In this document: positions 1-64,000 of the stretch, piece by piece | Layout of the letters: every line of letters begins with the position of its first letter | Position numbering within the stretch: position 1 is the first letter of the stretch | From: Candidatus Omnitrophota bacterium | GTDB lineage: Bacteria > Omnitrophota > Gorgyraeia > B26-G9 | Assembly: GCA_043806135.1 (NCBI GenBank) | Contig: JAZDHG010000034.1 | Span: 6,283 to 70,282, forward strand | DNA length: 64,000 bases | Reading direction: 5' to 3' | Position numbers and translations under genes: made by a program | The notes under the pieces: generated by a model | Told to the model about the DNA's origin: nothing | Databases searched by the model: none | Seen by the model: the letters and a program-made list of their open reading frames with translations, nothing else

Positions 1-1250
1 AGTCTTTGTCTTTTAGGAGTGCAACCTCTCGTTAACGTGCGGTTATAATGCCGGTATAAGCTCCCTTGATTTCGCATTAAATTAGGGCCCCATAGTAAAA
101 TACCATTTGCCTCATAGGAAACCTCGGTTACCCCATCACATCTTAATGTAGTTATATCCGCAATAGAACTATCCCACTTTTTACCATCAAATTCAAGTAT
201 ACGAAGGAGATCCTCAGTGTACGGATGATGCATGGAAAAAAGAGTAAATGCTGTGGACACGATGTCTTTTCGTTGCTCTTTGGTTAAATCGAGCGGGCAC
301 CATTCGTCACGATAAGCCGCTATTGCCATGAAAGAATCAAGATCTGTTACATGAGTAGTCCCAGGTTTTCCGGGATGTTCAATCACTAGATAATTAGAGT
401 AATTATCCAGCTCTTCTCTCATGTTTTTGTTCCCCTTGTAAGCATATAGTAGTCCAACATGTTCGTCAAAAGGAAAAGATTCCAAATCTCTATATACATT
501 ATTCCCCAATCTAACCATATAAACTATAAAGGGGTGTTCATTGCTGATTGTAGTTAAATTCCCTGCCGTTACTTCTATTGTTGCTTTATAATTCCCATAT
601 TCTACAAACTCACCATTATTATCTTTACCATCCCAAGTAATGCTTTGCTCTCCTGCCAAAACCGGCAATGATTGCTCCCTGGTCACAATATCATTTGCAT
701 CTAATATTTTTAAAGCAACATTGCTCGGTGTAAATCCTTCAGCAGGTGAAATCGTATAATATATATTAAGCGGTAGAGCATCATCATCAAGCTTATGTTG
801 TATCTGGATGTTTTCGCTATCTCTTTGACCATCATTTTCTATCTCCGCACCAAAAAGGTAAACATTTGCTGTCCTTACTGTCCCTTCGTGGAACACCGCA
901 GTAAGTGTTACTTTATCCGGCTTATCACCCGCATGGTATACAGTCCAGCCAAATCCAGAACTATTGAGAATAAGAGTACTCTCTTCTAAATATCCGGAAT
1001 CCGGGCTTAAAGAAAGAGTTACCGGTTGCCCTTCCCAAGGCGCTCCGGAGCTAAGACGATAACTTACTAAGACATTAACTGTTGATTCTCCATCAGATGG
1101 TAAAGTTGTGCTGTAAGCGCCATTTACTAAAAGCTCCGCACAAGCATAAAGATTAGCTGTCGTTAATACACACCCGATGAAAATAATTAGACTTGCTAAT
1201 AATTTAGTCTTTTTTATTGTTTTTATTATATTCTTTATCTTAAGCTTCAT
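1..1250 (-). CDS. Secreted or lipoprotein with a FlgD-like Ig domain. The gene is 3'-partial and runs off the window start.
   Basis: ATG at 1250-1248 directly after an in-frame stop. Signal or lipobox-like N-terminus MKLKIKNIIKTIKKTKLLASLIIFIGC. Open to position 1 with no stop. Internal motif ITWDGKDNNGEFVEYGNYKATIEV resembles FlgD/Ig-like cell-surface domains. Not in the ORF track because no stop lies in the window. Confidence 0.5.
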   Translation of the reverse strand, partial: MKLKIKNIIKTIKKTKLLASLIIFIGCVLTTANLYACAELLVNGAYSTTLPSDGESTVNVLVSYRLSSGAPWEGQPVTLSLSPDSGYLEESTLILNSSGFGWTVYHAGDKPDKVTLTAVFHEGTVRTANVYLFGAEIENDGQRDSENIQIQHKLDDDALPLNIYYTISPAEGFTPSNVALKILDANDIVTREQSLPVLAGEQSITWDGKDNNGEFVEYGNYKATIEVTAGNLTTISNEHPFIVYMVRLGNNVYRDLESFPFDEHVGLLYAYKGNKNMREELDNYSNYLVIEHPGKPGTTHVTDLDSFMAIAAYRDEWCPLDLTKEQRKDIVSTAFTLFSMHHPYTEDLLRILEFDGKKWDSSIADITTLRCDGVTEVSYEANGILLWGPNLMRNQGSLYRHYNRTLTRGCTPKRQR

Positions 1251-2001
1251 TATCCTCTAAACGCTCTATAGCTTCAATTGCCGCCTCTATCCACCCCGAT
1301 TTAGGATAAATTTTAATGATTTTCCGGTAGAGCTGTTTTGCTTGCTGAATCTGTCCTTTTTCTTCATGAATCCGAGCAATACTATAAGTCGCACACGCTG
1401 GCCAATGCAGCAAATCTCCATGCTCATCTACTATCTTATTGTACCAGATAAAACATCCTTGTTGATCACTTTGCGCTTCGTGAATCTGGGCAATCATAAA
1501 CTTATAGGAAGCGGTTAGTTCAGGAGTTATGTCCCAGCCAATGAGTTCTTGGTAAATGCTAATTGCTTCGAGACATTTTCCCTTTGGAAGTAATCTAGCT
1601 GCATCTTCTTCATATATTTTAGCTTTTGTCTTTAACGCGGCTTTATCATCCGGATTTTTGCTTAGTAATTCATTAGCTGCTTGTATCGCTTCTTCATTTT
1701 TACCCACCTTCAAAAAAGTCTGAGATAGCTTTCTTTTGGTCTTTCTCCTAGTTATTTCTGAAACACTGGGGTTGTGGATATATTCCTGATAAGCCTGGGT
1801 AAGTTGGTCATATGCCTTTTTCATCTTCTCTTGATCACCTTCATGCATTGCAAGTCTTGCGTTAATGCTTAAGGCGCCTATTTTGTTTATATGGAGTTTG
1901 GTTGCTTTTAGTTGCGAGTTCTGATAAGCATAACTGAGTAGCTGACAGAGAAAAAGTAAGGTTATGATAGCAATCGTAATCAATTTAGCTTTGCTTTTCA
2001 T
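1240..2001 (-). CDS. TPR-repeat protein with an N-terminal signal peptide
   Basis: 253 aa with a hydrophobic N-terminus MKSKAKLITIAIITLLFLCQLL. Repeated 34-aa A/Y/L-patterned helices are typical of tetratricopeptide repeats. Confidence 0.6.
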   Translation of the reverse strand: MKSKAKLITIAIITLLFLCQLLSYAYQNSQLKATKLHINKIGALSINARLAMHEGDQEKMKKAYDQLTQAYQEYIHNPSVSEITRRKTKRKLSQTFLKVGKNEEAIQAANELLSKNPDDKAALKTKAKIYEEDAARLLPKGKCLEAISIYQELIGWDITPELTASYKFMIAQIHEAQSDQQGCFIWYNKIVDEHGDLLHWPACATYSIARIHEEKGQIQQAKQLYRKIIKIYPKSGWIEAAIEAIERLEDNEA

Positions 2002-2029
2002 AAGTATTATTTCCCTATTATTGATTAAG

Positions 2030-2899
2030 TTAAAAATCCTTCAATGGATCTTGAATTGCTACGCTTTGGCCTTCAGAAAGCAAACTGCTATCACCTGTCA
2101 GGACATAACGTTGATAACGGATAAAATCATCCGCTCGCTGACGATTGCCATCTAATATTTTAAAACTATTTACAATTGCATCAACAGTCCATTCTGCAAG
2201 CTCTGCTTCCTCATCAGGACAGTAGAGATAGGCTTGTTTATAAAAAGAAAGTGCTTGTGTTAATTTGGTCTCTTTTTTATCTTCAGAGATATTGTTCTTT
2301 AAAGCTTCCTGAAAGCTAAGATTGCCACTTTCCCAATAAGCTTTAGCGATTTCCAGCTTTGCTTGCGGATAGTTGCCCCAAACTTTACCATATTCAATAA
2401 AAGCTTTCTCGTTTTCACGCATTTGACTGAGTGTATAGCCGATCATCCGTTGGGCCTGGGCAGTTACTTCACACTTAGGATAGTCACTAATTACTTTTCG
2501 GAAATTAACAATAGCTTTATCATAATCATATATCCGATAAACATAGACCTGCCCTATTTCAAAGCGTGCTTTTGCACAGGCAAACCAACAATCAGCATAA
2601 TCTTGAATGAGTTCTTCAAAAACAGCTATCGCCGCTTCATTATCTCTTTGACTATAATAGTTGCATCCAATCCAATACTGAGCTTTTGCTAGAGCTTCGC
2701 GATTAGTCGCAGAATGGGCTTGGATAAAGCTTTGCAGCTCGTCTTTCTTATCCCATCCTCCTTCCCACCATTTTTCCGGAATGTCTTCAATTATTTCATC
2801 TAGAACAATTCTTGTAGCTTGAGCGTTTATGATTTTGAATGAGAATAACGCGATAAAGCTGAAAAATATAGCTAAAGTTATTAGATTCGCTCTTTTCAT
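2030..2899 (-). CDS. TPR-repeat protein with an N-terminal signal peptide
   Basis: 289 aa. Signal-like MKRANLITLAIFFSFIALFSF followed by multiple TPR-like repeats (W/Y..A...Y..A pattern). Confidence 0.6.
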   Translation of the reverse strand: MKRANLITLAIFFSFIALFSFKIINAQATRIVLDEIIEDIPEKWWEGGWDKKDELQSFIQAHSATNREALAKAQYWIGCNYYSQRDNEAAIAVFEELIQDYADCWFACAKARFEIGQVYVYRIYDYDKAIVNFRKVISDYPKCEVTAQAQRMIGYTLSQMRENEKAFIEYGKVWGNYPQAKLEIAKAYWESGNLSFQEALKNNISEDKKETKLTQALSFYKQAYLYCPDEEAELAEWTVDAIVNSFKILDGNRQRADDFIRYQRYVLTGDSSLLSEGQSVAIQDPLKDF

Positions 2900-2984
2900 A
2901 GGTTCACTCCAATTTTTATTATTAAAAAGGCACCTTCCTACATATTATCAATATATAATTGTAATTATCAGAATGTCAAGCAAA

Positions 2985-4703
2985 TTAGAGGAAAGAAAGG
3001 CCTATGATTAAAATAATCAAGAGAAAGAGAATAAACGGCAAAATGATAATAAGATAAATTCCCGGGGTTTCCCATTTGAATCTATAAAGCAATGGGTTCG
3101 CAATTAAGGCAACCGCTATGGGAAATAACCAAATGTTTGATGTTTGAAAAACACTTAAAATTAGGCTAATTCCTACTAATGCTTCAAAAATACTAAAACG
3201 ATCAATCTTGATCGGAATAAACAAAGTTTGTTTAGAAAGCTGATATTCCTTTATGCCGCTTACATAAAAAACCCTTTTTAGAGGCAAAATACTCAAAAGT
3301 ATTACTCTGACAAAAAAAATAATTGTGCTAAAACAAATAAAGGTGTATTGAGCCATGAAGTTAAACATCTTTATTGGCTTTTTATACCATTCGATCACGG
3401 CAAAAGCCAGATCAGAAAATGCGTAAAACAACATAGCAATAAAAAATTCAAACGCCCAGCTGGTATAGATGTTCTGCCCCATTTGATATGATCCGGAGAA
3501 AAACAAGGGTATGCTTTCAAGAAGCGGGATAGGCATAGTGTTTAAGGGTAAGTATAGATTGAAATATTTTGTTGTTAGAGGAAGCGCGATAGAGACAATA
3601 AAAAGAAAGAGAATAAACGGTAAACCAAAAAGAAGCCTACCGGCAAAAAGAGGGATATCTACTTTTTCAATCCAGGTAGCATGTTTTGAAAATAAGAGCT
3701 TCAGATAGTATTTCAAAAAATAAGCTGCTGTACCGCTAATCCAGCGTTCTCCCCTTTTTCGATATTTATGGTAATCTTCAGGAAAATCTTCATAGCAAAT
3801 CACATCTTTAACAAAAAACCCGCGATATCCAAGTCTAAGAGCTTCTGAGGTAAAAATAAAATCTTCAGTAATTGAATCCGGAAAACCACCCACCTGCTTC
3901 CAAACATTCATTCGAATGATTCCACCATGGCCATAAAACAATACATAGCCGTATTTATTTTTTGCTGGAACAAAATATTTATAATGAAGCCTGGTTTGAT
4001 GCTTTAGATATTCGCTAAAGATAAAACCTTGTTTAGGGTTAGTCTGTTGCTGGGACTGAATAAACCCAATGTTTTCATCTAAAGAAAAATAAGGGATCAA
4101 GCGCGTGAGAAAATCTTGAGGTAAAATCCCATCCGCATCTGAGATAGCAAAGTACTCGAATTCATCCGCAATCTGCTTTAAGCCATAATTTAGATTTCCC
4201 GCTTTAAAGCCTGTTTTATTTTTGCGCCTGATAAGGTTAACAGTTTTATGATCACTTACAAAATTATCAATTTTCAGTTTGTTTTTATCATCGGTGCTGT
4301 CATCTAAAATATAGACTTTGAAATTAGGGTAATCTTGCCCCAGGCAGCTTAAGATTGCTACTTCTTTGAAATCATCTTTGGTGGGATAAAGGATAACAAC
4401 CTTCGGTGCTGAAGGTGATAAATGAAAAGATTTGGGTAAATCTTGAGCAATAAATCGAGAAAAGACCGCGAGAACAATTTGATAGATACCTATTAGCCAA
4501 AAAATATTCACACAGATGATTAAACCAGTAACAGACAACCATGCAAGGAGGGGTTCTCCTCTTCTTACTTCTGCAAATATCTTCGGATCAAAATATAAGA
4601 TAAGAAGCAGCCAAAGCCCAAAAACTATCACAAACATGAAATTGTCTTTGGCTAGTACCTGTTTATTAGGTTCTTCTGGCATTAGCTTGGTTTTTCTATT
4701 CAC
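2985..4703 (-). CDS. Processive family-2 glycosyltransferase (cellulose/chitin/hyaluronan-synthase-like) with no PilZ domain
   Basis: 572 aa. N- and C-terminal TM helix bundles flank a GT2 core carrying DDSTDD, a BcsA-like KAGNLNYGL motif, QQTNP (cf. QTP) and RKRGERWISG (cf. QxxRW). Confidence 0.65.
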   Translation of the reverse strand: MNRKTKLMPEEPNKQVLAKDNFMFVIVFGLWLLLILYFDPKIFAEVRRGEPLLAWLSVTGLIICVNIFWLIGIYQIVLAVFSRFIAQDLPKSFHLSPSAPKVVILYPTKDDFKEVAILSCLGQDYPNFKVYILDDSTDDKNKLKIDNFVSDHKTVNLIRRKNKTGFKAGNLNYGLKQIADEFEYFAISDADGILPQDFLTRLIPYFSLDENIGFIQSQQQTNPKQGFIFSEYLKHQTRLHYKYFVPAKNKYGYVLFYGHGGIIRMNVWKQVGGFPDSITEDFIFTSEALRLGYRGFFVKDVICYEDFPEDYHKYRKRGERWISGTAAYFLKYYLKLLFSKHATWIEKVDIPLFAGRLLFGLPFILFLFIVSIALPLTTKYFNLYLPLNTMPIPLLESIPLFFSGSYQMGQNIYTSWAFEFFIAMLFYAFSDLAFAVIEWYKKPIKMFNFMAQYTFICFSTIIFFVRVILLSILPLKRVFYVSGIKEYQLSKQTLFIPIKIDRFSIFEALVGISLILSVFQTSNIWLFPIAVALIANPLLYRFKWETPGIYLIIILPFILFLLIILIIGLSFL

Positions 4704-4871
4704 TTCTTAAATTTTTCATATCCTTCGTAGTAGTTCGATACAAATAATGTATTTTTTAAAATTAAGAGTATCTAAGAAACATCCCCGAACGACTACAAAC
4801 AAAAAGTTGGAAGAAAAAACTAAAATTTTCCAGGATAATCATTAACGATTGAATCCTTTTAGACTCTTAGA

Positions 4872-5420
4872 CTACAAAACAGTCTTGATGTCTTCTAAAT
4901 TAGGCAAATTGGCGTCTTTTTCAGATAGAATAGGGTCTTTGATCGGCCATTTGATATTTATATGCGGATCACACCAGAGAATACCTTTGTCATGCTCAGG
5001 TGAATATTCATCACTGCATTGATAAACAACATCGGCCTTGTCAGAGAGTACACAAAAACCGTGCGCAAATCCTTCCGGGATATAAAGCATTTTGCGGTTC
5101 TCACTTGAAAGCACCTCTCCTACCCATGTGCCGTAATTTGCCGACCCCTTACGCAGATCAACAGCAACATCAAAGATCTCCCCGGCAATTACATTGACCA
5201 GCTTTGCCTGCGCCTTAGGGCTGCTTTGAAAATGCAGGCCCCGTAGAACATGCTTTTTTGAAGAAGAGTGATTTACCTGCACAAAAGGTTTGTTAAGCCC
5301 GTATCGGCCAAAAGCTGATACTTTAAAAAGCTCTATGAACTCACCGCGTTCATCAGCAAAAACATCCGGAGTGATCAGGATCATTTCAGGAATATCGAGC
5401 TTTTTAAAATTAAACGCCAT
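4872..5420 (-). CDS. rfbC: dTDP-4-dehydrorhamnose 3,5-epimerase
   Basis: 182 aa. RmlC cupin-fold signature PDVFADERGEF..., of typical length. Confidence 0.85.
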   Translation of the reverse strand: MAFNFKKLDIPEMILITPDVFADERGEFIELFKVSAFGRYGLNKPFVQVNHSSSKKHVLRGLHFQSSPKAQAKLVNVIAGEIFDVAVDLRKGSANYGTWVGEVLSSENRKMLYIPEGFAHGFCVLSDKADVVYQCSDEYSPEHDKGILWCDPHINIKWPIKDPILSEKDANLPNLEDIKTVL

Positions 5421-5421
5421 T

Positions 5422-6318
5422 CTATTGTTCCCCAGCGATCTTTCGCAGATATTCAGAGTAGCTTGTTTTCATCTGGCCGGCAAGTTTTAATAACTGCTCT
5501 TTTGTTATATACCCTTTTTTGTAAGCTATCTCTTCCAAACACCCGATCTTTAAACCCTGCCTGTCTTCAATGGTCTTGATAAAAATAGAGGCGTCAATAA
5601 GAGAATCATAAGTTCCTGTGTCCAGCCATGCATACCCCTGCTTTAATAGCCTTACCTTCAGCTTTTTATCCTTTAAATAGACATTATTAAGGTCTGTGAT
5701 CTCAAGCTCTCCCCTGGCTGAGGGCTTGATGTTTTTAGCGATCTGCACAACCTTATTATCATAAAAATATAATCCGGTGATCGCCCAATGAGACCTGGGA
5801 TTTTTTGGTTTTTCGACTATAGATACCGCATTATTGTCATTGTCAAATTCAATTACACCGTATCTCTGCGGGTCTTTTACATAGTATCCAAAAACGCAGG
5901 CACCAGTTTCCTGCTCAACCGCCTTCTTGAGCTCATATTCCAGTCCTGCACCGAAAAAGATATTATCTCCTAAAACCAGGCAGACCTTGTCATGAGCGAT
6001 AAAATCCTCTCCGATAATGAACGCTTCTGCTATGCCGCGGGGTTTATCCTGCTCGGCATATTGCACTTTAAGTCCAAAATCACTTCCATCACCGAATAAA
6101 GCTTTAAACTGACCCAGCGCCTCCGGGGTGGAGATTATAAGCACCTCGGTTATGCCTGCCTGCATCAGCACGGAAAGAGGATAATATATCATCGGCTTGT
6201 CGTAAACCGGCAATAGCTGCTTGCAGACACCTTTTGTTATCGGATATAACCTGGTCGCCTTGCCTCCGGCTAAAATAATACCTTTCATTATTGCTCCCTT
6301 TCCACAGGTATAATCCAC
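5422..6318 (-). CDS. rfbA: Glucose-1-phosphate thymidylyltransferase
   Basis: 298 aa. N-terminus [39 protein letters not shown] is the canonical RmlA nucleotidyltransferase motif. Only 2 nt separate it from rfbC. Confidence 0.9.
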
Positions 6319-6480
6319 AAATATTATCTGGATTATACCTGATTACAACGATTAATATTAGATTGCAACGATTAAACCATTAATCTCCGCACTTGACAGC
6401 TTTTATTGCCAAAATTTATTAATAGCCCAACCTTATATCCTGACACCTTTAGATACGATATAACTTGCAATTCAAATACA
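6296..6480. repeat. Conserved 3' flank of the GxxExxY cassette (copy A). It has an inverted repeat ggtataatcc-N16-ggattatacc and a direct repeat gattacaacgatta/gattgcaacgatta. Recurs at 33991-34180.
   Basis: Direct nucleotide alignment of 6296-6480 with 33991-34180, about 85% identical and including the last ~35 codons of the GxxExxY ORF. Confidence 0.6.
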
Positions 6481-6743
6481 GCAGGCACCTTACCTGATAG
6501 GGCTTTAATTTCAGTTACAATTTTGTCTTCCACAACTAAATCCATCCTCAATTTACCGATATTTTCTTTCTGAAACAAAATATCAAAACTTTTCTCAGTT
6601 TGATAGCTTAGACCATTCTCTTTTAAGGTTATTTTAAAAGCGTTATGGTATATTCTCTCATTGAATCCAGGACCAAGTTTACTATGCACCTTATAAGCGC
6701 AGGCGATTATTTTATCAGTTAAAGGATCTCTTTCCTTAATCAC
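6372..6743 (-). CDS. GxxExxY family small protein (putative PD-(D/E)xK fold)
   Basis: 123 aa. Contains the GPGFNERIY motif (G-x-x-E-x-x-Y). Length and motif placement are typical of the family. It sits in an intergenic slot whose flanks are repeated elsewhere in the window. Confidence 0.75.
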   Translation of the reverse strand: MIKERDPLTDKIIACAYKVHSKLGPGFNERIYHNAFKITLKENGLSYQTEKSFDILFQKENIGKLRMDLVVEDKIVTEIKALSGKVPAVFELQVISYLKVSGYKVGLLINFGNKSCQVRRLMV

Positions 6744-6852
6744 TGTAATCTCCTCTTGAATCTACGCAATCACGCCATCCTCCTGCACTTTTTTTTATAG
6801 GATGGCTTATTTCACTTACTGTCTTTTACCACTTCGCCTTTAAACAATTTAT

Positions 6853-8181
6853 CTATGCTTTTTGTCCCGCTTTGAGAATTGTTTTTAATGAATGATGAAT
6901 TTTATCAAATAAGCCGTCACGGATGGCAGATGCCACAGCCGGGGTGTTAACCAGCACTTCAGCTGTTACCCCAAGCTTTCCATCATTATCCTTAAGCGGT
7001 ATTAATTTTTGAAAGATTACCCCTCGTAAGCACTCGCTAAGGACTTTTCTCATATAATAATGTCTTTCTGTTGCAAACATATTGATTATTTTATCTAATA
7101 CCCCGACCACACCGGAACTTGAAATAACAACATATACAAGTTTTCCGCAAGCAGATGCATCAATAGCCAGATTAATAGTTTCTTCATCAGGGATATCGCT
7201 GAGCACCAGTACATCAACATCCTGCTGCATGGCCTGCTTTATCCCGCTGACAAATGATTCTGTATCTATGCCGACCTCTCTTTGTTTGATAACACTGTTC
7301 TTTACCGGGAATACATACTCGATCGGGTTCTGAAAAGTTAAAATAACACTAGAGCGCTCGCTGTTGATCTTTTCAATAAGCGCAGCGCAGGTGGTTGTCT
7401 TGCCGCAGCCTGCCGGGCCTGTGATCACCACTAATCCCGGTTTATTATCAGCAAAAGAAGACACAATATCAGGTAATTTTAAATCTTCAAGAGTCGGGAT
7501 CGGAACAGTTATAAGATGAAATGCGGCCTCAATAGCGCCTTGCTGCATATGCACGTTTAGCCGGAAACGATAAGTACCGGCTACCGTGACAATGGTAACC
7601 GCAGTATTAAGTTCGTGTTCAACGCTTATTTTATTTGTCTGGTCTTCTGTGAGCAGGCTGAAAACCATTCTTTTAATTGCCTGCCTATCTAAAGCATCGT
7701 ATTTCATTGCCTGCAGCTGCCCTGCCTTGCGAAGCATGGGAGGATGCTCTATAGACAGATGAACATCGGTAGCCTGCTCATACATAGCCAGCTGCAGCAG
7801 GCCGATAATGTCTACCTGTTCGATCTCAACCTGAAGTTTCTGGCGGTCTGTTCTCTTGATATCAGTAATAGCAGCAGCAACCCCGTACACTTCTCCGGCC
7901 TTGATCTCAGCCGCCCGAACAATACGTGCTTTCATAACTATCGGTACTTCGAAAAAAGGAATTTTCAGATTTACTTCCAGCTCAGTATTCAAGCTCATCG
8001 GATGAAAGGATTCAAAACATACACCCGCAGCGCTCAGGTTTTTCGTTACAGTGGAGTTCCAGGCACGGGATGCGCCCTCTTCATGCAATACCCTATACTG
8101 CATAGACAGCTGCGCTCTTACCCTGGCAAACTGCCTTCTATTCAAGCCCTCCTCAAACTGATTTTTGACTTTACTATCCAT
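6853..8181 (-). CDS. Fusion of an N-terminal PilZ domain to a PilT-like type IV pilus retraction ATPase
   Basis: 442 aa. The N-terminal ~110 aa carry PilZ motifs RRQFAR (RxxxR) and NLSAAG (NxSxxG). The remainder is a full PilT: N-domain, Walker A GPAGCGKTTT, Asp box VDVLVLSDIPDEE, His-box-equivalent VVISSSG and AIRDG. Confidence 0.7.
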   Translation of the reverse strand: MDSKVKNQFEEGLNRRQFARVRAQLSMQYRVLHEEGASRAWNSTVTKNLSAAGVCFESFHPMSLNTELEVNLKIPFFEVPIVMKARIVRAAEIKAGEVYGVAAAITDIKRTDRQKLQVEIEQVDIIGLLQLAMYEQATDVHLSIEHPPMLRKAGQLQAMKYDALDRQAIKRMVFSLLTEDQTNKISVEHELNTAVTIVTVAGTYRFRLNVHMQQGAIEAAFHLITVPIPTLEDLKLPDIVSSFADNKPGLVVITGPAGCGKTTTCAALIEKINSERSSVILTFQNPIEYVFPVKNSVIKQREVGIDTESFVSGIKQAMQQDVDVLVLSDIPDEETINLAIDASACGKLVYVVISSSGVVGVLDKIINMFATERHYYMRKVLSECLRGVIFQKLIPLKDNDGKLGVTAEVLVNTPAVASAIRDGLFDKIHHSLKTILKAGQKA

Positions 8182-8185
8182 TTTT

Positions 8186-8530
8186 TTATTTTCCTTTTCC
8201 CTTTTTTACCCCGCAAAAATTCTTTTCAAATTTAAGCAGCTCGTTTTTGAGCTTTACCCCCAGAGCATATCCCCCTATTTTCCCACTTGATGCAACCACC
8301 CGATGACAAGGTATCAAAAGAGGCAATGGATTTTTCTTGAGAGCCGTTCCTACAGCCCGCTGGGCATTCGGACGGCCGATACGTTCTGCTATCCACTTAT
8401 ATGTTCTGGTCTCACCCGGTTTAATTTCACAGGCCGCTTTTAAGACATCTTTTTGAAAAGGTGTAAATCCCTTCATTATAATATCAATACTTGTTCCAAT
8501 GTTCAATGATATTTTTTGCTGTTCTTTCAT
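8186..8530 (-). CDS. ogt: Methylated-DNA--protein-cysteine methyltransferase (MGMT/Ogt C-terminal domain only)
   Basis: PCHRVV active-site motif followed by a helix-turn-helix. A likely true start at M19 (position 8476) would lie 8 nt after the uvrC stop and remove the 47-nt overlap. Confidence 0.7.
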   Translation of the reverse strand: MKEQQKISLNIGTSIDIIMKGFTPFQKDVLKAACEIKPGETRTYKWIAERIGRPNAQRAVGTALKKNPLPLLIPCHRVVASSGKIGGYALGVKLKNELLKFEKNFCGVKKGKGK

Positions 8531-9884
8531 CTATCCCCTTTATTTTCTTAAGCTGCTTGATATTGATACCCTTTAATGAATTGATATTATCAAGCGCCCT
8601 GAGCAGGATCTGCCTTCTAACCTTGCCTATGCCGGGTATCTGGTCAAGTTCAGACATGAGCATCTGCTTTTTGCGCAAATTGCGGTGATAGCTCAAGGCA
8701 AAGCGATGTGCTTCGTCCCGGATAGCCGCAATAAGTCTTAAAGCCTTGGAATTAAGCGGCAAAGCTACGGGCTTGTTCTGCCACTGGACATAAATATGCT
8801 CGAATTTTTTGGCAATACTGATTATCGGAATATTAATTTTCAAACTATTAAGCTGCTCTAAGGCGCATTTTAGATGCCCTTTGCCGCCGTCGATAAGAAT
8901 CAGCTCGGGCAGATCAAGTGCAACCGAAATATCACCGGTAAAACGCCTTTTCAGTACTTCCTGCATCATGGCATAATCATCAATCCCTTTTACAGAATTA
9001 ATTTTAAACCTGCGGTAATCCTTTTTGTAAATTCGGCCTTGCTTAAAACGCACCATAGAGCCTACGGCCTCAGAGCCTGATATATTGGAGATATCATAGC
9101 CTTCGATATAAACAGGGCGCCTTTTTAATCTAAGGACTTTCTGCAGTTCCTCGACCTGGTCCGCAACGGCAAAGCGCTTGTAACCAATCGGCACAGAACT
9201 TAAGCTTTCGATCTTATCGCGCAGCTCAAGCGCAGCTTCGAAATTATGAGTTAAAGACGCGGACTTCATTTCATCAGAAAGCTTTTTTATCAGATCTGTT
9301 TTTTTGCCCCTCAAGAACAATAAAAGATTATTAACGTTTTGTTCATACCCCTCTTTACTTACCAGCCCCTGGCAGGGCCCCGGGCAGATCTTGAGATGAT
9401 AATTAAGGCATACAGACTTAGGCATCACATTACAAACTCTGAGCGGAAATATCCTGCGCATGAAATTCAGCGCCTGGCGCAATAGTTTTCCTGATGTGTA
9501 AGGCCCGAAATATTGCGCCCTGTCCTTTTTCCGGCGCCTTACAATACGCAAACGGGCAAATTTTTCGTCTGTGCCGAGGCGCAAAAGCGGATAGGCCTTG
9601 TCGTCCTTTATGTCTATATTAAACTTCGGCTTGTTTTCCTTGATAAGCCCAGCTTCTAAGATCAGCGCTTCGGCTTCGGTTGAAGTGGTAATAAATTCTA
9701 TATCAGCGATCCCACTTACCAGCAGTTTCAGCCTTTGCCCCTTGGCTGAGGAACCGAAATAAGAACTCACACGTTTTTTGAGTGATATCGCCTTGCCGAT
9801 ATAAATAATGGCCCCGTCCTTATCCAGCATTAGATAAACACCGGAGCCATCAGGCATTGCTTTTACTTTATCGCTTAAATTCAT
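8484..9884 (-). CDS. uvrC: Excinuclease ABC subunit C (compact form)
   Basis: 466 aa. N-terminal GIY-YIG (GVYLMLDKDGAIIYIGKA), a UVR-domain-like FEAALELRDKIESL, an endonuclease core and C-terminal HhH (IPGIGKVRRQILL..GIDERTAKNI). Confidence 0.75.
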   Translation of the reverse strand: MNLSDKVKAMPDGSGVYLMLDKDGAIIYIGKAISLKKRVSSYFGSSAKGQRLKLLVSGIADIEFITTSTEAEALILEAGLIKENKPKFNIDIKDDKAYPLLRLGTDEKFARLRIVRRRKKDRAQYFGPYTSGKLLRQALNFMRRIFPLRVCNVMPKSVCLNYHLKICPGPCQGLVSKEGYEQNVNNLLLFLRGKKTDLIKKLSDEMKSASLTHNFEAALELRDKIESLSSVPIGYKRFAVADQVEELQKVLRLKRRPVYIEGYDISNISGSEAVGSMVRFKQGRIYKKDYRRFKINSVKGIDDYAMMQEVLKRRFTGDISVALDLPELILIDGGKGHLKCALEQLNSLKINIPIISIAKKFEHIYVQWQNKPVALPLNSKALRLIAAIRDEAHRFALSYHRNLRKKQMLMSELDQIPGIGKVRRQILLRALDNINSLKGINIKQLKKIKGIDERTAKNIIEHWNKY

Positions 9885-11422
9885 GATTTGAATTTCAGAT
9901 TAATACCGTTAAATATTTTGAAATACCAGCCCAGCAGGAAATAGACGGCTATTCCGCCGGTTATAGAGATCAAAAGGCTCAATCCAATTTTAAAAAAAGA
10001 ACTGCTGAAGGAATAGGCCCAGAGGCAAAACACCCCCATGAGTGCTGAGATCAATAAAGTTTTCAGCGTATTGACAATAAGAGATATCAGGCCGAGATTG
10101 CCGATTTTTTTGCGCAGCAGAAATATCAAGATAAAGAAATTGGCTGTGGATGAAATAGATGTAGCCAGGGCCAGCCCCCCCACCTGAAGTACATGCATGA
10201 GCAAAAAGTTAAAAACACAGTTGATAATCAGGCATAGGAAAGTTATTTTTACCGGCGTAACCGTATCCTTTAATGCAAAAAAACAGGAAGTTATCACCCT
10301 TGCACCGCTATAGGCAAAAAGCCCCACACAGTAAAACGCCATGGCAAAGGAAGTCATCTGCGTGGACAATGCATCAAATTCACCTCGTTCAAACAAGAGC
10401 CGGATTATCGGCTCAGAAAGGACAAAAAGTCCGACACTTGAAGGAATAAGTAATACCAGCAGGGAGCGCAAAGACACCTCGATCGTTTTCTTCATTGCGT
10501 TCATGTCATTGGCTATGGCCTGCTGCGATAAAGTCGGCAGGCAGGCAGTAGCCAGGGCGGTGCCGAATAAGGCCGTAGGCAGCTGGATAAGCCTGTTTGC
10601 ATAATACAATGCCGCTATAGCGCCTTCACCGACGATCTGACCTAAGCTGGCAAACATGGTGTCTATAAAAATATTAAGCTGGTATATGCTTGATCCGAGC
10701 ATCCTCGGCAAAAGCAATCTGCCTATTCTTTTGATCGCCAGATGGCGAAAGTCAAATTCAAAGCGAAACTTAAACCCCTTTTTAATCAGCACAGGGATTT
10801 GAACAATAAGCTGCAAAACACCGCCGACAAGCACAGAGATAGAAAGTCCGATTATCGGATCCTGAAAATACTTACACAAATAAATCCCGAAAACTATCAT
10901 CGTGATATTTAAAAATACTGATGCCGCAGCAGGAGCGGCAAAATGCTTTAAGGTGTTTAGAATTCCCATTAAATACGCAGACAGGCCGACAAGGAAAATA
11001 AAGGAAAACATAATTCTGCTTAAGCGGATCGTCAAATCAAGCTTTGCCGGGTCATTCATAAATCCAAAAGCAATTATCCTTACTATAAGCGGCGACAAAA
11101 GCGTACCCAGCAAGGAAACCGCCGCCAGGATAATCACCACCGTGCTCAGTAAAAGATTGGCAACCCGCCAGAATTCCTTATTGTCTTTGTTATCAAGATA
11201 TTCACTTAAAACAGGTATAACTGCCGCATTGGCCGCCCCTTCTCCTATTAAGTCCCTAAGGGCATTCGGGATACGAAAAGCGACAACAAAGGCCTGTGCT
11301 GCTGCGCCTGTGCCGAACATCCTGGCGATAACCATATCCCTCGCAAAGCCTAAAATACGGCTAAGCAGGGTAAAAAAACTGACCACACCGGCTGATTTAA
11401 ATAATTTTTTATGCTCTGACAT
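9881..11422 (-). CDS. murJ: Lipid II flippase MurJ
   Basis: 513 aa with about 14 TM helices. Canonical MurJ N-terminus SFFTLLSRILGFARDMVIARMFGTGAAAQAFVVAFRIPN. Confidence 0.85.
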   Translation of the reverse strand: MSEHKKLFKSAGVVSFFTLLSRILGFARDMVIARMFGTGAAAQAFVVAFRIPNALRDLIGEGAANAAVIPVLSEYLDNKDNKEFWRVANLLLSTVVIILAAVSLLGTLLSPLIVRIIAFGFMNDPAKLDLTIRLSRIMFSFIFLVGLSAYLMGILNTLKHFAAPAAASVFLNITMIVFGIYLCKYFQDPIIGLSISVLVGGVLQLIVQIPVLIKKGFKFRFEFDFRHLAIKRIGRLLLPRMLGSSIYQLNIFIDTMFASLGQIVGEGAIAALYYANRLIQLPTALFGTALATACLPTLSQQAIANDMNAMKKTIEVSLRSLLVLLIPSSVGLFVLSEPIIRLLFERGEFDALSTQMTSFAMAFYCVGLFAYSGARVITSCFFALKDTVTPVKITFLCLIINCVFNFLLMHVLQVGGLALATSISSTANFFILIFLLRKKIGNLGLISLIVNTLKTLLISALMGVFCLWAYSFSSSFFKIGLSLLISITGGIAVYFLLGWYFKIFNGINLKFKS

Positions 11423-11587
11423 CTTTCCTCTCTACTGTCTTGTTCTGGAATAGTTGACACTTTTAAACACAGATAATTTAATTAACCGCCCGCTTCGCTT
11501 GATAAACGCTGATTAACACCGATCGTTATGCTATTTCCGGATAGCACAACCAATACGCAATACTCGATACAGGTTTTTCAAAATCTC

Positions 11588-11616
11588 TTGACATCCTCTG
11601 TGAGGTGTGTTATATT
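11588..11616 (+). promoter_or_regulatory. Sigma70-type promoter for rpsT
   Basis: TTGACA (11588-11593), a 17-nt spacer, then TATATT (11611-11616). An SD-like AAAGGAG lies at 11634-11640 and the ATG at 11649. The promoter sits in the divergent murJ/rpsT intergenic region. Confidence 0.55.
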
Positions 11617-11648
11617 TTTACGAAATTCTTATGAAAGGAGAAATTTTT

Positions 11649-11927
11649 ATGCCATCAAAGAAATCGGCTATTAAAGCCTTAAAACAATCTAAACAGAAAC
11701 AAGAACACAACACATCATTGAGAAAAGCATTCAAAATTGAACAGAAGAAAATTATTGCTTTATTAGAATCCAAAGACACCAGCAAGCTTAAAGCAGAGCT
11801 CAGCGGTTTTGTTTCTAAGATCGATAAAGCTGTTACTCAGAAATTAATGCATAAGAACAAAGCAGCCAGGAAAAAAGCACAATTATTAAAGAAAATTCAT
11901 CAGCTTAGTTCCGCAACGTCTTCCTGA
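11649..11927 (+). CDS. rpsT: 30S ribosomal protein S20
   Basis: MPSKKSAIKALKQSKQK... is the typical S20 N-terminus. 92 aa, K/A-rich and helical. The start was chosen at the ATG preceded by a GGAG RBS, not at the longer track ORF beginning 11607. Confidence 0.85.
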   Translation: MPSKKSAIKALKQSKQKQEHNTSLRKAFKIEQKKIIALLESKDTSKLKAELSGFVSKIDKAVTQKLMHKNKAARKKAQLLKKIHQLSSATSS

Positions 11928-11948
11928 TCATTGCGTTTCAAAAATCAA

Positions 11949-12950
11949 TCATTTATTAGTGCACAGCTGCACAATAAGTGTTTCTAAGGTTAAACCGGGG
12001 CTTTTCAGCCCCTGTTTTATTGCCACATCAGAAGACAATAACAGTTCAAAACCCCGTTTGATCTCCTCTAGGCTAAAAAAGGCTGCCTGTTTATGGATAA
12101 TATTAAAAACATATGGCGTCATGTTAAGTGCTTTGGCCATTGCGTCTTTACTATATCCGCTCTCTGCCAGCTCCTTGACGCTCTCTAAGCGCTTCATCTG
12201 CCAGTTGATCAGCCCGATAAGGTCTGTTGCATGCTTTCCGTTTCTTGAGAGTTCACTTGCCATTTCAAGTGCAATACCGGTCTGTTTGGTCATCAGGGCA
12301 TTTAAAAAAGTAAAACGCGTATCCTGTCTGGTCTTTTTGATCAAAGACTCTATATCCATCTCGGAAATCATTAAACTATCCCCGGCATAAAGAAAAAGCT
12401 TATTAAGAGCATTAACGATTACATCAAGCTCATTTCCTACTTTTTCAACCAGCAGAGCAATACCCTCATGCGAGATTTTTTTACCCTTGGTTTTGGCATA
12501 TTCGCTTATCCATTTATTAAGCGCAGGGCCGTTTAACTGCGAGAAAACTACTTCCGTGGCATACGGAACGATTTTTTTAATGAACTTATCGCTTGATTTT
12601 TTGGCTGTTTCCATGATAAAAACCGTTTTCAATGCCGGTTTTTTCAAAAATGCAGTAAGTTTTTTTTCATAGCCGGAATATTTTTCAACATCTTTTAAAA
12701 TTACAAGCCGCCTTTCCCCCAGGAATGGATTGGTTCTTATGGTATCAAGCACCTCATCTATGGGAACATCTTCCGCGTAAAATACATTACAGTTAAAATC
12801 TGCCGATCCTTCGCCGACAACTGCATCCTTCATCAGCTCCTCCACCTGCCTTTTTAGAAACAGCTCCTCCTGGCTGAACAGATAAAGAACATCGATTTTT
12901 TTGGCTTGAATATTCTTGAGGATATCCCAGTATGTTAAGGACTTTACCAT
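11949..12950 (-). CDS. holA: DNA polymerase III delta subunit
   Basis: 333 aa. The N-terminal pattern (ILKNIQAKKIDVLYLFSQEELFLKRQ...) is typical of HolA, and the gene lies in the conserved lptE-holA arrangement. Confidence 0.8.
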   Translation of the reverse strand: MVKSLTYWDILKNIQAKKIDVLYLFSQEELFLKRQVEELMKDAVVGEGSADFNCNVFYAEDVPIDEVLDTIRTNPFLGERRLVILKDVEKYSGYEKKLTAFLKKPALKTVFIMETAKKSSDKFIKKIVPYATEVVFSQLNGPALNKWISEYAKTKGKKISHEGIALLVEKVGNELDVIVNALNKLFLYAGDSLMISEMDIESLIKKTRQDTRFTFLNALMTKQTGIALEMASELSRNGKHATDLIGLINWQMKRLESVKELAESGYSKDAMAKALNMTPYVFNIIHKQAAFFSLEEIKRGFELLLSSDVAIKQGLKSPGLTLETLIVQLCTNK

Positions 12951-13462
12951 AATGTGATGATTTTGTTTAGCATTAGACGAGAAAGATTATCAAGTGCCTC
13001 AGCGCGGGCATTTGATTCGGACTTGGCATTAGCCCCGCTTAAATAATAAGAAGCATTACCTGAAAAATTATCTGCTTTGACGATCGGTTTTCCTGAAGAC
13101 AGATCAATAAACTCAAAATTAACCGTTATGTTCAGCCTGTATTCCTGCACAGACGCATCAGAGGCATAACGCATTGCCTGACGGGTATAAGCAACGATCT
13201 GACCTTTAATCTGAGCATCTGCCTGATCATTGGAAGCGATTGTCAGATTGCCGTCATTCTGAAAAACTGCTACAAGTTTTGTCTTTAATTCATTCTCCAG
13301 GTTCGGCTCTTCAGTATTATTTTTAAGTGTTTGGATATAAACGCTTTTGATAGAGCTGGGTAGATTATACGCTTTTGCCGTATAGCCGCAGCCGCTTAAA
13401 AAGAGGAATAAACATATAAGGATATTAAATGCGTTATTTTTTTTCACTAAGATTTCCGCCAA
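12944..13462 (-). CDS. lptE: LPS-assembly lipoprotein LptE-like
   Basis: 172 aa. Lipobox LSGCGY. Immediately upstream of holA, overlapping it by 7 nt, as in the classical leuS-lptE-holA synteny. Confidence 0.6.
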   Translation of the reverse strand: MAEILVKKNNAFNILICLFLFLSGCGYTAKAYNLPSSIKSVYIQTLKNNTEEPNLENELKTKLVAVFQNDGNLTIASNDQADAQIKGQIVAYTRQAMRYASDASVQEYRLNITVNFEFIDLSSGKPIVKADNFSGNASYYLSGANAKSESNARAEALDNLSRLMLNKIITLW

Positions 13463-13509
13463 ATATTCAATCCACCCCTAATCCGGGCAGGATTTAAGGA
13501 TCAAGAGTT

Positions 13510-14442
13510 TTAGATAGACCTTAAACGCTTAAGTCTGGGGTTAACCTTTTTCGCCCAGGAAGTTTTGTCAAAGCTGTAAACTATTTGCTCGTAATACTTG
13601 ACCGCCGCTACATTTTTCTTCTGCTTTTCATAAAAATAAGCAATATTGAACATTCTTTCTGCCTTTTTATTATTCAATTTATTAAGCAGACTCTCTGCCT
13701 GAGCAGCATAAATGCTTGTTTTAAACCTCCGCAAGAAATATTCCAGATCCTCTATGGCCTTATCAATCAGAGAAACATCATAATCCTTGACTGCCGAAGA
13801 CATCTTATAAGAACAGAACCCGACTTGATAAGTAGCATCATCAACATAAGGACTGAAGGAATAATTCTCGATCAGATACTCAAATTCATCACTGGCTTCC
13901 TTATACTTGCCCATTCTCAGTTCACACAAACCGCCGTTATACTGCACCACATCTGAAACCTTGGTGTAAGGAGCGTTGGTAAGCACCTGGTCATATATTT
14001 TCTTTGCCAGATTGTAGTTTTTTCTGTTAAAGAACCTCTCCCCTATCAGGTACTGTTTTTCGACAATTTCCTCCAAACGTTCGTTTAATGGGTAGTTATC
14101 GATTACTTTTTGGTATGTTGTAAAAGCCTTATACGGATTTTTGCGTTTTTCATAGCATAGCGCAACATGAAACTCTGCTTCAGCCGCATAGCTTGACTTA
14201 GGAAATTTTTTCAAAAGCCTGCGCATTTGGTAAATTGTATTGCGGTAATCTTCATTCTGAAAAAACACCATAGCCCAATCAAACTGCTCTTTAGGGCTAT
14301 TAATGATCCTGTAATTAGGATTAAGCCATTTACCGGTTTTTGGGGACCAGGTCCAGAATGCATAGCAATGAACGGGCAGCAGGATCAAAATAGCAACAAT
14401 AAAACTGGTTATCTTCTTCATTTTATTCAGTCTACCTTTCAT
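13510..14442 (-). CDS. BamD-like TPR lipoprotein (outer-membrane assembly factor)
   Basis: TPR repeats plus a signal peptide MKKITSFIVAILILLPVHC. The start is uncertain: the track ORF extends to 14529, and internal ATGs at 14442 and 14421 are more plausible. Confidence 0.5.
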   Translation of the reverse strand: MKGRLNKMKKITSFIVAILILLPVHCYAFWTWSPKTGKWLNPNYRIINSPKEQFDWAMVFFQNEDYRNTIYQMRRLLKKFPKSSYAAEAEFHVALCYEKRKNPYKAFTTYQKVIDNYPLNERLEEIVEKQYLIGERFFNRKNYNLAKKIYDQVLTNAPYTKVSDVVQYNGGLCELRMGKYKEASDEFEYLIENYSFSPYVDDATYQVGFCSYKMSSAVKDYDVSLIDKAIEDLEYFLRRFKTSIYAAQAESLLNKLNNKKAERMFNIAYFYEKQKKNVAAVKYYEQIVYSFDKTSWAKKVNPRLKRLRSI

Positions 14443-14571
14443 TTTTGTGGATATAACTATAACATATGAAAATATTAATGTCAATTCTCCTGATTCTATT
14501 GGGGAATTAGCCAAAAAGAGGAAAAACATTACTTATTCAACTGCTATGAAACACAGATTTCATAAGCAAGT

Positions 14572-14940
14572 TTAAGCGTTGCTGCAGGTTATTATTTCCT
14601 TCAAATGCACACGGCTTTCAATATTCATCTCAGAAAACTCAATGCCGATCTTATACTTCTCCTGGTACGGAACCTGCTCTACCCATACTACCCTGCCTAG
14701 AGTAATTATCGGCTCTGTATCATTAGAGGGAAAGATCTCAAGAATCATTTTAGAATTCACGGGGTAAAAATAAAACGACGAAAGCTGTATACCGCTTTCG
14801 CTGCAATCATGGGTCATTGAATTGTGAATTATCCCCGCGTGTTCTTGAAGCATTTGTCTAAGCTGTACAGGAAAGTCCGCGTTTTTCCTAAAAAATTCTC
14901 TGCGTTCTTTAACTGCTCCTTGGACAGTCATAACTATCAC
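14572..14940 (-). CDS. Stand-alone PilZ domain protein (c-di-GMP receptor-like)
   Basis: 122 aa with RREFFR (RxxxR) and DCSESG (DxSxxG) at canonical spacing. Confidence 0.7.
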   Translation of the reverse strand: MIVMTVQGAVKERREFFRKNADFPVQLRQMLQEHAGIIHNSMTHDCSESGIQLSSFYFYPVNSKMILEIFPSNDTEPIITLGRVVWVEQVPYQEKYKIGIEFSEMNIESRVHLKEIITCSNA

Positions 14941-15105
14941 TCCTTATCCTTAAAAAGTAATTATATTTACTGTCTCTTGTGTATTATTTTATGCCTCTTA
15001 ATAAATTGTGTCAAGGGATAAAATTATTCTAAATCCCGCAAGGCTGACCGTCTAAATGCTTTTATTGTTTGAAAAATTTCTCCTTTAATATATAATAGCC
15101 AGTAT

Positions 15106-18100
15106 ATGAAAAAATCAGCGGCCTTTTTTTTTCTGTCTACGTTCTTCCTCATCATCGGCATAGTGCTTGCCGGAGGGTATTTTCTTTTTGAACTTGTGCT
15201 CATGCCAAAATTTATAATCCCAACGATCTGCCGCGAAGCTGAAGTCCGGCTTGGACAAAAGCTTACCATTGCAAATATAGACATCAACCGCAAAGGCACA
15301 GTCCTCATAGATAAACCTGTGCTTTATGCCCGGAATTCTAAGGAAATTATGCTTGAATGCACTCAGATCAAAATAGTCCCCGGATACAAAAGAATTTTTG
15401 ATTCCTGGAAGATTAACGGCAATAATCCGAAAATCCCCATGAATATATACTTAAAAGAAATAAAACTAAGCCAGGCTCCGCTTATAGTTTCAGGTGATAT
15501 TGTTTCTGATTTTACTCTCACGCTGGACTTCAAAGATCAAAATAATATTGACTGGGGCGGCAATATAACACTTAAAGCAATTAAAATTAGTGGGGTGCCG
15601 GCTGTAGGCGACATTACTAATATAAACGGAAACATCGTGCTTTCCAAAAACTCTTTAGTAAGCCATGACATTCAGGGCAAAGTTAACAATGAGACGGCAA
15701 AACTGGAGGTTTTAATCAATGATTTTAAAAATCCGGAGCTTCTCCTGCAAGGTGAGCTCTCCCCTCTTAAATTCAATCTGGATTGTGTGCTGTCCGGAGA
15801 AGATTTAAACATCAATGAAATAAAAGCCAGTTATAATCAGCTTCAGCTGCGCGTCTCAGGCCAGATCATGGATCTCAAAAATAAGGCCGATGCCCGCATC
15901 ACAGCTGACCTCAGCCTGGAACTGGAGGAGCTTAAGAATTTACCGCTGGACATAAAAGATATTTTAAATAGCACAAACCCCCGCGGGTTAATCCAAGCCA
16001 ACATAACCGTTAACGGTCCGCTGAAGGACATCTCGCTGCTTGAAGGAAGTGTTGCTATTGCCTGCCCAAAGATTTTCGTGCTGAATTATGAAGTTGATAG
16101 CATTAAAATAGCCGCGCAATTGCAAAACGGCAAAGCAACCATAAACACCCTGGAAGCCATGTTTTTAGGAAGCACTATCTCTGCTGAAGCAGACATGAAT
16201 ATAATGCCCGGCAACCTGCCTTATAATGCAAGCGTGAAGATCCTGGACGCAAAAACAGCACTAATTCAAGAGAATTTCATGCCTGATCTAAAACAAGCGA
16301 TCAGCGGCACCCTTAGCGCCAATATTCACGCTCAAGGAAATGTTTTGGATTTAAACAGGATTAATGTACAGGCAGATGCCCTTCTAAGCGATCTGATATT
16401 TGACAAATTTGCGTTTACAGAGCCTATCGAAGCAAATATTGATCTTATTTTAAAGAACCGAAAAGATATTATAGTCAAAAAACTCACACTTAGTGACAGC
16501 ATTATATCCCTTATTGTTGACGGTAGCATTACGGATATTAATCATCCTAAGGGAAACCTTGCCGGTAATCTATCTGCTGATATTAATAAACTCAATTCTT
16601 ATGGATTCCTCAATTTACCCGGAACTCTCACATTAAGCGGAAAACCCAGTCTTGACATTAAAGTCTCTGGTGATCTGCTGAAATTTCAGGACCTGAATCT
16701 GCCATTTAAACTGCACTCCCCAACACTCGGAATAAACCAGTTCAATCTGGATGAACTTGACATCGAGGGGCAATTCAAACAGATGAAATTAGACGTTTCA
16801 ACTCTCACCATGAAACTTTATGAGGGACAATTATCGGCAAAGGCTAAACTTGACCTGGCTGATATGCAAAAACCGGTTTTTAATTTCAATGCTAATTTAA
16901 GCAATGTTGATCTGGGGGCAGTTGCCAAAGGCACAAAACTCATTCCTGAAGGGTTTCAGGGAAGATTTTCGACAGAAATGCTCGTAAGCGGCAGCGGAAT
17001 GGATCCCGAGGGATTAAATGCTGTTATCAAAGGCAGCATAAATCTCGAAAATGCAAAGATGAACGATATTGCACTTGAAAAAGTACAGGCTAACCTGGAT
17101 GTGCAATATGCAAATACTGATATTGAACTCAAAGAACTGAACATACTCTATAAAAATATCGAAGCAGCGGCTCATGGAAAGATCGAATCAGTATTGAAAA
17201 ACCCCAAAATTAATGTCAGTGCAAGATCAAACATTGACCTTGAAGATTTAAACAAACTTCCCTTTGATTTCAAAAAAACTCTTGATGAGTTGGACCTGAA
17301 GGGCATTGTAGATGCTAAGCTGCAGGCATCCGGCCCACTCGCTCAATGGCAGCAGATGGATATTAACGCTAATATCAAATCTAAGGAGATGTCGGTAAAA
17401 AAAATAAAACTGCGCGATGCGGATATCTCCGGTAATCTAAGCAGCAGAATTTTAAACTTGAGCGCATATTCACTCAGCTATGACGGAACTCTGGAATTAA
17501 AAGCAGTTGCTGAGTTTTTGAGCGATAATTTTAAATACAAAGGTACTGCCAAAATTGACAAAGTAAACATAGGCAGCCTTATTGAAGAATCAAAAATTAT
17601 TGCGCAGCCCCACAAAGGTATTTTTTCACTGGGAGCAGACTTCAGCGGTCTGGGTACAGATTTAAATACAATTGAGTCCAGTGTCAATGTCCAGCTTGAA
17701 CAGGCACAGATAACCGGACTAGAATTAATGCACACGATAGGACAGCTGCTCAACCTTAGCTTTTTAAGCAGCTTTGAAGTGACCGAAGCAAAAGGAACAT
17801 TTGGCGTGAAAAACAGTAATATCCATACAGAAGATACCACCCTTATCGGGCCTGAAGCCAGCATCATGGCCAAAGGTGATATTAATTTTAATCAAAGTAT
17901 TAATCTTGCAGTAAAACTACTCCTAACTCCGGAATCTGCTCAGCAGACCAGTTCTCAAGTACTTGATAAATTCTTTACTTTAGAAAACGAGCAGTATTTT
18001 ACCGAGCTTGATGTAAAAGGGACACTAACAGTTCCAAAGCCAGACCTAAGTAAGTTTATGAGGGAAAGGATCGGCTCTCAGGTAAAAAATGAGATCAATA

Positions 18101-18138
18101 AGCAGATATTCAAAGCCTTGGACGGATTATTAAGGTAA
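15106..18138 (+). CDS. AsmA/TamB-family large envelope protein
   Basis: 1010 aa. A single N-terminal TM anchor (FFFLSTFFLIIGIVLAGGYFLF) is followed by a long beta-rich repetitive periplasmic region (..L.L.G.I...G..). A possible -10 TATAAT lies at 15091-15096. Confidence 0.45.
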   Translation: MKKSAAFFFLSTFFLIIGIVLAGGYFLFELVLMPKFIIPTICREAEVRLGQKLTIANIDINRKGTVLIDKPVLYARNSKEIMLECTQIKIVPGYKRIFDSWKINGNNPKIPMNIYLKEIKLSQAPLIVSGDIVSDFTLTLDFKDQNNIDWGGNITLKAIKISGVPAVGDITNINGNIVLSKNSLVSHDIQGKVNNETAKLEVLINDFKNPELLLQGELSPLKFNLDCVLSGEDLNINEIKASYNQLQLRVSGQIMDLKNKADARITADLSLELEELKNLPLDIKDILNSTNPRGLIQANITVNGPLKDISLLEGSVAIACPKIFVLNYEVDSIKIAAQLQNGKATINTLEAMFLGSTISAEADMNIMPGNLPYNASVKILDAKTALIQENFMPDLKQAISGTLSANIHAQGNVLDLNRINVQADALLSDLIFDKFAFTEPIEANIDLILKNRKDIIVKKLTLSDSIISLIVDGSITDINHPKGNLAGNLSADINKLNSYGFLNLPGTLTLSGKPSLDIKVSGDLLKFQDLNLPFKLHSPTLGINQFNLDELDIEGQFKQMKLDVSTLTMKLYEGQLSAKAKLDLADMQKPVFNFNANLSNVDLGAVAKGTKLIPEGFQGRFSTEMLVSGSGMDPEGLNAVIKGSINLENAKMNDIALEKVQANLDVQYANTDIELKELNILYKNIEAAAHGKIESVLKNPKINVSARSNIDLEDLNKLPFDFKKTLDELDLKGIVDAKLQASGPLAQWQQMDINANIKSKEMSVKKIKLRDADISGNLSSRILNLSAYSLSYDGTLELKAVAEFLSDNFKYKGTAKIDKVNIGSLIEESKIIAQPHKGIFSLGADFSGLGTDLNTIESSVNVQLEQAQITGLELMHTIGQLLNLSFLSSFEVTEAKGTFGVKNSNIHTEDTTLIGPEASIMAKGDINFNQSINLAVKLLLTPESAQQTSSQVLDKFFTLENEQYFTELDVKGTLTVPKPDLSKFMRERIGSQVKNEINKQIFKALDGLLR

Positions 18139-18161
18139 AATATCTCGATAAGAAAAGCCTG

Positions 18162-18491
18162 TTATATCACCGATTCATAAGAGGCACTTTGGACTTTCTC
18201 ACCTTGGAAAGAAATTATAATCGCTACAAAGTTATTGGAAAAGTCCGGATAGTAGATCCACGTTTCTTTAGTAACGCCTTCAGCAGTTTTATCAAAAACC
18301 TGCGCAGGCATACCCATCATCTCAATTATTTCCTGGCGGGTCTTGCCAATATAATCCTTATCGTCCAACTCAAACTTCATGCTTACATAGGATTTTTGCT
18401 TTTCCGTGGAAGCGTAGCGGCTAACAAATTTAGGGCTACAACCACTTGCAAAAACCATCAAACATAAGGCGAAAAGACCATATCTCTTCAT
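18162..18491 (-). CDS. Small lipoprotein, hypothetical
   Basis: Start MKRYGLFALCLMVFASGCSPKF (lipobox). The track ORF runs on to 18560 into the REP palindrome, which is unlikely to be coding. Confidence 0.35.
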   Translation of the reverse strand: MKRYGLFALCLMVFASGCSPKFVSRYASTEKQKSYVSMKFELDDKDYIGKTRQEIIEMMGMPAQVFDKTAEGVTKETWIYYPDFSNNFVAIIISFQGEKVQSASYESVI

Positions 18492-18530
18492 CAGCTCTAA
18501 ATTACCACAACCCTCCCCACTTGTCAATAA

Positions 18531-18602
18531 ATACTCACCCATACTCACCCTTACTCCCACCCCGGGGGTGGGAGTAAGGGTCCAGGGGTGAGAGTAAGGG
18601 TG
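18531..18602. repeat. REP-like nested palindrome (3' flank of the RAYT)
   Basis: A perfect 16-bp inverted repeat, cccttactcccacccc / ggggtgggagtaaggg (18548-18580), is nested inside outer arms cacccttactc / gagtaagggtg, with duplicated atactcaccc and gagtaaggg units. Confidence 0.6.
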
Positions 18603-18620
18603 AAAATCAATGGCTTTTCC

Positions 18621-19310
18621 TTAATCTAAAAAGAGGCTTTTTATCTTGCCCAATTCTCTCTGGTAATTTTTTTGAGAATCAATAAAAGACTTGTAATTAA
18701 GCTTCTCTAATTCTATGCTGCTGTCAAAGTCACAAATTCCTTCTAAATCTTTCCGCTTGCTAAGATATTCTTTGATAGATGAATACCGCCACTCTTCTGC
18801 ACTTTCCACTAATCCAGCTGTTACTGGATTCAAGTGAACATAACGGGTCAAATGCAGCAATTGCTCATCTGTTTCAACTAAAACATTTTTAAACCGGCTT
18901 TCCCATAGCGGTCCTTTCCTAGATGTTCTAATATTAAAAAATCTCGAATAGCTATTTAAGATATTTCCCATAAAAATAACAATACCTTCCTCTTGAAGCT
19001 GCTTTAGCACGAGATGAATATGTGTAGGCATAATGCAATATGCTATTATTTCCACTAAAAAATCCTTGCTGCTCCAATGCTTTTCAATGAAAATAGTCAT
19101 ATTTCTAATTTCTAAAAATTTAGAAAATTTTACACCTGTGTTTTTTATGCGATAATACTTAAATAAATCTATAATTCTATTATAATCATTCTTTGTGTGA
19201 AATATTTTATACCCTGCAATGCTTTTTGAATAAACATGGTAAATACCGCCGCTACTTAAAATGTTTTTCCTTCTCATTGATCTTCTCCTATTATCTAAAT
19301 TTGCCCACAC
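18621..19310 (-). CDS. REP-associated tyrosine transposase (IS200-like Y1/HUH transposase)
   Basis: 229 aa. HUH motif CIMPTHIHLV, plus GPLWESRF, YVHLNPVTAGLV and WRYSS (catalytic Tyr region). Flanked on both sides by GC-rich palindromes. Confidence 0.8.
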   Translation of the reverse strand: MWANLDNRRRSMRRKNILSSGGIYHVYSKSIAGYKIFHTKNDYNRIIDLFKYYRIKNTGVKFSKFLEIRNMTIFIEKHWSSKDFLVEIIAYCIMPTHIHLVLKQLQEEGIVIFMGNILNSYSRFFNIRTSRKGPLWESRFKNVLVETDEQLLHLTRYVHLNPVTAGLVESAEEWRYSSIKEYLSKRKDLEGICDFDSSIELEKLNYKSFIDSQKNYQRELGKIKSLFLD

Positions 19311-19317
19311 AATACAT

Positions 19318-19350
19318 TATACTCCCACCCCCGGGGTGGGAGCAAGGGGG
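19318..19350. repeat. REP-like palindrome (5' flank of the RAYT)
   Basis: tatactcccaccccc-ggggtgggag forms a 10-bp perfect stem and shares the CTCCCACC core with the 18531-18602 element. Confidence 0.55.
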
Positions 19351-19405
19351 AAAAAGATGGGAGGATTTGACTTTGTTGTTTAGATACTTTATAATGAGCG
19401 TTTAT

Positions 19406-19627
19406 ATGAAAAAGTTCTTGGAAAAGTGGAAAAAAATCGCAATTATTTTTGCAAACTTCCAGATAAAACTGATCCTGCATATTATTTATTTCATTCTAAT
19501 ACTTCCCTATCGTCTTGGTTTTGTAATTAAAAATATCTTCCGCAGAAAACCCTCCCGATCATCAAGCTGCTGGATAGATCTAAAAAAGAAAAACGATACT
19601 GTAGATAGTCTAAGGAGGCAATACTAA
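19406..19627 (+). CDS. Small hydrophobic protein, hypothetical, upstream of the carbamoyltransferase
   Basis: 73-aa ORF MKKFLEKWKKIAIIFANFQIKLILHIIYFILILPY... ending 1 nt before the carbamoyltransferase ATG, which suggests translational coupling. The upstream part of track ORF 19193-19627 overlaps the RAYT/REP and is discounted. Confidence 0.25.
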   Translation: MKKFLEKWKKIAIIFANFQIKLILHIIYFILILPYRLGFVIKNIFRRKPSRSSSCWIDLKKKNDTVDSLRRQY

Positions 19628-21414
19628 TGTATATTCTCGGACTATCCTGCTTTTACCATGATGCGGCAGCCGCCTTAATTAAAGACGGAAAGCTGATCGC
19701 CGCAACAGAAGAAGAAAGATTCAGCCGAAAAAAGCATGATTCTGGTTTTCCTGAAGCGGCTATAAACTTTTGCCTTGAGTTTGCCGGGATCAGCACAAAC
19801 GATTTAGAATTTGTTGTTTTTCACGAAAAGCCATTTTTGAAGTTCGAGCGAATCATTAAAACAGTGATCTTCACCTACCCCAGATCAGCAGGTGTATTCA
19901 GCGAGGCTATGAAGAGCTGGCTGGCTGAAAAGTTGTGGATTAAACATATTATCAGCCAAAAGCTGGGAATCGACAGTGATAGAATTCTTTTTACCGAACA
20001 CCATCTCTCTCATGCTGCCAGCACATTTTTAGTTTCTCCTTTTGAAGAGGCGGCGATATTGACTATTGACGGTGTCGGAGAATGGGCTACCGGAGCGCTT
20101 GGAATTGGAAAAAATAACAAAGTAACTTTATTCAAACAAATCAATTTCCCTAATTCCCTGGGGCTGTTATACAGCGCTTTTACCGCGTTTTTGGGCTTTG
20201 AGGTCAATGAAGGTGAATACAAGGTAATGGGCATGGCTGCTTACGGTAAGTGCCGTTTTAAAGAGAAAATACTTACCAATATTATAAGACTGCATGATGA
20301 CGGTTCATTTGACCTTAACATGGATTATTTTTCTTTTCATTATTCGTCAAATTGCAGCTACAGCAAAAAGTTCATACAGTTGTTTGGAAAACCACGCGAT
20401 ATAAACGCGGATTTCTTTACCTCCGGCTTTGAGTTCCCTGCCTACTTCGGTGAAAAACCGGAAAACTATTGTGATCTATGTACTGAAAATCAGTATTATG
20501 CAGATATTGCGGCAAGTATCCAGGCAGTTACCGAGGAGGTGATCCTGAAACAAGCCGTTTATCTTCATAAACAAACCCATATGAAAAACCTGTGTCTTGC
20601 CGGAGGCGTTGCCTTGAATTCTGTGGCCAACAGCAGACTTTTAAGAGAGAGTTTATTTAAAAATATCTTCATCCAGCCCGCACCCGGTGATAGCGGCGCG
20701 GCAATAGGTGCTGCCCTTTATGTCTATAATCATGTGCTTGATCAAAAACGCAGTTTTATTTTAGAACACGCATATCTGGGTAAAGAATATTCAGATAAAC
20801 AAATACTTGCTTTTCTTAACGAATCGGCTATCCCTTTTAGAGAGTTTAATACAGACAGCGAATTGATTGATTTTTGCGTAAACGCGATTGAACAGGCTAA
20901 GGTAATCGGCTGGTTTCAAGGACGCTCTGAATGGGGGCCAAGAGCATTGGGTAATCGTTCGATCATAGCTGATGCAAGAAATAAGGATATGAAAAATATA
21001 GTCAATATAAAGATAAAATTCCGCGAGCCGTTTCGTCCTTTTGCTCCGGTGATCATGGAGAACGAACTTGAGAACTTCTTCAGCGTTAAAAATAAGGAAC
21101 TCTACCCCTTCCGTTACATGCTCATGGTCTTACCGATAAAAGAGGAAAAAAGAAAACTTATTCCGGCTGTTGATCATGAAGGGACAGGAAGAGTGCAAAC
21201 GATCACTAAAGCCTGGAATCCGCTTTATTATAAATTAGTGGAAAAATTTGCAGAAAAAACCGGTATTCCTATGCTTTTGAATACTTCGTTTAATTTAAAA
21301 GGAGAACCTATTGTAAATTCACCTCAAAATGCTTATAATACATTTATGAACAGCGGACTGGATCTTCTGGTTATGGGAAGATTTGTTGTGGAAAAAATAA
21401 AAATAAGGATATAG
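19627..21414 (+). CDS. NodU/CmcH-family carbamoyltransferase
   Basis: 595 aa. The N-terminal Kae1/YgjD-like domain MYILGLSCFYHDAAAALIKDGKLIAATEEERFSRKKHD is diagnostic, together with the C-terminal carbamoyltransferase domain. Confidence 0.85.
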   Translation: MYILGLSCFYHDAAAALIKDGKLIAATEEERFSRKKHDSGFPEAAINFCLEFAGISTNDLEFVVFHEKPFLKFERIIKTVIFTYPRSAGVFSEAMKSWLAEKLWIKHIISQKLGIDSDRILFTEHHLSHAASTFLVSPFEEAAILTIDGVGEWATGALGIGKNNKVTLFKQINFPNSLGLLYSAFTAFLGFEVNEGEYKVMGMAAYGKCRFKEKILTNIIRLHDDGSFDLNMDYFSFHYSSNCSYSKKFIQLFGKPRDINADFFTSGFEFPAYFGEKPENYCDLCTENQYYADIAASIQAVTEEVILKQAVYLHKQTHMKNLCLAGGVALNSVANSRLLRESLFKNIFIQPAPGDSGAAIGAALYVYNHVLDQKRSFILEHAYLGKEYSDKQILAFLNESAIPFREFNTDSELIDFCVNAIEQAKVIGWFQGRSEWGPRALGNRSIIADARNKDMKNIVNIKIKFREPFRPFAPVIMENELENFFSVKNKELYPFRYMLMVLPIKEEKRKLIPAVDHEGTGRVQTITKAWNPLYYKLVEKFAEKTGIPMLLNTSFNLKGEPIVNSPQNAYNTFMNSGLDLLVMGRFVVEKIKIRI

Positions 21415-21420
21415 AAAAAA

Positions 21421-21597
21421 ATGTTTAAAAATTTAAAGAGCAGGCTGCAAATAGTCCAGGAACTTTTTAAATTCTTGTGGGAAAACAAGATCTGGTGGAT
21501 GAGCCCGATAATTATTGTCTTATTGCTGATCGGCATCCTGATTCTTTTTACCGTAAACAATCCCGCTGCAGTGCCGTTTATTTACACTCTTTTCTAA
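21421..21597 (+). CDS. DUF5989-like (SxtK-like) mini membrane protein
   Basis: 58 aa: MFKNLKSRLQIVQELFKFLWENKIWWMSPIIIVLLLIGILILFTVNNPAAVPFIYTLF. From memory, the W-W-x-x-P-I-I ... PFIYTLF C-terminus is characteristic of the small proteins that follow carbamoyltransferases. Below the 60-aa track cutoff. Confidence 0.5.
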   Translation: MFKNLKSRLQIVQELFKFLWENKIWWMSPIIIVLLLIGILILFTVNNPAAVPFIYTLF

Positions 21598-21738
21598 GAC
21601 TTAGATTTTTTAGGCTCTTTCTTGTTTAGAGTGGCAGAAAGAACCTGATCCCACAGATTAAAACAGGATTACACAGATTCATGGGCCATTCTTGTTTCTA
21701 TTTATCCGCTTCACTCTTATTGTCTTACAAAAAATCTT

Positions 21739-22449
21739 CTACCCTAAATAAGAATGGCTCTTTTTTAACTTCAGCAAATCTCTCGGCAAGCTGATATCAG
21801 CCACTATTAATTTGCCGACTTTTTCCGGCCCTTCAGCCTTATAAAACCCCTTTTTAAGCGCGCCAAATGTCACTGTTGTATGTGCCCTTATGCAGCATCC
21901 AAACACCTTACCGGTACTTGAGCATAATCCGGAAGGAATATCCAGCGAAAGAACAGGAACATCTGCTTTGTTAATCTCACAGATCACATCTTTAATAAAC
22001 CCTTCAATTACTTTGTTAAGCCCGATGCCGAATATTGCGTCGATTATAAGCCCTGCTTTATTCATAGCAATCTCCGCATTCCTTAGATTCGGTACGTTTG
22101 GCAGGACTATTATCTGTGCACCCAAATTCTGGAGAATACGGTAATTAATCAGCGCATCACCTTTTATATTGTCACTGCCGCCCAACAAAAAAACTCTGAC
22201 TTTAACATTATGATTTAACAAATGCCGCGCCACAACAAAACCGTCTCCGCCGTTATTTCCCGGGCCGCAAAAAATAAAAACGGTTTTTGACTTTCTTTTT
22301 TTAAGTATTCTATATGCGACCTCAAAGGCGCGCAGGCCTGCATTCTCCATAAGTATCAATCCCGGTATGCCGTACTCATCCTGAGCCCTTTGATCCAGAA
22401 TTTTCGATTGGCGTGCATCTAATCTGATCACATTATTCTCCCCGCACAT
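21739..22449 (-). CDS. nnrE: NAD(P)H-hydrate epimerase (YjeF N-terminal domain only)
   Basis: GPGNNGGDGFVVARHL motif. 236 aa with no YjeF_C dehydratase domain. Confidence 0.75.
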   Translation of the reverse strand: MCGENNVIRLDARQSKILDQRAQDEYGIPGLILMENAGLRAFEVAYRILKKRKSKTVFIFCGPGNNGGDGFVVARHLLNHNVKVRVFLLGGSDNIKGDALINYRILQNLGAQIIVLPNVPNLRNAEIAMNKAGLIIDAIFGIGLNKVIEGFIKDVICEINKADVPVLSLDIPSGLCSSTGKVFGCCIRAHTTVTFGALKKGFYKAEGPEKVGKLIVADISLPRDLLKLKKSHSYLG

Positions 22450-22450
22450 A

Positions 22451-22489
22451 AAAAACGGGCATTCATACCATTGGTATTAATGCCCGTTC
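22451..22489 (-). terminator. Rho-independent terminator downstream of bioY
   Basis: On the minus strand, aacgggcatt-(15-nt loop)-aatgcccgtt gives a 10-bp stem followed by TTTTTT. The T-tract directly abuts the annotated nnrE ATG at 22449. Confidence 0.6.
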
Positions 22490-22502
22490 CTTACTAACTT
22501 AT

Positions 22503-23165
22503 TTATGCTTTAAAAAGATTTCTCATTCTGCTGTTTGAATTATGAAATATTATCGCAGCAAATATTACCTTAAGCACATCTCCGGCGATAAAAGGCATTA
22601 TACCGTAGGCAATAACTTGAGTGAATGAAAATTTAGTAATAAAAGCAAGCCATAATCCGCCGCACAAATAAATAGCGGCAATACCGCAGGCAAAAGCAAA
22701 CAGAATTCTTAAAAAAGTAAGCTGCTTTTTATTTTTAAAATTATCGAGCAAAGCCGAAACTACATAAATACACACAGCAAAGCCGAACAAATACCCTCCG
22801 GTCGGCCCGAATAATCTCAGGAGACCGCCTGAAGCTCCGCTAAAAAAAGGCAGCCCCAAAGCCCCCATCCCGACATATGTCCCTTGAGTTAAAAACCCGT
22901 CTTTCTTGCTCAAAAAAGCCGCACAAAGCAGCACGAAAAATGTCTGCAAAGTTATCGGAACCGGTGTAACAGGAAGCGGAATATACAGAAAGGCTCCCGC
23001 AATAGTAAGCATTAGAAACGCAAGAATACCCACGCCTCTGCGCATAACACTATCAGTTAAGATATCTTTTTCCAGAATATTCCAAGTTAATTGCTTTTGC
23101 ATTTTTCCCTCCGTAAAATTTTTATAATTATTCTTCCCACTTGCCAATTTTTCTAAATTTATCAT
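22503..23165 (-). CDS. bioY: Biotin transporter BioY
   Basis: [13 protein letters not shown] ... [11 protein letters not shown]ioY signatures. The true start may be the internal M at about 23102. Confidence 0.75.
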
Positions 23166-24084
23166 AACGCTGCTCCAATAGTTCCTTCACAGGAATTTTG
23201 GATAATACGTTCAGGTTTTTTTTCAAAACAGCTTTCAAAGCTGAAGCAGTAATCTTATGATCTCTATGCGCTCCGCCTAAAGGCTCTGGTATGATCTCAT
23301 CAATAATACCCAATTTCAGAAGATCATCCGCTGTGATCTTTAAAGCTTCTGCAGCTTCAGGAGCATTCGCCCTGTTCCTCCAGAGTATTGCGGCACATCC
23401 CTCAGGGGATATGACTGAATAGTAAGAATTTTGAAACATACAAACCCTGTCTCCGACGCCAATACCCAATGCCCCTCCTGAGCCGCCTTCACCGATAATA
23501 ACAATAATTATCGGCACCGGTAAGCGGAACATCTCACGCAGATTATAAGCGATTGCTTCGGCCTGTCCGCGTTCTTCCGCTTCAATCCCAGGATAAGCGC
23601 CGGGAGTATCTATAAAATTAATTATCGGCAATTTAAAACTGGCCGCAAGATTCATTAGACGTATGGCCTTTCGATATCCTTCCGGATGAGCACAGCCAAA
23701 ACTGCGTTCCAGATTCTCCTTGGTATCCCGTCCCTTCTGATGGCCGAGAACGAGAACTTTTTTCCCGTCTATTTTCCCCAATCCGCCGATTATAGCCAGA
23801 TCATCTCTAAACGCCCTATCCCCATGCAGCTCGATAAAATCAGTAAGCACCAAATTTATATAATCTAAAGTGTAGGGCCTTTTCGGATGACGGGCGATCT
23901 GTACTTTTTGCCAAGGAGTAAGATTATCGAATATTTCATGTTTAACCTGCTCAAGCTTCTTTTCAAAGGTGCCTATCTCCTCAGACAAGTCGATCTTCTT
24001 ATTTTCAGAAAACTTCTTAAGATCAGCAATTTTCTGCTCAAGCTCTATAATTGGTTTTTCAAAATCCAGTCCTGTTCCGTTCAT
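23128..24084 (-). CDS. accA: Acetyl-CoA carboxylase carboxyltransferase subunit alpha
   Basis: 318 aa. [18 protein letters not shown]-terminus and crotonase-fold CT-alpha motifs ([10 protein letters not shown]). Confidence 0.9.
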
Positions 24085-24097
24085 AGCTTCTTCTCTT

Positions 24098-25030
24098 TTA
24101 ATCGTTAATAATAACCTCTGTATTTAAGGGCACAATATCAAATAATTCCTCTACATCCTTATTTATCATTCTAATACATCCCTGGGTTCTTTGCTGCCGG
24201 ATAGGCTGTTTATCAACAGTGCCGTGTATGCCATATCCCGGTTCTGATATGCCCAGCCAGCGGGGACCTAAAATATTCTCAGCGCTGCCGGCAGGGACTA
24301 TAGCACCTGTTTTATACCAAACCGGATCGACTATCCGGTTAACAATCTTGAACTGGCCAACCGGAGTGGAATTATCTTTTCCGATACCGATCGGGTAAAC
24401 ATTTATAACTTCATCGTCAGCAATAAGTTTCAGAGTAAGGTCTGATTTACTAACCAGTATTTTAAAAACAGCGGTGACGATTTTCAGCTTCATCCCAGGT
24501 TTGATCAATGAATTCTTAAGACCGTTAACCTTCATTATCAACTCAACATTTGTATTATACTGCTTGGCTATCTTAAAAAGAGAATCGCCTGGCTTAACTT
24601 CATGGATAATGCTGTTTTTAGTTTGCGCTTTGGAAAAAAGCATTTTTATATTTATCTCACCAACTCGAGCCTGCGCATCAGCGGTAAACTCACCCTGAGG
24701 ATAAGCATTAATTAACTTCTGCAAAGCTTCTTTTTCAAGAAGCAGCTCATCGCTTTTATTATAAAACTCCGCGATCTTTACTAAAGCTTTTTGGGCCTCA
24801 ATACTTGCGGGAAACTTACTTGCTATCTTCTCAAAAGCTTCCAAGGAATTTTCAGGATTTTTTTTGCTCAAAGCCACGGTATTATTAAAAACAACTTCGG
24901 ATTGCCTTGACGCATCATTCTTTGGGGCCTCTTTTTTCTTCCCGCAGCCAGCGAACCTGATGAGAATTAAAACAGCAATAATTGCTATTATAATGATAAT
25001 TATTCGCCTGTTCATTATATCCCCTTTCAA
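24098..25030 (-). CDS. L,D-transpeptidase with a LysM domain
   Basis: LysM ([24 protein letters not shown]) plus YkuD catalytic HGT....GCIRM, with a signal anchor. Confidence 0.75.
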
Positions 25031-25035
25031 TCTAA

Positions 25036-25500
25036 TTATAAAGTCACCACAAAAATGGCAACAACACTTCCCAGTAATGCCCCCATAAACACTTCTACCG
25101 GCGTATGACCGATAAGTTCAAGCAATCTCTCCTGCTTTAATTCATGTTTAAAATAAATATCTTCCATCATCTTATTTAAAGCTTCTGCCTGATGTCCGGT
25201 ACTTCTTCTTAACCCCTGAGCATCAAACATGATTATCAAAGCAAATATTGCGGTGATCCCAAAAACCGTACTGTTAAAACCGGAGAACATTCCGACTGCA
25301 GTTGCCAGCGCGCTTACACCGGCAGAATGAGCGCTGGGCATACCGCCTGTCATCATCAGCCACTTAAAATCAAAACGTTTTTCCTTGATAATCCCGGTAA
25401 AGATCTTTATGATCTGCGCAACCCCCCAGGAAAAAAAGGAAGCCCAAATTATTCTATTTTCAATTATTTGTGAAAAAAAGTTAGAATTTTGAAGCTGCAT
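25036..25500 (-). CDS. Divergent PAP2-family (DUF212) membrane protein
   Basis: 154 aa. GGMPSAHSAGVSALATAVG motif. Confidence 0.65.
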   Translation of the reverse strand: MQLQNSNFFSQIIENRIIWASFFSWGVAQIIKIFTGIIKEKRFDFKWLMMTGGMPSAHSAGVSALATAVGMFSGFNSTVFGITAIFALIIMFDAQGLRRSTGHQAEALNKMMEDIYFKHELKQERLLELIGHTPVEVFMGALLGSVVAIFVVTL

Positions 25501-25588
25501 AATTTATTAATTATAATATACTTTTTGTTAAAAAGCAACTTTTTCTTGACTTAAAAATTCCTTGAACTTATAATCAAGCTTACTGTTA

Positions 25589-27154
25589 ATGAAAAGAACC
25601 CATATTTTAAAAGAGAGGTATGTTTTGTTAGCTAAAGCTTTTAGTGCCGGCATATCGGGAATAAACGGGTATCTTGTTGAAATTGAAGCAGATATAGCAA
25701 AAGGCCTGCCTCAGACATCCATTGTCGGATTGCCGGATACCGCGGTTAAAGAAGCCAAGGATCGGGTCCGCTCAGCAATAAAAAACAGCGGGTTTGCCTT
25801 TCCGGTTAAAAGATTAACTATTAATCTGGCACCTGCTGACACTAAAAAAGAAGGTTCCGCATATGACCTGCCAATTGCGCTCGGGATATTGAGCGCATCA
25901 GGAGTTGTCCCACAGGAAAGTTTAAATGAATTAATTATCTTAGGTGAGCTGTCTCTTGATGGAACCGTAAAACCGTTAAACGGTATAATTTCTATGATAC
26001 TTGGTGTCAGGAATATGAAAAAATCAATTCTAATTCCAGCCGAAAACGCAAAAGAAGCTGCTGTTGTCAGCAATGCTCCTGTTTATCCTGTGTCCAATCT
26101 CAAGCAAGCTGTCAGCTTCCTAAACAAAGAGCTGGAAATCCCGGCTCAAAAGACAACGGCAAAATCCGAATTCAAAAAACATTCAAGTTATGAAGTAGAC
26201 ATGTCTGATGTAAAAGGCCAGGGTTTTGTTAAAAGGGCATTAGAGGTTGCTGTAGCCGGAAATCATAATATACTGCTGATCGGGCCTCCCGGCTCAGGCA
26301 AAACAATGCTTGCCAGGAGAATTCCCACAATAATCCCGTCTCTTTCCCTGGAAGAGGCGCTGGAAACAACCAAACTGTACAGCATCAGCGGCCTGCTTGC
26401 CAAAAACCAGGCACTTGTCAGCAGAAGGCCTTTTCGCAGTCCGCATCACACGACCAGCGATATAGCCCTTGTAGGAGGCGGTTCTAACCCCAAACCAGGC
26501 GAGGTCAGCCTGGCGCATCATGGAGTGCTTTTTCTTGATGAGCTGCCTGAATTCAATAGAAATGTATTAGAATCACTGCGTCAGCCTCTTGAGGACGGAT
26601 TCGTGACTATATCGAGGGCAGCGCGCACTTTGACCTTTCCATCACGGTTCATGCTTGCTTGCGCCATGAATCCCTGCCCCTGCGGATTTTTCACTCATCC
26701 GACCAAGGCCTGTAATTGTTCGCCGCACCGGATCGAACAATACCGCTCCAAAATCTCCGGGCCGCTCTTAGACAGGATCGATATTCATATTGAGGTACCC
26801 CCTGTTGATTACAAGCAGCTTGCCGATGAGCCTCAGGGAGAGTGTTCGGCAGAGATTAAAAAAAGAGTTGAGAAGGCCAAAAAAATACAATACAAACGTT
26901 TTAAAAAAAGTAAAATCTTCGCCAATGCCTATATGTCTCACGCTCAGGTCAAAACGCAGTGTAAACTGGACGAGGCGTCAAAGAAACTATTGAGAATGGC
27001 CATTGATGAGCTGGGTTTATCGGCAAGGGCTTATGATAAGATTTTAAAAGTAGCCAGAACAATCGCGGATTTATGCGCAAAGAAAAATATTAATAGCGAG
27101 CACATATCAGAAGCGATACAATATCGGAGCCTTGACAGGAATATTATTGGTTAA
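25589..27154 (+). CDS. comM: YifB/ComM-family Mg-chelatase-like AAA+ ATPase
   Basis: 521 aa. N-terminal Lon-SSD-like GLPDTAVKEAKDRVRSAI, Walker A GPPGSGKTM and a C-terminal ChlI-like domain. An alternative TTG start lies at about 25628. Confidence 0.85.
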   Translation: MKRTHILKERYVLLAKAFSAGISGINGYLVEIEADIAKGLPQTSIVGLPDTAVKEAKDRVRSAIKNSGFAFPVKRLTINLAPADTKKEGSAYDLPIALGILSASGVVPQESLNELIILGELSLDGTVKPLNGIISMILGVRNMKKSILIPAENAKEAAVVSNAPVYPVSNLKQAVSFLNKELEIPAQKTTAKSEFKKHSSYEVDMSDVKGQGFVKRALEVAVAGNHNILLIGPPGSGKTMLARRIPTIIPSLSLEEALETTKLYSISGLLAKNQALVSRRPFRSPHHTTSDIALVGGGSNPKPGEVSLAHHGVLFLDELPEFNRNVLESLRQPLEDGFVTISRAARTLTFPSRFMLACAMNPCPCGFFTHPTKACNCSPHRIEQYRSKISGPLLDRIDIHIEVPPVDYKQLADEPQGECSAEIKKRVEKAKKIQYKRFKKSKIFANAYMSHAQVKTQCKLDEASKKLLRMAIDELGLSARAYDKILKVARTIADLCAKKNINSEHISEAIQYRSLDRNIIG

Positions 27155-27244
27155 AAATTTTTTACTTATAGATATCTCGTTAACGCTCGAGATCAATTCG
27201 TCCTTACACTTTACTCCATTTATTCAGTAAAGTGCGGACTCATT

Positions 27245-27293
27245 GAGCATATCGCTGAGGCCATTCAATACAGGAGTCTGGATCAAAATATAG
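27245..27293 (+). repeat. Diverged duplicate of the comM 3' end (last ~17 codons), a possible integration or recombination scar
   Basis: 27245-27293 translates to EHIAEAIQYRSLDQNIV, against EHISEAIQYRSLDRNIIG at the comM terminus (27098-27154). 13 of 17 codons differ at the nucleotide level but 14 of 17 encode the same amino acid. The copy is not in frame with comM. Confidence 0.5.
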
Positions 27294-27312
27294 TTTCTTT
27301 AAAAAACATACG

Positions 27313-28938
27313 ATGTTTAACAAAAAAATAATATATCTGCTGTTCTTCTTGTGTATAATCATCGCTTCGGCTTTAAGATTATTCACACTTTTTCATACCC
27401 ATCATCTGGATTTTGAGTCCGTATTCCGCATTACCGAGTCCTATCAGTATTCTAAAATAAGCCCCTGGTATCATTTTTGGCACCTGGGTATAATCAGCGG
27501 CGGTACAGGCGGACAACGCGGCTACTACCTTCTCAACTCCTTGTTAATGGCCATTATAAACCAGCCTGACATGGTTGCCCGCTTTAGCAGCATGGTTTTT
27601 GCGGTATTATCAATTATTTTCTATTTTCCGCTTTTAAGGCTGCTGTTTACAAGAGAAATCTCCTTAGCCTCGACATTTGCGCTTGCTTTTTACCATGTTC
27701 ACATTCAGTTAAGTGTTGTACCAATGGCTAATGCCGGATTTATTTTTTTCACGATAATATCCCTTTATTGCCTGCTGCGTTTGTGTTTTTTTAATAGTAC
27801 CGCAAACAGCAGATTTCTGCTTTTCTTAACAGCGTTATTTACCCTGCTGGCGACAAGTTTCAGATTAGAAGCATGGTTACTTGTAATCGCATATCCGATA
27901 ATATTGCTTGTTAAGAAGAAACCGTTAGCGGCAGTTATTTTATTTATTCTTTCATCTTTGTATATTGTAAATACTTTGTACTTAATGCAAAAATGCTTCG
28001 GCAATCCATTTATTTTTCTGCAAAACCCTCTTTTACACATACACGGAGCAAAGACCTCAATGGGATTTTTTGCTCATCCGGATAATCTGCCCTCTTACAG
28101 CAGTTTCCAAGGCCTGATCTGGATAGACACGCTCCGCTATTCGCTTTCAACGCCGCTTTTAATACTGGGCGCAATAGGAATGTTCGGTATCAGAAGCCAT
28201 AAGAAACAGGCGGCTTTCTTTTTCGTATTTTTTTGCTTTTTATTCATGCTCACCTTAAGACAAATAATAAGCAACCATTCGCCGTTTATCCGTTATGTCA
28301 GCATCCTTGCTGTATTCTTTATCCCGTTTATTCTTCAGGGCGCCAGGGATTGCGGTTCGCTAATTTTGAACTGCCTGAAACTTAAAATCACCTGGCGCAG
28401 ACCAGTATTGATGAGTGGAATTTTTGCATCTCTAATATTTTTTGTCTTTGTATCTTCTTCTCACCTGGTAAACGATTTTTATGCCATGCAATATCAGGAT
28501 AGTGTTTACATACTTGATAATTGGATGCTGAAAAATTCTAAATCAGGAGATCTGCTTTTCAGTTCTTTTAACGACCTTGATACCCACGCAGCGGCCATAG
28601 CAAATAAATATGTCGTCAGTAAACCTCTTGATGAGAGAATTTTCATGTCCAGCTTGTATAATTTTTTATATAGCCGAGAGAATGCGATTGACCTGAGCAA
28701 ACAAGCGCCTTTTTTACCAAAAAGCATACAGGATAGTTTTTTCCCGATGTTTGATAATAGAAATATTTTTCTAAATCTAATACGCAGTAGAGAGTACAAA
28801 CAGCAAATCAGCAGGATAGTGTTTCTGTTCAAACCAGCTGATTTTAAATACCTAAAAGCACATCTGCCAAAACTTTTGAAGAAAGTATCATTCTCTTACA
28901 ACGGATTTATGTATTGCGGAATATTACCGGCTTATTGA
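27313..28938 (+). CDS. Polytopic membrane protein, putative GT-C-type glycosyltransferase
   Basis: 541 aa with more than 10 TM helices and no soluble catalytic domain. The GT-C-like topology rests on weak evidence. Confidence 0.35.
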   Translation: MFNKKIIYLLFFLCIIIASALRLFTLFHTHHLDFESVFRITESYQYSKISPWYHFWHLGIISGGTGGQRGYYLLNSLLMAIINQPDMVARFSSMVFAVLSIIFYFPLLRLLFTREISLASTFALAFYHVHIQLSVVPMANAGFIFFTIISLYCLLRLCFFNSTANSRFLLFLTALFTLLATSFRLEAWLLVIAYPIILLVKKKPLAAVILFILSSLYIVNTLYLMQKCFGNPFIFLQNPLLHIHGAKTSMGFFAHPDNLPSYSSFQGLIWIDTLRYSLSTPLLILGAIGMFGIRSHKKQAAFFFVFFCFLFMLTLRQIISNHSPFIRYVSILAVFFIPFILQGARDCGSLILNCLKLKITWRRPVLMSGIFASLIFFVFVSSSHLVNDFYAMQYQDSVYILDNWMLKNSKSGDLLFSSFNDLDTHAAAIANKYVVSKPLDERIFMSSLYNFLYSRENAIDLSKQAPFLPKSIQDSFFPMFDNRNIFLNLIRSREYKQQISRIVFLFKPADFKYLKAHLPKLLKKVSFSYNGFMYCGILPAY

Positions 28939-28957
28939 AAAGCAATTACAGCCGGGT

Positions 28958-30421
28958 TTAAGAATCAGGCAAGAACAAAATCACATCGGCAATGTCTTCA
29001 GCCATAACCTGATATCCCTGCGCACGACAATGGGGATCGTTTCTATCGACAAAAAACATATCATACGGATATCTGCGCAGCAAATCCTTAAATATTGGTC
29101 TGTGATCAACCAGAAAAACTTCATTTGCCACTGCCGCTTCTTTTAGCTTTTCAGAAAGTTCTTGAGGATATCCTGAGAATATTAAAGTGACCCGCCTGTT
29201 TTTGCAGATTCGGGCCATCTCATTTAAATTATCCAGCAGAATCCTATCTATTCTCTGTTTATTATAGATCAGTTCACTGTATAGCGAAAATCCGGTTATT
29301 CTGTCCCATGCTTTCATTAAATTCCTAAGGAAATAGTTCTGATTAAGCCTTTGCATTTTTACCTTGTATTTTGCCAGGTGATACCCGTTAAACGCATTGC
29401 TATCGTCAGTGTCCACAGTGCATGCCTTCCAGTAAAAACGTTTAGCCTGTTCATACTGCTTCTTCTGCATAAAAGATCCAGCAATCCATACGTATGATTT
29501 ACATAGTTTCGCTCTAAGTAAAACGTGATCAGGAAACTGTTCTAAAATACGCTCATAAAATTCAATCGCTTTTCCATAATCTGCCTGTTTAATAAATACA
29601 TCTTCTATTTCATTCAGAATGTTTGTTGCGAGGGGTTTTAAATAAAACGCCCTGAGTAGCATATCAATCGCTTCATCATGTCTACCCTGCAATTTATAAC
29701 AGCGCCCCTTTTCCAATAAGGCGGTTATATTTTCCGGTTCAGCTGCAAGTACATAATTATAAAGTTCATGCGCTTTTTGATACAGATTTTTCGCTCTAAA
29801 CTTGTTTCCTTGAGCGATATTTTTTTCACTATTCTGCTTTTCAGGCAAGGCAGCGCCTGTTTCATGTTTTTTCCCAAAAGAAAAACTCTTATTACTTTTT
29901 ATGAAACTGTTTTTAATATTATGAGTTAGTATAGCCGCCAAACGATATGTTTTAAGTTTTGAGATAAGACTCAACCATTTAACCTCAAGCGATGTCCCGT
30001 TTTTTGATACCTGTCTAAAATTCCAAACATCATTTTTACCAGCCATAACAATTGCAATACGCGGATTAACCGCATTTATAGATTCTTTCAGCTTAAGTAA
30101 AATCTCCGAAGAATTATAGCTGCAAACCCCATGGTTAAATACTTTAAACTCACCCTTCGCCTTGGAATTTTCGTTTAATATTTTTTCAAGCTGGACAGGA
30201 TAGCTTTTTGAAAAATCAGCGCCTAGCCCGTAAGTAAAGGAATCCCCCAGGCAAAGGACTCGACAAGAATCATCACTTAATCGCGCATAATTGTCTACCT
30301 TAAACTTCTTCGCATAAATACCGCTTGTTATTTGCAGGGAAAGTTCCAATAAAATTAAAACTAAAATAAAACTTAAAAAAACAAGCAATATGCGCTTTCC
30401 AGCTGTATTTTTAAATCTCAT
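28958..30421 (-). CDS. SGNH/GDSL hydrolase-family protein with internal TPR repeats
   Basis: CLGDSFTYGLG (GDSx block I) and AGKNDVWN (block III), TPR-like repeats mid-protein, and an N-terminal TM anchor. Confidence 0.55.
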   Translation of the reverse strand: MRFKNTAGKRILLVFLSFILVLILLELSLQITSGIYAKKFKVDNYARLSDDSCRVLCLGDSFTYGLGADFSKSYPVQLEKILNENSKAKGEFKVFNHGVCSYNSSEILLKLKESINAVNPRIAIVMAGKNDVWNFRQVSKNGTSLEVKWLSLISKLKTYRLAAILTHNIKNSFIKSNKSFSFGKKHETGAALPEKQNSEKNIAQGNKFRAKNLYQKAHELYNYVLAAEPENITALLEKGRCYKLQGRHDEAIDMLLRAFYLKPLATNILNEIEDVFIKQADYGKAIEFYERILEQFPDHVLLRAKLCKSYVWIAGSFMQKKQYEQAKRFYWKACTVDTDDSNAFNGYHLAKYKVKMQRLNQNYFLRNLMKAWDRITGFSLYSELIYNKQRIDRILLDNLNEMARICKNRRVTLIFSGYPQELSEKLKEAAVANEVFLVDHRPIFKDLLRRYPYDMFFVDRNDPHCRAQGYQVMAEDIADVILFLPDS

Positions 30422-30432
30422 AAAGGAACTCT

Positions 30433-31152
30433 TTATCCATCGGATATTGGTTTTCGCAAAACAGTAAAGGAAAAACTGGTCAGATACGCATTGGGAAAGC
30501 GCATTAAAAACCTTGTCGTCAGTTTATGCAGATCTCTTAATACCGGGATTTTTTTATAGTATTCATGCCCGAAAAACCCCCTGTATTCAATTATTTCAAA
30601 ACCGATCTTTTCAAGGTTATTGATCTGTTTTTTTATAGGACCGCGGCACCAGTTATAATGGGCAGAGAATCTTTTATGTTCGACTGGGTCGTTGCGCACA
30701 AAGAGATTAAAAATAAACTTCGCCAGAAACTCAGGCACAAACCGGTTGATAACAAAGGGCGGCGAATACAGCGTGGGGAAAAAGTGAAAAGCAATTCCGC
30801 CCGGCTTAAGCAGATTATATACATTGGTGTGAAAGATCTTAGCATCAAGCACATGTTCAGCAAGCATTTTAGAAAATATTAAGTCATATTTTTGCTCACC
30901 TTTAAGATCCGGATCGCAAATATCTGCCTCGACTTTTAAGTATTCTAAAGGCGCACGCTCAAGCTCAGCACGGGAGATATCCAAAACAGTATATTCAAGG
31001 TTCTGTTGTTCCTTTATCTGTTCAAGCGATAAAGCCGGAAATGCCCCGCCTCCTATCTCACAAACATGCTTTAGGCCATTATCTTTTATAAGCTCATTAA
31101 GACGGCTTAAATATTGCGGCCATGGGTCACTGGCATCAAAAATTATTTTCAC
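30433..31152 (-). CDS. Class I SAM-dependent methyltransferase
   Basis: VCEIGGGAFP glycine-rich SAM motif I plus LKPGGIAF motif. Confidence 0.65.
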   Translation of the reverse strand: MKIIFDASDPWPQYLSRLNELIKDNGLKHVCEIGGGAFPALSLEQIKEQQNLEYTVLDISRAELERAPLEYLKVEADICDPDLKGEQKYDLIFSKMLAEHVLDAKIFHTNVYNLLKPGGIAFHFFPTLYSPPFVINRFVPEFLAKFIFNLFVRNDPVEHKRFSAHYNWCRGPIKKQINNLEKIGFEIIEYRGFFGHEYYKKIPVLRDLHKLTTRFLMRFPNAYLTSFSFTVLRKPISDG

Positions 31153-31174
31153 TATTTTTCTCCTGGTGAAAATG

Positions 31175-32314
31175 TTAGCGCACTTTTTTCCAAAAAGGTT
31201 TTTGCCTCATAAACATGCCCTCAATGGTGCCGATCAAAAAAGCATAGTTAAAAACAACAAAGAAAAAAGGCATCCTGAGAACTTTTTGGAATTTATTATC
31301 GGCTTTTTTAATAAAAATACCGCTAAACAAAGCTAAAACATAAAACCACAACTGCATATATAAAACTGCCTGATAAAAAATATGTTCTGTAGATAATTTA
31401 AAGGAGCTGATAAATAGCAAAATCAAAAAATATGGAGAAAACCATCTGAAAAGCTTGTTAGAAATAACCTGGAACATAAGAAACCAGCGGAATTTGAGCA
31501 GCATTTGCCAAAGCAGGATAAAAGAGCTTTTGAAAAACCAGGAGACGATCCTTCTTTTCCTGCGGATTTCCGCTAAAAAATCGGTTGAGGCTTTTTCGTA
31601 TGATATGGCCTCAGGTTCAAACACCATGGCAAAGCCTTTGATACGGATACTTATAGCCAGCTCAAAATCATCCCCTCTATCAGGAGTGATGGGAAAATAT
31701 AATTCTTTTCTGATAGCCAGCATGGATCCGTCGGCACCGACTATGGCAAGCTGATTTGTATTGGCTCGTCTTAGCATACTCTCGTATTTTTTAAAAATCG
31801 ATTCCCCCTCACTTATTGAGGATTTATCCGGATTGGTTATAATCAGGTTTCCCAAAACCCCTCCGATACGCTTATCATTAAAATTCCGCACAAGCTTTTT
31901 TATAGCCTGCGGATCATAAATCGCATTGGCATCTGAGAACAATATTATCTGCCCTTTAGTTTTGGGAACAACCCCATAAAGCATCCTGCTTTTTCCTCTG
32001 CGTTCTTTAAAGCTGTAAAGCACCACTCCTTTGTCATTAAACTTTCGCACAATATCATTAGTCCCGTCATTTGATTCAGATACGACTACGATCTCAAGAG
32101 AATCTTTAGGATAATCAAGGCCAAGGGAATTCTCCAGTTTCTGGGCTATCACGTCTTGCTCGTTATAAGCCGGTATTAATAATGTGACTATCGGAAAAAT
32201 TTCTTTTTTATCTATCTTTTTGGCGAAGATTTTTCCAAGTAAGATACTCAACCCCAGATATCCGAAATAAGTATAAAACAAAGATATCAAAGAAAAATAA
32301 AATAATATTCTCAT
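31175..32314 (-). CDS. Family-2 glycosyltransferase (membrane-anchored)
   Basis: LLIPAYNEQDVI GT-A N-terminal motif, a DxD region, and N- and C-terminal TM helices. Confidence 0.7.
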   Translation of the reverse strand: MRILFYFSLISLFYTYFGYLGLSILLGKIFAKKIDKKEIFPIVTLLIPAYNEQDVIAQKLENSLGLDYPKDSLEIVVVSESNDGTNDIVRKFNDKGVVLYSFKERRGKSRMLYGVVPKTKGQIILFSDANAIYDPQAIKKLVRNFNDKRIGGVLGNLIITNPDKSSISEGESIFKKYESMLRRANTNQLAIVGADGSMLAIRKELYFPITPDRGDDFELAISIRIKGFAMVFEPEAISYEKASTDFLAEIRRKRRIVSWFFKSSFILLWQMLLKFRWFLMFQVISNKLFRWFSPYFLILLFISSFKLSTEHIFYQAVLYMQLWFYVLALFSGIFIKKADNKFQKVLRMPFFFVVFNYAFLIGTIEGMFMRQKPFWKKVR

Positions 32315-32535
32315 TTAGGTTCTTCCTTAATTAATGTGAGCAATGAGTCTGGGAACACCTATTTTTACTCATTCTCGTTTTACATCCTGTAAAACTCCGA
32401 GGAAAATCAAAATTTTGCTCATCCTTGGCAAAATGTTAATTTAAATCCGCAAAAAAAGTTGTTCCCAGCCTTATTTGTTCAAGCTGATCATTGATAATGC
32501 CAAAAACTATGCACGTTTATTTGTATACTCAACAG

Positions 32536-33990
32536 CTACTTCTTAAAACTTCCTCTTAATAAAAATTTTTTAAATCTATACATGGACATAATTGTCCGTT
32601 TTGCCTCAACAGGATTCAATATAATCTGTTTTATCTTGTACCAAAGGTATCGGAAACTAAGGTAATAATTCCTGCGGCTTGCGTCGCACCATTGCACAAG
32701 CTGTTTGGAGCTCAAATTAGGCAGATCTAAAACACAGTTATGCAATCCTTCTTTGGTAAGCCAATCTGAAAAATCATTACTCTTAAGAATATTATTCTCT
32801 TTTGCCCAATCATAGGCCCTGGTGCCCGGATAAGCCATCAACGGAAAAAACTGTACAGTATCCGGCATAAAGCGTTTGGCCATGGCAAATGTTTTGTCTA
32901 AAGTCTCTTGCGTTTCACCCGGGTTGCCGGCCATAAAGGCCGCATGCAGGAGTAATCCGGCCTTTTTGGTATCTTTAAAAAACTCCTCCTGACGCTCTGA
33001 CTGTGCGCCTTTATCAATATTATCCAATATCTGCTGGTCAGCGCTTTCAAAACCGATAATGATCAGGCGGCATCCGGCTTTTTTCATCAGCTTCATGGTA
33101 TCCAAGTCTAAATCCGCGCGCACATTGGCATTCCACTTGAGCTTAATATTTTTTTGAATAAGCAGCTCGCATATCCGGCGTACCCGGTTTTTATCAACAG
33201 AAAAGGTGTCATCTTCAATAACCACTTCTCTTACTTCAGGCAGGTTCTCCTGAACATAGATAAATTCATCGACAACATTTTCCGGGCTTCTTGTTCTGTA
33301 AGTATTGCCGTGTATAGTCTGCGGATAAACGCAAAAAAAACATCTAAAAGGGCACCCTCGTGCTGTAAATATCTGCACCATGGGGTAATCCGAGGCGGCA
33401 AAGAAATAATTCTTGATATTTAAATGTTTTTTATACACACTGCTTACAAAAGGGAGATCATCAAGCTCCTTTATTTTAGGCCGTTCTTCATTATTAATAA
33501 TTTTCCCGTTTTTACGGAAGGTTATTCCTAATACTGTATTCAAATCCCCCTTTTCCTGCAAAGTTTTAGCCAGATCAGCAACAGTATAATCATATTCCCC
33601 TCGGGCGACTGCATCGATATTTTCATCTAACGCAAGCGATTCTTCCGGCATTGCCGATACATGCGTTCCCACAAGCGTAATAAAACTATCCGCAAGCATT
33701 TTCTTTAAAGCTGCTGAAAAAGACACATCATTATAAATACTCGGTGTAGAAGTATCTACAACGATCAGTCCCGGATTAAAATCAAGCGCAATTCTCATAA
33801 CCTGATCTTTGTTAATACCCTGTGCAGGTGCATCGATCAGTTTCACATCAAAGCCGCGCTGCTCTAATACACCCGCAGCATAGGCAAGCCATACCGGATA
33901 ATACAAGGTTCCGCTTTTAGTAACCGCAGGGCTTCTCTGCGAGCGGGAAAACCGGGGTAAAAAAGGCGGATTTAAAAGCAGTACTTTCAT
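32536..33990 (-). CDS. B12-binding-domain radical SAM enzyme (class B)
   Basis: N-terminal KVLLLNPP... cobalamin-binding Rossmann domain, radical-SAM cysteine triad CPFRCFFC (CxxxCxxC). 484 aa. Confidence 0.8.
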   Translation of the reverse strand: MKVLLLNPPFLPRFSRSQRSPAVTKSGTLYYPVWLAYAAGVLEQRGFDVKLIDAPAQGINKDQVMRIALDFNPGLIVVDTSTPSIYNDVSFSAALKKMLADSFITLVGTHVSAMPEESLALDENIDAVARGEYDYTVADLAKTLQEKGDLNTVLGITFRKNGKIINNEERPKIKELDDLPFVSSVYKKHLNIKNYFFAASDYPMVQIFTARGCPFRCFFCVYPQTIHGNTYRTRSPENVVDEFIYVQENLPEVREVVIEDDTFSVDKNRVRRICELLIQKNIKLKWNANVRADLDLDTMKLMKKAGCRLIIIGFESADQQILDNIDKGAQSERQEEFFKDTKKAGLLLHAAFMAGNPGETQETLDKTFAMAKRFMPDTVQFFPLMAYPGTRAYDWAKENNILKSNDFSDWLTKEGLHNCVLDLPNLSSKQLVQWCDASRRNYYLSFRYLWYKIKQIILNPVEAKRTIMSMYRFKKFLLRGSFKK

Positions 33991-34004
33991 CCTGTTCTCC
34001 TGGT

Positions 34005-34372
34005 ATAATCCGCATACATAAGCTGGATTATACCTGATTACAACGATTATTAAAAGATTACAAAGATTAAACCATTAATCTCCGCACTTGGCAGCTTTTA
34101 TTGCCAAAGTTTATTAATAGCCCAACATTATATCCTGATGCTTTTAGACACGATATAAACTGAACTCCAAATACAACAGGAATATTGCGAGCTATGACCT
34201 TAAATTTAACACGCTCCACCTATCTCCCACAGCCCACCGCGTAGGTGGGATGTAGGTGGGAAGTGGCATTGTGCAGGAGATTATTTTTTCAGTGGAGGGA
34301 TCTCTCTCCTTAATCACTGTAATCTCCCCTCTAATCTATGCGATCAAGACATCCTGCTACCTTCCCGTCATA
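34005..34372 (-). pseudogene. Decayed GxxExxY cassette (copy B). Start and C-terminal regions are retained, and the central ~270 bp is replaced by ~110 bp carrying a REP-like palindrome.
   Basis: 34295-34370 aligns to 6721-6796 with the start codon changed from ATG to GTG, and 33991-34180 aligns to 6296-6480. The middle segment (34221-34262) contains a tcccac..cccacc-gcgta-ggtggg..gtgggaa nested inverted repeat. It overlaps the 3' end of the following radical SAM gene by about 15 bp. Confidence 0.55.
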
Positions 34373-35868
34373 GGATGTCTTAACATTTTTCTAACAGTCC
34401 CTTTAAACATATTAATAACATAAGACGGATCCTGAACAAAACGCTTTATTACTTTTACGTAAAAAGCGTGGGGATCTCTGAAAACAAGCATCATAAGAAA
34501 AACAAGCTTTTCTCTGGAAACCATTTTTTCAAGCTCAGCCGGAGTAAATTCAGGTGTAGATATCACTCCTTTTTTAACACCCAGAGAATTAATTTGAAAA
34601 TCTTTTACCAAGTAATTACCGTTAACGCACACATCATATAACCGCGTACCCGGATAAGGAGTCGCGATATAGTAAAGGACATTACTGACTTTTAAACCGC
34701 GGCCGAATTTAAATGTCTTCTTTATCTGCTCTTTAGTTTCCCCGGGAAACCCGATCACAAAGAAGGCGTCTGTTTCAAAACCGTATTTATGCGCAAGTGT
34801 TATCAAATGCTCGGCTTTTTTCAGGTCTAAGGGCTTGTTTATTATTTTATGCAGAACATCCTGATCTCCTGATTCAATGGCAAGACAAAGCCGGTAGCAG
34901 CCGCTTTCCTTCATTTTAAGCAGCATTGCCTCATCCATAGCCCATAGAGCAACACCGTTTGGCGTAGTCCAGAGCATTTCCAAATTAACTGAAATCATCA
35001 AATCGAAAATTTTCAGAGCCCGCTTTTTATCAAAGGTGAGGTTATCATCTTCAAACTGTATTTCCTTTACCCCATACTCTTGTTTTAAATGCTTTATTTC
35101 TTGAATTACATTCTCAGGAGACCTTGCCCTGAATTTCTTACCCCAAATAGGATGAATCGCGCAAAAAATACACTCAGCCGGACAACCGCGTGATGTGATC
35201 ATGGGTGTATTCGGAGAACGCCTGGTTGTTACGCCATGCGGCATATTGATTTTAAAATACTTTTCCATATTCAGTAAATGCCGGGCCGGAAACGGAAGTT
35301 CGTCCAAATTTTCAATAAATGTTGTTTTTTTGTTAATAATTATATCCTTGTTCTTTCGATAGCCAATGCCATCCACAAGGGAAAGATCCTTTCCCTCTTT
35401 TACGTGATCTAAAAGCTTAAGAACAGTATATTCACCTTCTCCCAACACCACATAATCAATATTTTCATCACCCAGCACCTGCTCTGCCTGAACACTCGGA
35501 TGAGCTCCGCCCATTATGGTTATCATTGCCTTGTTTACCTGTTTAGCCAGCTGTGCGACCTTATGAGCATTATGCGCCTGCATGGAAAACAAACAGGAAA
35601 TTCCTACAACATCAGGATTATACTCTAAAATTGCCTTTTCTATTTCCTTAAATGATAAACCATAGCGAAAGCGGTCTTTTCCCTCAAGGATTTGCGTATG
35701 CCAACCCTCAACTACGGCATCCAGGATCTTCACCTCATAATTACCCTCTAAAACAGCGGCAATATAGCCAAGCCCTAAAGGCGGCTGTATTTCTTTGGTG
35801 TAGCTTTTGGAAATAGTGCACGGGGGCTGGATTAATAGAATTTTTTTTATTTTTGTTTTTTGAATCAT
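34357..35868 (-). CDS. B12-binding-domain radical SAM enzyme (class B)
   Basis: KKILLIQPP N-terminus, CPAECIFC radical-SAM motif. The block SRGCP..C.FC...SPENV..EIK.L..E....I.FEDDNLTF.KKR is near-identical to that of the 45092-46573 paralog. Confidence 0.8.
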   Translation of the reverse strand: MIQKTKIKKILLIQPPCTISKSYTKEIQPPLGLGYIAAVLEGNYEVKILDAVVEGWHTQILEGKDRFRYGLSFKEIEKAILEYNPDVVGISCLFSMQAHNAHKVAQLAKQVNKAMITIMGGAHPSVQAEQVLGDENIDYVVLGEGEYTVLKLLDHVKEGKDLSLVDGIGYRKNKDIIINKKTTFIENLDELPFPARHLLNMEKYFKINMPHGVTTRRSPNTPMITSRGCPAECIFCAIHPIWGKKFRARSPENVIQEIKHLKQEYGVKEIQFEDDNLTFDKKRALKIFDLMISVNLEMLWTTPNGVALWAMDEAMLLKMKESGCYRLCLAIESGDQDVLHKIINKPLDLKKAEHLITLAHKYGFETDAFFVIGFPGETKEQIKKTFKFGRGLKVSNVLYYIATPYPGTRLYDVCVNGNYLVKDFQINSLGVKKGVISTPEFTPAELEKMVSREKLVFLMMLVFRDPHAFYVKVIKRFVQDPSYVINMFKGTVRKMLRHPMTGR

Positions 35869-36632
35869 AAATACTGGTTCCCTTTTGAAGCCGGCTCAAG
35901 TAAAACCATCAGTGAGCAATTACCCAAGAATCTTGCTGTAAATTGCGGGAAGAATTTAAAGAATACTTTCCTCAAAGGCTGGGCTATTAACCTTCTGGGC
36001 AAACTTTTTAGTTTATAATCCGCGCTGACATCAGAACACGTTAGAATCATGTTCTTTATATTAAAACCGCAATCATTAAACAGATCAAGTGCGCTATTTT
36101 TATTATAAAAATTCAAGTGTCCAACTGTATCGGTAAAATGTTTTTTTAGCCCCCTGATATTTACCTCAAAATTATCCTCAAGCGGTAAATGGCAGATCGC
36201 ATAATCACAAACTTCCCTGATCTTTTGCAAAAAAGCCGCCGGATCTTCCATGTGCTCAAGGATATCGATCAAAAGAGCCACAGAAATCCGGTTCTTGTTT
36301 TCCTTATAATTTTTTGCATCAAAATAAGTACAACGAAAATCAGCTTGAGGAAAATTATCCTTAGCCCTGCCGATAATCTCTGAAGAGATATCATAACCAA
36401 TAGGATTTACTGCGATATTTTTAATTTTCAAATATTCGAATACGCGTTTGAGTATTTCAGCCGTGCCGCAGCCGATATCTATAAGGTCGACCTCTGGTTT
36501 TAGTTTTTTCAGAAAATCATCGTTCATCAGGATAATAATCTTCTGGGCCTTCCACTTTGCGTCCTCTTTATGCCAGGAGGGATTTTTCAGGCTATAATCC
36601 CCGCTGTTATACATACTCTTATCTTTGCTCAT
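35865..36632 (-). CDS. Class I SAM-dependent methyltransferase
   Basis: DIGCGTAEIL motif I. 4-nt overlap with the downstream radical SAM gene. Confidence 0.65.
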   Translation of the reverse strand: MSKDKSMYNSGDYSLKNPSWHKEDAKWKAQKIIILMNDDFLKKLKPEVDLIDIGCGTAEILKRVFEYLKIKNIAVNPIGYDISSEIIGRAKDNFPQADFRCTYFDAKNYKENKNRISVALLIDILEHMEDPAAFLQKIREVCDYAICHLPLEDNFEVNIRGLKKHFTDTVGHLNFYNKNSALDLFNDCGFNIKNMILTCSDVSADYKLKSLPRRLIAQPLRKVFFKFFPQFTARFLGNCSLMVLLEPASKGNQYL

Positions 36633-37774
36633 AACACACCTTCAATAATACTTTTTATCTTAATAAGGTAATCCTTATGGTTAAACCGTTCTTTTATCTT
36701 CTTCTGGGCATTACCCGCAAGCTTCATCCGCTCATTGTTGTTTTCCATCAACTGCAGCATTTTTTCCGAAAGCTCATGATAATCACAGGCACTATAAAGC
36801 AATCCATCAACGCCTTGCTTTATTATTTCCGCCGGACCGCCGAAATTCGTAGCAATGACCGCAGGGCCTGAGGCCATGGCCTGAAGTAAAGATGTCGGAC
36901 ATGGATCAGGTTTTTTAGAAGCAATAACAAAGATATCGGTTTCACGCATTATATCCGGGACATCATTTCTGTAGCCGGTGAATATAACATTTTTTTCAAG
37001 GCCCAATTCCTGCACCATATCCATCAGATACTGTTTATAGCTCTGTCCCTTTCCTTCATAAAGCACATCACCGACTATAAGAAGTTTTACATTAGGAACG
37101 CTCTCCACAACTATTTGCGCCGCTCTGATAAAGTCATCTGCACATTTCCACTCGACAAGCAAACCAACCATGGAAATAACGATATTATCTGATATACCGA
37201 AACTTTTTCTTATAGGACCTAACCTGTTGCCGGGATGATAGACTTGCTCATCAATACAATTATACAAGATTTTAGTTTTCGTCCATAGAGCAGCCAGGGG
37301 AAGCCTTGCCGCCTCAGATACGACTATTACTTTTTTTACTATTGGGTTGCGTCCGAAATAATCACACAGTCTCCTGGATATACCCTTATCAAAAATGCTG
37401 TGCACATGCCAGATAAGAGGTATTTTTTTTATTGACGCGGCAATAGTAGCAAAAACAAAGGTACGCGCGGCATTGGCATAGATCAGGTCAGGTTTTTCTT
37501 TGCTCATGATTGAACATAGCCTTAAGGTAAGCCAAGGAAGTCGTATCATATAGCCTAAGACATCCCCAAGAGTCTTTTTACCAAGAGAATAATATCCGAG
37601 CGGCAATTTCCGGTAAGTGATATTGCGGCTATCAAGCTCTTTTGTCAATTCGCCTTTTCCCGGGACAACTACACAGAAATCATAATCATTTTTTAAACCG
37701 TCAATCAATGAAAGCAATACTTTCTGTCCACCGGAAACTTTGGCGTATTGTTCTAAGAATAGAATTTTTCTCAT
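36629..37774 (-). CDS. Family-4 (GT-B) glycosyltransferase
   Basis: C-terminal GT4 signature with acidic E..E-type residues (..IFVIASKKPDPCPTSLLQAMASGPAVIATNFGG..). Confidence 0.7.
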   Translation of the reverse strand: MRKILFLEQYAKVSGGQKVLLSLIDGLKNDYDFCVVVPGKGELTKELDSRNITYRKLPLGYYSLGKKTLGDVLGYMIRLPWLTLRLCSIMSKEKPDLIYANAARTFVFATIAASIKKIPLIWHVHSIFDKGISRRLCDYFGRNPIVKKVIVVSEAARLPLAALWTKTKILYNCIDEQVYHPGNRLGPIRKSFGISDNIVISMVGLLVEWKCADDFIRAAQIVVESVPNVKLLIVGDVLYEGKGQSYKQYLMDMVQELGLEKNVIFTGYRNDVPDIMRETDIFVIASKKPDPCPTSLLQAMASGPAVIATNFGGPAEIIKQGVDGLLYSACDYHELSEKMLQLMENNNERMKLAGNAQKKIKERFNHKDYLIKIKSIIEGVL

Positions 37775-37778
37775 TTTT

Positions 37779-38972
37779 TTATATATTTCTAATATCTTTA
37801 TTGGCTTTCTGTAAACTGTGCTTTAATAACCATTCTTTATCCGATGCTGTACCTGAGAGCCAGTGAGTAATAATATCAATAAAACTATTAGGAACTATCA
37901 ACTTTTTTAAGGCTGAATCAGCTCCTTTAGACAATTCGTTATACAAACCTGCATTATTCATCAATAAATTCAATGCTTGCGCAAGTGATTTTGCATTCCC
38001 GGCCTTAAAAAACACGCCATTTTTAATTGCCGTTTTAAACATCGGATGGTCAGATAACACAAGAGGCGTTTTTACAATATAAGATTCATATATTGTACAT
38101 GGCATTCCCTCACTAGCATTAATCCTGCTAGGGACAATCACTACATCCGAATCTCTCATGCAGCTAATCACCTTATCGTGTGGAACATTCCCTAAAAAAG
38201 TTATTATTTCTGAAATATTCAATACTGCGGCCTGGTTTTTAAAATAAGCAATATCGCCGTAGCCTGCAATAACCGCATTAGAATCAATGCCTTTTTCTTT
38301 TAGCAAAGCCACCGCTTTAATGATATCTCCTACTCCTTTTTCTTTAAGTACTCTTCCAGCATAAAAAAAATTCCAGATTTTACGATCTTTATTTAAAACC
38401 TTAGCTTCGAATTTATAGGAATTTAAATCCCAAGCATGATCCCAGGGAATAATTTTATGCCTATAAACTCCAAAACGTTGTAATAAAAGAGAAGCAGGAT
38501 AGTTATGATTAGAAACAACTTCAACATACGGGCTATTTAAAAGCAAAGCGAACAGTTTGCACCATATCAGACCACGTAAACCTGTACCTGAGAAACTGTC
38601 TGCGATCATCACAAAAGTGCTCGTCTTGGCCCGGACACAACATTTTATTAATTCCCGAAGCGGGACTTGAACAACAGTATAAGTTGGAGAAAACAGATTG
38701 ATAAATTCACTCATTTTTCGTTTGGATGCATTTTTATCCATTTTGAGAAACGGCAGGCCTACAGCCATAACTCCATTAGGCATCATTTGATCATACACCT
38801 CTGCCGCACCTAAGGAAACAACGCACACATCGCAAATCCCATATTTATTTATGAGGCCGGAAGGCAAATCAATGAATTGTTTCTGGGAAATATATGTATC
38901 AGGCTGGCCTTTTTCAAGTGAAAAATAAACATCACGATAATCCGGAGCTTGAAAAAAAAGCAATTTTTTCAT
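37779..38972 (-). CDS. Family-4-like (GT-B) glycosyltransferase
   Basis: VIVPSR..EGMPCTIYESYIVKTPLVLSD (EX7E-type motif). Confidence 0.55.
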   Translation of the reverse strand: MKKLLFFQAPDYRDVYFSLEKGQPDTYISQKQFIDLPSGLINKYGICDVCVVSLGAAEVYDQMMPNGVMAVGLPFLKMDKNASKRKMSEFINLFSPTYTVVQVPLRELIKCCVRAKTSTFVMIADSFSGTGLRGLIWCKLFALLLNSPYVEVVSNHNYPASLLLQRFGVYRHKIIPWDHAWDLNSYKFEAKVLNKDRKIWNFFYAGRVLKEKGVGDIIKAVALLKEKGIDSNAVIAGYGDIAYFKNQAAVLNISEIITFLGNVPHDKVISCMRDSDVVIVPSRINASEGMPCTIYESYIVKTPLVLSDHPMFKTAIKNGVFFKAGNAKSLAQALNLLMNNAGLYNELSKGADSALKKLIVPNSFIDIITHWLSGTASDKEWLLKHSLQKANKDIRNI

Positions 38973-38993
38973 AGTAAACCCGCAATTATTTTT

Positions 38994-40487
38994 TTAAATA
39001 AGCTTTTGATCTGTTTGATTTTCGCCTGCAATATTATCACGCGATGTTTTTCCATTAATAATCTCTTGTTTTGAAAAATCATATAAAGCAAATATTATGC
39101 CGACATTAATCCAAAACTGCACTGAATATATAGTCGCCCCCCCGAAAGAAAAAAGAATAAAATTCACAATGCTTGCCCATAATCCAAGCATCAGTTTTCC
39201 TGTTATTGAAGAGTTATTGTTCTTATAATAAACAGCGGTCCGTATTGTCAAAAACAGCAAAAACAGCAAAAATAATGCCGTTCCGGTCAACCCACGTTCT
39301 GAGAGTAAAGATAGGTATTCGTTATGTACAGCCAAACCGCTCTTCCATGGAAAAACCTGGTCGTATGGTCTATATTTAGAATACATATCCGTAGACATAA
39401 ACGGGCCTACCCCGAAAAAAGGATGGTCCAAAAACATTCTGATATTAGCTACCCAGGCATCTCTGCGCCATCCGGCAATTAACAGCGGGTTTTTTGATAT
39501 AACTCCCAAGTAAGGAATTCTAAAAATTGTTGCTGCTAAATAAGGGCTCTTTTGATATATGTATTCCATACTCAGGAAAGTGCCGACAGAAAGCACTACT
39601 AATACAATTAATAGCATAACCGCAAGGGTTCTCTTGCCTCTTATCCATAATAAGAAAAGAAAGGTCAAACTAATAGAAATAAAACCCAATCTGGAATAAC
39701 TGCAAAATAGGCCTAACAACTGTAAAATAAAGCAGACAGTCAAAAACTTTTTTTCCGGAAAACATTTTGATATTTTGCAAACATATGTAATCGGTAAAAT
39801 CATTATGACATATAAAGCAAAATAATTTGGATTTTGCCATCCTACTCCGCTGCGGTATATGGTCAAAGCTCCTAAACGAACCAGTGGAACAGGATCCATT
39901 AATTGTAAAGACGGCAAAAATGTTTGGAATAAAGCAAAAATACTGGCACCTGCCGCAACAGCAATCATCGCTTTAACTATTAAATAAATTTTTTCTTTAT
40001 CTTTGAGAATTTTAGAAATCATAAAAGACATTAAAATTAAGTATAATAAAACAACTGTTCTGTATGTGCTTAAAAAAGGATTGTAGGATAATACTGTAGA
40101 CATAAAAGTAAATGCACAAAAAAACAATAAAATTATATATTCAGCATGAAAGTGCGATAAGTTTTTTATTTCCATCTTGTTCCTGCTTATTTGGACAGAG
40201 CCCCAGATAAGAAACGGTATAAAAAATAATTCTGTTATCCTTAAAAAGAAATCTCCGAACATTATCCTAAAATCATGCAATGGTATCCCCATAATAAATA
40301 GAATTACCCAATCATAAACAGTAATCCGTCCTTTTTTCAACAGTAGCAATAATATAAATAGAAGTAACACACCAATAAGTAAAATTAGCTTAGACGAGAA
40401 ATGCATAAATAAATAGGGTAATACTGCTCCGATCATAAAGCATACCAATAAGATTATTAGGATTTTACTAAATGACATGTCTTTCAT
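38994..40487 (-). CDS. Wzy/O-antigen-ligase-family polymerase (membrane)
   Basis: 497 aa with about 12 TM helices and a periplasmic loop, plus a CSYSRLGFISISL (Wzy_C-like) motif. Confidence 0.6.
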   Translation of the reverse strand: MKDMSFSKILIILLVCFMIGAVLPYLFMHFSSKLILLIGVLLLFILLLLLKKGRITVYDWVILFIMGIPLHDFRIMFGDFFLRITELFFIPFLIWGSVQISRNKMEIKNLSHFHAEYIILLFFCAFTFMSTVLSYNPFLSTYRTVVLLYLILMSFMISKILKDKEKIYLIVKAMIAVAAGASIFALFQTFLPSLQLMDPVPLVRLGALTIYRSGVGWQNPNYFALYVIMILPITYVCKISKCFPEKKFLTVCFILQLLGLFCSYSRLGFISISLTFLFLLWIRGKRTLAVMLLIVLVVLSVGTFLSMEYIYQKSPYLAATIFRIPYLGVISKNPLLIAGWRRDAWVANIRMFLDHPFFGVGPFMSTDMYSKYRPYDQVFPWKSGLAVHNEYLSLLSERGLTGTALFLLFLLFLTIRTAVYYKNNNSSITGKLMLGLWASIVNFILFSFGGATIYSVQFWINVGIIFALYDFSKQEIINGKTSRDNIAGENQTDQKLI

Positions 40488-40509
40488 AATATTTTCTCAA
40501 AATTTTTTC

Positions 40510-41679
40510 CTAAAGTTTATATTTTATTATCTCACAAATTGATTTAAAACGCTCTTCCCATGTATTGTCTTTGGCAAACGCGATCCTTTGCTGTTTTTTC
40601 TCTTGCGAATCATTATTAAGAGCATTTTCAATCCCTAACACAAAATCCTCCTTATTCTCAGCAATTGTAAAATACTCTTTATAGGGCTTTAATTCCGGCA
40701 AAGCGGTTGAAACAACCGGTTTGCCTGTAGCCAGGCACTCAAAAACCTTAGCCGGCAGCACAGATTCCGTAAACTCATTTAACTGATAAGGAAGGATCAG
40801 TACATCACAAAGAGCCAGATATCTCGGTAATTCGCTGTAAGCAATAAAGCCCAGCCATTTAATATTTTCCAATTGCAGTAAACTTGACGGGATTTTCATA
40901 TCGACAACAGGCCCGATATTAACTATGGACCATTGCGGTTTTTTGCCGGCAATAAATTCTAATAATTCCAAGTTAATACGGATTTTTTCTTTTCCCATGC
41001 AGCCAAAAAAACATATCCGCGGCTTTTTGATATCCTGCATTGGCTCTTTACCCGATGCCCCGGGCTTATTGAAATGGTCAAAATCAACACCTGGGGGTAT
41101 TTGGTAAACGTTTGCATTAAATTTCTTTTTAAGGTTATAAAAATATCTGGCATCTGTAATAACAACATCAGCCATGGTAAGTATTGCATGCTCGCTTGCA
41201 GCTATATCCCATGGTGCCTCAGGATGTCTCAAGGCATCATAAACACAGTCATATATTAAAGTTTGCGGGGACAGCTTTTTTATTAGATTCACTGCGGTAG
41301 AAGTAGCTAAATATGTCCAGACAACAGGCTTATTATCACATAAATTTAGCAGCTTTTTTGCCAATAATTTTAGGATAACATGTTTATTTATAAAATTAAA
41401 CAGCCTGTTCTGGGGAGGCAAAACAAGAGGTGTGATAATCTGCAGATTTGATATTTCCTGTCCTTTGTCAAAAGCGGCATTTGATAGTTTTAGAGCTCTT
41501 AGTACACGTTTTGCAATATTAGCAATATCCGTCAATTTCTGACGTGAAAACCCCAGATGCTCCACAAAAATAACCTGGTTTGGGCCTGCAGCAAATTTTT
41601 CCATTAATATCTGGTGTCTTTGCTTGGCATAATGCCAGTCAATAGTAGATAAGCAAATTATAGTTTTCCCCTGGATCAT
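40510..41679 (-). CDS. Family-4-like (GT-B) glycosyltransferase
   Basis: Rossmann-like N-terminal half. C-terminal half has ILPY..NEFTESVLPAKVFECLATGKPVVST. Confidence 0.6.
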   Translation of the reverse strand: MIQGKTIICLSTIDWHYAKQRHQILMEKFAAGPNQVIFVEHLGFSRQKLTDIANIAKRVLRALKLSNAAFDKGQEISNLQIITPLVLPPQNRLFNFINKHVILKLLAKKLLNLCDNKPVVWTYLATSTAVNLIKKLSPQTLIYDCVYDALRHPEAPWDIAASEHAILTMADVVITDARYFYNLKKKFNANVYQIPPGVDFDHFNKPGASGKEPMQDIKKPRICFFGCMGKEKIRINLELLEFIAGKKPQWSIVNIGPVVDMKIPSSLLQLENIKWLGFIAYSELPRYLALCDVLILPYQLNEFTESVLPAKVFECLATGKPVVSTALPELKPYKEYFTIAENKEDFVLGIENALNNDSQEKKQQRIAFAKDNTWEERFKSICEIIKYKL

Positions 41680-42689
41680 ATTTTTTCTTTTCCTTTTTTA
41701 ATAACAATAACTTCCTGCGGGTATTCGCTTATTTTTGGAGTATGGTCAAACAAACCCTGTAATATATGCGTATTTATTAAAATACACTTATACATGCTGT
41801 TTGTACCTTCCTTGACCCCTCTTTTAATATAGCAGGAAAACAGCCAGATTAAAACGATAATTCCTGACCAGAGCAATAGCAATGAGTTATCCGTGTTTCT
41901 TGCCAGGGCAAAGATCGCGCAGCAAAAAACAGTAATCAAAGCAATAAATACATAAAACAATTTAAAACGGGTAAAATAAGCAAAAGAAAAATTTCCCTGA
42001 ACAAGTGTAAGCCTGAACATCTGCCCAATGCCTCTATACATACCCGCATTTAATCTGCGTCTAAAGTTATCAATATTTAAGGACGTATAGTGCTTTATCA
42101 TCGGATATGGCAAAGAAAAAAGCTTAAATCCCGCCTTTAATAACCTGATGCAAATCTCTTGTTCTTCCTCCGCTTTTAAAAATGGATTAAAGTAACCGCC
42201 GCTGGCCAGCAAGGCTTGCCTTTTAAACATGGCTGCTCCGGCCAATAAGAAAACCTGCGCAAATCTATTACCTCTCTTGTACATATCCTCCCGCACTGAG
42301 CCGTCATCATAATATTCAGCCCCCATACCGGCGACTCCCGCTGTCTGCTCATTAGCATCAAGGAATTCAATCGCTTTTTCCAAAAATCCAGGTATTAGTT
42401 CCATGTCGGCATCAATAACAAAAATGTATTTGCCGGTCGTGTTTAAACAGCCAAGATAACGCGCAGATGCCGGAGATGAAAACCAGTTGTCCCTTAATTG
42501 AATTATATCCACCGGAAACTGCTTTGCTTTTTCTATACTTCTATCCGTAGAGCGTGAATCAACCAGCAGGATCTCAAAACTGCTTATATTTTTAACTTCA
42601 GACAGAACAGATCTAAGGCATCTTTCAATGTTCTTTTCCTCATTTTTACAAGGGATAATAACTGATAGTAAAATTTCTGATTTACTCAT
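41676..42689 (-). CDS. Family-2 glycosyltransferase with a C-terminal TM segment
   Basis: LSVIIPCKNEEKNIERCL GT-A motif, VIDADME (DxD). 4-nt overlap with the upstream GT4. Confidence 0.7.
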   Translation of the reverse strand: MSKSEILLSVIIPCKNEEKNIERCLRSVLSEVKNISSFEILLVDSRSTDRSIEKAKQFPVDIIQLRDNWFSSPASARYLGCLNTTGKYIFVIDADMELIPGFLEKAIEFLDANEQTAGVAGMGAEYYDDGSVREDMYKRGNRFAQVFLLAGAAMFKRQALLASGGYFNPFLKAEEEQEICIRLLKAGFKLFSLPYPMIKHYTSLNIDNFRRRLNAGMYRGIGQMFRLTLVQGNFSFAYFTRFKLFYVFIALITVFCCAIFALARNTDNSLLLLWSGIIVLIWLFSCYIKRGVKEGTNSMYKCILINTHILQGLFDHTPKISEYPQEVIVIKKGKEKI

Positions 42690-42692
42690 AAC

Positions 42693-44210
42693 TCACCTTT
42701 TCTTAACACTTAAATGAAACGATGATATCTTTCTTTGTTCTCCGATCCTCTTGATAGAGTTTATAGCCGTCGCGAGAACTTTGTTCTCACGAACAAAAGC
42801 AAATAAGGCATTTAATATGCCAAAAAATATACGTGCTATTATTTTTGATGATAAGAAAATATCGGTTATTTTCTCGGCATATTTTTTAAGCCATTTAGGC
42901 AGTTTATATACCAATTGATACAAATTCATTAGCGGTCCAAAAAAGTTTCGCACGAAAATAATCCTGGCCATGGTTGGTTTATCAAAATTCAATGCGCTTC
43001 CCTCCACATAGTCAGTAATAATACGGTCCGTCAACAATTCTTTCTCGATGCATAGTTTATGCAGAGCCGTTTTTGGAAACGGATATAAAATAGAAGTATA
43101 AGTAAAATCAGCATTTAAACGGGCATTGAGCTTTACCGTATCAAGGATCTCTTTTGCTCCCTCTCCGGGCAATCCTACCATATTAAAAGTGGCGAATTCA
43201 ATCCCGTATTTCTTGCACAATCTGGCAGCTTCAAGCAGGACATCATCAGACATATTTCTCTGCAAGACTCCGTTTCTTAAGCCTTCATTGCCGCTTTCAA
43301 GGCCAATAATAACCCTTCGGCATCCTGACTCATGCATCATAGCGGTAATTTCTTCATTTGCCAGGTAATTAGCCCGCATATTACAGCGAAAAGGCAAATT
43401 TATATGTTTCTTATACTTTTGCGTAAATTCTCTGAACCAGTCTTTTTTCAGGGCCAGGATATCATCATAAAAACCAATAAATTTTGTCTGCGGATATATC
43501 TTTATTACAAATTGAATCTCCTCTATCACATTATCGACACTCCGAAAACGTACCCAAGGCTGATTTTCTGCCATGCTCTCTCTTAAACTTTGATTACAGC
43601 AATAAGGGCAATTATAAGGGCAGCCGCGTGAAGCCATAACAAAGAACATCTGCTCCCGGCCTTCCATAAGATTTTTATAATTGAATATAGTTCTATCCGC
43701 AAAGGGAATACTATCAAGATCATTTATAAGCGGCCGGACGGCAGTTTTTATTATTTGCCCGTTAACCTTGCTCCAAATACCGTTAATGCCGGATGTTTCC
43801 TTTCCTTGTTTAAGAGTATGGCAAAGTTCTTTTATAGCTGCCTCTCCCTCTCCAATACATACATAATCTACTGTCTCAACCGCTAAGACCTGCTCAGGAT
43901 TTAAAATCGCGTGTACTCCGCCCACAAGAACCGGTTTATTCATGTCGTATTTTTTTGTCCATCCTGTCCACTCTCTGACAAAATTAAACATGGGCGTTGT
44001 ACTTGAAAAAGCATACAGGTCTGCCTTCTCCTTTTCAAGATAAAAAGTAAATTCCTCTTTTGAAACCGGCTGTGTAATATGTATCAAGGAGGTTTCAAAT
44101 CCCTCTTTTTTGAGCATACTTGAAAGCAAACCTATTCCAATATTGAATATCCCTCCGTAATTAGCACTGCCGATAACATCAGGATATATAAATGTGATTT
44201 TCATGATCAT
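42693..44210 (-). CDS. B12-binding-domain radical SAM enzyme (class B)
   Basis: CPYNCPYC cysteine triad, N-terminal B12-binding domain. 505 aa. Confidence 0.8.
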   Translation of the reverse strand: MIMKITFIYPDVIGSANYGGIFNIGIGLLSSMLKKEGFETSLIHITQPVSKEEFTFYLEKEKADLYAFSSTTPMFNFVREWTGWTKKYDMNKPVLVGGVHAILNPEQVLAVETVDYVCIGEGEAAIKELCHTLKQGKETSGINGIWSKVNGQIIKTAVRPLINDLDSIPFADRTIFNYKNLMEGREQMFFVMASRGCPYNCPYCCNQSLRESMAENQPWVRFRSVDNVIEEIQFVIKIYPQTKFIGFYDDILALKKDWFREFTQKYKKHINLPFRCNMRANYLANEEITAMMHESGCRRVIIGLESGNEGLRNGVLQRNMSDDVLLEAARLCKKYGIEFATFNMVGLPGEGAKEILDTVKLNARLNADFTYTSILYPFPKTALHKLCIEKELLTDRIITDYVEGSALNFDKPTMARIIFVRNFFGPLMNLYQLVYKLPKWLKKYAEKITDIFLSSKIIARIFFGILNALFAFVRENKVLATAINSIKRIGEQRKISSFHLSVKKR

Positions 44211-44310
44211 CAGTTCTTCTAGTTAAAGATCAAATTACATTACTTACTCAGTTATTCATAATGTTTTTACTATTTTAAACAAACAATAATCTTTTTTCTA
44301 TTAGTATCTT

Positions 44311-45078
44311 TCAATCTTTTTCATTACGCGCAACGATGATGATATCTTCTTTCGCATTTCGTGTAAGTAAATAGCCTAATAGTTTCCGCAGCAAAAAAAA
44401 GCGCCGATCAGGAGTCGAGAGATTACACACAGTATAGTTTTCGATAACAAATTTTTTCAACTTTAAGTAATCAAGCAAACGATCAAGCGTAAATACCCTT
44501 ACATGGAAATGATGTAAAGGAAACTCTCTTTGGGCAGGATTTTTATATTCCTGCCGGCATTGCTCCTGCAGCGCTGTATTATAAAAAATTGGCGTAGGAT
44601 GATAATTTGTCGGACATTTTCCTAACAAAAGTAATATTCGATTATACCACGCAGCGAGATTTGGCGTAGTTAAAGCTAAAAATCCTCCCGGCTTCAACAC
44701 ACGCTTGATTTCGGCAAATACTCCGGGCAGATCATAAACGTGCTCAAAGAGCTCACCAAAAAAAGCCATGTCAAAACAATTATCAGGAAATTGCATTTTG
44801 GTCACATCCCCCTGCACATGCTCAATATTGTTATAAAAATCATACAATATATCATCTTCAAATAAATTGACCATGGTAACCCGGGATTGAGGGTAATTAT
44901 CGGCTAAAATATGCGCAGTCGGGAAAAATCCGGCGCCGTCTAAAATTCTCTTAAAATTCCTATTCGAGCCCAGCATCTTGCATATAAGTTTAGTTCTAAA
45001 AAGCGCATCTTCGTACCATACTCCGTATTTTTTTATATACGTCTGTTTTATTAACTGTTCCTTATCCTTAATCTTCAT
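44311..45078 (-). CDS. Class I SAM-dependent methyltransferase
   Basis: LDGAGFFP, DMAFFGELFEHV and LKPGGFLALTTPN (type-11 methyltransferase motifs). Confidence 0.6.
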   Translation of the reverse strand: MKIKDKEQLIKQTYIKKYGVWYEDALFRTKLICKMLGSNRNFKRILDGAGFFPTAHILADNYPQSRVTMVNLFEDDILYDFYNNIEHVQGDVTKMQFPDNCFDMAFFGELFEHVYDLPGVFAEIKRVLKPGGFLALTTPNLAAWYNRILLLLGKCPTNYHPTPIFYNTALQEQCRQEYKNPAQREFPLHHFHVRVFTLDRLLDYLKLKKFVIENYTVCNLSTPDRRFFLLRKLLGYLLTRNAKEDIIIVARNEKD

Positions 45079-45091
45079 ACACCTTTTCTCC

Positions 45092-46573
45092 CTAAAATTG
45101 CTTTCCTAACGTCTTTTTGACTTTCTGTATAAAAGCATCCGGAATGATTTTTTTCACAATATAATAATATTTATGCCACCAGCGCAAATAAAAAGGCACT
45201 GTAACCCTTTGAAAAAGGCTAAGTCTTCTCAGTGAGTCCCTGCTCGTAAAATCATTTGTCTTAATCGCATTGTTCTTATCAATTTCATTGCCCAGGAACA
45301 TATGCTGCCCAGCAGAAATATCCGCAATATACCCTTTTTCTTTACATTCATCAAAAAGTTTAGTACCGGGATATGCCCTTGTGATCGTAGCATAGAATTC
45401 GTCAACTCCGATCTTCTTTAGTTTTTTTACAAAGTTTAGTGTTTTTTTAAAACTTCTTTCAGTCTCACCAGGATATCCGATCATAAAAAAAGCGTTTGTT
45501 TTAATTCCCAGTCTTTTACAAATTCGCGTTATTTCAAGCACCTTACTAAGATTGAGTCTTTTATTCATACGCTTTAGCATATCCGCATCACCGGATTCAA
45601 CCGCCAAGTTAAGGAAAATACAATTTGAGGCTTTGATCTGTTCAAGCAATTCCTCATCCAGAGTATCCACTCTTACTCCGTTAGGTGCAGACCAGGAAAT
45701 ATTAGCCCCTTTATTATTTAAAAAAATAATCCCCTGTACAATTTCCTGCATGCGTTTTTTTTCAAAAGTAAGGTTATCATCTTCAAATTCTATATGCTGA
45801 ACTTTAAACTCTTCAACAAGCAATTTAATCTCAGCAAGCACATTTTCCGATGATCTCTTCCTCCATGTATAACCTGTTATCGAATGGATTGAACAAAATG
45901 TACAGTCATAAGGACACCCACGTGAGGTTATCATACTTACTGTCCTAATCCTGTCTCTACGCGGTGAACAAAAAGACAAATATTGATGCATCGGCAGTTT
46001 ATTTCTTGCCGGATATGGAATGTCATCAAGGTTTTCTATTATTTTGGCACGCCTTACCCGGCTGACCGGTTGTGAATAAGCCAAAACTCCCTGAATCTGT
46101 TCCGGGTTATGGCCTGAAATGATTTCAAGCAAAGGCAGCTCTCCTTCACCCACCACATAGTAATCTATATCCGCACAAAATGCATCCCGAGGTGTAAGGG
46201 ACGGATACACTCCTCCCAATATTATCGGTTTATCAGGGAAACCTGCTTTTATCTCATGTGCCAGCTCTTTGACAATCTTCGCATTATTAGTAAAAGGAGC
46301 GGAGATACCGATAAAGTCAGTATCCTCAGGTATTCTTTTAACAATGCTTTCATACTCCAATCCTACCTGCAAAGATATCTGTTGTCCTGCAGATATCTTT
46401 TTATGATTAAGAACGCCTTCTGCCAAAGCATCAATTATACTTACTTCATGCCCGTGTTTCAGCAGAAACGCCGCTAGATACGCAATACCTAAATTCTGAG
46501 AAAGAACAATATCACGCTCATGCGCAAAAACCCATGGAGGATTAATAAGAATGATTTTTTTTGATTTTAGCAT
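45092..46573 (-). CDS. B12-binding-domain radical SAM enzyme (class B)
   Basis: KKIILINPP N-terminus, CPYDCTFC. A close paralog of the 34357-35868 gene. Confidence 0.8.
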   Translation of the reverse strand: MLKSKKIILINPPWVFAHERDIVLSQNLGIAYLAAFLLKHGHEVSIIDALAEGVLNHKKISAGQQISLQVGLEYESIVKRIPEDTDFIGISAPFTNNAKIVKELAHEIKAGFPDKPIILGGVYPSLTPRDAFCADIDYYVVGEGELPLLEIISGHNPEQIQGVLAYSQPVSRVRRAKIIENLDDIPYPARNKLPMHQYLSFCSPRRDRIRTVSMITSRGCPYDCTFCSIHSITGYTWRKRSSENVLAEIKLLVEEFKVQHIEFEDDNLTFEKKRMQEIVQGIIFLNNKGANISWSAPNGVRVDTLDEELLEQIKASNCIFLNLAVESGDADMLKRMNKRLNLSKVLEITRICKRLGIKTNAFFMIGYPGETERSFKKTLNFVKKLKKIGVDEFYATITRAYPGTKLFDECKEKGYIADISAGQHMFLGNEIDKNNAIKTNDFTSRDSLRRLSLFQRVTVPFYLRWWHKYYYIVKKIIPDAFIQKVKKTLGKQF

Positions 46574-46638
46574 TTTAAGCCTATTACCACCTTAACAACA
46601 TATTTTTCTTTACACTATCACATCAACTAAGCTATTCC

Positions 46639-48114
46639 TTAATCTTGCTTTAAGCTGTAAATCGGTCTGTAAAGATAATATCTTTCATTGCTATGGCCGA
46701 ATATACCAGTCTCTACTTTGTGTAATAATCGATATTTTGAGGTTTCACTCACTGGTATTTTGTTGTTTAAAAGAATTAATGTCTTATTTTTTGGAAAATT
46801 ATTCTTATTTATTCTTCTTACAATTTCTTCAAAAGGGATAAATATATCTCTTCTGTATTTTTTATTCCAGGTGACAAATGTTCCGTATTGTTCAACATCC
46901 GCATACCAGAATTTAATATTCGGAATATACGGTAACAAAGAACTTGTATACGCTGACTCATGCGCAACGATAATATAATCGGTAAGATCGCTGCTTTTTA
47001 AAAAGTTTGTCATTTCTTTAGCTCCGGAGAACAAGAAATTATACTCTTGATAATGCCGAAGCCCGGCCGGTACAATCGATATTGCTAAACAAATATTCAA
47101 GGCTACGATTATTCCGTTGTATTCAAACAATTTGCTCCAAGCAGTTAATTTAGATTTTTGATTAGCGGTAGATTTTTTATTTTCGCATCCGGTGATCCAT
47201 AATGTAAATAATAATATTATTAGAATAAAACCAAAATGTCTGTAGCCCCAAAGAGACTTAAATATAAACAGATAAAATAAACCCAAATATGAGCAGAGCA
47301 TAATGAAAAATACTCTAAATGAAATTTTATAAATGTAAACACATACGCTGATTAATATTACTATAGCTGCTAGGAAGCTGCTATAAGCAGCAATATTCGG
47401 TGAACAGGGAAAAAATGCATATCCTATCGCAAAGAATAGGTTATAAAAATCAAATGCAGAGCAGAACCCGTAGTTCATATTATCTACAGGAGACAGAAGC
47501 TGAATAAAGGCGATTACAGCGCCGCAACCCATTATAAACAAAGCAGTTATTCGCTGTGAGTTTAATTGTTTATTTTGCCAACTTTCAAATAAAAAAACTG
47601 CGGATAAAGATATGGCGATAAAACAGCTATGCACATTAGTATTGAAAAGCAAAAAAATCAAACCAGCATAGATCATCGGTTTTTTAAACCGGGCCCCATA
47701 CAATGCAGCAATTAAGAATAACATTAAAACACTCAGACTATAGCTTCTTGCTATAATTGAGTACTCCCAAGCCATATAATAAGAACACATAAACAGGGTT
47801 TTTGTTATATTTGAAAATGGTGATTTATACACAAAAATTGCCGCGGCCAAACAGATTATGACTAAATTTATTAAATTCATCGATACATATGGCAAGCCAA
47901 GTTTAGCAAAAGGCAATAAAATCATATGCCAAAGAGCCGGCGTTCCTTCGTAAACCATTTGGCTAAAGATAGAAAAAAAAGGCAGGTCTCTGGCAATTAA
48001 CCAGGCTTGGGCCTCGTCTCTCCAAGGCTCGTGATGAAATACAGTAAAACCCATGGTCAGAGCATAAAGAATAAAAAGCAGAGTTTCCCATGAAATTATT
48101 TTATTTTTCTTCAT
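46639..48114 (-). CDS. Polytopic membrane protein, putative GT-C-type glycosyltransferase (start trimmed)
   Basis: More than 12 TM helices. [18 protein letters not shown] first periplasmic loop with conserved acidic residues. The track ORF starts at 48168, overlapping the upstream gene by 68 nt. MKKNKIISW at 48114 is more plausible. Confidence 0.35.
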
Positions 48115-49675
48115 GATATTCCTCTTCTGTATTGACCTGCCAGATATTATCTTTAGATGTATTGCCATTTACAATATTTTCAACTGCAGTCATTGCTGTA
48201 AGCATTGAATGATCCGCATTATTGTATTTATGCATCCCATTTCTTCCAATCAAAAATAGATTATTTATCTTATCAGTAAAATCCCTAATTACATGAAAAC
48301 TGTCATAACTGCCGAAATATGCCGGATATGTTTTCGGCATTCTGATAACAGTCGAATCCAAAACATCATTTTTATCAATGATATCAATCTGAGTTAATTC
48401 ATTGATAGCAAACTCTGCGAACTCATCATTGGATTTGCTCCATAACTCATCTCCTTCATTACAAAAGTATTCTAACCCGATCCAAACCTTATCAGGATCT
48501 TTTACCATATACGGGCTCCAGTTGTTAAAAATCTGCAGCCGACCAAGTTTTACATCTTTTTCCTGAATATATATCCAGTTATCCGGCACAATATTATTAA
48601 CAGTGGGAATTTTAGTTTCATTTCTTATTTTCATCTTTTCCAAAAGAAGTCCAATAGTTATGAAATCCCGATACATTAATCCTTTTGCAACTTTTTGGAC
48701 CGGATCCGGGACGCTCGGATTCATAGACGCAATAAGCTCTTTAACCGGCATGGTTGAAAACAAAAAATCGCATTTATATTCATTTTTATCATTTGTTACA
48801 TTGCTTTTTACTCCGACCCCAGATACTAAGCCTCCGGATATGTTAACCGCAACAACTTTACTCTCCATGTGAATCTCTCCACCCTTTGCAATTATTTTCC
48901 GGGCGACTTCTTCCCATAACTGGCCCGGTCCTAATTTCGGGTAATAAAACTGCTCAATCAATGATGTTTCCGTTTTCTTTTGAGCAATCGATGTGTCCTT
49001 TTTGAAAAAACCTTTAAACGCGTGAATTATCGCTTTGCTGATAGATAATCCCTTAACGCGCTGCGCGCCCCACTCAGGCTTTATTTTACTGCACTGGACA
49101 CCCCATACTTTTTCCGTATAATCTTCAAAAAACAGCCGGTAAAGCTGTTTGCCGAACCTATTGATGAAAAAATCCTCCAGCGATTTTTCTTTCTTGATAG
49201 GAAATAATTGGGACTTAATATAACTGAATCCAATGCGAATTATCTTTGTCATCCCTAAATTCTTAAATGTATTCCATTTTAAAGATATCGGATAATCAAA
49301 AAAGGAACGCTTAAAGAATATGCGTGAAATGCGTCTTCGAATCAACATAACCAGATCATTTTTTTCAGGATCCGGAGCATTTTCTTTTTTGGAAACAGCA
49401 ACACTTCTATTAAGGATAATATCGTCTCTAGATGGGCTGCCTTGCAATGAAAGTATGTTACTCCACCAATCCATAACCCGGTCTGATTTAGAGAAGAATC
49501 GATGACCGCCGATATCGATGCGATTACCTTTATAGTTAACTGTCTTTGATATCCCGCCGATATCAGAGGATATCTCAAAAATAACCGGTTTAATATCTGT
49601 CTTATGGAGAAGTTCATAAGCCGCAGTCAGTCCAGCCGGGCCAGCACCAACAATTACTGCAATTTTCTGATTCAT
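48101..49675 (-). CDS. FAD/NAD(P)-binding oxidoreductase (amine-oxidase/UDP-galactopyranose-mutase-like)
   Basis: [18 protein letters not shown] dinucleotide-binding motif, IDIGGHRFF. 524 aa. Confidence 0.65.
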
Positions 49676-49684
49676 TTTTTATCC

Positions 49685-50095
49685 TTAGCGGAATAAGGTA
49701 ATTTTTCTAATAAAAAAATTCCAAAAGTATACCAAGACTGTTGCTATGAATTTTGAATACAAATAATGCAGCTTTCCACGCTCGGTAAAAATCCACATGA
49801 ATAATTCATTTAAAGCTATCCCAACGATCCCGATACAAGCGAAGATAATCCATTCCATCAGCCTTGATTTGATTAAGTGTTTTTCAAAAACCCAGGTTAT
49901 GCTTAAATAATAATTGACAGATAGCCCGATTAAAAAGGCTATCGCGGCAGATACTAAGTAATATATATTGAAATATTCCGTCAAAACAAACAATGAGCCG
50001 AAATCGAATATAAACGCAATCCCTCCCACAAAAGTATATCGAAATAATTGAATTGATATATTGTTTGTTTTGGTTTTTAGTAACAGTTTTATCAT
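49685..50095 (-). CDS. GtrA-family membrane protein
   Basis: 136 aa with 4 TM helices. YTFVGGIAFIFDFGSLFVLTEYF. Confidence 0.65.
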   Translation of the reverse strand: MIKLLLKTKTNNISIQLFRYTFVGGIAFIFDFGSLFVLTEYFNIYYLVSAAIAFLIGLSVNYYLSITWVFEKHLIKSRLMEWIIFACIGIVGIALNELFMWIFTERGKLHYLYSKFIATVLVYFWNFFIRKITLFR

Positions 50096-50167
50096 AGTGG
50101 TCTTTCTTATTTTTACCAGTTAACGAGTACGCCTAATTTTATGATCGCATCATGATCCCGGATAGTA

Positions 50168-50947
50168 TTAATAAAACTTAGCCTTAAGAAGTAAAGCTAT
50201 GTCATAAATTCCTTTAAGAAACTTCGCTATCGTTTTAGGACAATGTTTGTATATTCTTTTTAAAAACCGCAGATAAGGAATTTGCTGAATATCCTGAACA
50301 TCAATTTTAAAATTTGCTTCCTTAAACGGTAATTTTCTGGCAATAAAAACGTCTATATGTCCCTGTTTTAATCCCAAAGGAATCACGATCCGGTTCTTTA
50401 AAGGGGTTTTTGCCTTACCGCCCGGGCCGGCAAGAACATCAAAACAATGCTTTTCAAACATGATCCGCATCTGTTTATGTGTCAAAACGCTGTGATGATA
50501 GAATTCTTTCGCCCACTCCATTGAGGGCATAGTTAAAACTATTACCCCGTCTTTTTTAAGAGTCCGGTAAAATTCCCGCAATACAATGGCCGGCGCGATA
50601 GCATGCTCAAAAACATCTTTAGCAACAATACAGTCAAACTTTTCCTTTTCATAAGGCAATTCATGCATATCACCATAATCAATATCAAGAGTGTAGCGTT
50701 TTTTGGCATTTTCAACTTCTAATTTATTGCGGGTAATTCCCCAAACATGAAATCCGTGCTCTTTGAGCCATTTAACCTCTGTCCCGTCCCCGCAGCCGAC
50801 CACCAGCACATCCTTCGCCTCTTTGGGCACAAAAGCCAAGACCCGGGCAGAAAGGGCTGCTTTTTCCTCATAAGGGAGATCAATGCTTTCCTGACCGCAC
50901 GCATACGGCTCCTCGCCCAAATGATTCTGCCAAATTTTGTTATCCAT
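50168..50947 (-). CDS. Class I SAM-dependent methyltransferase
   Basis: VLVVGCGDGTEV motif I, KKDGVIVLTMP. Confidence 0.65.
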   Translation of the reverse strand: MDNKIWQNHLGEEPYACGQESIDLPYEEKAALSARVLAFVPKEAKDVLVVGCGDGTEVKWLKEHGFHVWGITRNKLEVENAKKRYTLDIDYGDMHELPYEKEKFDCIVAKDVFEHAIAPAIVLREFYRTLKKDGVIVLTMPSMEWAKEFYHHSVLTHKQMRIMFEKHCFDVLAGPGGKAKTPLKNRIVIPLGLKQGHIDVFIARKLPFKEANFKIDVQDIQQIPYLRFLKRIYKHCPKTIAKFLKGIYDIALLLKAKFY

Positions 50948-51075
50948 TATATAAAGACTCCTTCTGTTTATCGCTAATTACTCAGTAAAATTTAAATCTA
51001 AACTTTCACAGCAATATAATAATTTTATAGCTGATTAAAAATAATTGAAAAAGAGTGTTTTTTTATTTTCTTGCT

Positions 51076-52503
51076 TTATATGTTCAATGACACTTTATTT
51101 TTGCTTATTAAAATTTGCTTTGCAGTTATCATCAAAATAAAATAAATACTCAGTCCGCCAAAGCTCGACAACAGTAAAATATTTAGATCTGTAGTTATAA
51201 TAAAATATTTAATAAGGCTAAGTACCCCTGCAATTAGTCCTGATATTAGAAATGCAGGTGAAATTGCTTGAACTAACATCTTATCGTCTAAATTAATTAA
51301 TTTATTACAAACATGAAGGGAGAAAGGGACCCAGCCCAATGTATATAGTGCATAAAAAGAGGCAACTCCCTTTATCCCCCATTTTAACCCTATTAGAATA
51401 CACCCGGTAACAATAAATGTTCCCACTGCCTGCAGCTTAAACTGCGTATCACTTTTTCCTTGAGACCTAAATATATTTCCCACTGTCGTCTCTATAGATT
51501 GAAACATGCCGCAAAAACATAAAATTCTTAACACCGGGATAACCGGCTCCCATTGAAAACCAAACACTACCCTAATAAATTCAGGAGCTACTACGAACAA
51601 GCCCAGCATCAAAGGAAAAGTAACCAGTGAAATCGCCTTTACCATTTTCAAGTAGTTATTTCGCACTTTCTCTAAATCATGCTGAATCTTTGAGAAAGCC
51701 GGGAACATAACTCCCTCAATGACATGAGAAACATTCTGTAAAGGATATAACATGATTTTGTAAGCTAAGGTATAAAAGCCTAATGCTCCCGCACCAAGAA
51801 ATTTACCGACCAGAAGATAATCTACATTTCTGGCAAAATACTCAACAATATTAAACCCTGTTATATTCGCGCTAAAATTGAAAATTTCCTTAATAGCATC
51901 TTTTGAAAATAAAAACGAAGGGCGCCATGACGAGAAAATCCATAATAGACAAGTCTTAACAAAAATAAAACTCATAAAATGCAAAACCAGGCTCCATACC
52001 CCCATTCCCTGCAAAGCCGCATAAATCCCGATTATGCCGGCCAGTACCACAGCGGTGCTCTCGGCTATTGAGATCGCTCTAAAATCCATCTTCTTTTGTA
52101 ACTTCGCTGACTGGACAATTGAGAAGGAGGATATAAAACAGCTTATAGATATTACTCTGATTAGATCAATCAAAATTGGTTTTGCATAAAAACTTGCTAT
52201 AAGCGGAGCGCTTAACCAGAAGATTACGACAAGAATTATACCGGCAAATATATTCAGCCAAAAAGCGGAAGAATAATGTTCCTCATTTACTTTTTCTCTT
52301 TGGATTAAAGCTGCGCTTACCCCTAACTCTCCAAACATTAACGCAAATCCAAAATAGACTGTAACCATTCCAATAAGACCAAAATCATACGGTGTTAACA
52401 AGCGGGCAAGGATAGCGAGAATAACAAACTGACTAATTTGCCTAAATATACGAGTTCCAAAAGACCAGCCAAGGCCCTGAATAGTTTTTTTTCTTAAACT
52501 CAT
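51076..52503 (-). CDS. wzx: Wzx-type flippase (MOP superfamily polysaccharide transporter)
   Basis: About 14 TM helices. N-terminus MSLRKKTIQGLGWSFGTRIFRQISQFVILAILARLLTP is typical of Wzx/RfbX. The start is taken at the internal ATG, 7 codons inside the track ORF. Confidence 0.7.
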   Translation of the reverse strand: MSLRKKTIQGLGWSFGTRIFRQISQFVILAILARLLTPYDFGLIGMVTVYFGFALMFGELGVSAALIQREKVNEEHYSSAFWLNIFAGIILVVIFWLSAPLIASFYAKPILIDLIRVISISCFISSFSIVQSAKLQKKMDFRAISIAESTAVVLAGIIGIYAALQGMGVWSLVLHFMSFIFVKTCLLWIFSSWRPSFLFSKDAIKEIFNFSANITGFNIVEYFARNVDYLLVGKFLGAGALGFYTLAYKIMLYPLQNVSHVIEGVMFPAFSKIQHDLEKVRNNYLKMVKAISLVTFPLMLGLFVVAPEFIRVVFGFQWEPVIPVLRILCFCGMFQSIETTVGNIFRSQGKSDTQFKLQAVGTFIVTGCILIGLKWGIKGVASFYALYTLGWVPFSLHVCNKLINLDDKMLVQAISPAFLISGLIAGVLSLIKYFIITTDLNILLLSSFGGLSIYFILMITAKQILISKNKVSLNI

Positions 52504-52547
52504 TAGTTTAACTCCGATATGCAATATTAAAAAACCTATATTCCATT

Positions 52548-54044
52548 TTAGACTTTAAAATTCAAAACATATTTGACCCGAACCCATAATTCCCTTGGAC
52601 TCTTATAGTGCTCTTTAAGTTCAAGAAATAACTTATACGGATTAAGCATCTTCAGCCTTTGCTTTTTCCGGTTGTGCCGCAAAAATTCTTTTTCAGTACT
52701 TTCAATAATATCTTGCAAACGATCTTTTGGTAATTTATTCGTTAAAAACATACCCGGACTCTGATGAAAAAAAGTGCTCCAATTTATGTTTTTTGGGATA
52801 AGACCATCCTGCTTATACATCTCATAGAGCTCAGTTGCGGGATAAGGCGTGGAAATACTGTAAACTGCAAATTGAGGATCCAGTTCTTTCATAAAATCAA
52901 CTGTCTGCTTTATCTCATCTTCACCTTCCCATGGGAATCCAATCATGAAAAATATAGCCGTTTCCATGCGATTTTTCTTGCAAATCTTCACTGCCCTGCG
53001 TATTTGGTCCAAGGTAATGTTCTTTTTTATCTTTTTTAGAGTAAGTTCGCTGCCTGATTCCGCACCAAGCAAAATTTTTGAACAGCCTGCTTTTTTCATA
53101 ATTTTTAACAAATCATCTGTTAATAAATCAACTCTTGTTTCGCATCCCCAGTTTATCCTGATATTTTTGGATAATAAAAGAGTACATATCTGTTTAACAT
53201 AAGAGATATTAAGTGAAAAACTATCATCTTCAAAATGAAAATAAGCCGGGTTATAGCTGGTATTAATGCGCTCAATCTCATTGATAACATTTTCAGGGGA
53301 TCTATACCTGACTTTCTTTGACCATATAGCATTTGAAGCGCAAAAAATACAATTATAGGGACAGCCGCGGCTTGCAAAAATACGGCTGAAGTCATCAGGA
53401 AGCATTTTCTCCTTATTTATAATAAGATAATTCACCGGATGAGGAAGCTCATCTAAATCAGTGACCAACTCTCTGGGAGCATTTCTAACTATCTTGCCAT
53501 TTACCTTATGTACAATGCCCCTGATCTGCGTCAAATCCATTTTTCCTTCAAGAATTGCCCGGGTGAGGTCTAAAAAACTATACTCTCCTTCTCCAAACAC
53601 TAAAAAATCAAAACAATCATTATTAATAGTTTCCTCAGGCAAGAGCGTGGGATGAAGTCCGCCAACTACAACCTTAATTTCCGGATTGATCCTTTTTACA
53701 AGTTTACCTAGGGTTAGAGAGGCCTGGTATTTTGGTGTTAGAACCGTAATCCCAACAATTTTGGGGTTATATTCCCTGATTACTGCTTCTGCTTCCTTCC
53801 AAATCGGCGCATCTATACTGGACACCGTCTCTAAATACTTGGCATAATTTTTTGTTGTGGAAAAAGCATCGACAGGATAGGCACCTCTTTGCAAATCCGC
53901 GTTATATACGCGAGACTGGATACCATTTTTTTCAAGGACAGCAGCAAGGCTGCATAATCCTATAGGACGAGTAGATTTTTGCTGGCCAAAAAATCGATAC
54001 CAAGGAGGGTCAATAAGTAGAACATCTAGATTTTCTTTAGCCAT
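52548..54044 (-). CDS. B12-binding-domain radical SAM enzyme (class B)
   Basis: CPYNCIFC, N-terminal VLLIDPP B12 domain. The start is taken at MAKEN. Confidence 0.8.
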   Translation of the reverse strand: MAKENLDVLLIDPPWYRFFGQQKSTRPIGLCSLAAVLEKNGIQSRVYNADLQRGAYPVDAFSTTKNYAKYLETVSSIDAPIWKEAEAVIREYNPKIVGITVLTPKYQASLTLGKLVKRINPEIKVVVGGLHPTLLPEETINNDCFDFLVFGEGEYSFLDLTRAILEGKMDLTQIRGIVHKVNGKIVRNAPRELVTDLDELPHPVNYLIINKEKMLPDDFSRIFASRGCPYNCIFCASNAIWSKKVRYRSPENVINEIERINTSYNPAYFHFEDDSFSLNISYVKQICTLLLSKNIRINWGCETRVDLLTDDLLKIMKKAGCSKILLGAESGSELTLKKIKKNITLDQIRRAVKICKKNRMETAIFFMIGFPWEGEDEIKQTVDFMKELDPQFAVYSISTPYPATELYEMYKQDGLIPKNINWSTFFHQSPGMFLTNKLPKDRLQDIIESTEKEFLRHNRKKQRLKMLNPYKLFLELKEHYKSPRELWVRVKYVLNFKV

Positions 54045-54220
54045 AATACATACCATTCCCGCGCTTATATGTTCTTTAAGCCCACAAAACAGTTCCGACC
54101 TTAATAATTCAGCATAACTCTTTTTATTATTATAACATACGATTAAATCAACATCAATATCGGTTATGTACTTAAGACAAATAACTTCACGGAATCAATA
54201 AGCTTTTTTCTTATGCTTTA

Positions 54221-55018
54221 TTAAAAAGACTTTATTTTTCCAAGGAACATATTTTTAAAATAAGTGAGCTGCTGCAGAAAGTAAAGATAGGGGCTGAAAA
54301 CCGATTTATATGAGGGGGCATTTTCTCTCTTATCGCTAATATACAATGCTTTTTTCTTAGTATTGGCTCTAGCGATTTGGATAGAGAATGGGGTCATTAA
54401 AACTATTTTTAAATCAAATAACATTGATCTGTTTTGAATATAAAAGAGGTCGTGTTCTACTCTTTTAATAATTGATGTATTAGCGCGATACCCATTAACC
54501 TGTGCCCATCCGGTAAGCCCTGCTTTAACAGTATGACGCAAATCATAATTCTTAATTGTCTTCTTAAACCGCTCAATAAAATATGGTCTTTCCGGTCTGG
54601 GGCCTACTAAACTCATATCTCCCCGCAGCACATTCACCAACTGGGGAAGCTCGTCAATAAGCAGGATTCTCAATAACCGTCCGAATCTAGTGCTTCTGGG
54701 ATCATCGGTCTTTCCCCACTCAGGGCCTTTGTCGTTTTCCACCTTATCCGGCATTGAACGGAATTTATACAACCAGAATACTCTCCCGCCCTTTGTGCAT
54801 CTTTCTTGCTTATAAATAACCGGGCCCGGAGAGCTTAACTTAACCATTATTGCCACGAACAACATTAAAGGGGAACTTAGTATCAATAACAATAACGATC
54901 CCGCTATATCCATTACCCTTTTTATAAAAGCATAAGAGAAGATTAAAGAACATATCTCCGCAGCTTCGTTCAAATATGATTGTCTATTTGCTAGATTTAA
55001 AGTATGATTAATAAACAT
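54221..55018 (-). CDS. Polyprenyl-phosphate glycosyl-1-phosphate transferase (PglC/WbaP-C-like priming enzyme)
   Basis: Single N-terminal TM, LYKFRSM ... DELPQL ... GDMSLVGPRP signature of bacterial sugar transferases. Confidence 0.8.
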   Translation of the reverse strand: MFINHTLNLANRQSYLNEAAEICSLIFSYAFIKRVMDIAGSLLLLILSSPLMLFVAIMVKLSSPGPVIYKQERCTKGGRVFWLYKFRSMPDKVENDKGPEWGKTDDPRSTRFGRLLRILLIDELPQLVNVLRGDMSLVGPRPERPYFIERFKKTIKNYDLRHTVKAGLTGWAQVNGYRANTSIIKRVEHDLFYIQNRSMLFDLKIVLMTPFSIQIARANTKKKALYISDKRENAPSYKSVFSPYLYFLQQLTYFKNMFLGKIKSF

Positions 55019-55052
55019 TATTTTCTTTCCTTAATTTTGTAATTTAAATTTA

Positions 55053-56717
55053 TTAGGCCATTTCTTTATTAATATCCAACTCCAGATCATAAAACTTAAC
55101 CCCTGCAGCGTATCCAGGGTTACCGTCATTTACTGCGACAGGAGATGTCCAAACTACTACCCCGTTACCCACAATAGGCTTCATTTTATCACGATGTATT
55201 TCAAATTCAAGAATATTTTTCGGCTGTAATTTTTCGGTTGTGACAATCTTCATTCCTGAACGCCCGACATCCTTACTCCAGCATATATGTTTCTTTTTTT
55301 GTCCGACAACTGTACATGTAACTTTATTAGATGTTTTTGAACGCTGTGACGATCTCCTTTCTTCAAATTTCCCAAAATCATGTTCGGATTGCACTTCATG
55401 CACAGAAGAAACAGAAAAAACAAGGGCCATGGCAAACCCAATCGTTAACCCGACAAGTACCCCCAACAAAAGATTAGTCAATAAATTTGGTTTAACCGGA
55501 GAATCCGGAACATCGGCAAGTTCTATTATTTCTGCATCAGGAAGCATATTGGTTCTCTGTTTTAAAATTTTTAACTCTTGGAGCTTTGCCTTAAGATCAG
55601 CATAAACTTCTCTTTTCATTTCAATATCACGATTGAGCCGGGCTAATTTAGGCTGGGTTTGAAGCGCTTTATTTAGCCTATTGGTTTGTTTTTCGTGATT
55701 TTCAATCAATGCTTCTTTTTTTCCAATTAAAGATTTTTTTTCTATCACTAAAGATTCTATCTCTGCCTTTACAATCTTATCGCTTTCCTTAGCCAGATCG
55801 ATTGTTAATTTAGCAATCGCCGCCTGAGCAACCATTACATCCGGATGATTTAAATTAAATTCTCCCATTAAAACATCCATCTTGAGATCAGCTAAACGGA
55901 TTTGTGATTTTAAGTCGTTTATAAGTTCATTATCTGTAAGAAATTTCAGGTTTAAATTTTCAGAATCATTTTTCTCCACCCGCCCTTTAATTTCAACGAT
56001 TTTAGTATTTAACATCTCTATATCAGCGTTAACAGCAGCTACATGCATGTCTAAATCAGCATATTTTTGCAGACTCAAAACTATATCCGACCCAAAGAGC
56101 ATAATCATATTATCTTGACTAGCTATTTCATTCAACTCCTCCTCAACAGCGTTAAAATCCTTTTTTGCCGTTTCGATCTCTTTTTCCAAGGCGGAAATAA
56201 TTCGCTCGACAGTTTCACTTTTTAATTTTACTCTGTTTTCAATATAGGTTTCTGCTATCGCATTTGCTAACATTGAGGCAAACAAAGGGTTCGGCTGCTG
56301 TACCTGAAGCTCTAAAACATTTGTGCCTTCTAATAGAGTAAGACTGATTTTTTTCTGTAACATACTCTTATTTAATGAGTTGGGATCCAAACCTTTAAAT
56401 TCCTCTTTCGAAAAATCTATTTTTTGCAGTGCCTTGTCTATAACAGATCTGCTCTTTATAATTTCAGCTTGTGAATTAGCAAATTGCCATCCGGTCTCAT
56501 AAGAGGGAAACTCATCTTTAGGATTGAGTTTCTCTTCCCTAACCAATATTTTTGTACTTACCTCATATATGGGTTTCACAAATACTTTAGTAGCAAAAAA
56601 AGCAGCCGCCAGTGTTATGATAATTGAGCTAGCAATAATCAGTTTACCTCTTCTAATAACATTCAGGATATCGATTGAATCAATATCATTTTGTATTAAA
56701 TTTGAATTTTTCATCAT
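55053..56717 (-). CDS. Polysaccharide chain-length determinant protein (Wzz/GumC-like, no kinase domain) with a C-terminal PilZ-like domain
   Basis: N-terminal Wzz region plus TM1, a long coiled-coil periplasmic region, and TM2 (LLTNLLLGVLVGLTIGFAMALVF). The roughly 100-aa cytoplasmic tail has RRSSQR (RxxxR) and a degenerate DVGRSG, followed by beta-strand patterning reminiscent of PilZ. Confidence 0.7.
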   Translation of the reverse strand: MMKNSNLIQNDIDSIDILNVIRRGKLIIASSIIITLAAAFFATKVFVKPIYEVSTKILVREEKLNPKDEFPSYETGWQFANSQAEIIKSRSVIDKALQKIDFSKEEFKGLDPNSLNKSMLQKKISLTLLEGTNVLELQVQQPNPLFASMLANAIAETYIENRVKLKSETVERIISALEKEIETAKKDFNAVEEELNEIASQDNMIMLFGSDIVLSLQKYADLDMHVAAVNADIEMLNTKIVEIKGRVEKNDSENLNLKFLTDNELINDLKSQIRLADLKMDVLMGEFNLNHPDVMVAQAAIAKLTIDLAKESDKIVKAEIESLVIEKKSLIGKKEALIENHEKQTNRLNKALQTQPKLARLNRDIEMKREVYADLKAKLQELKILKQRTNMLPDAEIIELADVPDSPVKPNLLTNLLLGVLVGLTIGFAMALVFSVSSVHEVQSEHDFGKFEERRSSQRSKTSNKVTCTVVGQKKKHICWSKDVGRSGMKIVTTEKLQPKNILEFEIHRDKMKPIVGNGVVVWTSPVAVNDGNPGYAAGVKFYDLELDINKEMA

Positions 56718-56740
56718 ATAATCACCCTATCTTTTTATTA

Positions 56741-57541
56741 TTAATCTTCAGCAATTTTATAGATTAAATAAGTATCCGCAATGGGTTTGATGGTTCTTCC
56801 GAAAAAGGAGAACAGGTCATCCATTTTACCTATAAAAGTTTTCGGCACATAAACAATATCTCCCGGCTGAAGAATTACATCATTTCTTACTTTTCCTTCT
56901 TTAAGCACGCTTTTTAAATCCGCCGTGAATATATGCGGAACTTTATCATATGGATTACGTATAATAACCGTGTTTTCTAAGTATGAATATTGGGCATACC
57001 CTCCGGATTTGCCTATAGCTTCCAATGCTGTCAGACGCCCCGAAATATTATACATTCCCGGATTTCTAACCTCTCCAAGCACAAGAATCTTTTTACTTCC
57101 GATTTCATTGACTATTACCGTTACCTGGGGATCAAGAATATATTTGTCCTGGAGCCTTGCTGCAATAACTTTGCTTAATTTTTCCGGGCTCAGTCCGCCG
57201 GCTTTTATTTCACCAGCAAGAGGGAGAGATATTCTCCCGTCAGGGCGTATGGTAATTGTTCTGCTTAGATCTTCATTGCGCCATACAGATACCTCTATTA
57301 CATCACCGGATTCAAGCATATACTCAGGATCAGTACCTTTTTCAAAAATTGATTCCTGCTCTTTTGCTATAGACTCTGCTTTCTCAATACTATAGTTTTG
57401 AGCAATATCCTGTTCGCGGTTAACTATATTTGTTGTCGCTGAATATGCTATAACTGAAAAAACAAGCATGCTGGCAAAAGCTAATAAAACTAATAAATTA
57501 ATTAAAACTGCCTTGATAAAAAGTTTTGATCGTTTTTTCAT
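56741..57541 (-). CDS. wza: Wza-type outer-membrane polysaccharide export protein (OPX; Poly_export + SLBB)
   Basis: Signal peptide. GDVIEVSVW..ISLPLAGEIKAGGLSPEKL (Poly_export motif) and an SLBB-like C-terminus. Confidence 0.75.
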   Translation of the reverse strand: MKKRSKLFIKAVLINLLVLLAFASMLVFSVIAYSATTNIVNREQDIAQNYSIEKAESIAKEQESIFEKGTDPEYMLESGDVIEVSVWRNEDLSRTITIRPDGRISLPLAGEIKAGGLSPEKLSKVIAARLQDKYILDPQVTVIVNEIGSKKILVLGEVRNPGMYNISGRLTALEAIGKSGGYAQYSYLENTVIIRNPYDKVPHIFTADLKSVLKEGKVRNDVILQPGDIVYVPKTFIGKMDDLFSFFGRTIKPIADTYLIYKIAED

Positions 57542-57545
57542 TTTA

Positions 57546-57776
57546 TCACCCTCTGTTTGTTAGCCGTAATAAGACCGGATTGAGATTGCTTTCGTTCCAG
57601 GTAACTTCCCATGAAGACAAGTTCCCGTCTTCGAAATGACCATTTGTGAGCATATTCGCCTGGCAAGTTAATGGAACTTGTATGAGAATAATTACACTCA
57701 CGATAAATATTATTTGCTTAATAGTTTCCCTTTTCACTGCTCTTCTCCCGTTAAATTTCATTTGACTGTGAGCCAC
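57546..57776 (-). CDS. Small secreted hypothetical, possibly a CBM-like fragment
   Basis: 76 aa. Signal-like hydrophobic stretch then NGHFEDGNLSSWEV, reminiscent of the start of carbohydrate-binding modules. Ends 4 nt before wza. Confidence 0.25.
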   Translation of the reverse strand: MAHSQMKFNGRRAVKRETIKQIIFIVSVIILIQVPLTCQANMLTNGHFEDGNLSSWEVTWNESNLNPVLLRLTNRG

Positions 57777-58005
57777 CTTTTAAAGAAGGTTCTAAAGTAT
57801 ACCTGATAAGTTGAATTTTTGCAAGGAAATTTTAAAGTTTTCTTTATTTTTTTAAAAGTTTTTTTAAAATTATAACACATTGATAATAAACATTTTATGA
57901 TAATGATACCTGCAATTTTTCTAAAATTTTACACTGATTTAAAACATCAAACCTCAGGAATATTTTCAGGAAGAAAAAGATAGGCTTTAAGTCTTTTAAA
58001 TATAA

Positions 58006-60978
58006 TTAAGCTGGCACTGCCTTATAAGCATTTATAAAAACAGACATATCTACAATCAGTTTACCTTTATCATTAGTAAAAATAGAAATAATATCATCAA
58101 AACTCATACCCTGGTTTTTCATCACATCAACCAGCTCAGCATGATCATATCCGGCAGCTACCATGGCTGCAGCAATTGCTCTATTATCAAGACCGTTATT
58201 TGATAAAAGATTGTAAGTATTTTCAGTAGTCTGCCCGCCCTGTTGAAGCCCCTTAGTTATACTGCTCCAAGAAACTGAACTATTAACCGCAGCCAAGACC
58301 ACATCTTCTGCCGAATTACCCCATAAGACTAACAAACTCACAACTTTATCTGTCTTACCCGCACCAGCATCTTCAAAAGCGCTAATAATTCTGGTCATAT
58401 CCCAACCCAGTGATTGCATTCCGATCATTAGGTTATCAACTTCACCATGGGAGCCGTCCAGCATTGCCGTTACTATTTCATCGTCACTTAAATTATTGTT
58501 AGTTAAAATCGTAAGTACTTCAAGCGACTCAAAACCATTTGTTTTTAATCCGCTGGCAATTTCCTTCCAGCTTGCACCAGCCTCTTGCACAGTGGAAACA
58601 ACTGCATCAGTTTCAAACCCGGCTTTAAGAAAGGCATCAACCAGTTCTGCGGCATGACTAGGTTTCCCCTTACTTGTAAACGCATCAATCACCTGGTTCA
58701 TATCACTGCCTTGATTCAACATCGCAGTTGCTATATCACCTGCATTATAACCGCCGGCAAGCATCGAAGTAACGATTTTTGAATTGCTTAATCCATTTGA
58801 TGTTAAAACCGTAAAAGTATCAGCAGCGCTTACACCTCCCTGCTGCAAACCTTGCGTAATCGGGTCCCAGTCAATCTTTGCCTCTATCGCAGCAGTAACC
58901 ACTTCATCAACGGAAACTCCGGCTTTAACCAAAGCAGCCACAACTGCAGCCCCCTGGCGAACCACATTGGATTCAGTTACCGTTTCTGTTTCCGTTTCTC
59001 CATCTGTGCTGGTTGTTGTAACAGACTCTTCTTTAAACGCTTCAAATATGCGGGCGCTATCCCATCCCAGGGTAACCATGCCCTGAACCATTTTGCCGAT
59101 ATTCCCTCCGCCTTTATCCATCATTGCGCTTACAACTTCCTTATCACTAAGGCCGTTATCTTTAAGGTATTGAACTATTTTATCAAAATCAGCATTGCCA
59201 AATTCCATTCCCTTGGCAATATCTTTAACCTTCATCCCTGCTTCTTTTGCAGCCGCAGCTATTTCTTCAAAGGTATATTTGCCTGATTTCATTAAAGCAC
59301 TGACCACCGATTTTCCTACTTTAACATTAACAACAATTTTATTTTTGAATGCCTTAAATATAGAATTCATATCCATTCCCAGATTGATTAGTCCGGCAAC
59401 AATACCGCCGGCATCTCTGCCGCTATCAAGCATCTTTCCTACTACCTCAATGTCGCTTAACCCCTGTTCAGATAGAATAGTATAGACCTCCTCTGAGCTC
59501 ATACCAGTTGATACTAAACCCTTGGTAATATTCTCCCAGGATGTCCCCGCCTTTCTGACTGCCGTAATAACCTCTTCTGCTGAATATCCGGCTTTTATCA
59601 AGCCTGTAACAACTGCTGCATCATCCTTAGCTCCGTCAAAAGAAGCAATAATTGTCTCCATGCTCCAGCCCAACTCGTTCATGGCGATTACCATGCTGCC
59701 AGCGCCGAAATTTGTATTCTTACGCAGAGCATCAACTATTTTCTTTTCCGTTAATCCGTTTGACTGTAAAATTTCAATGATTTCACTTATGGTTGAACCG
59801 GAATTTTTAAGGCCCAAAGATATTTTATCCCAGCTGATTCCGGCCTTACTTGCTGCACTGACAACCTCTTCTATGGTAAATTTTTTCGAGTTGATCAAAG
59901 CCACGCAAAGCAGCTCTCCCTTGGAATTTCCTTCAGTTTTAAAAGCATTAAAAATTTCCTCAGCACTTTTTCCCATAGCGATCATTGCATTTACCAGATC
60001 GTTAGTGTTAGTGCCTCCATCAAGAAGGTATCCTACAACTTTGCTTTCACTGACCCCCTGTTCTTCCATAACAGAGAACACTTCTTCAATACTCAAACCG
60101 CCGGCACTTAGTCCAGCCACTATATTTTTAATGGAAATCCCTGCTCCCTTTGCAGCAGAGATAACATCATCAGTGGAAATTCCTGATTTAACCAATGCTG
60201 CCACCACCTCAGCAGCCTTACGCACAATACCAGTGTCTACATTTTTAAATGACTTAAAAATTTGGTCAGTGCTCATGCCTTGGGCAATCATTCCCTTAAC
60301 AATATCACTTGTAGTATAGTTGCCATCAAGCATCATTGTTACAATCTGCCTATCTTCATAACCGGCATTCTGCAAGATCAAAAGAACTTCCTGAGCCGAT
60401 GCGCCGGACTTTTTAAGCGCAGTGACAATTTCCGTATATGAATATCCCTTTGCAATTAATGATTTTGTCATGTCTTCATAACTTACCCCAGCATTTTCAA
60501 GTGCTGAGTTATCAGCCATAACCTCTTTTTGATTATTAACTAACGCGGCAGGCACTACTTTAGCGGCCTCTTCTTTGGAAAATACCTCAGCAATCAAATT
60601 ATAGGCAACATCCCCATATCCCAGAGAAATAAGCCCCAAAGCAATATCATTGCTGGAAAAACCTGATTTCTTTAGAGTGCTTACAATATTACTTAAATCT
60701 GTTCCTGCACTCACAAATCCGGTTATTAAACCTTTTACATCTTCAACGGTTGAAGCGCTTTGCTGAGTATTACTACTTCCTCCCGTATTTATATACTCTG
60801 TAGTCACTGGTTTTCTGTTAACTTGATCATCGCTAATTTCCTGATTTACATTTGTATCTGATGTTTGCGGGTCAATCTGTTCCGGCAAAATAGCGCCATG
60901 AAGCATCCCGTAAGCTCCAAGCGTAAACAGAAAAACTATCATGAGATTAATAATAGTGAACATTTTCATGATAAGCAC
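58006..60978 (-). CDS. Large secreted tandem-repeat protein (about 9 helical repeats of ~95 aa) in the PilY1 position. Putative pilus-associated factor of unknown family.
   Basis: 990 aa. Signal peptide MKMFTIINLMIVFLFTLGAYG. Repeats follow the pattern ..VVAALVKAG.S.D.V..A...AGISW..I..GL...G.S.EEV...L...GLS...IV..MLDGG....D.V..M...G.....I..AFK. Confidence 0.6.
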   Translation of the reverse strand: MLIMKMFTIINLMIVFLFTLGAYGMLHGAILPEQIDPQTSDTNVNQEISDDQVNRKPVTTEYINTGGSSNTQQSASTVEDVKGLITGFVSAGTDLSNIVSTLKKSGFSSNDIALGLISLGYGDVAYNLIAEVFSKEEAAKVVPAALVNNQKEVMADNSALENAGVSYEDMTKSLIAKGYSYTEIVTALKKSGASAQEVLLILQNAGYEDRQIVTMMLDGNYTTSDIVKGMIAQGMSTDQIFKSFKNVDTGIVRKAAEVVAALVKSGISTDDVISAAKGAGISIKNIVAGLSAGGLSIEEVFSVMEEQGVSESKVVGYLLDGGTNTNDLVNAMIAMGKSAEEIFNAFKTEGNSKGELLCVALINSKKFTIEEVVSAASKAGISWDKISLGLKNSGSTISEIIEILQSNGLTEKKIVDALRKNTNFGAGSMVIAMNELGWSMETIIASFDGAKDDAAVVTGLIKAGYSAEEVITAVRKAGTSWENITKGLVSTGMSSEEVYTILSEQGLSDIEVVGKMLDSGRDAGGIVAGLINLGMDMNSIFKAFKNKIVVNVKVGKSVVSALMKSGKYTFEEIAAAAKEAGMKVKDIAKGMEFGNADFDKIVQYLKDNGLSDKEVVSAMMDKGGGNIGKMVQGMVTLGWDSARIFEAFKEESVTTTSTDGETETETVTESNVVRQGAAVVAALVKAGVSVDEVVTAAIEAKIDWDPITQGLQQGGVSAADTFTVLTSNGLSNSKIVTSMLAGGYNAGDIATAMLNQGSDMNQVIDAFTSKGKPSHAAELVDAFLKAGFETDAVVSTVQEAGASWKEIASGLKTNGFESLEVLTILTNNNLSDDEIVTAMLDGSHGEVDNLMIGMQSLGWDMTRIISAFEDAGAGKTDKVVSLLVLWGNSAEDVVLAAVNSSVSWSSITKGLQQGGQTTENTYNLLSNNGLDNRAIAAAMVAAGYDHAELVDVMKNQGMSFDDIISIFTNDKGKLIVDMSVFINAYKAVPA

Positions 60979-61445
60979 CCATCCTTATTGAAACACTTTA
61001 TGAACATCATGTTGTTTATATCCAATAATTAAATTTTTTAAATATAAAAATATAAGCCGAATTGCCATTAATATCTTCGGCAACCCGGCTGTCATAGCAA
61101 TCGCTTTAGACCCGCAGTTTTACCCCGGCTTCGTTTTTTATTCTCCGCCGGGTCCGGCAAGCTTACCTTGAGATATTAACCCCATAAGCGTAACCGGAGC
61201 CCCTGCCTTTCGGAAGGTTTGTCTTTTCGGACACTATTTTACAAATATAGTTATTAATCTCTTTATAAAAGTATATCATGAAATACAATAACTTGCAACC
61301 AGAAAACTTATCTTCTTGCATTTAAATCTGTTGTAGATATAAAGAAGCAGCTGTAAAATCCGCAAAAGAAATATAATCCAGATATGATAAGGTTTCTAAA
61401 ATAAGAAGCAGTTTAAAAAAACAGCAGGTTATAATGTTTTAGTTT

Positions 61446-62720
61446 TTAAGGAGTGGTATACCCTCGCCAGGAAGTTACAAAATAACCTAAGATTAAAGCT
61501 TCAGGATCTTCTCTTGACGCAATATCATAATGATATTTCAAGCCTGTAGTACATTCTACTGTTTTACCGACAACACTGCCATAAAAAACAGTGTCCGGGC
61601 CAATTCGAACATCAGCATTAGGCGCGTAAATATTCCCATAAAATCCACTGGCATGCGAACTAAGATTAAATGAAGCTACATTGTCAGTACAATAAATCTT
61701 AAACCTTAGAGGATCATAGGTAGTATTGTCAATTTTTGCCCCATTTCCAAAAGTAGTATTTCCATTTAGCCATAATTTGGCAGTATTTCCAGGATTTATT
61801 AAAATCTTGCTGTTAACACCAAGCTTCAGTTCCCCGATCACATAAATATCAACATTAGCATTAATTTCAAGTATAGCATCCTTTTCAAGCTTAATAGAAT
61901 CATATTCTACCTCATTATCGTTTATTGTAAACGTCGTACCGTTTGACACAGTAAGCGCCCCCCGGTTAGGTGCATATACTCCGGTCTGATCAGGTATTGA
62001 CAGCAGGGGTTTATCCTTATTTAACCATTTCACGGCTCCGTTATATACGCCGGAGCCTGTCAGTAAAATCACATCCGCAGGGTCTCCTCCTAAGCCAATA
62101 GTAATATCTCCAGTAACAATACTGTTGTTGCCGATTTTAATTGTTTTAGCAGCTATTGAATTAGTAACAAAGTCTGCATCTGTGCCTATATTTCCCGCTA
62201 CACCATAAAATCCAATCCGGGAATCATAGCTGTCAACTAAAGCATTGCTTCCGATATTAATGCCGCTATAACCCATGATCGCGTCTTTAAAAAGCTTCTC
62301 CTCAACAGCAATAACCTTAACTGTTTTCGAAGCCATCTGGTTGGCCTGGTTTGGAAAGTAACCTATTGATTCAACTTCATAAGATTTAGGCTCAGTGACT
62401 AAATTAATCACAGTTACAATGAATTCACCAATTGTATCTCCGCCAGGGATACCAATATTTCCTGTTCTTGTCCATTTTACGCCTGTTACTGTTGTCCAGC
62501 CCTCTGTTGCAAGGAATTCCCTTCCGCCATGATTTACTTCCAAGAGCCCAAGTTCCGCGCCGGCTTCAGCAATATGCATTGCTTCAACTTCCGCGTAGGT
62601 TCTTATGGAAATTTGCGCATTTGAATGCACTGATGCCACATAACTTGTACCCAAAATAACCAGGCCCAGAATCAGAATAAGCGATAATAATAAAGCGCTA
62701 CCTTTTTTATTAAATAACAT
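61446..62720 (-). CDS. PilX-like type IV pilus minor component (PilX_N domain plus beta-helix-like C-terminus)
   Basis: N-terminus KKGSALLLSLILILGLVILGTSYVASV .. AEAGAELGL matches PilX_N. The C-terminal G/N/T-rich repeats suggest a parallel beta-helix. Confidence 0.6.
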   Translation of the reverse strand: MLFNKKGSALLLSLILILGLVILGTSYVASVHSNAQISIRTYAEVEAMHIAEAGAELGLLEVNHGGREFLATEGWTTVTGVKWTRTGNIGIPGGDTIGEFIVTVINLVTEPKSYEVESIGYFPNQANQMASKTVKVIAVEEKLFKDAIMGYSGINIGSNALVDSYDSRIGFYGVAGNIGTDADFVTNSIAAKTIKIGNNSIVTGDITIGLGGDPADVILLTGSGVYNGAVKWLNKDKPLLSIPDQTGVYAPNRGALTVSNGTTFTINDNEVEYDSIKLEKDAILEINANVDIYVIGELKLGVNSKILINPGNTAKLWLNGNTTFGNGAKIDNTTYDPLRFKIYCTDNVASFNLSSHASGFYGNIYAPNADVRIGPDTVFYGSVVGKTVECTTGLKYHYDIASREDPEALILGYFVTSWRGYTTP

Positions 62721-62732
62721 GCTGCCTTTCCC

Positions 62733-63386
62733 TTAAAAATTCCGCATCAGAATACTCGTAACTGCATTTGACTGCAGAACACGGCTTCCTAAAACAGTTT
62801 TTGCGGTTGTTAATCTTATTGTTATATTTCTTACCGCTGCTAAAATTCCCACACTGCCAAGTCCTGTACCTCCTGAGCTGAAATTTAAGGCGCTAACATT
62901 ACGCGCAATAATATAAATTCCTCCCGGCCTGGCGCTTGAAGCATCCGGGGCCACGACTCTTTCTAATATTGCCGGGTCATCGTCATTTAAATGATAAACC
63001 ACATAATCAACACTTCCGGTTAAATTCATGAGGTTATTAATAGAAGGGATTCTTAAAACAAGCACATTATCACCGGTTGTGTACGTCTTGCCGCTGATTG
63101 ATCGAGAATTTTCAATAACAATCGCCCATTCAATATCTTTTCTGGCCCAATCCAGGCTTTGTCGTGTTTGCCCATGCAAATCCAGTAATACCGTGCCTGT
63201 TATAAAACTTCGCTGACAGCCAATATATGCGCCAATAATAACCGTGGATATTCCCACAAATATTGCTGTTGAGACGAGCACTTCAACTAAGGTAAACCCC
63301 GTTAGAAAATTACGCTTTTTTGCTTTCTTAAAAAATTCCTTTTTTGAAACCCAATCTATTATGTTTTGCATAAACATTGTTTTCAT
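62733..63386 (-). CDS. Type IV pilus minor pilin (PilW/FimT-like, prepilin-type N-terminal methylation domain)
   Basis: GFTLVEVLVSTAIFVGISTVIIGAY class III signal/N-methylation motif. Confidence 0.6.
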   Translation of the reverse strand: MKTMFMQNIIDWVSKKEFFKKAKKRNFLTGFTLVEVLVSTAIFVGISTVIIGAYIGCQRSFITGTVLLDLHGQTRQSLDWARKDIEWAIVIENSRSISGKTYTTGDNVLVLRIPSINNLMNLTGSVDYVVYHLNDDDPAILERVVAPDASSARPGGIYIIARNVSALNFSSGGTGLGSVGILAAVRNITIRLTTAKTVLGSRVLQSNAVTSILMRNF

Positions 63387-63476
63387 GCAAATTGCCCTTT
63401 CTTAACTTTTATCTCCACTTCTTTTCTGTGTTTTTTCTAACGGGGTAAACCCTTTTTGTCTTTTCATGATTTTTTT

Positions 63477-63896
63477 TTAAGAGCTGATCCCTTCATCCGT
63501 TATATAAGTAACCAAGCTTCTGGTCAGAGACTGCCCTGCAGGAGAATCCCAGGTAATTGTAACCGTAACCCGAACGATTCTGCTAATCGGGAAAACAGGT
63601 TCAGGAGGAGAATCAACAAGTATCTGCCCTTGCGGATTGCTAAGCTGGGTAAATCCTGCAGATATGAACGTTGATGATGGAGTAGTAATAATTGTACTGA
63701 ATTGAGTTTGACGGATTAATTCCATCTGCTCTTCAAGCATATTAATAACCAGATTATTGGCTTGCACCTCGGCAATAAACATCGTACCTTTGGAAAAAAG
63801 CATGAATATTCCCATTAATGATGCACTCAAAATAATCATTGTCATAAGTATTTCTACTAAAGTGAATCCTTTGTTTTTTCTTACTTTAAAACTCAT
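63477..63896 (-). CDS. Type IV pilus minor pilin PilV-like
   Basis: MSFKVRKNKGFTLVEILMTMIILSASLMGIF prepilin motif. 139 aa. Confidence 0.7.
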   Translation of the reverse strand: MSFKVRKNKGFTLVEILMTMIILSASLMGIFMLFSKGTMFIAEVQANNLVINMLEEQMELIRQTQFSTIITTPSSTFISAGFTQLSNPQGQILVDSPPEPVFPISRIVRVTVTITWDSPAGQSLTRSLVTYITDEGISS

Positions 63897-64000
63897 ATCA
63901 GCTCCGAACCGATTATGAAGCTCACCCGGGCTCCCTCTGAAATTTCGCAGAAATTTCGAGGACTTAGTCCCGGGAATGCTTTACATCCCACGGGGAAAGC
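63893..64000 (-). CDS. 3' end of an upstream gene, translationally coupled to the PilV-like gene
   Basis: Open frame from the window edge, ...FPGLSPRNFCEISEGARVSFIIGSELI, ending in TGA that overlaps the downstream ATG (ATGA). Identity unknown, possibly another pilus gene. Confidence 0.3.
   Translation of the reverse strand, partial: AFPVGCKAFPGLSPRNFCEISEGARVSFIIGSELI

Follow-up and report, generated by a model that had tools for sequence, protein, structure and literature searches.

Cellulose, alginate, Pel and PNAG are established cases of direct, post-translational control by c-di-GMP (PMC8461298), all of them synthase-dependent polymers, the only class for which the literature consulted describes it, and the post-translational control of Wzx/Wzy-dependent pathways was called "incompletely understood" in 2025 (PMC12802240). 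A 64-kb stretch of DNA from Candidatus Omnitrophota, hereafter the window, raises the question of whether the second messenger can also act on a pathway of the latter kind. At 55053..56717 on its minus strand, where all features given below with coordinates lie, it encodes a protein of 554 aa in which a PCP, the co-polymerase of such pathways, continues past its second TM helix into a PilZ domain (the PCP-PilZ fusion). Judged from sequence and predicted structure, this arrangement suggests that uncultured Omnitrophota have a Wzx/Wzy polysaccharide pathway under the direct switch of c-di-GMP. If true, c-di-GMP control would extend to Wzx/Wzy pathways, which are much more widespread than the synthase-dependent ones, the fusion would be the first case of a Wzx/Wzy-dependent pathway with a second-messenger receptor inside its polymerisation/export stage, and there would be a first functional handle on the regulation of surface polymers in this uncultured phylum.

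Architecture and surroundings of the fusion protein

The fusion gene has a Shine-Dalgarno-like AGGGTGA about 6 nt 5' of its ATG, and its product carries Wzz at residues 10-99 (PF02706, 52.5 bits against a Pfam gathering score of 25.5), GNVR at 354-433 (PF13807, 48.9 bits against 27.7) and PilZ at 453-548 (Pfam and family alignment). The PilZ match (PF07238) scores 34.7 bits (E 2.3e-8) with the whole protein and 38.7 bits (E 1.3e-9) with the tail alone, above the gathering score of 22.5 in both cases, which bears out the PilZ-like tail of the original prediction. A short cytoplasmic N-terminus with the PCP-typical D-I-D-S-I-D motif leads into TM1 (residues ~24-46; 56580..56648; hydropathy, and an AF2 helix at 17-46). 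This is followed by the periplasmic PCP domain (residues 47-411; 55485..56579), which AF2 models in a Wzc-like manner as an alpha/beta base with long helical hairpins, the helices spanning residues 144-391 of the full-length model, and by TM2 (residues 412-438, LLTNLLLGVLVGLTIGFAMALVFSVSS; 55404..55484; hydropathy, AF2). The cytoplasmic tail after TM2, put at about 100 residues in the original prediction, measures 116; the interval 55053..55400 holds the final 115 codons and the stop of the ORF.

In Foldseek searches the best matches of the full-length model were Wzc structures (9r68, 9r62 and 7nhr, E 1e-11 to 1e-9), followed by KpsE and WzzE, and there were also structural matches to the Wzz-Wzy complex. 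The gene neighbours are of the same kind. A short OPX protein (Poly_export and SLBB, 266 aa; 56741..57541) is encoded directly upstream across a gap of 23 nt, and an initiating phosphoglycosyl transferase or PGT (Bac_transf, 265 aa; 54221..55018) directly downstream across 34 nt, with a Wzx-type flippase (Polysacc_synt_3; 51076..52524) and a Wzy-type polymerase (Wzy_C; 38994..40487) further along (all by Pfam). With Wzz and GNVR above cut-off, two TM segments around a large helical periplasmic domain, and OPX, PGT, Wzx and Wzy as neighbours, the fusion protein is a Wzc-like (PCP-2-type) co-polymerase in a Wzx/Wzy cluster, the level at which it had been expected to act. Since the remainder of the protein resembles Wzc, its PilZ domain occupies the position of the BY-kinase in PCP-2a proteins.

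The order OPX, PCP-PilZ, PGT is kept in all 12 related loci wherever the relevant flank is present: OPX is the neighbour in 11, the remaining locus (L008) breaking off inside the PCP gene, and PGT likewise in 11, the other (L004) ending ~185 nt past the PCP gene. Pseudopilin genes adjoin the locus in the window.

No BY-kinase was found in the 64-kb window by Pfam scans in which long ORFs (at least 110-120 aa) were taken as genes, and a custom BY-kinase HMM, built from 20 Wzc-like hits and giving 36 hits in its positive control, found nothing at E<=10 in six-frame segments of the same DNA; within the window, then, the claim that the protein has neither a kinase domain nor a kinase partner holds. 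None was seen in the homologous loci either, and a Wzb phosphatase was not found in the window. Pfam and NCBIfam gave no match to a P-loop, Walker motifs or a kinase family in the fusion protein, and together with the BY-kinase HMM they detected no known domain other than PilZ in the tail. A truncated kinase, which had been named as one such possibility, was ruled out, there being no signal by Pfam, NCBIfam, the custom HMM or fold search. Pfam scans of the ORFs of the window also gave no diguanylate cyclase or phosphodiesterase, which counts against the c-di-GMP switch proposed below; in its favour, one related locus (L010) has a GAF-GGDEF gene at a distance of 9 kb from its operon.

About 25 homologues share the fusion, and all the named ones belong to Candidatus Omnitrophota. 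The uninterrupted Wzz+GNVR+PilZ ORF, about 552-567 aa long, is present in more than 20 independent assemblies (NCBI, JGI, ENA, Logan); because the same ORF recurs in this way and its tail models as a PilZ-like barrel, the fusion is more than a chance event. Clade-specific peptide patterns recovered five loci in GTDB genomes and four in JGI metagenomes, which shows that the fusion clade is rare, the patterns being too specific to the clade to bear on independent fusions elsewhere. An exact-match look-up of the window protein in an assembly index returned no record, and searching with a profile of the divergent C-terminal alignment yielded just four fragments.

Fold and motifs of the cytoplasmic tail

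The tail begins with a juxtamembrane linker (residues 439-452; 55362..55403) that is hypervariable in the alignment and has a pLDDT <50 in the AF2 model. Taken over residues 438-452, its mean identity to the window protein is 21% and its column entropy 2.32 bits, compared with 71% and 0.97 bits for the block that directly follows, 15-21 residues past TM2. This block is PilZ motif 1, E453-R-R-S-S-Q-R459 (RRxxxR; 55341..55361), recognised in the sequence and the family alignments. Every one of the 16 aligned full-length members, as well as of a divergent set of eight, has E453, R455 and R459, and it is this invariance beside a hypervariable linker that rules out a chance RxxxR. Motif 2 reads D483-V-G-R-S-G488 (55254..55271), a [D/N]hGxxG where the canonical form is [D/N]hSxxG: the protein retains D483, the hydrophobic residue at h and G488, the last being invariant in the family alignment, and Ser is replaced by Gly, as it is in 9 of 15 aligned relatives. 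The canonical [D/N]-h-S-x-x-G stands in 6 of the 16 close members and in all the distant ones (P0063, P0064, P0066, P0073 and P0017), and the D-h-G-x-x-G variant occurs also among stand-alone PilZ relatives. The RxxxR and the degenerate D-x-S-x-x-G anticipated from the letters could both be located. To our knowledge, no experimentally validated c-di-GMP binder carries the Ser to Gly change in motif 2.

Residues 460-542 (55092..55340) are modelled by AF2 as the six-stranded beta-barrel of PilZ, with a pLDDT of 76-91 in the barrel blocks and 85-91 in the core. When the tail model was compared with the PDB by Foldseek, the top 14 matches were all PilZ domains (MrkH, YcgR, BcsA, VCA0042 and MotI among them; prob 1.0, TMq 0.5-0.62), in agreement with the predicted fold. 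At the level of sequence, a profile built from the tails alone gave chance-level matches to PDB sequences, none of them PilZ; once their closest stand-alone PilZ relatives had been included, the profile matched MotI/DgrA (5vx6), a proven receptor of c-di-GMP, with an E of 4.5e-8 and both motifs in register. Conservation is higher in the barrel (65% identity) than in the periplasmic domain (57%).

The alpha-helix at the C-terminus is not predicted by AF2 in either the tail or the full-length model, and 12 residues remain past the last strand; by alignment, a helix-like extension is retained in P0017, P0066 and P0073. This helix defines the canonical PilZ domain and is its key protein-interaction element (Galperin & Chou, 10.1101/814665), so that the window protein, being without it, falls outside their canonical class. 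A helix-less variant that still bears the motifs would be an addition to the PilZ repertoire.

A candidate c-di-GMP switch and its alternatives

Arguing by analogy, we think it fairly probable that the PilZ domain, in replacing the kinase on a Wzc-like PCP, binds c-di-GMP and so switches on polymerisation and export. Going by the motifs, the ligand would bind between the RRxxxR block and the barrel strand that carries D-h-G/S-x-x-G, probably as an intercalated dimer as in other RRxxxR PilZ domains. The disordered juxtamembrane linker would wrap the ligand upon binding and the barrel would dock beneath TM2, which, again by analogy, may alter how the PCP ring packs or oligomerises. Such a change would stand in for the assembly of the Wzc kinase-domain ring and its phosphorylation cycling, and high c-di-GMP would turn on Wzy polymerisation together with OPX-coupled export, the sign of the effect being taken from analogous systems.

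Independent evidence that the locus responds to c-di-GMP is provided by a c-di-GMP-I riboswitch aptamer (RF01051; 61076..61145), which scores 41.7 bits against an Rfam gathering score of 35 and lies on the same strand as the OPX/PCP-PilZ/PGT operon, one gene upstream. Its own target is the neighbouring gene (58006..60978), which separates the riboswitch from the OPX gene, encodes a repeat protein of 990 aa whose N-terminal part includes a hydrophobic segment, and likely has its true start at the ATG at 60969. MFE and centroid folds place a 12-bp hairpin (AGCCGGGUUGCC / GGCAAUUCGGCU) with a U-rich tail at 61040..61090; because there is overlap between the hairpin's 5' arm and the 3' strand of aptamer P2, we read it as the putative terminator of an ON-type switch, and the riboswitch is, on these folds, apparently of that type. 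The element recurs in related locus L002 (42.2 bits), where a homologue of the 990-aa protein, 68% identical, is found in the same position. The remaining related loci, several of them cut off too soon, yielded no riboswitch, and there was no Rfam match directly upstream of the OPX gene. An apparently ON-type riboswitch and a predicted PilZ sensor would together amount to two-tier control of the locus by c-di-GMP. It is a more tentative proposal that c-di-GMP replaces tyrosine autophosphorylation cycling in this Omnitrophota lineage and that the PilZ sensor, by gating PCP assembly and with it Wzy polymerisation and OPX export, forms a two-tier module with the riboswitch on the 990-aa (matrix/adhesin-like) gene.

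The PilZ fold could instead have been kept as a degenerate, non-binding module that docks constitutively onto the PGT, a glycosyltransferase, a cytoskeletal protein or another partner. There are precedents in the eponymous PilZ/XAC1133 proteins and in xPilZ domains, and the window clade has lost both the motif-2 Ser and the C-terminal helix; in the solved structures of helix-less PilZ-like domains discussed by Galperin & Chou, absence of the helix goes together with loss of c-di-GMP binding (10.1101/814665). Over its C-terminal half, moreover, the family profile also matches PilZ proteins of type IV pili that do not bind the ligand (3dsg and 4f48, E 1e-3). However, RxxxR is typically lost from non-binding PilZ proteins, and without a ligand it is hard to see why E-x-R-x-x-x-R should stay invariant in every member when the loop that holds it is predicted to be disordered and adjoins a hypervariable linker; the protein also keeps D483, the h residue and G488, and members with the canonical Ser sit inside the same close clade. 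We therefore hold a non-binding tail to be rather unlikely.

A tail that binds c-di-GMP might also act otherwise than as an on-switch, by inhibiting the machinery, setting the modal chain length, or recruiting or localising it, for example to a pole or to the neighbouring pilus-like system. PCPs primarily regulate chain length and processivity (the Wzz family; cf. the structural matches to WzzE and Wzz-Wzy), PilZ outputs vary, YcgR and MotI being brakes and BcsA an activator, and the adjoining pseudopilin genes would suit a role in localisation. Against this, all characterised direct c-di-GMP inputs to polysaccharide machines activate (PMC8461298) and the adjacent riboswitch is apparently ON-type, and we regard another output as quite improbable. 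That the fusion is an artefact of assembly or gene calling, a frameshift having joined a PCP gene to a small PilZ gene, is a general possibility in a genome where stand-alone PilZ genes are common, but a single intact ORF with the same architecture in so many independent assemblies refutes it; together with a kinase remnant, for which the searches above gave no signal, it deserves hardly any weight.

Relation to known systems

The on-switch that we favour is best set against Wzc and the other PCP-2a proteins (E. coli K30 Wzc), with which the fusion shares an inward N-terminus, TM1, a helical periplasmic domain, GNVR, TM2 and a C-terminal cytoplasmic regulatory domain, as well as a gene beside OPX in a Wzx/Wzy cluster. 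Sequence identity is only 20-25%, and the cytoplasmic domain is a PilZ barrel of ~100 aa in place of a BY-kinase of ~250 aa with a Tyr cluster; the C-terminal BY-kinase with Walker A/A'/B and a Tyr-rich tail that defines PCP-2a is absent. The best NCBIfam partial matches, at 82 and 60 bits and far below the equivalog cut-offs, are to the kinase-less PCP-2 proteins (GumC, EpsF TIGR03017 and the XrtA-system TIGR03007), which have a two-TM periplasmic core about as large (~440 aa). These proteins stop shortly past TM2, usually with a separate kinase (EpsG), whereas the fusion adds PilZ and has no kinase nearby. The natural exchange of a BY-kinase for PilZ would offer a simple tool for studying the role of the cytoplasmic domain in PCP-2 proteins, a ligand-switched module replacing a phosphorylation cycle.

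The original prediction also drew a parallel to Alg44 and BcsA, which stands as a functional one and not as homology of architecture. Alg44, like the fusion, bears PilZ on a membrane-anchored periplasmic scaffold, and the presumed shared logic is that c-di-GMP licenses polymerisation (PMC8461298). Its PilZ is N-terminal, however, with one TM, an HlyD-like MFP domain and the GT2 synthase partner Alg8 in a synthase-dependent system, while that of the fusion is C-terminal, behind a Wzz/GNVR periplasmic domain in a Wzx/Wzy pathway; an Alg44-like MFP identity was rejected, Pfam finding no HlyD match in the protein. BcsA has the same order of TM helix, RxxxR linker and PilZ barrel (Foldseek, ~146-148 columns; 4p00, 5ej1), and it senses the ligand through arginines of the juxtamembrane linker, but its PilZ, which retains the C-terminal helices, sits against the GT2 catalytic domain and gating loop of BcsA itself, whereas the fusion lacks a catalytic domain.

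The arrangement had been thought undescribed, and full-text literature searches indeed found no description of a PCP-PilZ fusion, although NCBI/Pfam pipelines already label the homologues 'PilZ domain-containing protein'. Direct post-translational control of a Wzx/Wzy-type pathway by c-di-GMP has reportedly been found for the Caulobacter holdfast (HfsJ; Hug et al. 2017), the receptor being said to be a glycosyltransferase without PilZ and not a co-polymerase. Among solved PilZ proteins the closest to the family profile is MotI/DgrA (YpfA, 5vx6), with RxxxR and [D/N]xSxxG aligned; unlike the fusion, this flagellar clutch protein is soluble, consists of two domains (PilZN-PilZ) and has the canonical Ser and the C-terminal helix. 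Two further canonical PilZ proteins are encoded in the window.

The PCP-PilZ protein and its fold

Our analysis showed that the protein tail which the original prediction had likened to PilZ is a PilZ domain by profile, by fold and by its RxxxR motif (motif 1), and that it deviates from the canonical form at the serine of motif 2 ([D/N]hSxxG) and in having no canonical C-terminal helix. The protein, here called PCP-PilZ (a polysaccharide co-polymerase, PCP, with a C-terminal PilZ), is read as an ORF of 554 aa (55053..56717, minus strand) with a Shine-Dalgarno-like AGGGTGA 5' of its ATG; 55053..55400 (minus strand) holds its final 115 codons and stop. Hydropathy gives exactly two transmembrane segments, at residues about 24-46 and 412-438 (TM2, LLTNLLLGVLVGLTIGFAMALVFSVSS), and 116 residues after TM2, in line with the roughly 100 predicted. 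The predicted RRSSQR and KDVGRSG lie in this tail, as ERRSSQR (motif 1, 55341..55361) and DVGRSG (the motif 2 variant, 55254..55271), both on the minus strand. At the curated Pfam cut-offs, the protein carries Wzz (residues 10-99; 52.5 bits, cut-off 25.5), GNVR (residues 354-433; 48.9 bits, cut-off 27.7) and PilZ (residues 453-548; 34.7 bits, or 38.7 bits with E 1.3e-9 for the tail alone, cut-off 22.5). In NCBIfam, PCP families (eps_transp_fam, EpsF, pepcterm_ChnLen and Wzc) matched only below threshold, and the PilZ-related TIGR02266 matched weakly.

Structure prediction, which had been proposed as a further check, gave the same answer. Modelled with AlphaFold2 from 14 family sequences, the tail has six strands, and its top 14 Foldseek matches in the PDB are PilZ domains only (MrkH, YcgR, BcsA, VCA0042/PlzD, MotI/DgrA), with probability 1.0, query-normalised TM-scores of 0.5-0.62 and E-values from 1.5e-3 up, as is usual for a 90-residue barrel; PDB 3kyg is among the matches. 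No solved PilZ protein was reached by a profile built from the tails only; once their nearest stand-alone PilZ relatives were included, the profile matched B. subtilis MotI/DgrA (5vx6, E 4.5e-8) and aligned both RxxxR and [D/N]xSxxG in register. In the full-length model (pLDDT 71.7), TM1 is followed by an alpha/beta base, long helical hairpins, TM2, a disordered linker (434-458) and the barrel. Its best PDB match is E. coli Wzc (9r68, 9r62, 7nhr; E 1e-11 to 1e-9), followed by KpsE and WzzE. PCP-PilZ is therefore a Wzc-like PCP with a PilZ domain where the BY-kinase (the C-terminal tyrosine kinase of PCP-2a proteins) would be. Every PCP feature tested is present, but the PCP-2a kinase is not. 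For the window, the original prediction was also right that neither a BY-kinase domain nor a partner is present: Pfam scans of the window's long ORFs taken as genes (≥110-120 aa) found none, and our own HMM, built from 20 Wzc-like matches and recovering 36 proteins as a positive control, matched no six-frame segment of the window at E<=10. No gene table of homologous loci lists one.

Spread and conservation of the family

Seventeen close matches came out of a search of 5.8 billion proteins; 13 of them are full-length (552-555 aa, 58-66% identity), P0015 (42%) and P0017 (30%) are more distant, and two are fragments. Nearly all have a precomputed Wzz+GNVR+PilZ architecture, and every named one comes from a Candidatus Omnitrophota/Omnitrophica MAG; the next matches beyond the family are typical PCP-2a proteins that bear the kinase (20-25% identity). 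The tail on its own, searched exhaustively with phmmer against 1.84 billion representatives, added four GNVR-PilZ or Wzz-GNVR-PilZ clusters (P0063, P0064, P0066 and the fragment P0073), and P0104 and P0105 came from a search started in the distant clade. Five loci were found in GTDB species genomes (four labelled Omnitrophota, one 'Planctomycetia') and four in JGI metagenomes. These counts therefore describe a family that is real but small and rare, with about 25 clusters at 90% identity, restricted to one candidate phylum as far as names go.

Eight residues (E453, R455, R459, G488, W523, G539, K541 and F542) are invariant in the 16 full-length members and also in a divergent set of eight. Measured as mean identity to the window protein and column entropy, conservation is highest in the E-R-R-x-x-x-R block (71%, 0.97 bits), followed by the PilZ barrel (65%, 1.02 bits) and the periplasmic domain (57%, 1.27 bits), and lowest in the linker at 438-452 (21%, 2.32 bits). 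An arginine pair that is strictly conserved within a loop predicted to be disordered, directly past a hypervariable linker, is what a ligand-binding RxxxR loop would be expected to look like. Motif 2 reads D/N-h-G-R-S-G in the window protein and nine of the 15 other close members, and canonical D-h-S-S-S-G in six of the 16; all distant members have canonical D/N-h-S-x-x-G, and the glycine variant occurs too in the stand-alone PilZ relatives P0076, P0078 and P0092. In the window clade and in P0015, P0063 and P0064 the protein ends about 10 residues past the last strand, and the alignment retains a helix-like C-terminal extension in P0017, P0066 and P0073. The C-terminal helix defines canonical PilZ in a survey that regards it as the chief element for protein interaction (Galperin & Chou, 10.1101/814665). 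The window protein thus carries a derived PilZ that lacks the helix and keeps the motifs, the second in its glycine form.

A proposed c-di-GMP switch and its precedents

The explanation that we favour, with moderate confidence, is a c-di-GMP-switched PCP-PilZ that gates the Wzx/Wzy pathway. That the tail binds c-di-GMP is likely; that binding activates output is an evenly balanced call. The ligand would bind with the RRxxxR loop on one side and the D-h-G/S-x-x-G strand on the other, probably as an intercalated dimer, by analogy with RRxxxR PilZ domains; this rule reportedly comes from work on PP4397 and VCA0042 L135R. Because the RxxxR block starts only 15 residues past TM2, binding should make the juxtamembrane linker ordered, with the barrel docked under the membrane, like the TM-linker-PilZ unit of BcsA, which Foldseek aligned to PCP-PilZ over about 146-148 columns. 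Cryo-EM work on Wzc has established that octamer assembly is controlled by the ring of cytoplasmic kinase domains and by its phosphorylation state. On the simplest reading, the PilZ tails would become ordered or oligomerise in response to c-di-GMP and so take over this role, and high c-di-GMP would license Wzy polymerisation and export coupled to the outer-membrane export protein (OPX).

The replacement of serine by glycine in motif 2 and the missing C-terminal helix are what a degenerate, non-binding PilZ serving as a docking module might show, but its RxxxR would hardly be expected to stay invariant, and we consider this reading unlikely. Binding of c-di-GMP with another output (inhibition, tuning of chain length, or localisation) is rather improbable. 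As for an artefact or a truncated kinase, the chance is negligible: the fusion is conserved across more than 20 assemblies, which together with the searches by domain and by fold rules this reading out, and a genuine PilZ fold fused to a PCP is close to certain.

Like Alg44 and BcsA, PCP-PilZ places a PilZ domain on a polysaccharide machine; unlike them, it has no HlyD or GT2 domain, carries PilZ at the opposite terminus and serves another pathway class, and it belongs to neither family. Direct c-di-GMP control of a Wzx/Wzy-type pathway has reportedly been seen in Caulobacter HfsJ, at a glycosyltransferase and without PilZ. The original prediction called the arrangement undescribed, and we found no description of the fusion in the full-text literature searched: a review devoted to direct regulation of exopolysaccharides by c-di-GMP deals with cellulose, alginate, Pel and PNAG only and nowhere mentions Wzy or Wzc (PMC8461298), and the PilZ survey mentions no Wzz or GNVR fusion (10.1101/814665). 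A 2025 paper (PMC12802240) contrasts c-di-GMP control of synthase systems with the post-translational regulation of Wzx/Wzy pathways, which it calls incompletely understood. Homologues are already labelled as PilZ-containing by automated pipelines (two close matches are called 'PilZ domain-containing protein'), so the novelty is one of recognition and interpretation, the sequence itself having been seen already. PCP-PilZ represents a testable domain swap with mechanistic implications, tempered by the deviating motif and helix and by the rare, uncultured lineage.

The polysaccharide locus and its riboswitch

The PCP-PilZ cluster spans about 27 kb of the minus strand, which also carries all the window genes given with coordinates below. 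A short OPX gene (56741..57541) lies 23 nt from the PCP-PilZ gene and a Bac_transf phosphoglycosyl transferase gene (PGT, 54221..55018) 34 nt past it; this order is kept at every related locus with sequence available, including the 30%-identity clade (gene tables, tblastn). Wzx (51076..52524), Wzy_C (38994..40487), GT1 and GT2 genes, several methyltransferases and GtrA complete the cluster, together with five B12-binding radical-SAM enzymes (52548..54056, 45092..46573, 42693..44210, 34357..35868 and 32536..33990). Such enzymes recur in four homologous clusters (L001, L002, L003, L010), and their number here, alongside five or more SAM methyltransferases, suggests a glycan with unusually heavy modification, possibly C-methylation. 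The OPX (266 aa; Poly_export and one SLBB unit) is far shorter than Wza and may require a separate outer-membrane beta-barrel partner; Pfam recognised none in the cluster. A 509-aa ORF (46639..48168) within the cluster has no Pfam match at E<=0.01 and shares 68 nt with the amine-oxidase-like gene upstream of it (48101..49675).

The sole above-threshold match in an Rfam scan of the whole window is a c-di-GMP-I riboswitch (RF01051; 61076..61145, minus strand; 41.7 bits, gathering score 35), about 100 nt upstream of a gene for a 990-aa repeat protein (58006..60978). This gene adjoins the OPX gene directly upstream on the same strand, and no terminator-like site was found between the two. The predicted fold is dominated by a 12-bp hairpin (AGCCGGGUUGCC / GGCAAUUCGGCU) directly past the aptamer, with UUAUAUUUUUAUAUUU after it; aptamer, hairpin and U-tract together cover 61040..61145 (minus strand). 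The 5' arm of the hairpin doubles as the 3' strand of stem P2 in the aptamer; ligand should therefore block termination, and the element looks like an ON-type transcriptional switch. A homologous locus, L002, repeats the order riboswitch (340..406, plus strand; 42.2 bits, gathering score 35), repeat-protein gene (523..3531), OPX, PCP-PilZ and PGT. As independent evidence, the riboswitch suggests that the PCP-PilZ locus belongs to a c-di-GMP regulon, with putative read-through into OPX. The flanks of L002 are nearer to the window's (OPX 80%, repeat protein 68%, PGT 66% identity) than its PCP-PilZ is (only 42%); the co-polymerase may evolve faster than its neighbours or may have been swapped between clusters. 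In the 990-aa protein, a hydrophobic segment at the N-terminus accompanies many helical repeats, each about 35 aa long (pattern like 'SG.S..DIV.AL..AG'); Pfam adds only piecemeal UBA-like and other weak matches, and the protein may be matrix or adhesin-like.

No GGDEF, EAL or HD-GYP gene occurs within the window. Further hints of c-di-GMP signalling there are a stand-alone canonical PilZ (14572..14940; 122 aa, RREFFR and DCSESG) and a PilZ fusion to a PilB/PilT-like T2SSE ATPase (6853..8181; RRQFAR and NLSAAG). Related loci add to these: L010 has a GAF-GGDEF gene at a distance of 9 kb from the operon, and in L001, a related Omnitrophota contig, a set at 2298..3712 combines two ComFB-domain genes (one of them a CheR fusion) with a weak PilZ gene, 5-8 kb upstream of the PCP-PilZ operon; ComFB was recently described as a family of c-di-NMP receptors (PMC12448109). 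Directly upstream of the window's riboswitch is a pseudopilin-like gene set (61446..63896), made up of a DUF7305 protein plus two others that have N-terminal methylation motifs. Elsewhere in the window, a 572-aa membrane GT2 (Glyco_tranf_2_3; 2985..4703) adjoins two TPR proteins and rmlA/rmlC-like genes, with 1240..2899 noted alongside, and this set could be a second, synthase-type polysaccharide system.

What the first reader, a model, noticed from the sequence alone, without database searches (positions are those of the whole stretch)
58006..64000. Minor-pilin operon (PilV-, PilW-, PilX-like) followed by a 990-aa helical tandem-repeat protein where PilY1 is expected
The order on the minus strand is an upstream gene (ATGA-coupled), then PilV-like, PilW-like, PilX-like and a 990-aa secreted protein. 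In canonical fimU-pilVWXY1E operons the gene after pilX is the large beta-propeller/vWA tip adhesin PilY1. Here that slot holds an all-alpha protein of about nine 95-aa repeats with no recognisable PilY1, vWA or beta-propeller features. This suggests an alternative, undescribed pilus tip or priming factor. Alternatively it is a pilus-secreted matrix protein linking the pili to the adjacent polysaccharide locus.
Basis: partly seen in the sequence, partly recalled or inferred. Interest (0 to 1): 0.7.

Follow-up and report, generated by a model that had tools for sequence, protein, structure and literature searches.

The report
c-di-GMP riboswitch-gated secreted helical-repeat protein
The large repeat protein next to the pilin-like genes is a real, previously undescribed exported all-helical protein of an uncultured Omnitrophota bacterium. 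It has its own promoter and a c-di-GMP-sensing RNA switch, so it looks like a signal-induced surface or envelope protein rather than a stand-in for the pilus tip adhesin PilY1.

Summary
Three prepilin-like genes lie on the minus strand (139 aa, 217 aa, and 424 aa with DUF7305). They are followed by a 990-aa signal-peptide protein that is entirely alpha-helical and has no PilY1, vWA or beta-propeller features.

That gap holds a conserved sigma-70-type promoter, a c-di-GMP-I riboswitch (Rfam RF01051, above threshold) and an intrinsic terminator. The terminator's 5' arm is the 3' strand of the aptamer, which predicts an ON switch.

- **Riboswitch link is conserved.** The same riboswitch-plus-terminator design precedes relatives of the protein in six independent loci, some with no pilin genes nearby.
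- **Pilin link is facultative.** The pilin triad occurs without the repeat gene in two of four close lineages and in 79 distant loci.
- **Protein anatomy.** It has nine ~100-aa modules, each of seven 14-aa helix-turn units (module pLDDT 93). There is no specific structural or sequence match. About 60 relatives turned up among 1.8 billion representative proteins.

Best reading: a c-di-GMP-induced, Sec-exported structural solenoid acting in surface attachment, matrix or envelope. It is co-regulated with the neighbouring PilZ-gated polysaccharide export genes. A pilus-tip role is not excluded but has no positive support. Interest is moderate.

The parts
58006..60978 (-). Gene for the 990-aa (probably 987-aa, ATG at 60969) exported helical-repeat protein. 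It has a signal peptide (aa 1-28), an acidic disordered linker (aa 29-76), nine modules of about 100 aa and seven helices each (starts near aa 77, 155, 253, 352, 449, 551, 673, 774, 874), and a conserved C-terminal tail (aa 976-990).
   Evidence: ORF. Orthologues at 60-71% identity along the whole length. AlphaFold full-length model with mean pLDDT 79. Single-module model with pLDDT 92.9 and pTM 0.84. Periodicity of 14 and about 100 aa.
61270..61298 (-). Sigma-70-type promoter: -35 TTGCAA, 17-nt spacer, extended -10 TGATATACT.
   Evidence: Listed by the promoter scan. Nearly identical in L001 and L002 (alignment A1) and in L010. Coordinates.
61076..61230 (-). c-di-GMP-I riboswitch aptamer in an expanded form. 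Order of elements: 5' motif CCGAAAAGACAAACC, the P1a hairpin with a GAAA loop, a 75-nt insertion, then the GU-AAAAC junction and P1b.
   Evidence: The Rfam RF01051 core hit covers 61076-61145 at 41.7 bits, above the gathering score of 35. The orthologous position in L002/L008 holds a canonical aptamer at 84.7 bits. The 5' motif is invariant in the window, L001 and L002. The pair that closes the junction across the insertion covaries: A-U in the window, G-C in L010.
61124..61198 (-). The 75-nt two-hairpin insertion (hpA 61153-61198, hpB 61124-61152) between P1a and P1b of the aptamer.
   Evidence: The same two-hairpin topology is predicted independently for the window and L010. The two sequences align collinearly and without gaps. 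In the 20 pairs I proposed, 39 of 40 cells are standard pairs, with two two-sided compensatory changes.
61040..61090 (-). Intrinsic terminator: a 12-bp stem (AGCCGGGUUGCC / GGCAAUUCGGCU) followed by a U-rich tract. Its 5' arm overlaps the 3' strand of aptamer helix P1b (61082-61090).
   Evidence: RNAfold predictions. The same design with compensatory stem changes occurs in L001, L002, L010, L011 and L014.
61446..62720 (-). PilX/GspK-like pseudopilin (424 aa) with a C-terminal DUF7305 domain. It is a neighbour of the repeat gene, not an obligate partner.
   Evidence: Pfam DUF7305 at E=9e-19 and a weak PilX_N hit. Relatives match pAdhesive_15 and PilX_N. Relatives sit next to pilM.
62733..63386 (-). 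PilW/GspJ-like prepilin (217 aa as listed; the true start is probably further downstream) with a G|FTLVE cleavage motif.
   Evidence: N_methyl and TIGR02532 hits, with N-terminal-only matches to ComGE/GspJ/HpsC, all below family cut-offs. The orthologue in L002 is 202 aa.
63477..63896 (-). PilV/GspI-like prepilin (139 aa) with a G|FTLVE cleavage motif.
   Evidence: N_methyl at 27.4 bits and TIGR02532 at 21.1 bits, both above cut-off. PilV and GspI models match only the N-terminus.
63893..64000 (-). 3' end of an unidentified upstream gene whose stop overlaps the next start (ATGA).
   Evidence: Translation ends in ...GSELI* in frame.
57546..57776 (-). 76-aa ORF: the N-terminal remnant of a large secreted CBM_4_9/beta-propeller gene that follows the repeat gene intact in other lineages.
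   Evidence: 59-63% identical to the N-termini of L002:13208-14449 and L004:3555-5369. Those proteins match CBM_4_9, BNR_4 and SBBP.
55053..57541 (-). Wza-like polysaccharide export protein (56741-57541) and a Wzz-GNVR-PilZ fusion (55053-56717). These are the first genes of the downstream polysaccharide locus.
   Evidence: Pfam Poly_export and SLBB. Wzz, GNVR and PilZ. The same order follows the orthologue in L001.

Best explanation
**What it is.** The 990-aa ORF encodes a member of a small, undescribed family of Sec-exported, acidic, all-alpha solenoid proteins found in Candidatus Omnitrophota and scattered metagenomes.

**How it is regulated.** The gene is its own regulatory unit.
- A sigma-70-type promoter at 61270-61298 starts a leader of about 290 nt.
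- The leader contains a c-di-GMP-I aptamer, immediately followed by an intrinsic terminator.
- The terminator's 5' arm is the 3' strand of aptamer helix P1b.
- At low c-di-GMP the terminator should form and transcription should stop. At high c-di-GMP the ligand-bound aptamer should hold that strand, so RNA polymerase reads into the gene. This is an ON switch.
- Any read-through from the pilin genes upstream would meet the same gate.

**What the protein probably does.** It is exported through Sec. Its nine seven-helix modules probably stack into an elongated rod. I propose that it serves as a structural surface or envelope component (attachment scaffold, matrix or coat). It would be produced together with the neighbouring polysaccharide, whose export co-polymerase carries a c-di-GMP-binding PilZ domain.

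**Status of each step.**
- Shown here: the gene, the riboswitch match, the conserved terminator overlap, the conserved link between the protein family and the riboswitch, the fold prediction, and the facultative pilin adjacency.
- Inferred: ligand binding, the ON logic, export beyond the inner membrane, the rod shape and the structural role.
For: **Riboswitch.**
- RF01051 scores 41.7 bits in the window, above the gathering score of 35.
- The orthologous position scores 84.7 bits in L002/L008 and 42.2 bits in L001.
- It also precedes more distant family members: L010 at 38.7 bits (tRNA genes upstream, no pilins), L011 at 74.9 bits and L014 at 72.4 bits.
- About 188 kb was scanned with Rfam. Every c-di-GMP-I hit lies upstream of a family gene or its operon.

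**Terminator.** In all six riboswitches a terminator overlaps P1b, with compensatory stem changes between lineages.

**Promoter.** It is conserved in four lineages.

**Other c-di-GMP links.** PilZ-domain genes lie next to family members in L011, L012 and L014. A Wzz-PilZ fusion lies downstream in the window and in L001.

**Export signals and copy number.** Signal-peptide-like N-termini occur in the orthologues and in most distant relatives. Module number ranges from 1 to 14.

**Fold.**
- Full-length model: mean pLDDT 79.
- Single-module model: pLDDT 92.9, pTM 0.84.

**Precedent.** In Bacillus thuringiensis the c-di-GMP riboswitch Bc2 lies in the 5' untranslated region of the mRNA for the collagen adhesion protein Cap, and the paper's title calls the protein riboswitch-regulated (PMC4933901, listed).
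Against: - No experiment or transcript data exist, so ligand binding and ON versus OFF are read from sequence only.
- The window's aptamer is non-canonical, with a 75-nt insertion at the ligand-binding junction, and scores only 6.7 bits above threshold. It could be impaired.
- Two family loci show no riboswitch: L012, and L004 where only 259 nt of upstream sequence is available.
- Nothing shows that the protein crosses the outer membrane. No known sorting signal was found, so it could stay in the periplasm.
- The same 14-aa repeat occurs in DotG/TrbI-type type IVB secretion proteins, in the region between the N-terminal hydrophobic segment and the C-terminal TrbI domain.
- The structural role is inferred from fold and context alone.
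Confidence: 0.55

Rival explanations
1. **First reader's main idea.** The protein is a pilus tip or priming factor that replaces PilY1 and works physically with the PilV/W/X-like minor pilins.
For: - It lies directly downstream of the three pilin-like genes in the window and in the L002/L003/L008 lineage.
- Like PilY1 (my own knowledge), it has a Sec signal peptide rather than a prepilin signal.
- No strong terminator follows the PilX-like gene, so read-through transcription is possible.
- c-di-GMP riboswitches are known to control pilus genes in other bacteria (my own knowledge).
Against: - It has its own promoter and a riboswitch-gated terminator.
- The pilin triad keeps its conserved neighbourhood but lacks the repeat gene in L015/L016 and L017.
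- None of 79 distant DUF7305 loci has a large gene or a family member downstream. Several continue with pilM or another PilX-like gene.
- Family members occur without pilins in L010, L011, L012 and L014.
- There is no PilY1, vWA or beta-propeller feature.
- Relatives of the PilX-like protein match a Pfam putative adhesive domain.
Confidence: 0.1
2. **Substrate of the pseudopilus.** The pilin-like triad forms the tip of a type II secretion or type IV pilus filament that pushes the repeat protein across the outer membrane. It then acts as a matrix protein.
For: - The pattern of two Glu5 prepilins followed by a large prepilin without Glu5 resembles the GspI/J/K tip complex (sequence; the comparison is my own knowledge).
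- The protein has a Sec signal but no recognisable outer-membrane sorting signal.
- Adjacency is kept in two lineages at 60% protein identity.
- Regulation by c-di-GMP and the neighbouring PilZ-gated polysaccharide export genes fit a matrix role.
Against: - The facultative linkage argues against this as it does against the tip-factor idea.
- No secretion ATPase, platform or secretin gene lies in the immediate neighbourhood.
- No interaction evidence exists.
Confidence: 0.2
3. **Periplasmic spacer or scaffold.** The protein stays in the periplasm as a rod-like spacer for an envelope-spanning machine such as the polysaccharide exporter, rather than acting on the cell surface.
For: - The same 14-aa repeat fills the region between the N-terminal membrane segment and the C-terminal TrbI domain in DotG/IcmE-like proteins P0005 and P0012.
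- Module number varies from 1 to 14 across relatives, as expected for a length-setting spacer.
- In the window and L001 the gene lies directly upstream of Wza-like and Wzz-PilZ genes.
Against: - In L002 and L004 the downstream neighbour is a secreted CBM/beta-propeller protein, not an exporter.
- The polysaccharide adjacency in the window appears secondary, because it sits behind a truncated remnant of that gene.
- There is no membrane anchor or lipobox.
Confidence: 0.15

Closest known systems
PilY1 / PilC tip adhesins of fimU-pilVWXY1E-type minor-pilin operons (Pseudomonas, Neisseria)
   Same: A large Sec-signal protein encoded just after PilV/W/X-like genes.
   Different: - It has no vWA domain or C-terminal beta-propeller and is all-alpha.
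- A 467-nt gap with a promoter, riboswitch and terminator separates it from the pilin genes.
- It is not a constant partner of this pilin triad.
c-di-GMP riboswitch-controlled adhesin genes, e.g. Bc2 RNA upstream of the collagen adhesion protein Cap in Bacillus thuringiensis (PMC4933901)
   Same: A c-di-GMP riboswitch in the 5' untranslated region of a gene for a large exported surface protein. The proposed logic is that c-di-GMP controls expression of that protein.
   Different: - The regulated protein belongs to an unrelated, undescribed all-alpha family.
- The host is a diderm Omnitrophota bacterium.
- The window's aptamer carries a 75-nt two-hairpin insertion.
TcpF (Vibrio cholerae) and CofJ (enterotoxigenic E. 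coli), proteins secreted by type IVb pili through the minor-pilin tip (my own knowledge)
   Same: A soluble Sec-exported protein encoded beside minor-pilin genes, which could be carried out by the filament tip.
   Different: No sequence or fold similarity, a different pilus class, and no evidence of interaction here.
Repeat region of DotG/IcmE-TrbI proteins of type IVB secretion systems (P0005, P0012)
   Same: The same 14-aa helix-turn repeat in tandem in an extracytoplasmic protein. P0005 matches at E=1.6e-13 and 28% identity over 34% of the query.
   Different: Those proteins have an N-terminal membrane segment and a C-terminal TrbI domain and lie in dot/icm-type clusters. The window protein has neither.
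HEAT/W2/MIF4G-like alpha-alpha superhelices, RecX, and de novo designed helical repeat proteins

Membership tests
PilY1/PilC pilus tip adhesin | C-terminal PilY1/PilC beta-propeller domain, often with an N-terminal vWA domain | tested here: not met
   No such Pfam or NCBIfam hit even at E up to 1. The AlphaFold model is helical apart from one short hairpin.
PilY1/PilC pilus tip adhesin | Constant co-occurrence and co-transcription with the core minor pilins | tested here: not met
   The gene is absent after orthologous triads in L015/L016 and L017 and after 79 distant PilX-like genes. It has its own promoter and a gated terminator. Co-transcription itself cannot be tested with these tools.
Type IV pilus / type II secretion minor (pseudo)pilins (the three upstream genes) | Prepilin-peptidase motif G|F-x-x-x-E followed by a hydrophobic helix | tested here: met
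   The 139-aa and 217-aa proteins have G|FTLVE. N_methyl and TIGR02532 score above cut-off for the 139-aa protein. The 424-aa protein has G|SALLL without Glu5, as in GspK/PilX-type proteins (the comparison is my own knowledge).
Type IV pilus / type II secretion minor (pseudo)pilins (the three upstream genes) | Specific assignment as PilV, PilW and PilX (or GspI, GspJ and GspK) | tested here: inconclusive
   Equivalog models match only the N-terminal helix and stay far below their cut-offs. PilX_N gives E=0.71 for the window protein but E=5e-6 for relative P0106. Relatives lie next to pilM, which favours a type IV pilus.
c-di-GMP-I riboswitch (Rfam RF01051, GEMM-I) | Covariance-model score at or above the gathering threshold | tested here: met
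   41.7 bits against a threshold of 35 in the window. The orthologous site in L002/L008 scores 84.7 bits.
c-di-GMP-I riboswitch (Rfam RF01051, GEMM-I) | P1a hairpin with a GNRA tetraloop, plus the conserved junction nucleotides: a G before the closing pair (G20 equivalent) and an A after it (A47 equivalent) | tested here: met
   This holds if the upstream 5' motif is used. It then reads GAAAAG-AC-AAACC, CCUUCC-GAAA-GGCAGG, then ...GU-AAAAC. G is retained, as in the canonical L002 aptamer. The closing pair covaries across the insertion. Assigning these positions to Vc2 residues is my own knowledge.
c-di-GMP-I riboswitch (Rfam RF01051, GEMM-I) | Binds c-di-GMP and changes gene expression | not testable with these tools
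   Only the overlap of the terminator with P1b, conserved in six loci, was shown.
UBA-like domains (Pfam UBA_9, UBA_3) | A three-helix bundle of about 40 aa matched along the model | tested here: not met
   The whole-protein scores (49.6 and 48.5 bits) exceed the cut-offs only by summing many partial repeats. The best stretch covers positions 13-36 of 43. The predicted unit is a seven-helix module.
Hormogonium polysaccharide secretion pseudopilins (HpsB-D with HpsA) | Match to the NCBIfam Hps equivalog models | tested here: not met
   HpsC scores 16.8 bits against a cut-off of 200, over the N-terminus only. The 990-aa protein has no HpsA hit.

The most novel reading that the evidence does not exclude
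The repeat protein is a c-di-GMP-triggered extracellular rod that the adjacent PilV/W/X-like tip complex exports or displays. Together with the neighbouring CBM/beta-propeller protein or polysaccharide, it would form the attachment organelle or coat by which these ultra-small Omnitrophota bind host cells. Its riboswitch would represent a new expanded subclass of the c-di-GMP-I aptamer, with a structured two-hairpin domain inserted at the ligand-binding junction.
Probability: 0.15. Interest if true: 0.7.

Novelty: new variant of a known kind. Interest (0 to 1): 0.45.

Why it matters
Omnitrophota are uncultured, mostly ultra-small bacteria thought to live attached to other cells. Type IV pili and giant surface proteins are the proposed attachment tools (PMC10066038). 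That paper contains neither the word "c-di-GMP" nor the word "riboswitch".

This locus points to a defined c-di-GMP regulon in the phylum:
- a riboswitch-gated family of exported helical-repeat proteins;
- PilZ-fused polysaccharide export proteins;
- PilZ-fused secretion ATPases;
- ComFB-CheR proteins.

That yields testable candidates for the switch to the attached state. The protein is also a natural example of a very short (14-aa) helix-turn repeat that resembles designed repeat proteins. Its riboswitch variant, with a structured insertion at the binding junction, could show how much such aptamers tolerate. None of this settles a long-standing question, and the function is still inferred.

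Tried and rejected
**Searches that found nothing useful**
- The Foldseek afdb50 library was unavailable.
- The PDB sequence search returned only designed helical repeats and weak UBA hits.
- The viral structure library gave no match with E at or below 0.001. The PDB fold searches list no S-layer protein, and the only viral entry is a weak partial one.
- L004 has only 259 nt upstream of the gene and no riboswitch.
- L012 has no Rfam hit and no conserved riboswitch motif, although a PilZ gene follows the repeat gene.
- NCBIfam gave nothing for the CBM/beta-propeller neighbour that would make it PilY1-like.

**Readings I considered and set aside**
- Two tandem aptamers in the window. The upstream half scores only 16.7 bits. 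I replaced this with a single expanded aptamer for three reasons: the 5' motif is invariant across lineages, L010 has the same collinear architecture, and the junction-closing pair covaries across the insertion. L001 carries a rearranged version that I could not resolve.
- UBA-domain membership. The hits are an artefact of summing repeats.
- A relationship to Hps pseudopilins. The scores are far below cut-off.

**Not done**

Full report
**Observation**

- An upstream gene ends at 63893 and overlaps the next start codon in ATGA.
- A 139-aa protein (63477-63896) and a 217-aa protein (62733-63386) each have a classical G|FTLVE prepilin cleavage motif. They match the N_methyl and TIGR02532 models.
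- A 424-aa protein (61446-62720) begins KKG|SALLL without Glu5. It has a DUF7305 domain (E=9e-19) and a weak PilX_N match.
- The 990-aa ORF spans 58006-60978.

Family-specific PilV, GspI, GspJ and Hps models match only the shared N-terminal helix and stay far below their cut-offs. The names PilV/W/X-like are therefore reasonable analogies, not assignments. Distant relatives of the 424-aa protein lie next to pilM, match PilX_N, and match Pfam's putative ice-binding-like adhesive domain pAdhesive_15. This places the triad with type IV pilus systems and suggests the PilX-like protein may itself be adhesive.

**The repeat protein**

The protein has a Sec-type signal peptide. Alignment with orthologues puts the probable start at the ATG at 60969. 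An acidic linker of about 48 residues follows and is predicted disordered. The rest is repeats.

BLOSUM autocorrelation peaks at lag 14, with a second-order period near 100. AlphaFold2 on the four-sequence alignment gave mean pLDDT 79.3 and pTM 0.45. It predicts about 63 helices of roughly 10 residues separated by 4-residue turns, grouped in nine modules of seven helices, with confidence kept across module boundaries. Each of the seven helix positions has its own consensus, shared by all modules. One module, modelled with 29 module sequences, gave pLDDT 92.9 and pTM 0.84.

**No known family or fold**

- Pfam and NCBIfam give no PilY1, vWA or beta-propeller hit. The nominal UBA_9 and UBA_3 scores come from adding many partial matches.
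- Foldseek of the full model against the PDB finds only generic solenoids and designed repeat proteins, with TM no higher than 0.19.
- The PDB sequence search finds only designed helical repeats.
- The viral structure library gives nothing significant.

There is also no similarity to any pilus protein.

**How rare the family is**

Among 5.8 billion clustered proteins only four close relatives appear, plus one DotG/TrbI-type protein sharing the repeat. A profile search of 1.84 billion representatives finds 63 proteins at E<0.001. Most of these have signal-peptide-like N-termini and carry 1-14 modules. A 366-aa member (P0006) keeps the same N-terminal region and C-terminal tail with only three modules.

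The window's UvrC is 100% identical to a protein of an NCBI MAG labelled Candidatus Omnitrophota, on a 70,770-bp contig. One orthologue locus is also labelled Omnitrophota. The ComFB-CheR fusion upstream of the triad in L002 and L015 is described as typical of that phylum (PMC12448109).

Rfam places a c-di-GMP-I riboswitch at 61076-61145 on the minus strand (41.7 bits, gathering score 35). The orthologous gap in L002/L008 holds a textbook aptamer at 84.7 bits, and L001 holds one at 42.2 bits.

Alignment of the gaps shows three conserved elements:
- a promoter (TTGCAA, 17 nt, TGATATACT);
- a nearly invariant leader;
- the invariant 5' aptamer motif CCGAAAAGACAAACC.

Directly after the aptamer sits a 12-bp hairpin followed by a U-tract. 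Its 5' arm (AGCCGGGUUGCC) is the 3' strand of aptamer helix P1b. The same overlap, with compensatory stem changes, occurs in all six riboswitch loci examined. Because aptamer and terminator compete for the same strand, ligand binding should prevent termination. That makes it an ON switch. This logic is inferred, not measured.

No convincing terminator follows the PilX-like gene. Read-through from the pilin genes is therefore possible, but it would meet the same gate.

**The riboswitch, not the pilins, is the conserved partner**

Family members behind a c-di-GMP-I riboswitch:
- the window;
- L001;
- L002/L003/L008;
- L010, where the short member P0006 has two tRNA genes upstream and no pilins;
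- L011 and L014, where the operon runs riboswitch, small ORF, PilZ, unknown gene, repeat protein; in L011 a giant ORF of more than 7,800 aa follows.

L012 lacks a detectable riboswitch but has a PilZ gene directly downstream.

The pilin triad is less faithful.
- Its orthologue in L015/L016 (65% identity, same upstream synteny from IleRS to ComFB-CheR) is followed by Peripla_BP, NMT1 and MCP genes.
- In L017 (71% identity) it is followed by a convergent tgt gene.
- In 79 more distant DUF7305 loci, the next gene is pilM, another PilX-like paralogue or a housekeeping gene. It is never a protein above about 540 aa and never a family member, and the conserved riboswitch motif is absent.

This type of minor-pilin cluster therefore has no regular PilY1 slot.

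**Downstream context**

In L002 and L004 the repeat gene is followed by a large secreted CBM_4_9/BNR-SBBP beta-propeller protein, which has no PilY1 signature. In the window only a 76-aa N-terminal remnant of that gene survives (57546-57776). After it comes a polysaccharide locus:
- a Wza-like exporter;
- a Wzz-GNVR-PilZ fusion;
- a priming sugar transferase;
- a flippase;
- several B12-binding radical-SAM enzymes and methyltransferases.

L001 has the same arrangement. The polysaccharide adjacency therefore looks secondary, but it does put two c-di-GMP-responsive elements side by side.

**The aptamer is unusual**

In the window and in L010 the elements run in this order: 5' motif, P1a with its GAAA loop, a 75-77-nt insertion, then the junction and P1b.
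- The two sequences align collinearly and without gaps.
- The insertion folds into the same two hairpins in both.
- Of the 20 pairs I proposed, 39 of 40 cells are standard pairs. There are two two-sided compensatory changes, one of them in the pair that closes the junction across the insertion: A-U in the window, G-C in L010.

L002 lacks the insertion, and L001 has a rearranged form I could not resolve. L010, L011 and L014 carry an extra copy-like segment of the P1b 3' half. With so few sequences this remains a lead.

**Interpretation**

The best-supported reading is a c-di-GMP-induced, Sec-exported structural solenoid used at the cell surface or in the envelope during an attached or matrix-producing state.

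The regulatory half is well supported by comparative evidence. The functional half is inferred from four things: the fold, the signal peptide, the variable module number, and neighbours such as PilZ proteins, polysaccharide export genes, a carbohydrate-binding secreted protein and giant ORFs.

Three rivals remain open: a pilus-tip factor, a substrate of the pseudopilus, and a periplasmic spacer like the repeat region of DotG-type proteins. The first is weakened by the co-occurrence data.

A c-di-GMP riboswitch in the 5' untranslated region of an adhesin mRNA is a known arrangement (Bc2 and Cap in Bacillus thuringiensis, PMC4933901). I therefore rate this as a new variant of a known kind, of moderate interest.

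Noticed in passing
window 61124-61198 (-); L010:1062-1138: The c-di-GMP-I aptamer carries a conserved two-hairpin insertion of about 75 nt between P1a and P1b, at the ligand-binding junction. The sister lineage L002 has the canonical aptamer without it, and L001 has a rearranged version.
   Followed up: partly
L011:7610-7733, L014:4180-4299, L010:1117-1224: These aptamers contain an extra segment of about 40 nt inside the P1b loop that resembles a second copy of the P1b 3' strand (GCUAUGAUCGCCGGGCG...). It could offer an alternative pairing partner.
   Followed up: no
window about 61231-61269 (-): The ~40-nt leader between the -10 box and the aptamer (ACTTTTATAAAGA..TAA.AAC.ATATTTGTA) is almost invariant in the window, L001, L002 and L010, although the encoded proteins are only 40-70% identical. 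It could be an operator or an RNA element; unexplained.
   Followed up: no
window 6853-8181 (-): A 442-aa protein fuses an N-terminal PilZ domain to a T2SSE-type secretion/pilus ATPase domain. This is another c-di-GMP receptor wired to a secretion or pilus motor in the same genome.
   Followed up: no
window 55053-56717 (-): The polysaccharide co-polymerase (Wzz + GNVR) is fused to a C-terminal PilZ domain. The same fusion follows the orthologue in L001, suggesting post-translational c-di-GMP control of polysaccharide export.
   Followed up: partly
window 57546-57776 (-) and 57796-57824 (-): The 76-aa ORF is a truncated remnant of a large secreted CBM_4_9/BNR-SBBP beta-propeller gene that is intact in L002 and L004. 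A TTGCAA-N17-TATACT promoter-like site precedes it.
   Followed up: yes
window about 28958-54056 (-): The polysaccharide locus contains at least five B12-binding radical-SAM enzymes and several methyltransferases, an unusually high number for one sugar-polymer cluster.
   Followed up: no
L011:11336-21275 (+): A giant ORF of more than 7,815 aa (running off the locus, with an N-terminal Peptidase_C39 hit) directly follows a riboswitch-controlled operon of small ORF, PilZ, unknown gene and repeat-family protein. This ties the giant Omnitrophota ORFs to c-di-GMP control.
   Followed up: no
L002:4108-5511, L015:5673-8247: ComFB and ComFB-CheR genes lie just upstream of the orthologous pilin triad, with an additional PilZ protein in L015. 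ComFB is a c-di-NMP receptor family (PMC12448109).
   Followed up: partly
L005:3379-5697; P0012: DotG/IcmE-TrbI proteins of type IVB secretion clusters carry long tandem arrays of the same 14-aa helix-turn repeat between the N-terminal membrane segment and the TrbI domain.
   Followed up: partly

What the first reader, a model, noticed from the sequence alone, without database searches (positions are those of the whole stretch)
58006..60978. Internal architecture of the 990-aa protein: about nine diverged tandem repeats, each built from three ~30-aa helix-turn modules
Each repeat follows (A)VVAALVKAG(I/V)S.DEV..A...AG(I/A)SW..I..GL...G.S.EEV...L...GLSD..IV..MLDGG....D.V.AM...G.....I..AFK. Sub-modules recur with G-x-S and GLS turn motifs. 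The repeats are diverged at the DNA level, so they are old and maintained rather than a recent slippage product. I do not recognise the family. A solenoid binding surface for polysaccharide or protein is plausible.
Basis: seen in the sequence. Interest (0 to 1): 0.55.

Follow-up and report, generated by a model that had tools for sequence, protein, structure and literature searches.

The report
Riboswitch-controlled secreted helical repeat protein
The 990-aa gene encodes a secreted, all-helical protein built from 14-residue helix-turn units grouped into eight and a half 98-residue domains of an uncatalogued type, and it and its Omnitrophota relatives sit behind c-di-GMP riboswitches, which points to a signal-induced envelope or surface scaffold next to pilin-like and polysaccharide-export genes.

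Summary
The repeat is real. Eight full ~97-aa copies plus a diverged five-helix N-terminal copy fill residues 77-969. Leave-one-out profile scores are 74-112 bits against 11 or less for shuffles.

The unit is one 10-residue helix plus a 4-residue turn (14 aa, G-h-S-x-x-E-h-h-x-x-h), with seven units per copy. AlphaFold2 models one copy as a compact seven-helix domain (pLDDT 96.7, pTM 0.87). It has no significant match in PDB or BFVD, and no Pfam or NCBIfam family describes it.

The copies are old. Paralogous copies are ~30% identical and orthologous copies 58-74%; all 32 copies pair with their same-numbered counterpart.

The protein has a Sec signal peptide. In its orthologs it lies between a minor-pilin trio and a Wzx/Wzy-type polysaccharide cluster.

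New here: a c-di-GMP-I riboswitch (RF01051) with a terminator that overlaps the aptamer sits in the gene's leader. Riboswitches also head relatives' genes or operons in eight further loci (seven independent).

My best reading is a c-di-GMP-induced extracytoplasmic scaffold or adhesive rod that works with the polysaccharide/pseudopilin apparatus. The binding partner is unknown.

The parts
58006..60969 (-). Coding sequence of the repeat protein (987 aa from the ATG at 60969; the mechanical ORF starts at a GTG at 60978; stop codon 58006-58008)
   Evidence: ORF list. ATG preceded by AAGGA at 60982-60986. N-terminus aligns with P0003 and P0004.
60892..60969 (-). Sec-type signal peptide (residues 4-29, MKMFTIINLMIVFLFTLGAYGMLHGA, cleavage inferred after HGA)
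   Evidence: Read from the sequence. Homologs have the same layout, ending in AA|P. AF2 shows a helix at residues 6-18 with low pLDDT. No signal-peptide predictor was available, so this is an inference.
60751..60891 (-). Polar, acidic, predicted disordered linker (residues 30-76) with a conserved SEDQ...P.TTEY motif
   Evidence: pLDDT below 50 for residues 1-76. Invariant columns Q38, D41, S49, D51, Q52, P57, T59, T60 and E61.
60529..60750 (-). N-terminal five-helix module (residues 77-150): a diverged partial repeat, shared with many other secreted Omnitrophota-type proteins
   Evidence: Helices 78-90, 95-104, 109-118, 122-132 and 135-146. Partial match to the repeat HMM. The N-module HMM hits residues ~50-170 of P0013/27/28/54/55/62/88/127/131/146/148 and of three small ORFs in L009 and L010.
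60241..60528 (-). Super-repeat R0 (residues 151-246), seven 14-aa helix-turn units
59935..60222 (-). Super-repeat R1 (residues 253-348)
59632..59925 (-). Super-repeat R2 (residues 352-449)
59338..59628 (-). Super-repeat R3 (residues 451-547)
59029..59322 (-). Super-repeat R4 (residues 553-650)
58960..59028 (-). Thr/Glu-rich linker (residues 651-673), modelled as a beta-hairpin with low confidence. P0001 and P0003 have a second such linker after R0.
   Evidence: Strands 653-657 and 665-669 with pLDDT 44-50. Homolog sequences.
58672..58959 (-). Super-repeat R5 (residues 674-769). This is the copy modelled alone: seven 10-residue helices, pLDDT 96.7, pTM 0.87.
58369..58659 (-). Super-repeat R6 (residues 774-870)
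58072..58359 (-). Super-repeat R7 (residues 874-969)
58009..58071 (-). Conserved C-terminal tail (residues 970-990, ...KLIVDMSVFINAYKAVPA). A similar ...A(T/V)P(A/V/I) end occurs in P0001/3/4/9, P0013, P0028 and the 443-aa ORF of L010.
   Evidence: Invariant columns I975-P989. Sequences.
61076..61233 (-). c-di-GMP-I riboswitch aptamer in the 5' leader. The Rfam match is 61076-61145. The conserved 5' arm with a GAAA-loop hairpin lies at ~61195-61233, separated by a ~75-nt insertion that folds into two hairpins.
   Evidence: RF01051 at 41.7 bits against a gathering score of 35. A second weak match at 61148-61233. Alignment with the L001 and L002 leaders. Fold.
61040..61090 (-). Terminator-type hairpin (12-bp stem, 61055-61090) plus U-rich tail (61040-61054). 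Its 5' arm overlaps the aptamer's P2 3' strand, which predicts an ON switch.
   Evidence: Folds. The same arrangement, with compensatory changes, occurs in L001, L002, L006, L009 and L010. The simple terminator scan did not list it.
61270..61298 (-). Promoter-like site (TTGCAA, 17 nt, TATACT with an upstream TG) just upstream of the conserved leader
   Evidence: This is a consensus match only, and the number of such sites in the region is not above the shuffle expectation.
61446..63896 (-). Upstream minor-pilin-type trio: two prepilin-type (N_methyl) proteins (63477-63896 and 62733-63386) and a 424-aa PilX-like protein with a DUF7305 body (61446-62720)
   Evidence: Pfam and NCBIfam. The same trio precedes the gene in L002, L003 and L004.
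54221..57541 (-). Downstream polysaccharide export and priming genes: short Wza-like OPX (56741-57541), Wzz/GNVR-PilZ fusion (55053-56717) and Bac_transf priming transferase (54221-55018). They head a co-directional Wzx/Wzy-type cluster of more than 25 kb.
   Evidence: The same genes follow the ortholog in L001 and L012.

Best explanation
The gene encodes a Sec-exported, acidic, ~100-kDa all-alpha modular rod. It consists of a signal peptide, a disordered linker, a five-helix N-terminal 'address' module, eight seven-helix domains (each 7 x 14 aa) and a short conserved C-terminal tail.

A c-di-GMP-I riboswitch in the leader gates transcription. Without ligand, a terminator hairpin forms. With c-di-GMP bound, the aptamer holds the terminator's 5' arm and transcription reads into the gene, and possibly on into the polysaccharide export genes behind it.

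The protein is therefore made when c-di-GMP is high, together with the polysaccharide; the Wzz/GNVR protein of that pathway carries its own PilZ c-di-GMP receptor. I infer that the protein acts outside the cytoplasm as a structural scaffold or adhesive rod of the polysaccharide/pseudopilin surface apparatus, docking through its N-module and/or C-tail.

Shown:
- the repeat anatomy
- the predicted fold
- export, inferred from the sequence
- conserved synteny
- the conserved riboswitch with its terminator

Inferred:
- the ON logic
- the cellular location (periplasm or surface)
- the scaffold or adhesive role and the partner
For: Repeat anatomy and age.

Fold: regular 10-residue helices and 4-residue turns. 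The full model has pLDDT 79, and 85-92 in the repeats. A single domain has pLDDT 96.7 and pTM 0.87.

Export: the N-terminal hydrophobic segment with an AxA-like end is conserved in the homologs. The mature protein has pI 4.5 and one Cys.

The same 14-aa unit fills the stretch between the membrane anchor and the TrbI domain of VirB10/TrbI-type proteins. It also occurs in proteins I read as carrying SLH-, lipase-type and esterase-type domains, that is, in envelope or secreted proteins.

Synteny: pilin trio, then the repeat gene, then Wza-like and Wzz-PilZ genes, in the window, L001, L002-4 and L012.

Riboswitch: RF01051 scores above the gathering threshold in the window's leader. It also occurs on the gene's strand upstream of the orthologs (L002/L004 84.7 bits, L001 42.2), the short paralog P0009 (38.7) and P0008 (35.4), and at the head of the operons that end in P0013 (72.4), P0054 (38.4) and P0127 (77.3). 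All nine hits in about 204 kb head family genes.

Terminator: a hairpin overlapping the aptamer's P2 3' strand is conserved, with compensatory changes, in 6 of the 7 leaders folded.

Precedents: class-I c-di-GMP ON riboswitches control large repeat-containing surface adhesins such as CbpA (PMC7423583). Omnitrophota giant secreted proteins have pseudopilin/T2SS-like genes upstream and pilZ genes downstream (bioRxiv 10.1101/2023.11.21.568195).
Against: - No ligand, partner or location has been demonstrated.
- The pilin/EPS linkage rests on only three or four closely related lineages (60-70% identity). The short paralog P0009 and the distant relatives P0008, P0013 and P0054 are not next to pilin or EPS genes.
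- The window's aptamer scores only 41.7 bits and carries a ~75-nt insertion. Its ligand (c-di-GMP or 3'3'-cGAMP) and its function are untested.
- The simple terminator scan did not flag the hairpin.
- The global arrangement of the domains is uncertain (pTM 0.45).
- I could not inspect coordinates, so surface conservation and overall shape are not assessed.
Confidence: 0.45

Rival explanations
1. It is the non-pilin partner of the upstream minor-pilin set, playing a PilY1-like role. The rod would be carried at the tip of a pseudopilus or type IV filament, docked to the PilX-like DUF7305 protein through its conserved C-terminal tail or its N-module, and would act as an adhesin.
For: The gene lies directly downstream of a pilV/W-like, pilV/W-like, pilX-like trio, which is the position of pilY1 in classical operons (my own knowledge). 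This order is conserved in two lineages. The protein is large and Sec-exported and has an invariant short C-terminal tail. PilX proteins with a beta-solenoid insert are linked to EPS-related filaments in cyanobacteria (bioRxiv 10.64898/2026.02.12.705559).
Against: There is no PilY1/PilC beta-propeller or vWA domain. The gene has its own promoter-like site and riboswitch, separate from the pilin genes. Family members with the same N-module and tail occur without pilin neighbours. No pilus assembly ATPase, platform or secretin gene lies adjacent.
Confidence: 0.17
2. It is a periplasm-spanning spacer or ruler of the polysaccharide export machine. It would bridge the inner-membrane Wzz/GNVR-PilZ protein and the short Wza-like OPX, which I infer lacks an outer-membrane helix.
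For: The OPX is only 266 aa (Poly_export plus SLBB). The number of repeats is fixed at eight and a half in all orthologs, and each copy is conserved. The same 14-aa arrays occupy the periplasm-spanning part of TrbI/VirB10-type proteins.
Against: P0009 has the same ends but only two copies, so length is not fixed across the family. Relatives occur without EPS genes. In the P0004 lineage a beta-propeller gene lies between the repeat gene and the Wza-like gene. No known Wzx/Wzy system requires such a component (my own knowledge).
Confidence: 0.13
3. It is one of a c-di-GMP-controlled set of secreted proteins for attachment to, or attack on, host or prey cells, as proposed for Omnitrophota giant proteins. 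On this reading its position next to pilin and EPS genes is lineage-specific and not mechanistic.
For: The shared N-module also occurs in C39-peptidase giants of up to 6321 aa. Those lie in riboswitch/PilZ operons (riboswitch found in L010 and L014, none in L013) that have no EPS genes. West-Roberts et al. report pilZ genes downstream of Omnitrophota giant genes and propose a role in prey cell-wall binding.
Against: The synteny with pilin and EPS genes is conserved across all visible ortholog flanks. The protein has no catalytic or known binding domain.
Confidence: 0.2
4. It is a cytosolic array of UBA-like or RecX-like three-helix domains, as the Pfam names would suggest.
For: Whole-protein scores for UBA_9 (49.6 bits) and UBA_3 (48.5 bits) exceed the Pfam cut-offs. 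There are weak RecX hits. Foldseek gives partial matches to PEX14-N and RecX.
Against: The scores are sums of many partial matches: 2 and 0 stretches are significant on their own, and they cover about half a domain. The period is 14 aa, not ~40. A signal peptide is present. The RecX E-values are ~0.1, and the Foldseek E-values are above 0.4 with TM of about 0.4.
Confidence: 0.02

Closest known systems
Alpha-solenoid / helical repeat proteins (TPR, HEAT, ARM, ankyrin, PPR; de novo designed helical repeats such as DHR4, PDB 5cwb)
   Same: Tandem helix-turn-helix stacking that forms elongated all-alpha arrays. The G-x-S/T-x-x-E helix-capping turns resemble those of designed repeats. The best Foldseek hits are designed repeats, TPR/HEAT-type solenoids and ankyrin-like viral proteins.
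   Different: The unit is a single 10-residue helix plus a 4-residue turn (14 aa), against 33-47 aa for the known classes. Seven units form a discrete 98-aa domain that is itself repeated. No Pfam repeat family matches. TM-scores are 0.2 or less for the full length and 0.5 or less for one domain, and no single-domain hit reaches E <= 1e-3.
UBA / PEX14-N / RecX three-helix modules
   Same: Short helices joined by G-h-S-type turns. There are local sequence matches to UBA_9, UBA_3 and RecX profiles, and local superposition of ~52 residues at 2.8 A rmsd.
   Different: No complete domain is matched. Seven helices per copy is not a multiple of three. The protein is exported and bacterial, and no ubiquitin or RecA context exists.
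CbpA/Cap of the Bacillus cereus group (class-I c-di-GMP ON riboswitch Bc2 upstream of a large repeat-containing surface adhesin; PMC7423583)
   Same: A class-I c-di-GMP aptamer in the 5' leader of a large, internally repetitive, exported protein. The riboswitch is predicted to turn expression on when c-di-GMP is high.
   Different: CbpA is a beta-rich MSCRAMM with an LPXTG anchor in a Gram-positive bacterium. This protein is all-alpha, has no known anchor and comes from a PVC-group/Omnitrophota-type bacterium. The switch here is untested.
PilY1/PilC-type pilus-associated proteins
   Same: A large Sec-exported non-pilin protein encoded directly after a minor-pilin set that ends with a PilX-like gene.
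   Different: There is no C-terminal beta-propeller and no vWA domain. The gene has a separate riboswitch-controlled leader.
Omnitrophota giant secreted proteins (West-Roberts et al., bioRxiv 10.1101/2023.11.21.568195)
   Same: The same phylum-level setting. Pseudopilin/T2SS-like genes lie upstream and PilZ genes downstream. The N-module of this protein also occurs in C39-peptidase proteins of 1940 and 6321 aa.
   Different: This protein has 990 aa, no transmembrane region and no enzyme domain. The paper does not describe the 14-aa helical repeat or the riboswitches.
Periplasm-spanning repeat regions of VirB10/TrbI/DotG-type proteins
   Same: Distant hits P0005, P0021 and P0034 carry long runs of the same 14-aa unit between an N-terminal membrane anchor and a C-terminal TrbI domain.
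   Different: Those arrays are uniform 14-mers without the seven-unit super-repeat. This protein has no TrbI domain and no membrane anchor.

Membership tests
UBA-like domains (Pfam PF22567 UBA_9, PF09288 UBA_3) | Whole-protein score at or above the Pfam gathering cut-off | tested here: met
   49.6 bits against 27, and 48.5 against 20.4. The score is a sum over many weak partial matches of a repetitive protein.
UBA-like domains (Pfam PF22567 UBA_9, PF09288 UBA_3) | At least one complete ~40-55-aa three-helix domain matched end to end | tested here: not met
   The best stretches cover profile positions 13-36 of 43 and 11-29 of 55. Only 2 and 0 stretches pass on their own. The period is 14 aa.
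Classical alpha-solenoid repeat families (TPR, HEAT, ARM, ANK, PPR, Sel1) | Repeat unit of 33-47 aa with two or three helices, recognised by the family's profile | tested here: not met
   The unit is 14 aa with one helix. No such Pfam family appears at E <= 1e-3.
Classical alpha-solenoid repeat families (TPR, HEAT, ARM, ANK, PPR, Sel1) | Global fold similarity to solved members | tested here: inconclusive
RecX-like tandem three-helix repeats | Significant match to the RecX profiles or the RecX structure | tested here: not met
   NCBIfam E-values are 0.11-0.12. Foldseek against 3dfg gives E 1.1 and TM 0.42.
PilY1/PilC pilus-associated proteins | Gene directly downstream of a minor-pilin set | tested here: met
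   N_methyl, N_methyl and PilX-like/DUF7305 genes lie immediately upstream in the window and in L002-4.
PilY1/PilC pilus-associated proteins | C-terminal PilC/PilY1 beta-propeller domain | tested here: not met
   No such Pfam hit. The model is all-alpha.
PilY1/PilC pilus-associated proteins | Physical docking on the minor-pilin complex | not testable with these tools
   This would need complex prediction or experiments.
Genes controlled by a c-di-GMP-I riboswitch (Rfam RF01051) | Aptamer at or above the gathering score in the 5' leader, on the gene's strand | tested here: met
   41.7 bits against 35 at 61076-61145 (-), about 107 nt upstream of the ATG.
Genes controlled by a c-di-GMP-I riboswitch (Rfam RF01051) | Aptamer conserved upstream of orthologs | tested here: met
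   L002/L004 84.7 bits and L001 42.2 bits. It is also present upstream of the paralogs in L006, L008, L009, L010 and L014.
Genes controlled by a c-di-GMP-I riboswitch (Rfam RF01051) | Expression platform coupled to the aptamer | tested here: met
   A 12-bp hairpin plus U-tract shares 7-12 nt with the P2 3' strand. It is conserved with compensatory changes in 6 of the 7 leaders folded. This is a prediction only.
Genes controlled by a c-di-GMP-I riboswitch (Rfam RF01051) | Ligand binding and ligand-dependent regulation | not testable with these tools
   This needs in-line probing, ITC and termination or reporter assays. Selectivity for c-di-GMP over cGAMP has not been determined.
Wzx/Wzy-dependent polysaccharide export proteins (OPX, PCP) | Poly_export/SLBB or Wzz/GNVR domains in the protein itself | tested here: not met
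   None in the repeat protein. These domains are in the two genes downstream.
14-aa helix-turn array proteins (uncatalogued grouping defined here by the A2 profile) | Runs of G-h-S-x-x-E-h-h-x-x-h units with a period of 14-15 aa in exported or envelope proteins | tested here: met
   Lag-14 z of 13.4. The profile finds 560 representatives at E <= 1e-3, and most of the 150 retrieved have a dominant period of 14 or 29.

The most novel reading that the evidence does not exclude
Omnitrophota and related bacteria may possess an unrecognised c-di-GMP-riboswitch regulon of secreted proteins. Its members would share an N-terminal five-helix address module and be built from a new short-helix fold (14-aa units forming seven-helix domains). 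They range from 190-aa module-only proteins through this 990-aa rod to C39-peptidase giants of more than 6000 aa. Together they would form the signal-induced surface apparatus by which these ultra-small cells attach to partners or hosts, working with pseudopilins and polysaccharide.
Probability: 0.3. Interest if true: 0.75.

Novelty: new variant of a known kind. Interest (0 to 1): 0.6.

Why it matters
Three points make this worth following up.

1. It defines a helical repeat type that the domain databases do not describe. The type occurs in hundreds of protein clusters, many of them very large envelope proteins, so a profile for it would annotate long 'blank' stretches of such proteins.

2. 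It gives uncultured Omnitrophota-type bacteria a concrete and testable regulatory link. A class-I c-di-GMP riboswitch with a simple terminator platform sits in front of a family of secreted proteins. This complements the earlier observation of pilZ genes next to their giant genes.

3. It places an unknown scaffold protein at the junction of minor-pilin genes and a polysaccharide export cluster. How pseudopilins and polysaccharide secretion cooperate at such junctions is an open question in other phyla (the cyanobacterial Hps/PilX_EPS system).

Tried and rejected
- A word-indexed profile search with the super-repeat alignment returned nothing, not even the known orthologs, so I disregard it.
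- Two metagenome scans added only the already known P0004 locus and one fragment. The genome scan found two loci.
- The sequence search of the PDB gave only non-significant matches to designed proteins.
- The consensus promoter/terminator scan was not above shuffle expectation and missed the leader hairpin.
- A literature search for a described 14-residue helix-turn repeat, and for c-di-GMP riboswitches in Omnitrophota, found nothing relevant.
- I considered a lipoprotein or prepilin-type signal and rejected both: there is no conserved lipobox Cys and no G-F-T-L-I-E-type motif in the sequences.
- I considered the UBA and RecX assignments and rejected them (see the membership tests).
- I considered that the conserved Trp residues might mark a sugar-binding face. 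They sit at a position in phase with the hydrophobic helix positions, and I could not inspect coordinates, so I make no claim.
- NCBIfam does not assign the DUF7305 neighbour to HpsA. The Hps analogy is therefore functional only.


Full report
**1. The observation**

The 990-codon ORF at 58006-60978 on the minus strand is real. The GTG at 60978 lies inside a ribosome-binding region (AAGGAUGGG). The ATG at 60969 follows AAGGA by 12 nt and aligns with the N-termini of the homologs, so the protein most likely starts at MKMFTIINL....

A substitution-matrix autocorrelation of the protein peaks at lag 14 (z 13.4), with harmonics at 28 and 42 and a separate peak at 100 (z 7.5). Eight segments of 96-98 residues align almost without gaps: 151-246, 253-348, 352-449, 451-547, 553-650, 674-769, 774-870 and 874-969. 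Their pairwise identity is 23-42%. In a leave-one-out test each copy scores 74-112 bits against a profile of the other seven. About 200 shuffles of the same copy never exceed 11 bits.

A ninth, partial copy lies in the N-terminal region, with an HMM match at residues 82-118. At the DNA level the copies are only 41-55% identical when aligned by codon, and Tandem Repeats Finder sees no long-period array.

**2. The correction: the unit is 14 aa**

A copy is not three ~30-aa modules. It is seven 14-residue units. The consensus of the units is G-h-S-x-x-E-[IV]-[IV]-x-[AG]-[LM]-x-x-x. Each unit also has its own signature, for example G-i-S-W..I..GL in unit 3, GLSD.EIV..MLDGG in unit 5 and G.DM..I..AFK in unit 7.

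AlphaFold2 on the four-ortholog alignment gives a regular pattern of 10-residue helices and 4-residue turns. Mean pLDDT is 79, and 85-92 within the repeats, but pTM is only 0.45, so the relative placement of the domains is uncertain.

One copy, modelled with a 32-row alignment of all copies from four orthologs, folds as a compact seven-helix domain with pLDDT 96.7 and pTM 0.87.

**3. Age and maintenance of the copies**

All four full-length orthologs (60-71% identical) have the same layout of eight full copies plus one partial copy. Same-numbered copies of different species are 58-74% identical. Different copies are ~30% identical (range 19-43%). For 32 of 32 copies the nearest neighbour is the same-numbered copy of another species. 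The array therefore predates the divergence of these lineages, and every copy is individually under constraint.

P0009 (366 aa) has the same N-terminus and C-terminal tail but only two full copies. Copy number can therefore differ within the wider family.

**4. Other parts of the protein**

- Residues 4-29 form a Sec-type signal peptide. This is an inference from the sequence and its conservation.
- Residues 30-76 are polar, acidic and predicted disordered, but contain invariant residues (SEDQ...P.TTEY).
- Residues 77-150 form a five-helix N-terminal module.
- A Thr/Glu-rich linker at 651-673 is modelled as a low-confidence beta-hairpin.
- The last 20 residues (...KLIVDMSVFINAYKAVPA) are nearly invariant.
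- The mature protein is about 101 kDa, has pI 4.5 and contains one Cys.

**5. Is the family known?**

Pfam gives only summed partial matches to UBA-like, RepB_primase_C, DUF7626 and similar small helical families. None covers a complete domain. NCBIfam gives nothing below E 0.01. A sequence search of all PDB chains finds only non-significant matches to de novo designed helical proteins.

Public sources call the relatives 'hypothetical protein', mostly from Candidatus Omnitrophota. The two genome hits are MAGs labelled Candidatus Omnitrophota and 'Planctomycetia'.

**6. How widespread is the repeat?**

The word-indexed search found only four close relatives and one distant protein among 5.8 billion. 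The exhaustive profile search with the super-repeat alignment found 560 cluster representatives at E <= 1e-3 and 145 at E <= 1e-10. Most of the 150 retrieved proteins have a dominant period of 14 or 29 residues. Their super-periods vary: ~99-101, 113-117, or 58/87/116.

Co-occurring domains include TrbI and Peptidase_C39 by Pfam. By my reading of the sequences they also include SLH, a lipase-type domain and an esterase-type domain. In the TrbI proteins the 14-mers fill the stretch between the membrane anchor and the TrbI domain. These are envelope or secreted proteins.

The 1700-aa Omnitrophota proteins P0007, P0008, P0010 and P0023 appear, by inspection of their sequences, to have a seven-helix super-repeat with a longer linker and a period of 109-115 aa.

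**7. Genomic setting**

Upstream on the same strand lie two prepilin-type proteins and a 424-aa PilX-like protein with a DUF7305 body. A 2026 preprint describes cyanobacterial PilX minor pilins with a beta-solenoid insert, one subfamily of which (HpsA-like, 'PilX_EPS') is tied to polysaccharide secretion. This is an analogy; NCBIfam does not assign the protein to HpsA.

Downstream lie a short Wza-like OPX, a Wzz/GNVR protein fused to PilZ, and a Bac_transf priming transferase. Behind them is a co-directional cluster of more than 25 kb that encodes a flippase, Wzy, several glycosyltransferases, at least six B12-binding radical-SAM enzymes and several methyltransferases.

The pilin trio precedes the ortholog in L002, L003 and L004. 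The export genes follow it in L001. In the P0004 lineage they follow after an extra 703-aa secreted beta-propeller/FN3 gene. In the window only a 5' stub of that gene remains, at 57543-57737.

P0009 lies after tRNA genes and before metabolic genes. P0008, P0013 and P0054 lie next to PilZ genes but not next to pilin or EPS genes.

**8. The riboswitch**

The AT-rich spacer upstream of the gene contains a GC-rich structured segment. An Rfam scan of the whole window returns a single hit: a c-di-GMP-I aptamer (RF01051) at 61076-61145 on the minus strand. It scores 41.7 bits against a gathering score of 35 and lies about 107 nt upstream of the ATG.

The same family is found on the gene's strand in the following places:

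| Locus | Gene or operon headed | Score (bits) |
|---|---|---|
| L002 / L004 | P0004 ortholog | 84.7 |
| L001 | P0001 ortholog | 42.2 |
| L006 | short paralog P0009 | 38.7 |
| L008 | P0008 | 35.4 |
| L009 | operon ending in P0013 | 72.4 |
| L010 | operon ending in P0054 | 38.4 |
| L014 | operon ending in P0127 | 77.3 |

No hit was found in L013. All nine hits in about 204 kb head genes of this family. L002 and L004 are the same lineage, so these amount to eight independent loci counting the window.

Aligning three ortholog leaders shows that the 5' arm and the whole 3' half of the aptamer are conserved. The window and L001 carry a 75-90-nt insertion in or next to the first hairpin, which explains their lower scores. 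The insertion folds into two hairpins of its own.

Directly after the aptamer, a 12-bp hairpin followed by a U-rich tract uses the aptamer's P2 3' strand as its 5' arm. The same arrangement, with compensatory changes, recurs in L001, L002, L006, L009 and L010. Aptamer and terminator are therefore mutually exclusive, which predicts that ligand binding prevents termination: an ON switch. This is a prediction. Binding, ligand selectivity and function are untested.

**9. The wider operons**

In L009, L010, L013 and L014 the order is: a ~160-aa protein, a PilZ protein, one or two small secreted proteins, further helical proteins, then a large protein that in three of the loci carries a C39 peptidase domain and reaches 6321 aa.

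The small proteins of 247, 225 and 189 aa consist of a signal peptide, a linker and a copy of the N-terminal module of the window protein. A profile of that module matches residues ~50-170 of many of the retrieved proteins. The module therefore behaves as a shared N-terminal element of a family of secreted proteins.

Several members also share a C-terminal ...A(T/V)P(A/V/I) end.

West-Roberts et al. reported that Omnitrophota giant genes are preceded by T2SS-like loci with pseudopilin-type genes and followed by pilZ genes. They do not mention this repeat or the riboswitches. A full-text search for c-di-GMP riboswitches in Omnitrophota found no paper.

**10. What it most likely does**

The shown facts are:
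- an exported, acidic, modular all-alpha protein
- position-specific conservation of every copy
- conserved placement between minor-pilin and polysaccharide-export genes
- a conserved c-di-GMP aptamer with a coupled terminator

From established knowledge, c-di-GMP generally promotes attachment and matrix production. Class-I ON riboswitches are known upstream of large surface adhesins such as CbpA (PMC7423583; PMC6366702).

I therefore read the protein as a c-di-GMP-induced extracytoplasmic scaffold or adhesive rod that acts with the polysaccharide/pseudopilin apparatus (confidence 0.45). The alternatives are:
- a PilY1-like partner of the minor pilins (0.17)
- a periplasm-spanning spacer of the export machine (0.13)
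- a member of a host- or prey-directed secretome whose EPS/pilin neighbourhood is incidental (0.20)
- a cytosolic UBA/RecX-like reading, which I reject (0.02)

**11. Novelty and score**

Helical repeat proteins and riboswitch-controlled surface proteins are known kinds. What is new is:
- the 14-aa single-helix unit organised into a seven-helix domain without a database or structural match
- the shared N-terminal module
- the conserved riboswitch link in Omnitrophota-type bacteria

I rate it a new variant of a known kind, with interest 0.6.

The main limits are:
- the few orthologous lineages
- no access to model coordinates
- the absence of any experimental evidence

Noticed in passing
window 61040-61233 (-): A c-di-GMP-I riboswitch aptamer (RF01051, 41.7 bits) with a ~75-nt insertion, followed by a terminator-type hairpin that overlaps the aptamer, lies in the leader of the repeat gene. 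It is the only Rfam hit in the 64-kb window.
   Followed up: yes
window 57543-57737 (-); L007 3555-5369; L002 13208-14449; L012 444-2555; L001 3804-3998: The window keeps a 64-codon stub that is 68-70% identical to the N-terminus of a ~700-aa secreted CBM-like/beta-propeller/FN3 protein. That protein lies between the repeat gene and the Wza-like gene in the P0003 and P0004 lineages. The gene has been deleted in the window, and L001 keeps a different remnant.
   Followed up: partly
window ~30400-57541 (-): A very large co-directional Wzx/Wzy-type polysaccharide cluster. It contains at least six B12-binding radical-SAM enzymes and several SAM methyltransferases, which suggests a heavily modified (methylated) polymer.
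   Followed up: partly
window 55053-56717 (-): A polysaccharide co-polymerase (Wzz plus GNVR) fused to a C-terminal PilZ domain, with no kinase domain hit. It would be a direct c-di-GMP input into export, two genes downstream of the riboswitch-controlled gene.
   Followed up: partly
window 61446-62720 (-): A 424-aa PilX-like protein with a hydrophobic N-terminal helix and a DUF7305 body with beta-solenoid-like sequence. It resembles the cyanobacterial PilX_EPS/HpsA-type minor pilins described in a 2026 preprint. NCBIfam gives no HpsA assignment.
   Followed up: partly
window 6853-8181 (-): An N-terminal PilZ domain fused to a T2SSE-type secretion ATPase. This is another c-di-GMP receptor linked to a type II/IV-like machine.
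   Followed up: no
L009 6346-7999; L010 3743-7245; L013 1281-5979; L014 2401-5973: Conserved operons (riboswitch found in L009, L010 and L014, none in L013). The order is a ~160-aa protein, PilZ, small secreted proteins that in L009 and L010 consist of little more than the N-terminal module of the window protein, further helical proteins, and a large protein that carries a C39 peptidase domain in L010, L013 and L014 (up to 6321 aa).
   Followed up: partly
P0005, P0021, P0034 (distant hits): VirB10/TrbI-type proteins in which long runs of the same 14-aa helix-turn unit fill the region between the membrane anchor and the TrbI domain.
   Followed up: partly
L002/L003 4108-5511: Two ComFB-domain genes, one of them fused to CheR, lie a few kb upstream of the pilin trio in the P0004 lineage. 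ComFB was recently described as a c-di-NMP receptor family.
   Followed up: no
window 27313-28938 (+) and 46639-48168 (-): Two ORFs of 541 and 509 aa have no Pfam family at the thresholds used. The second lies inside the polysaccharide cluster.
   Followed up: no
window 15106-18138 (+): A 1010-aa protein with a weak YhdP-like match that falls below the Pfam cut-off.
   Followed up: no
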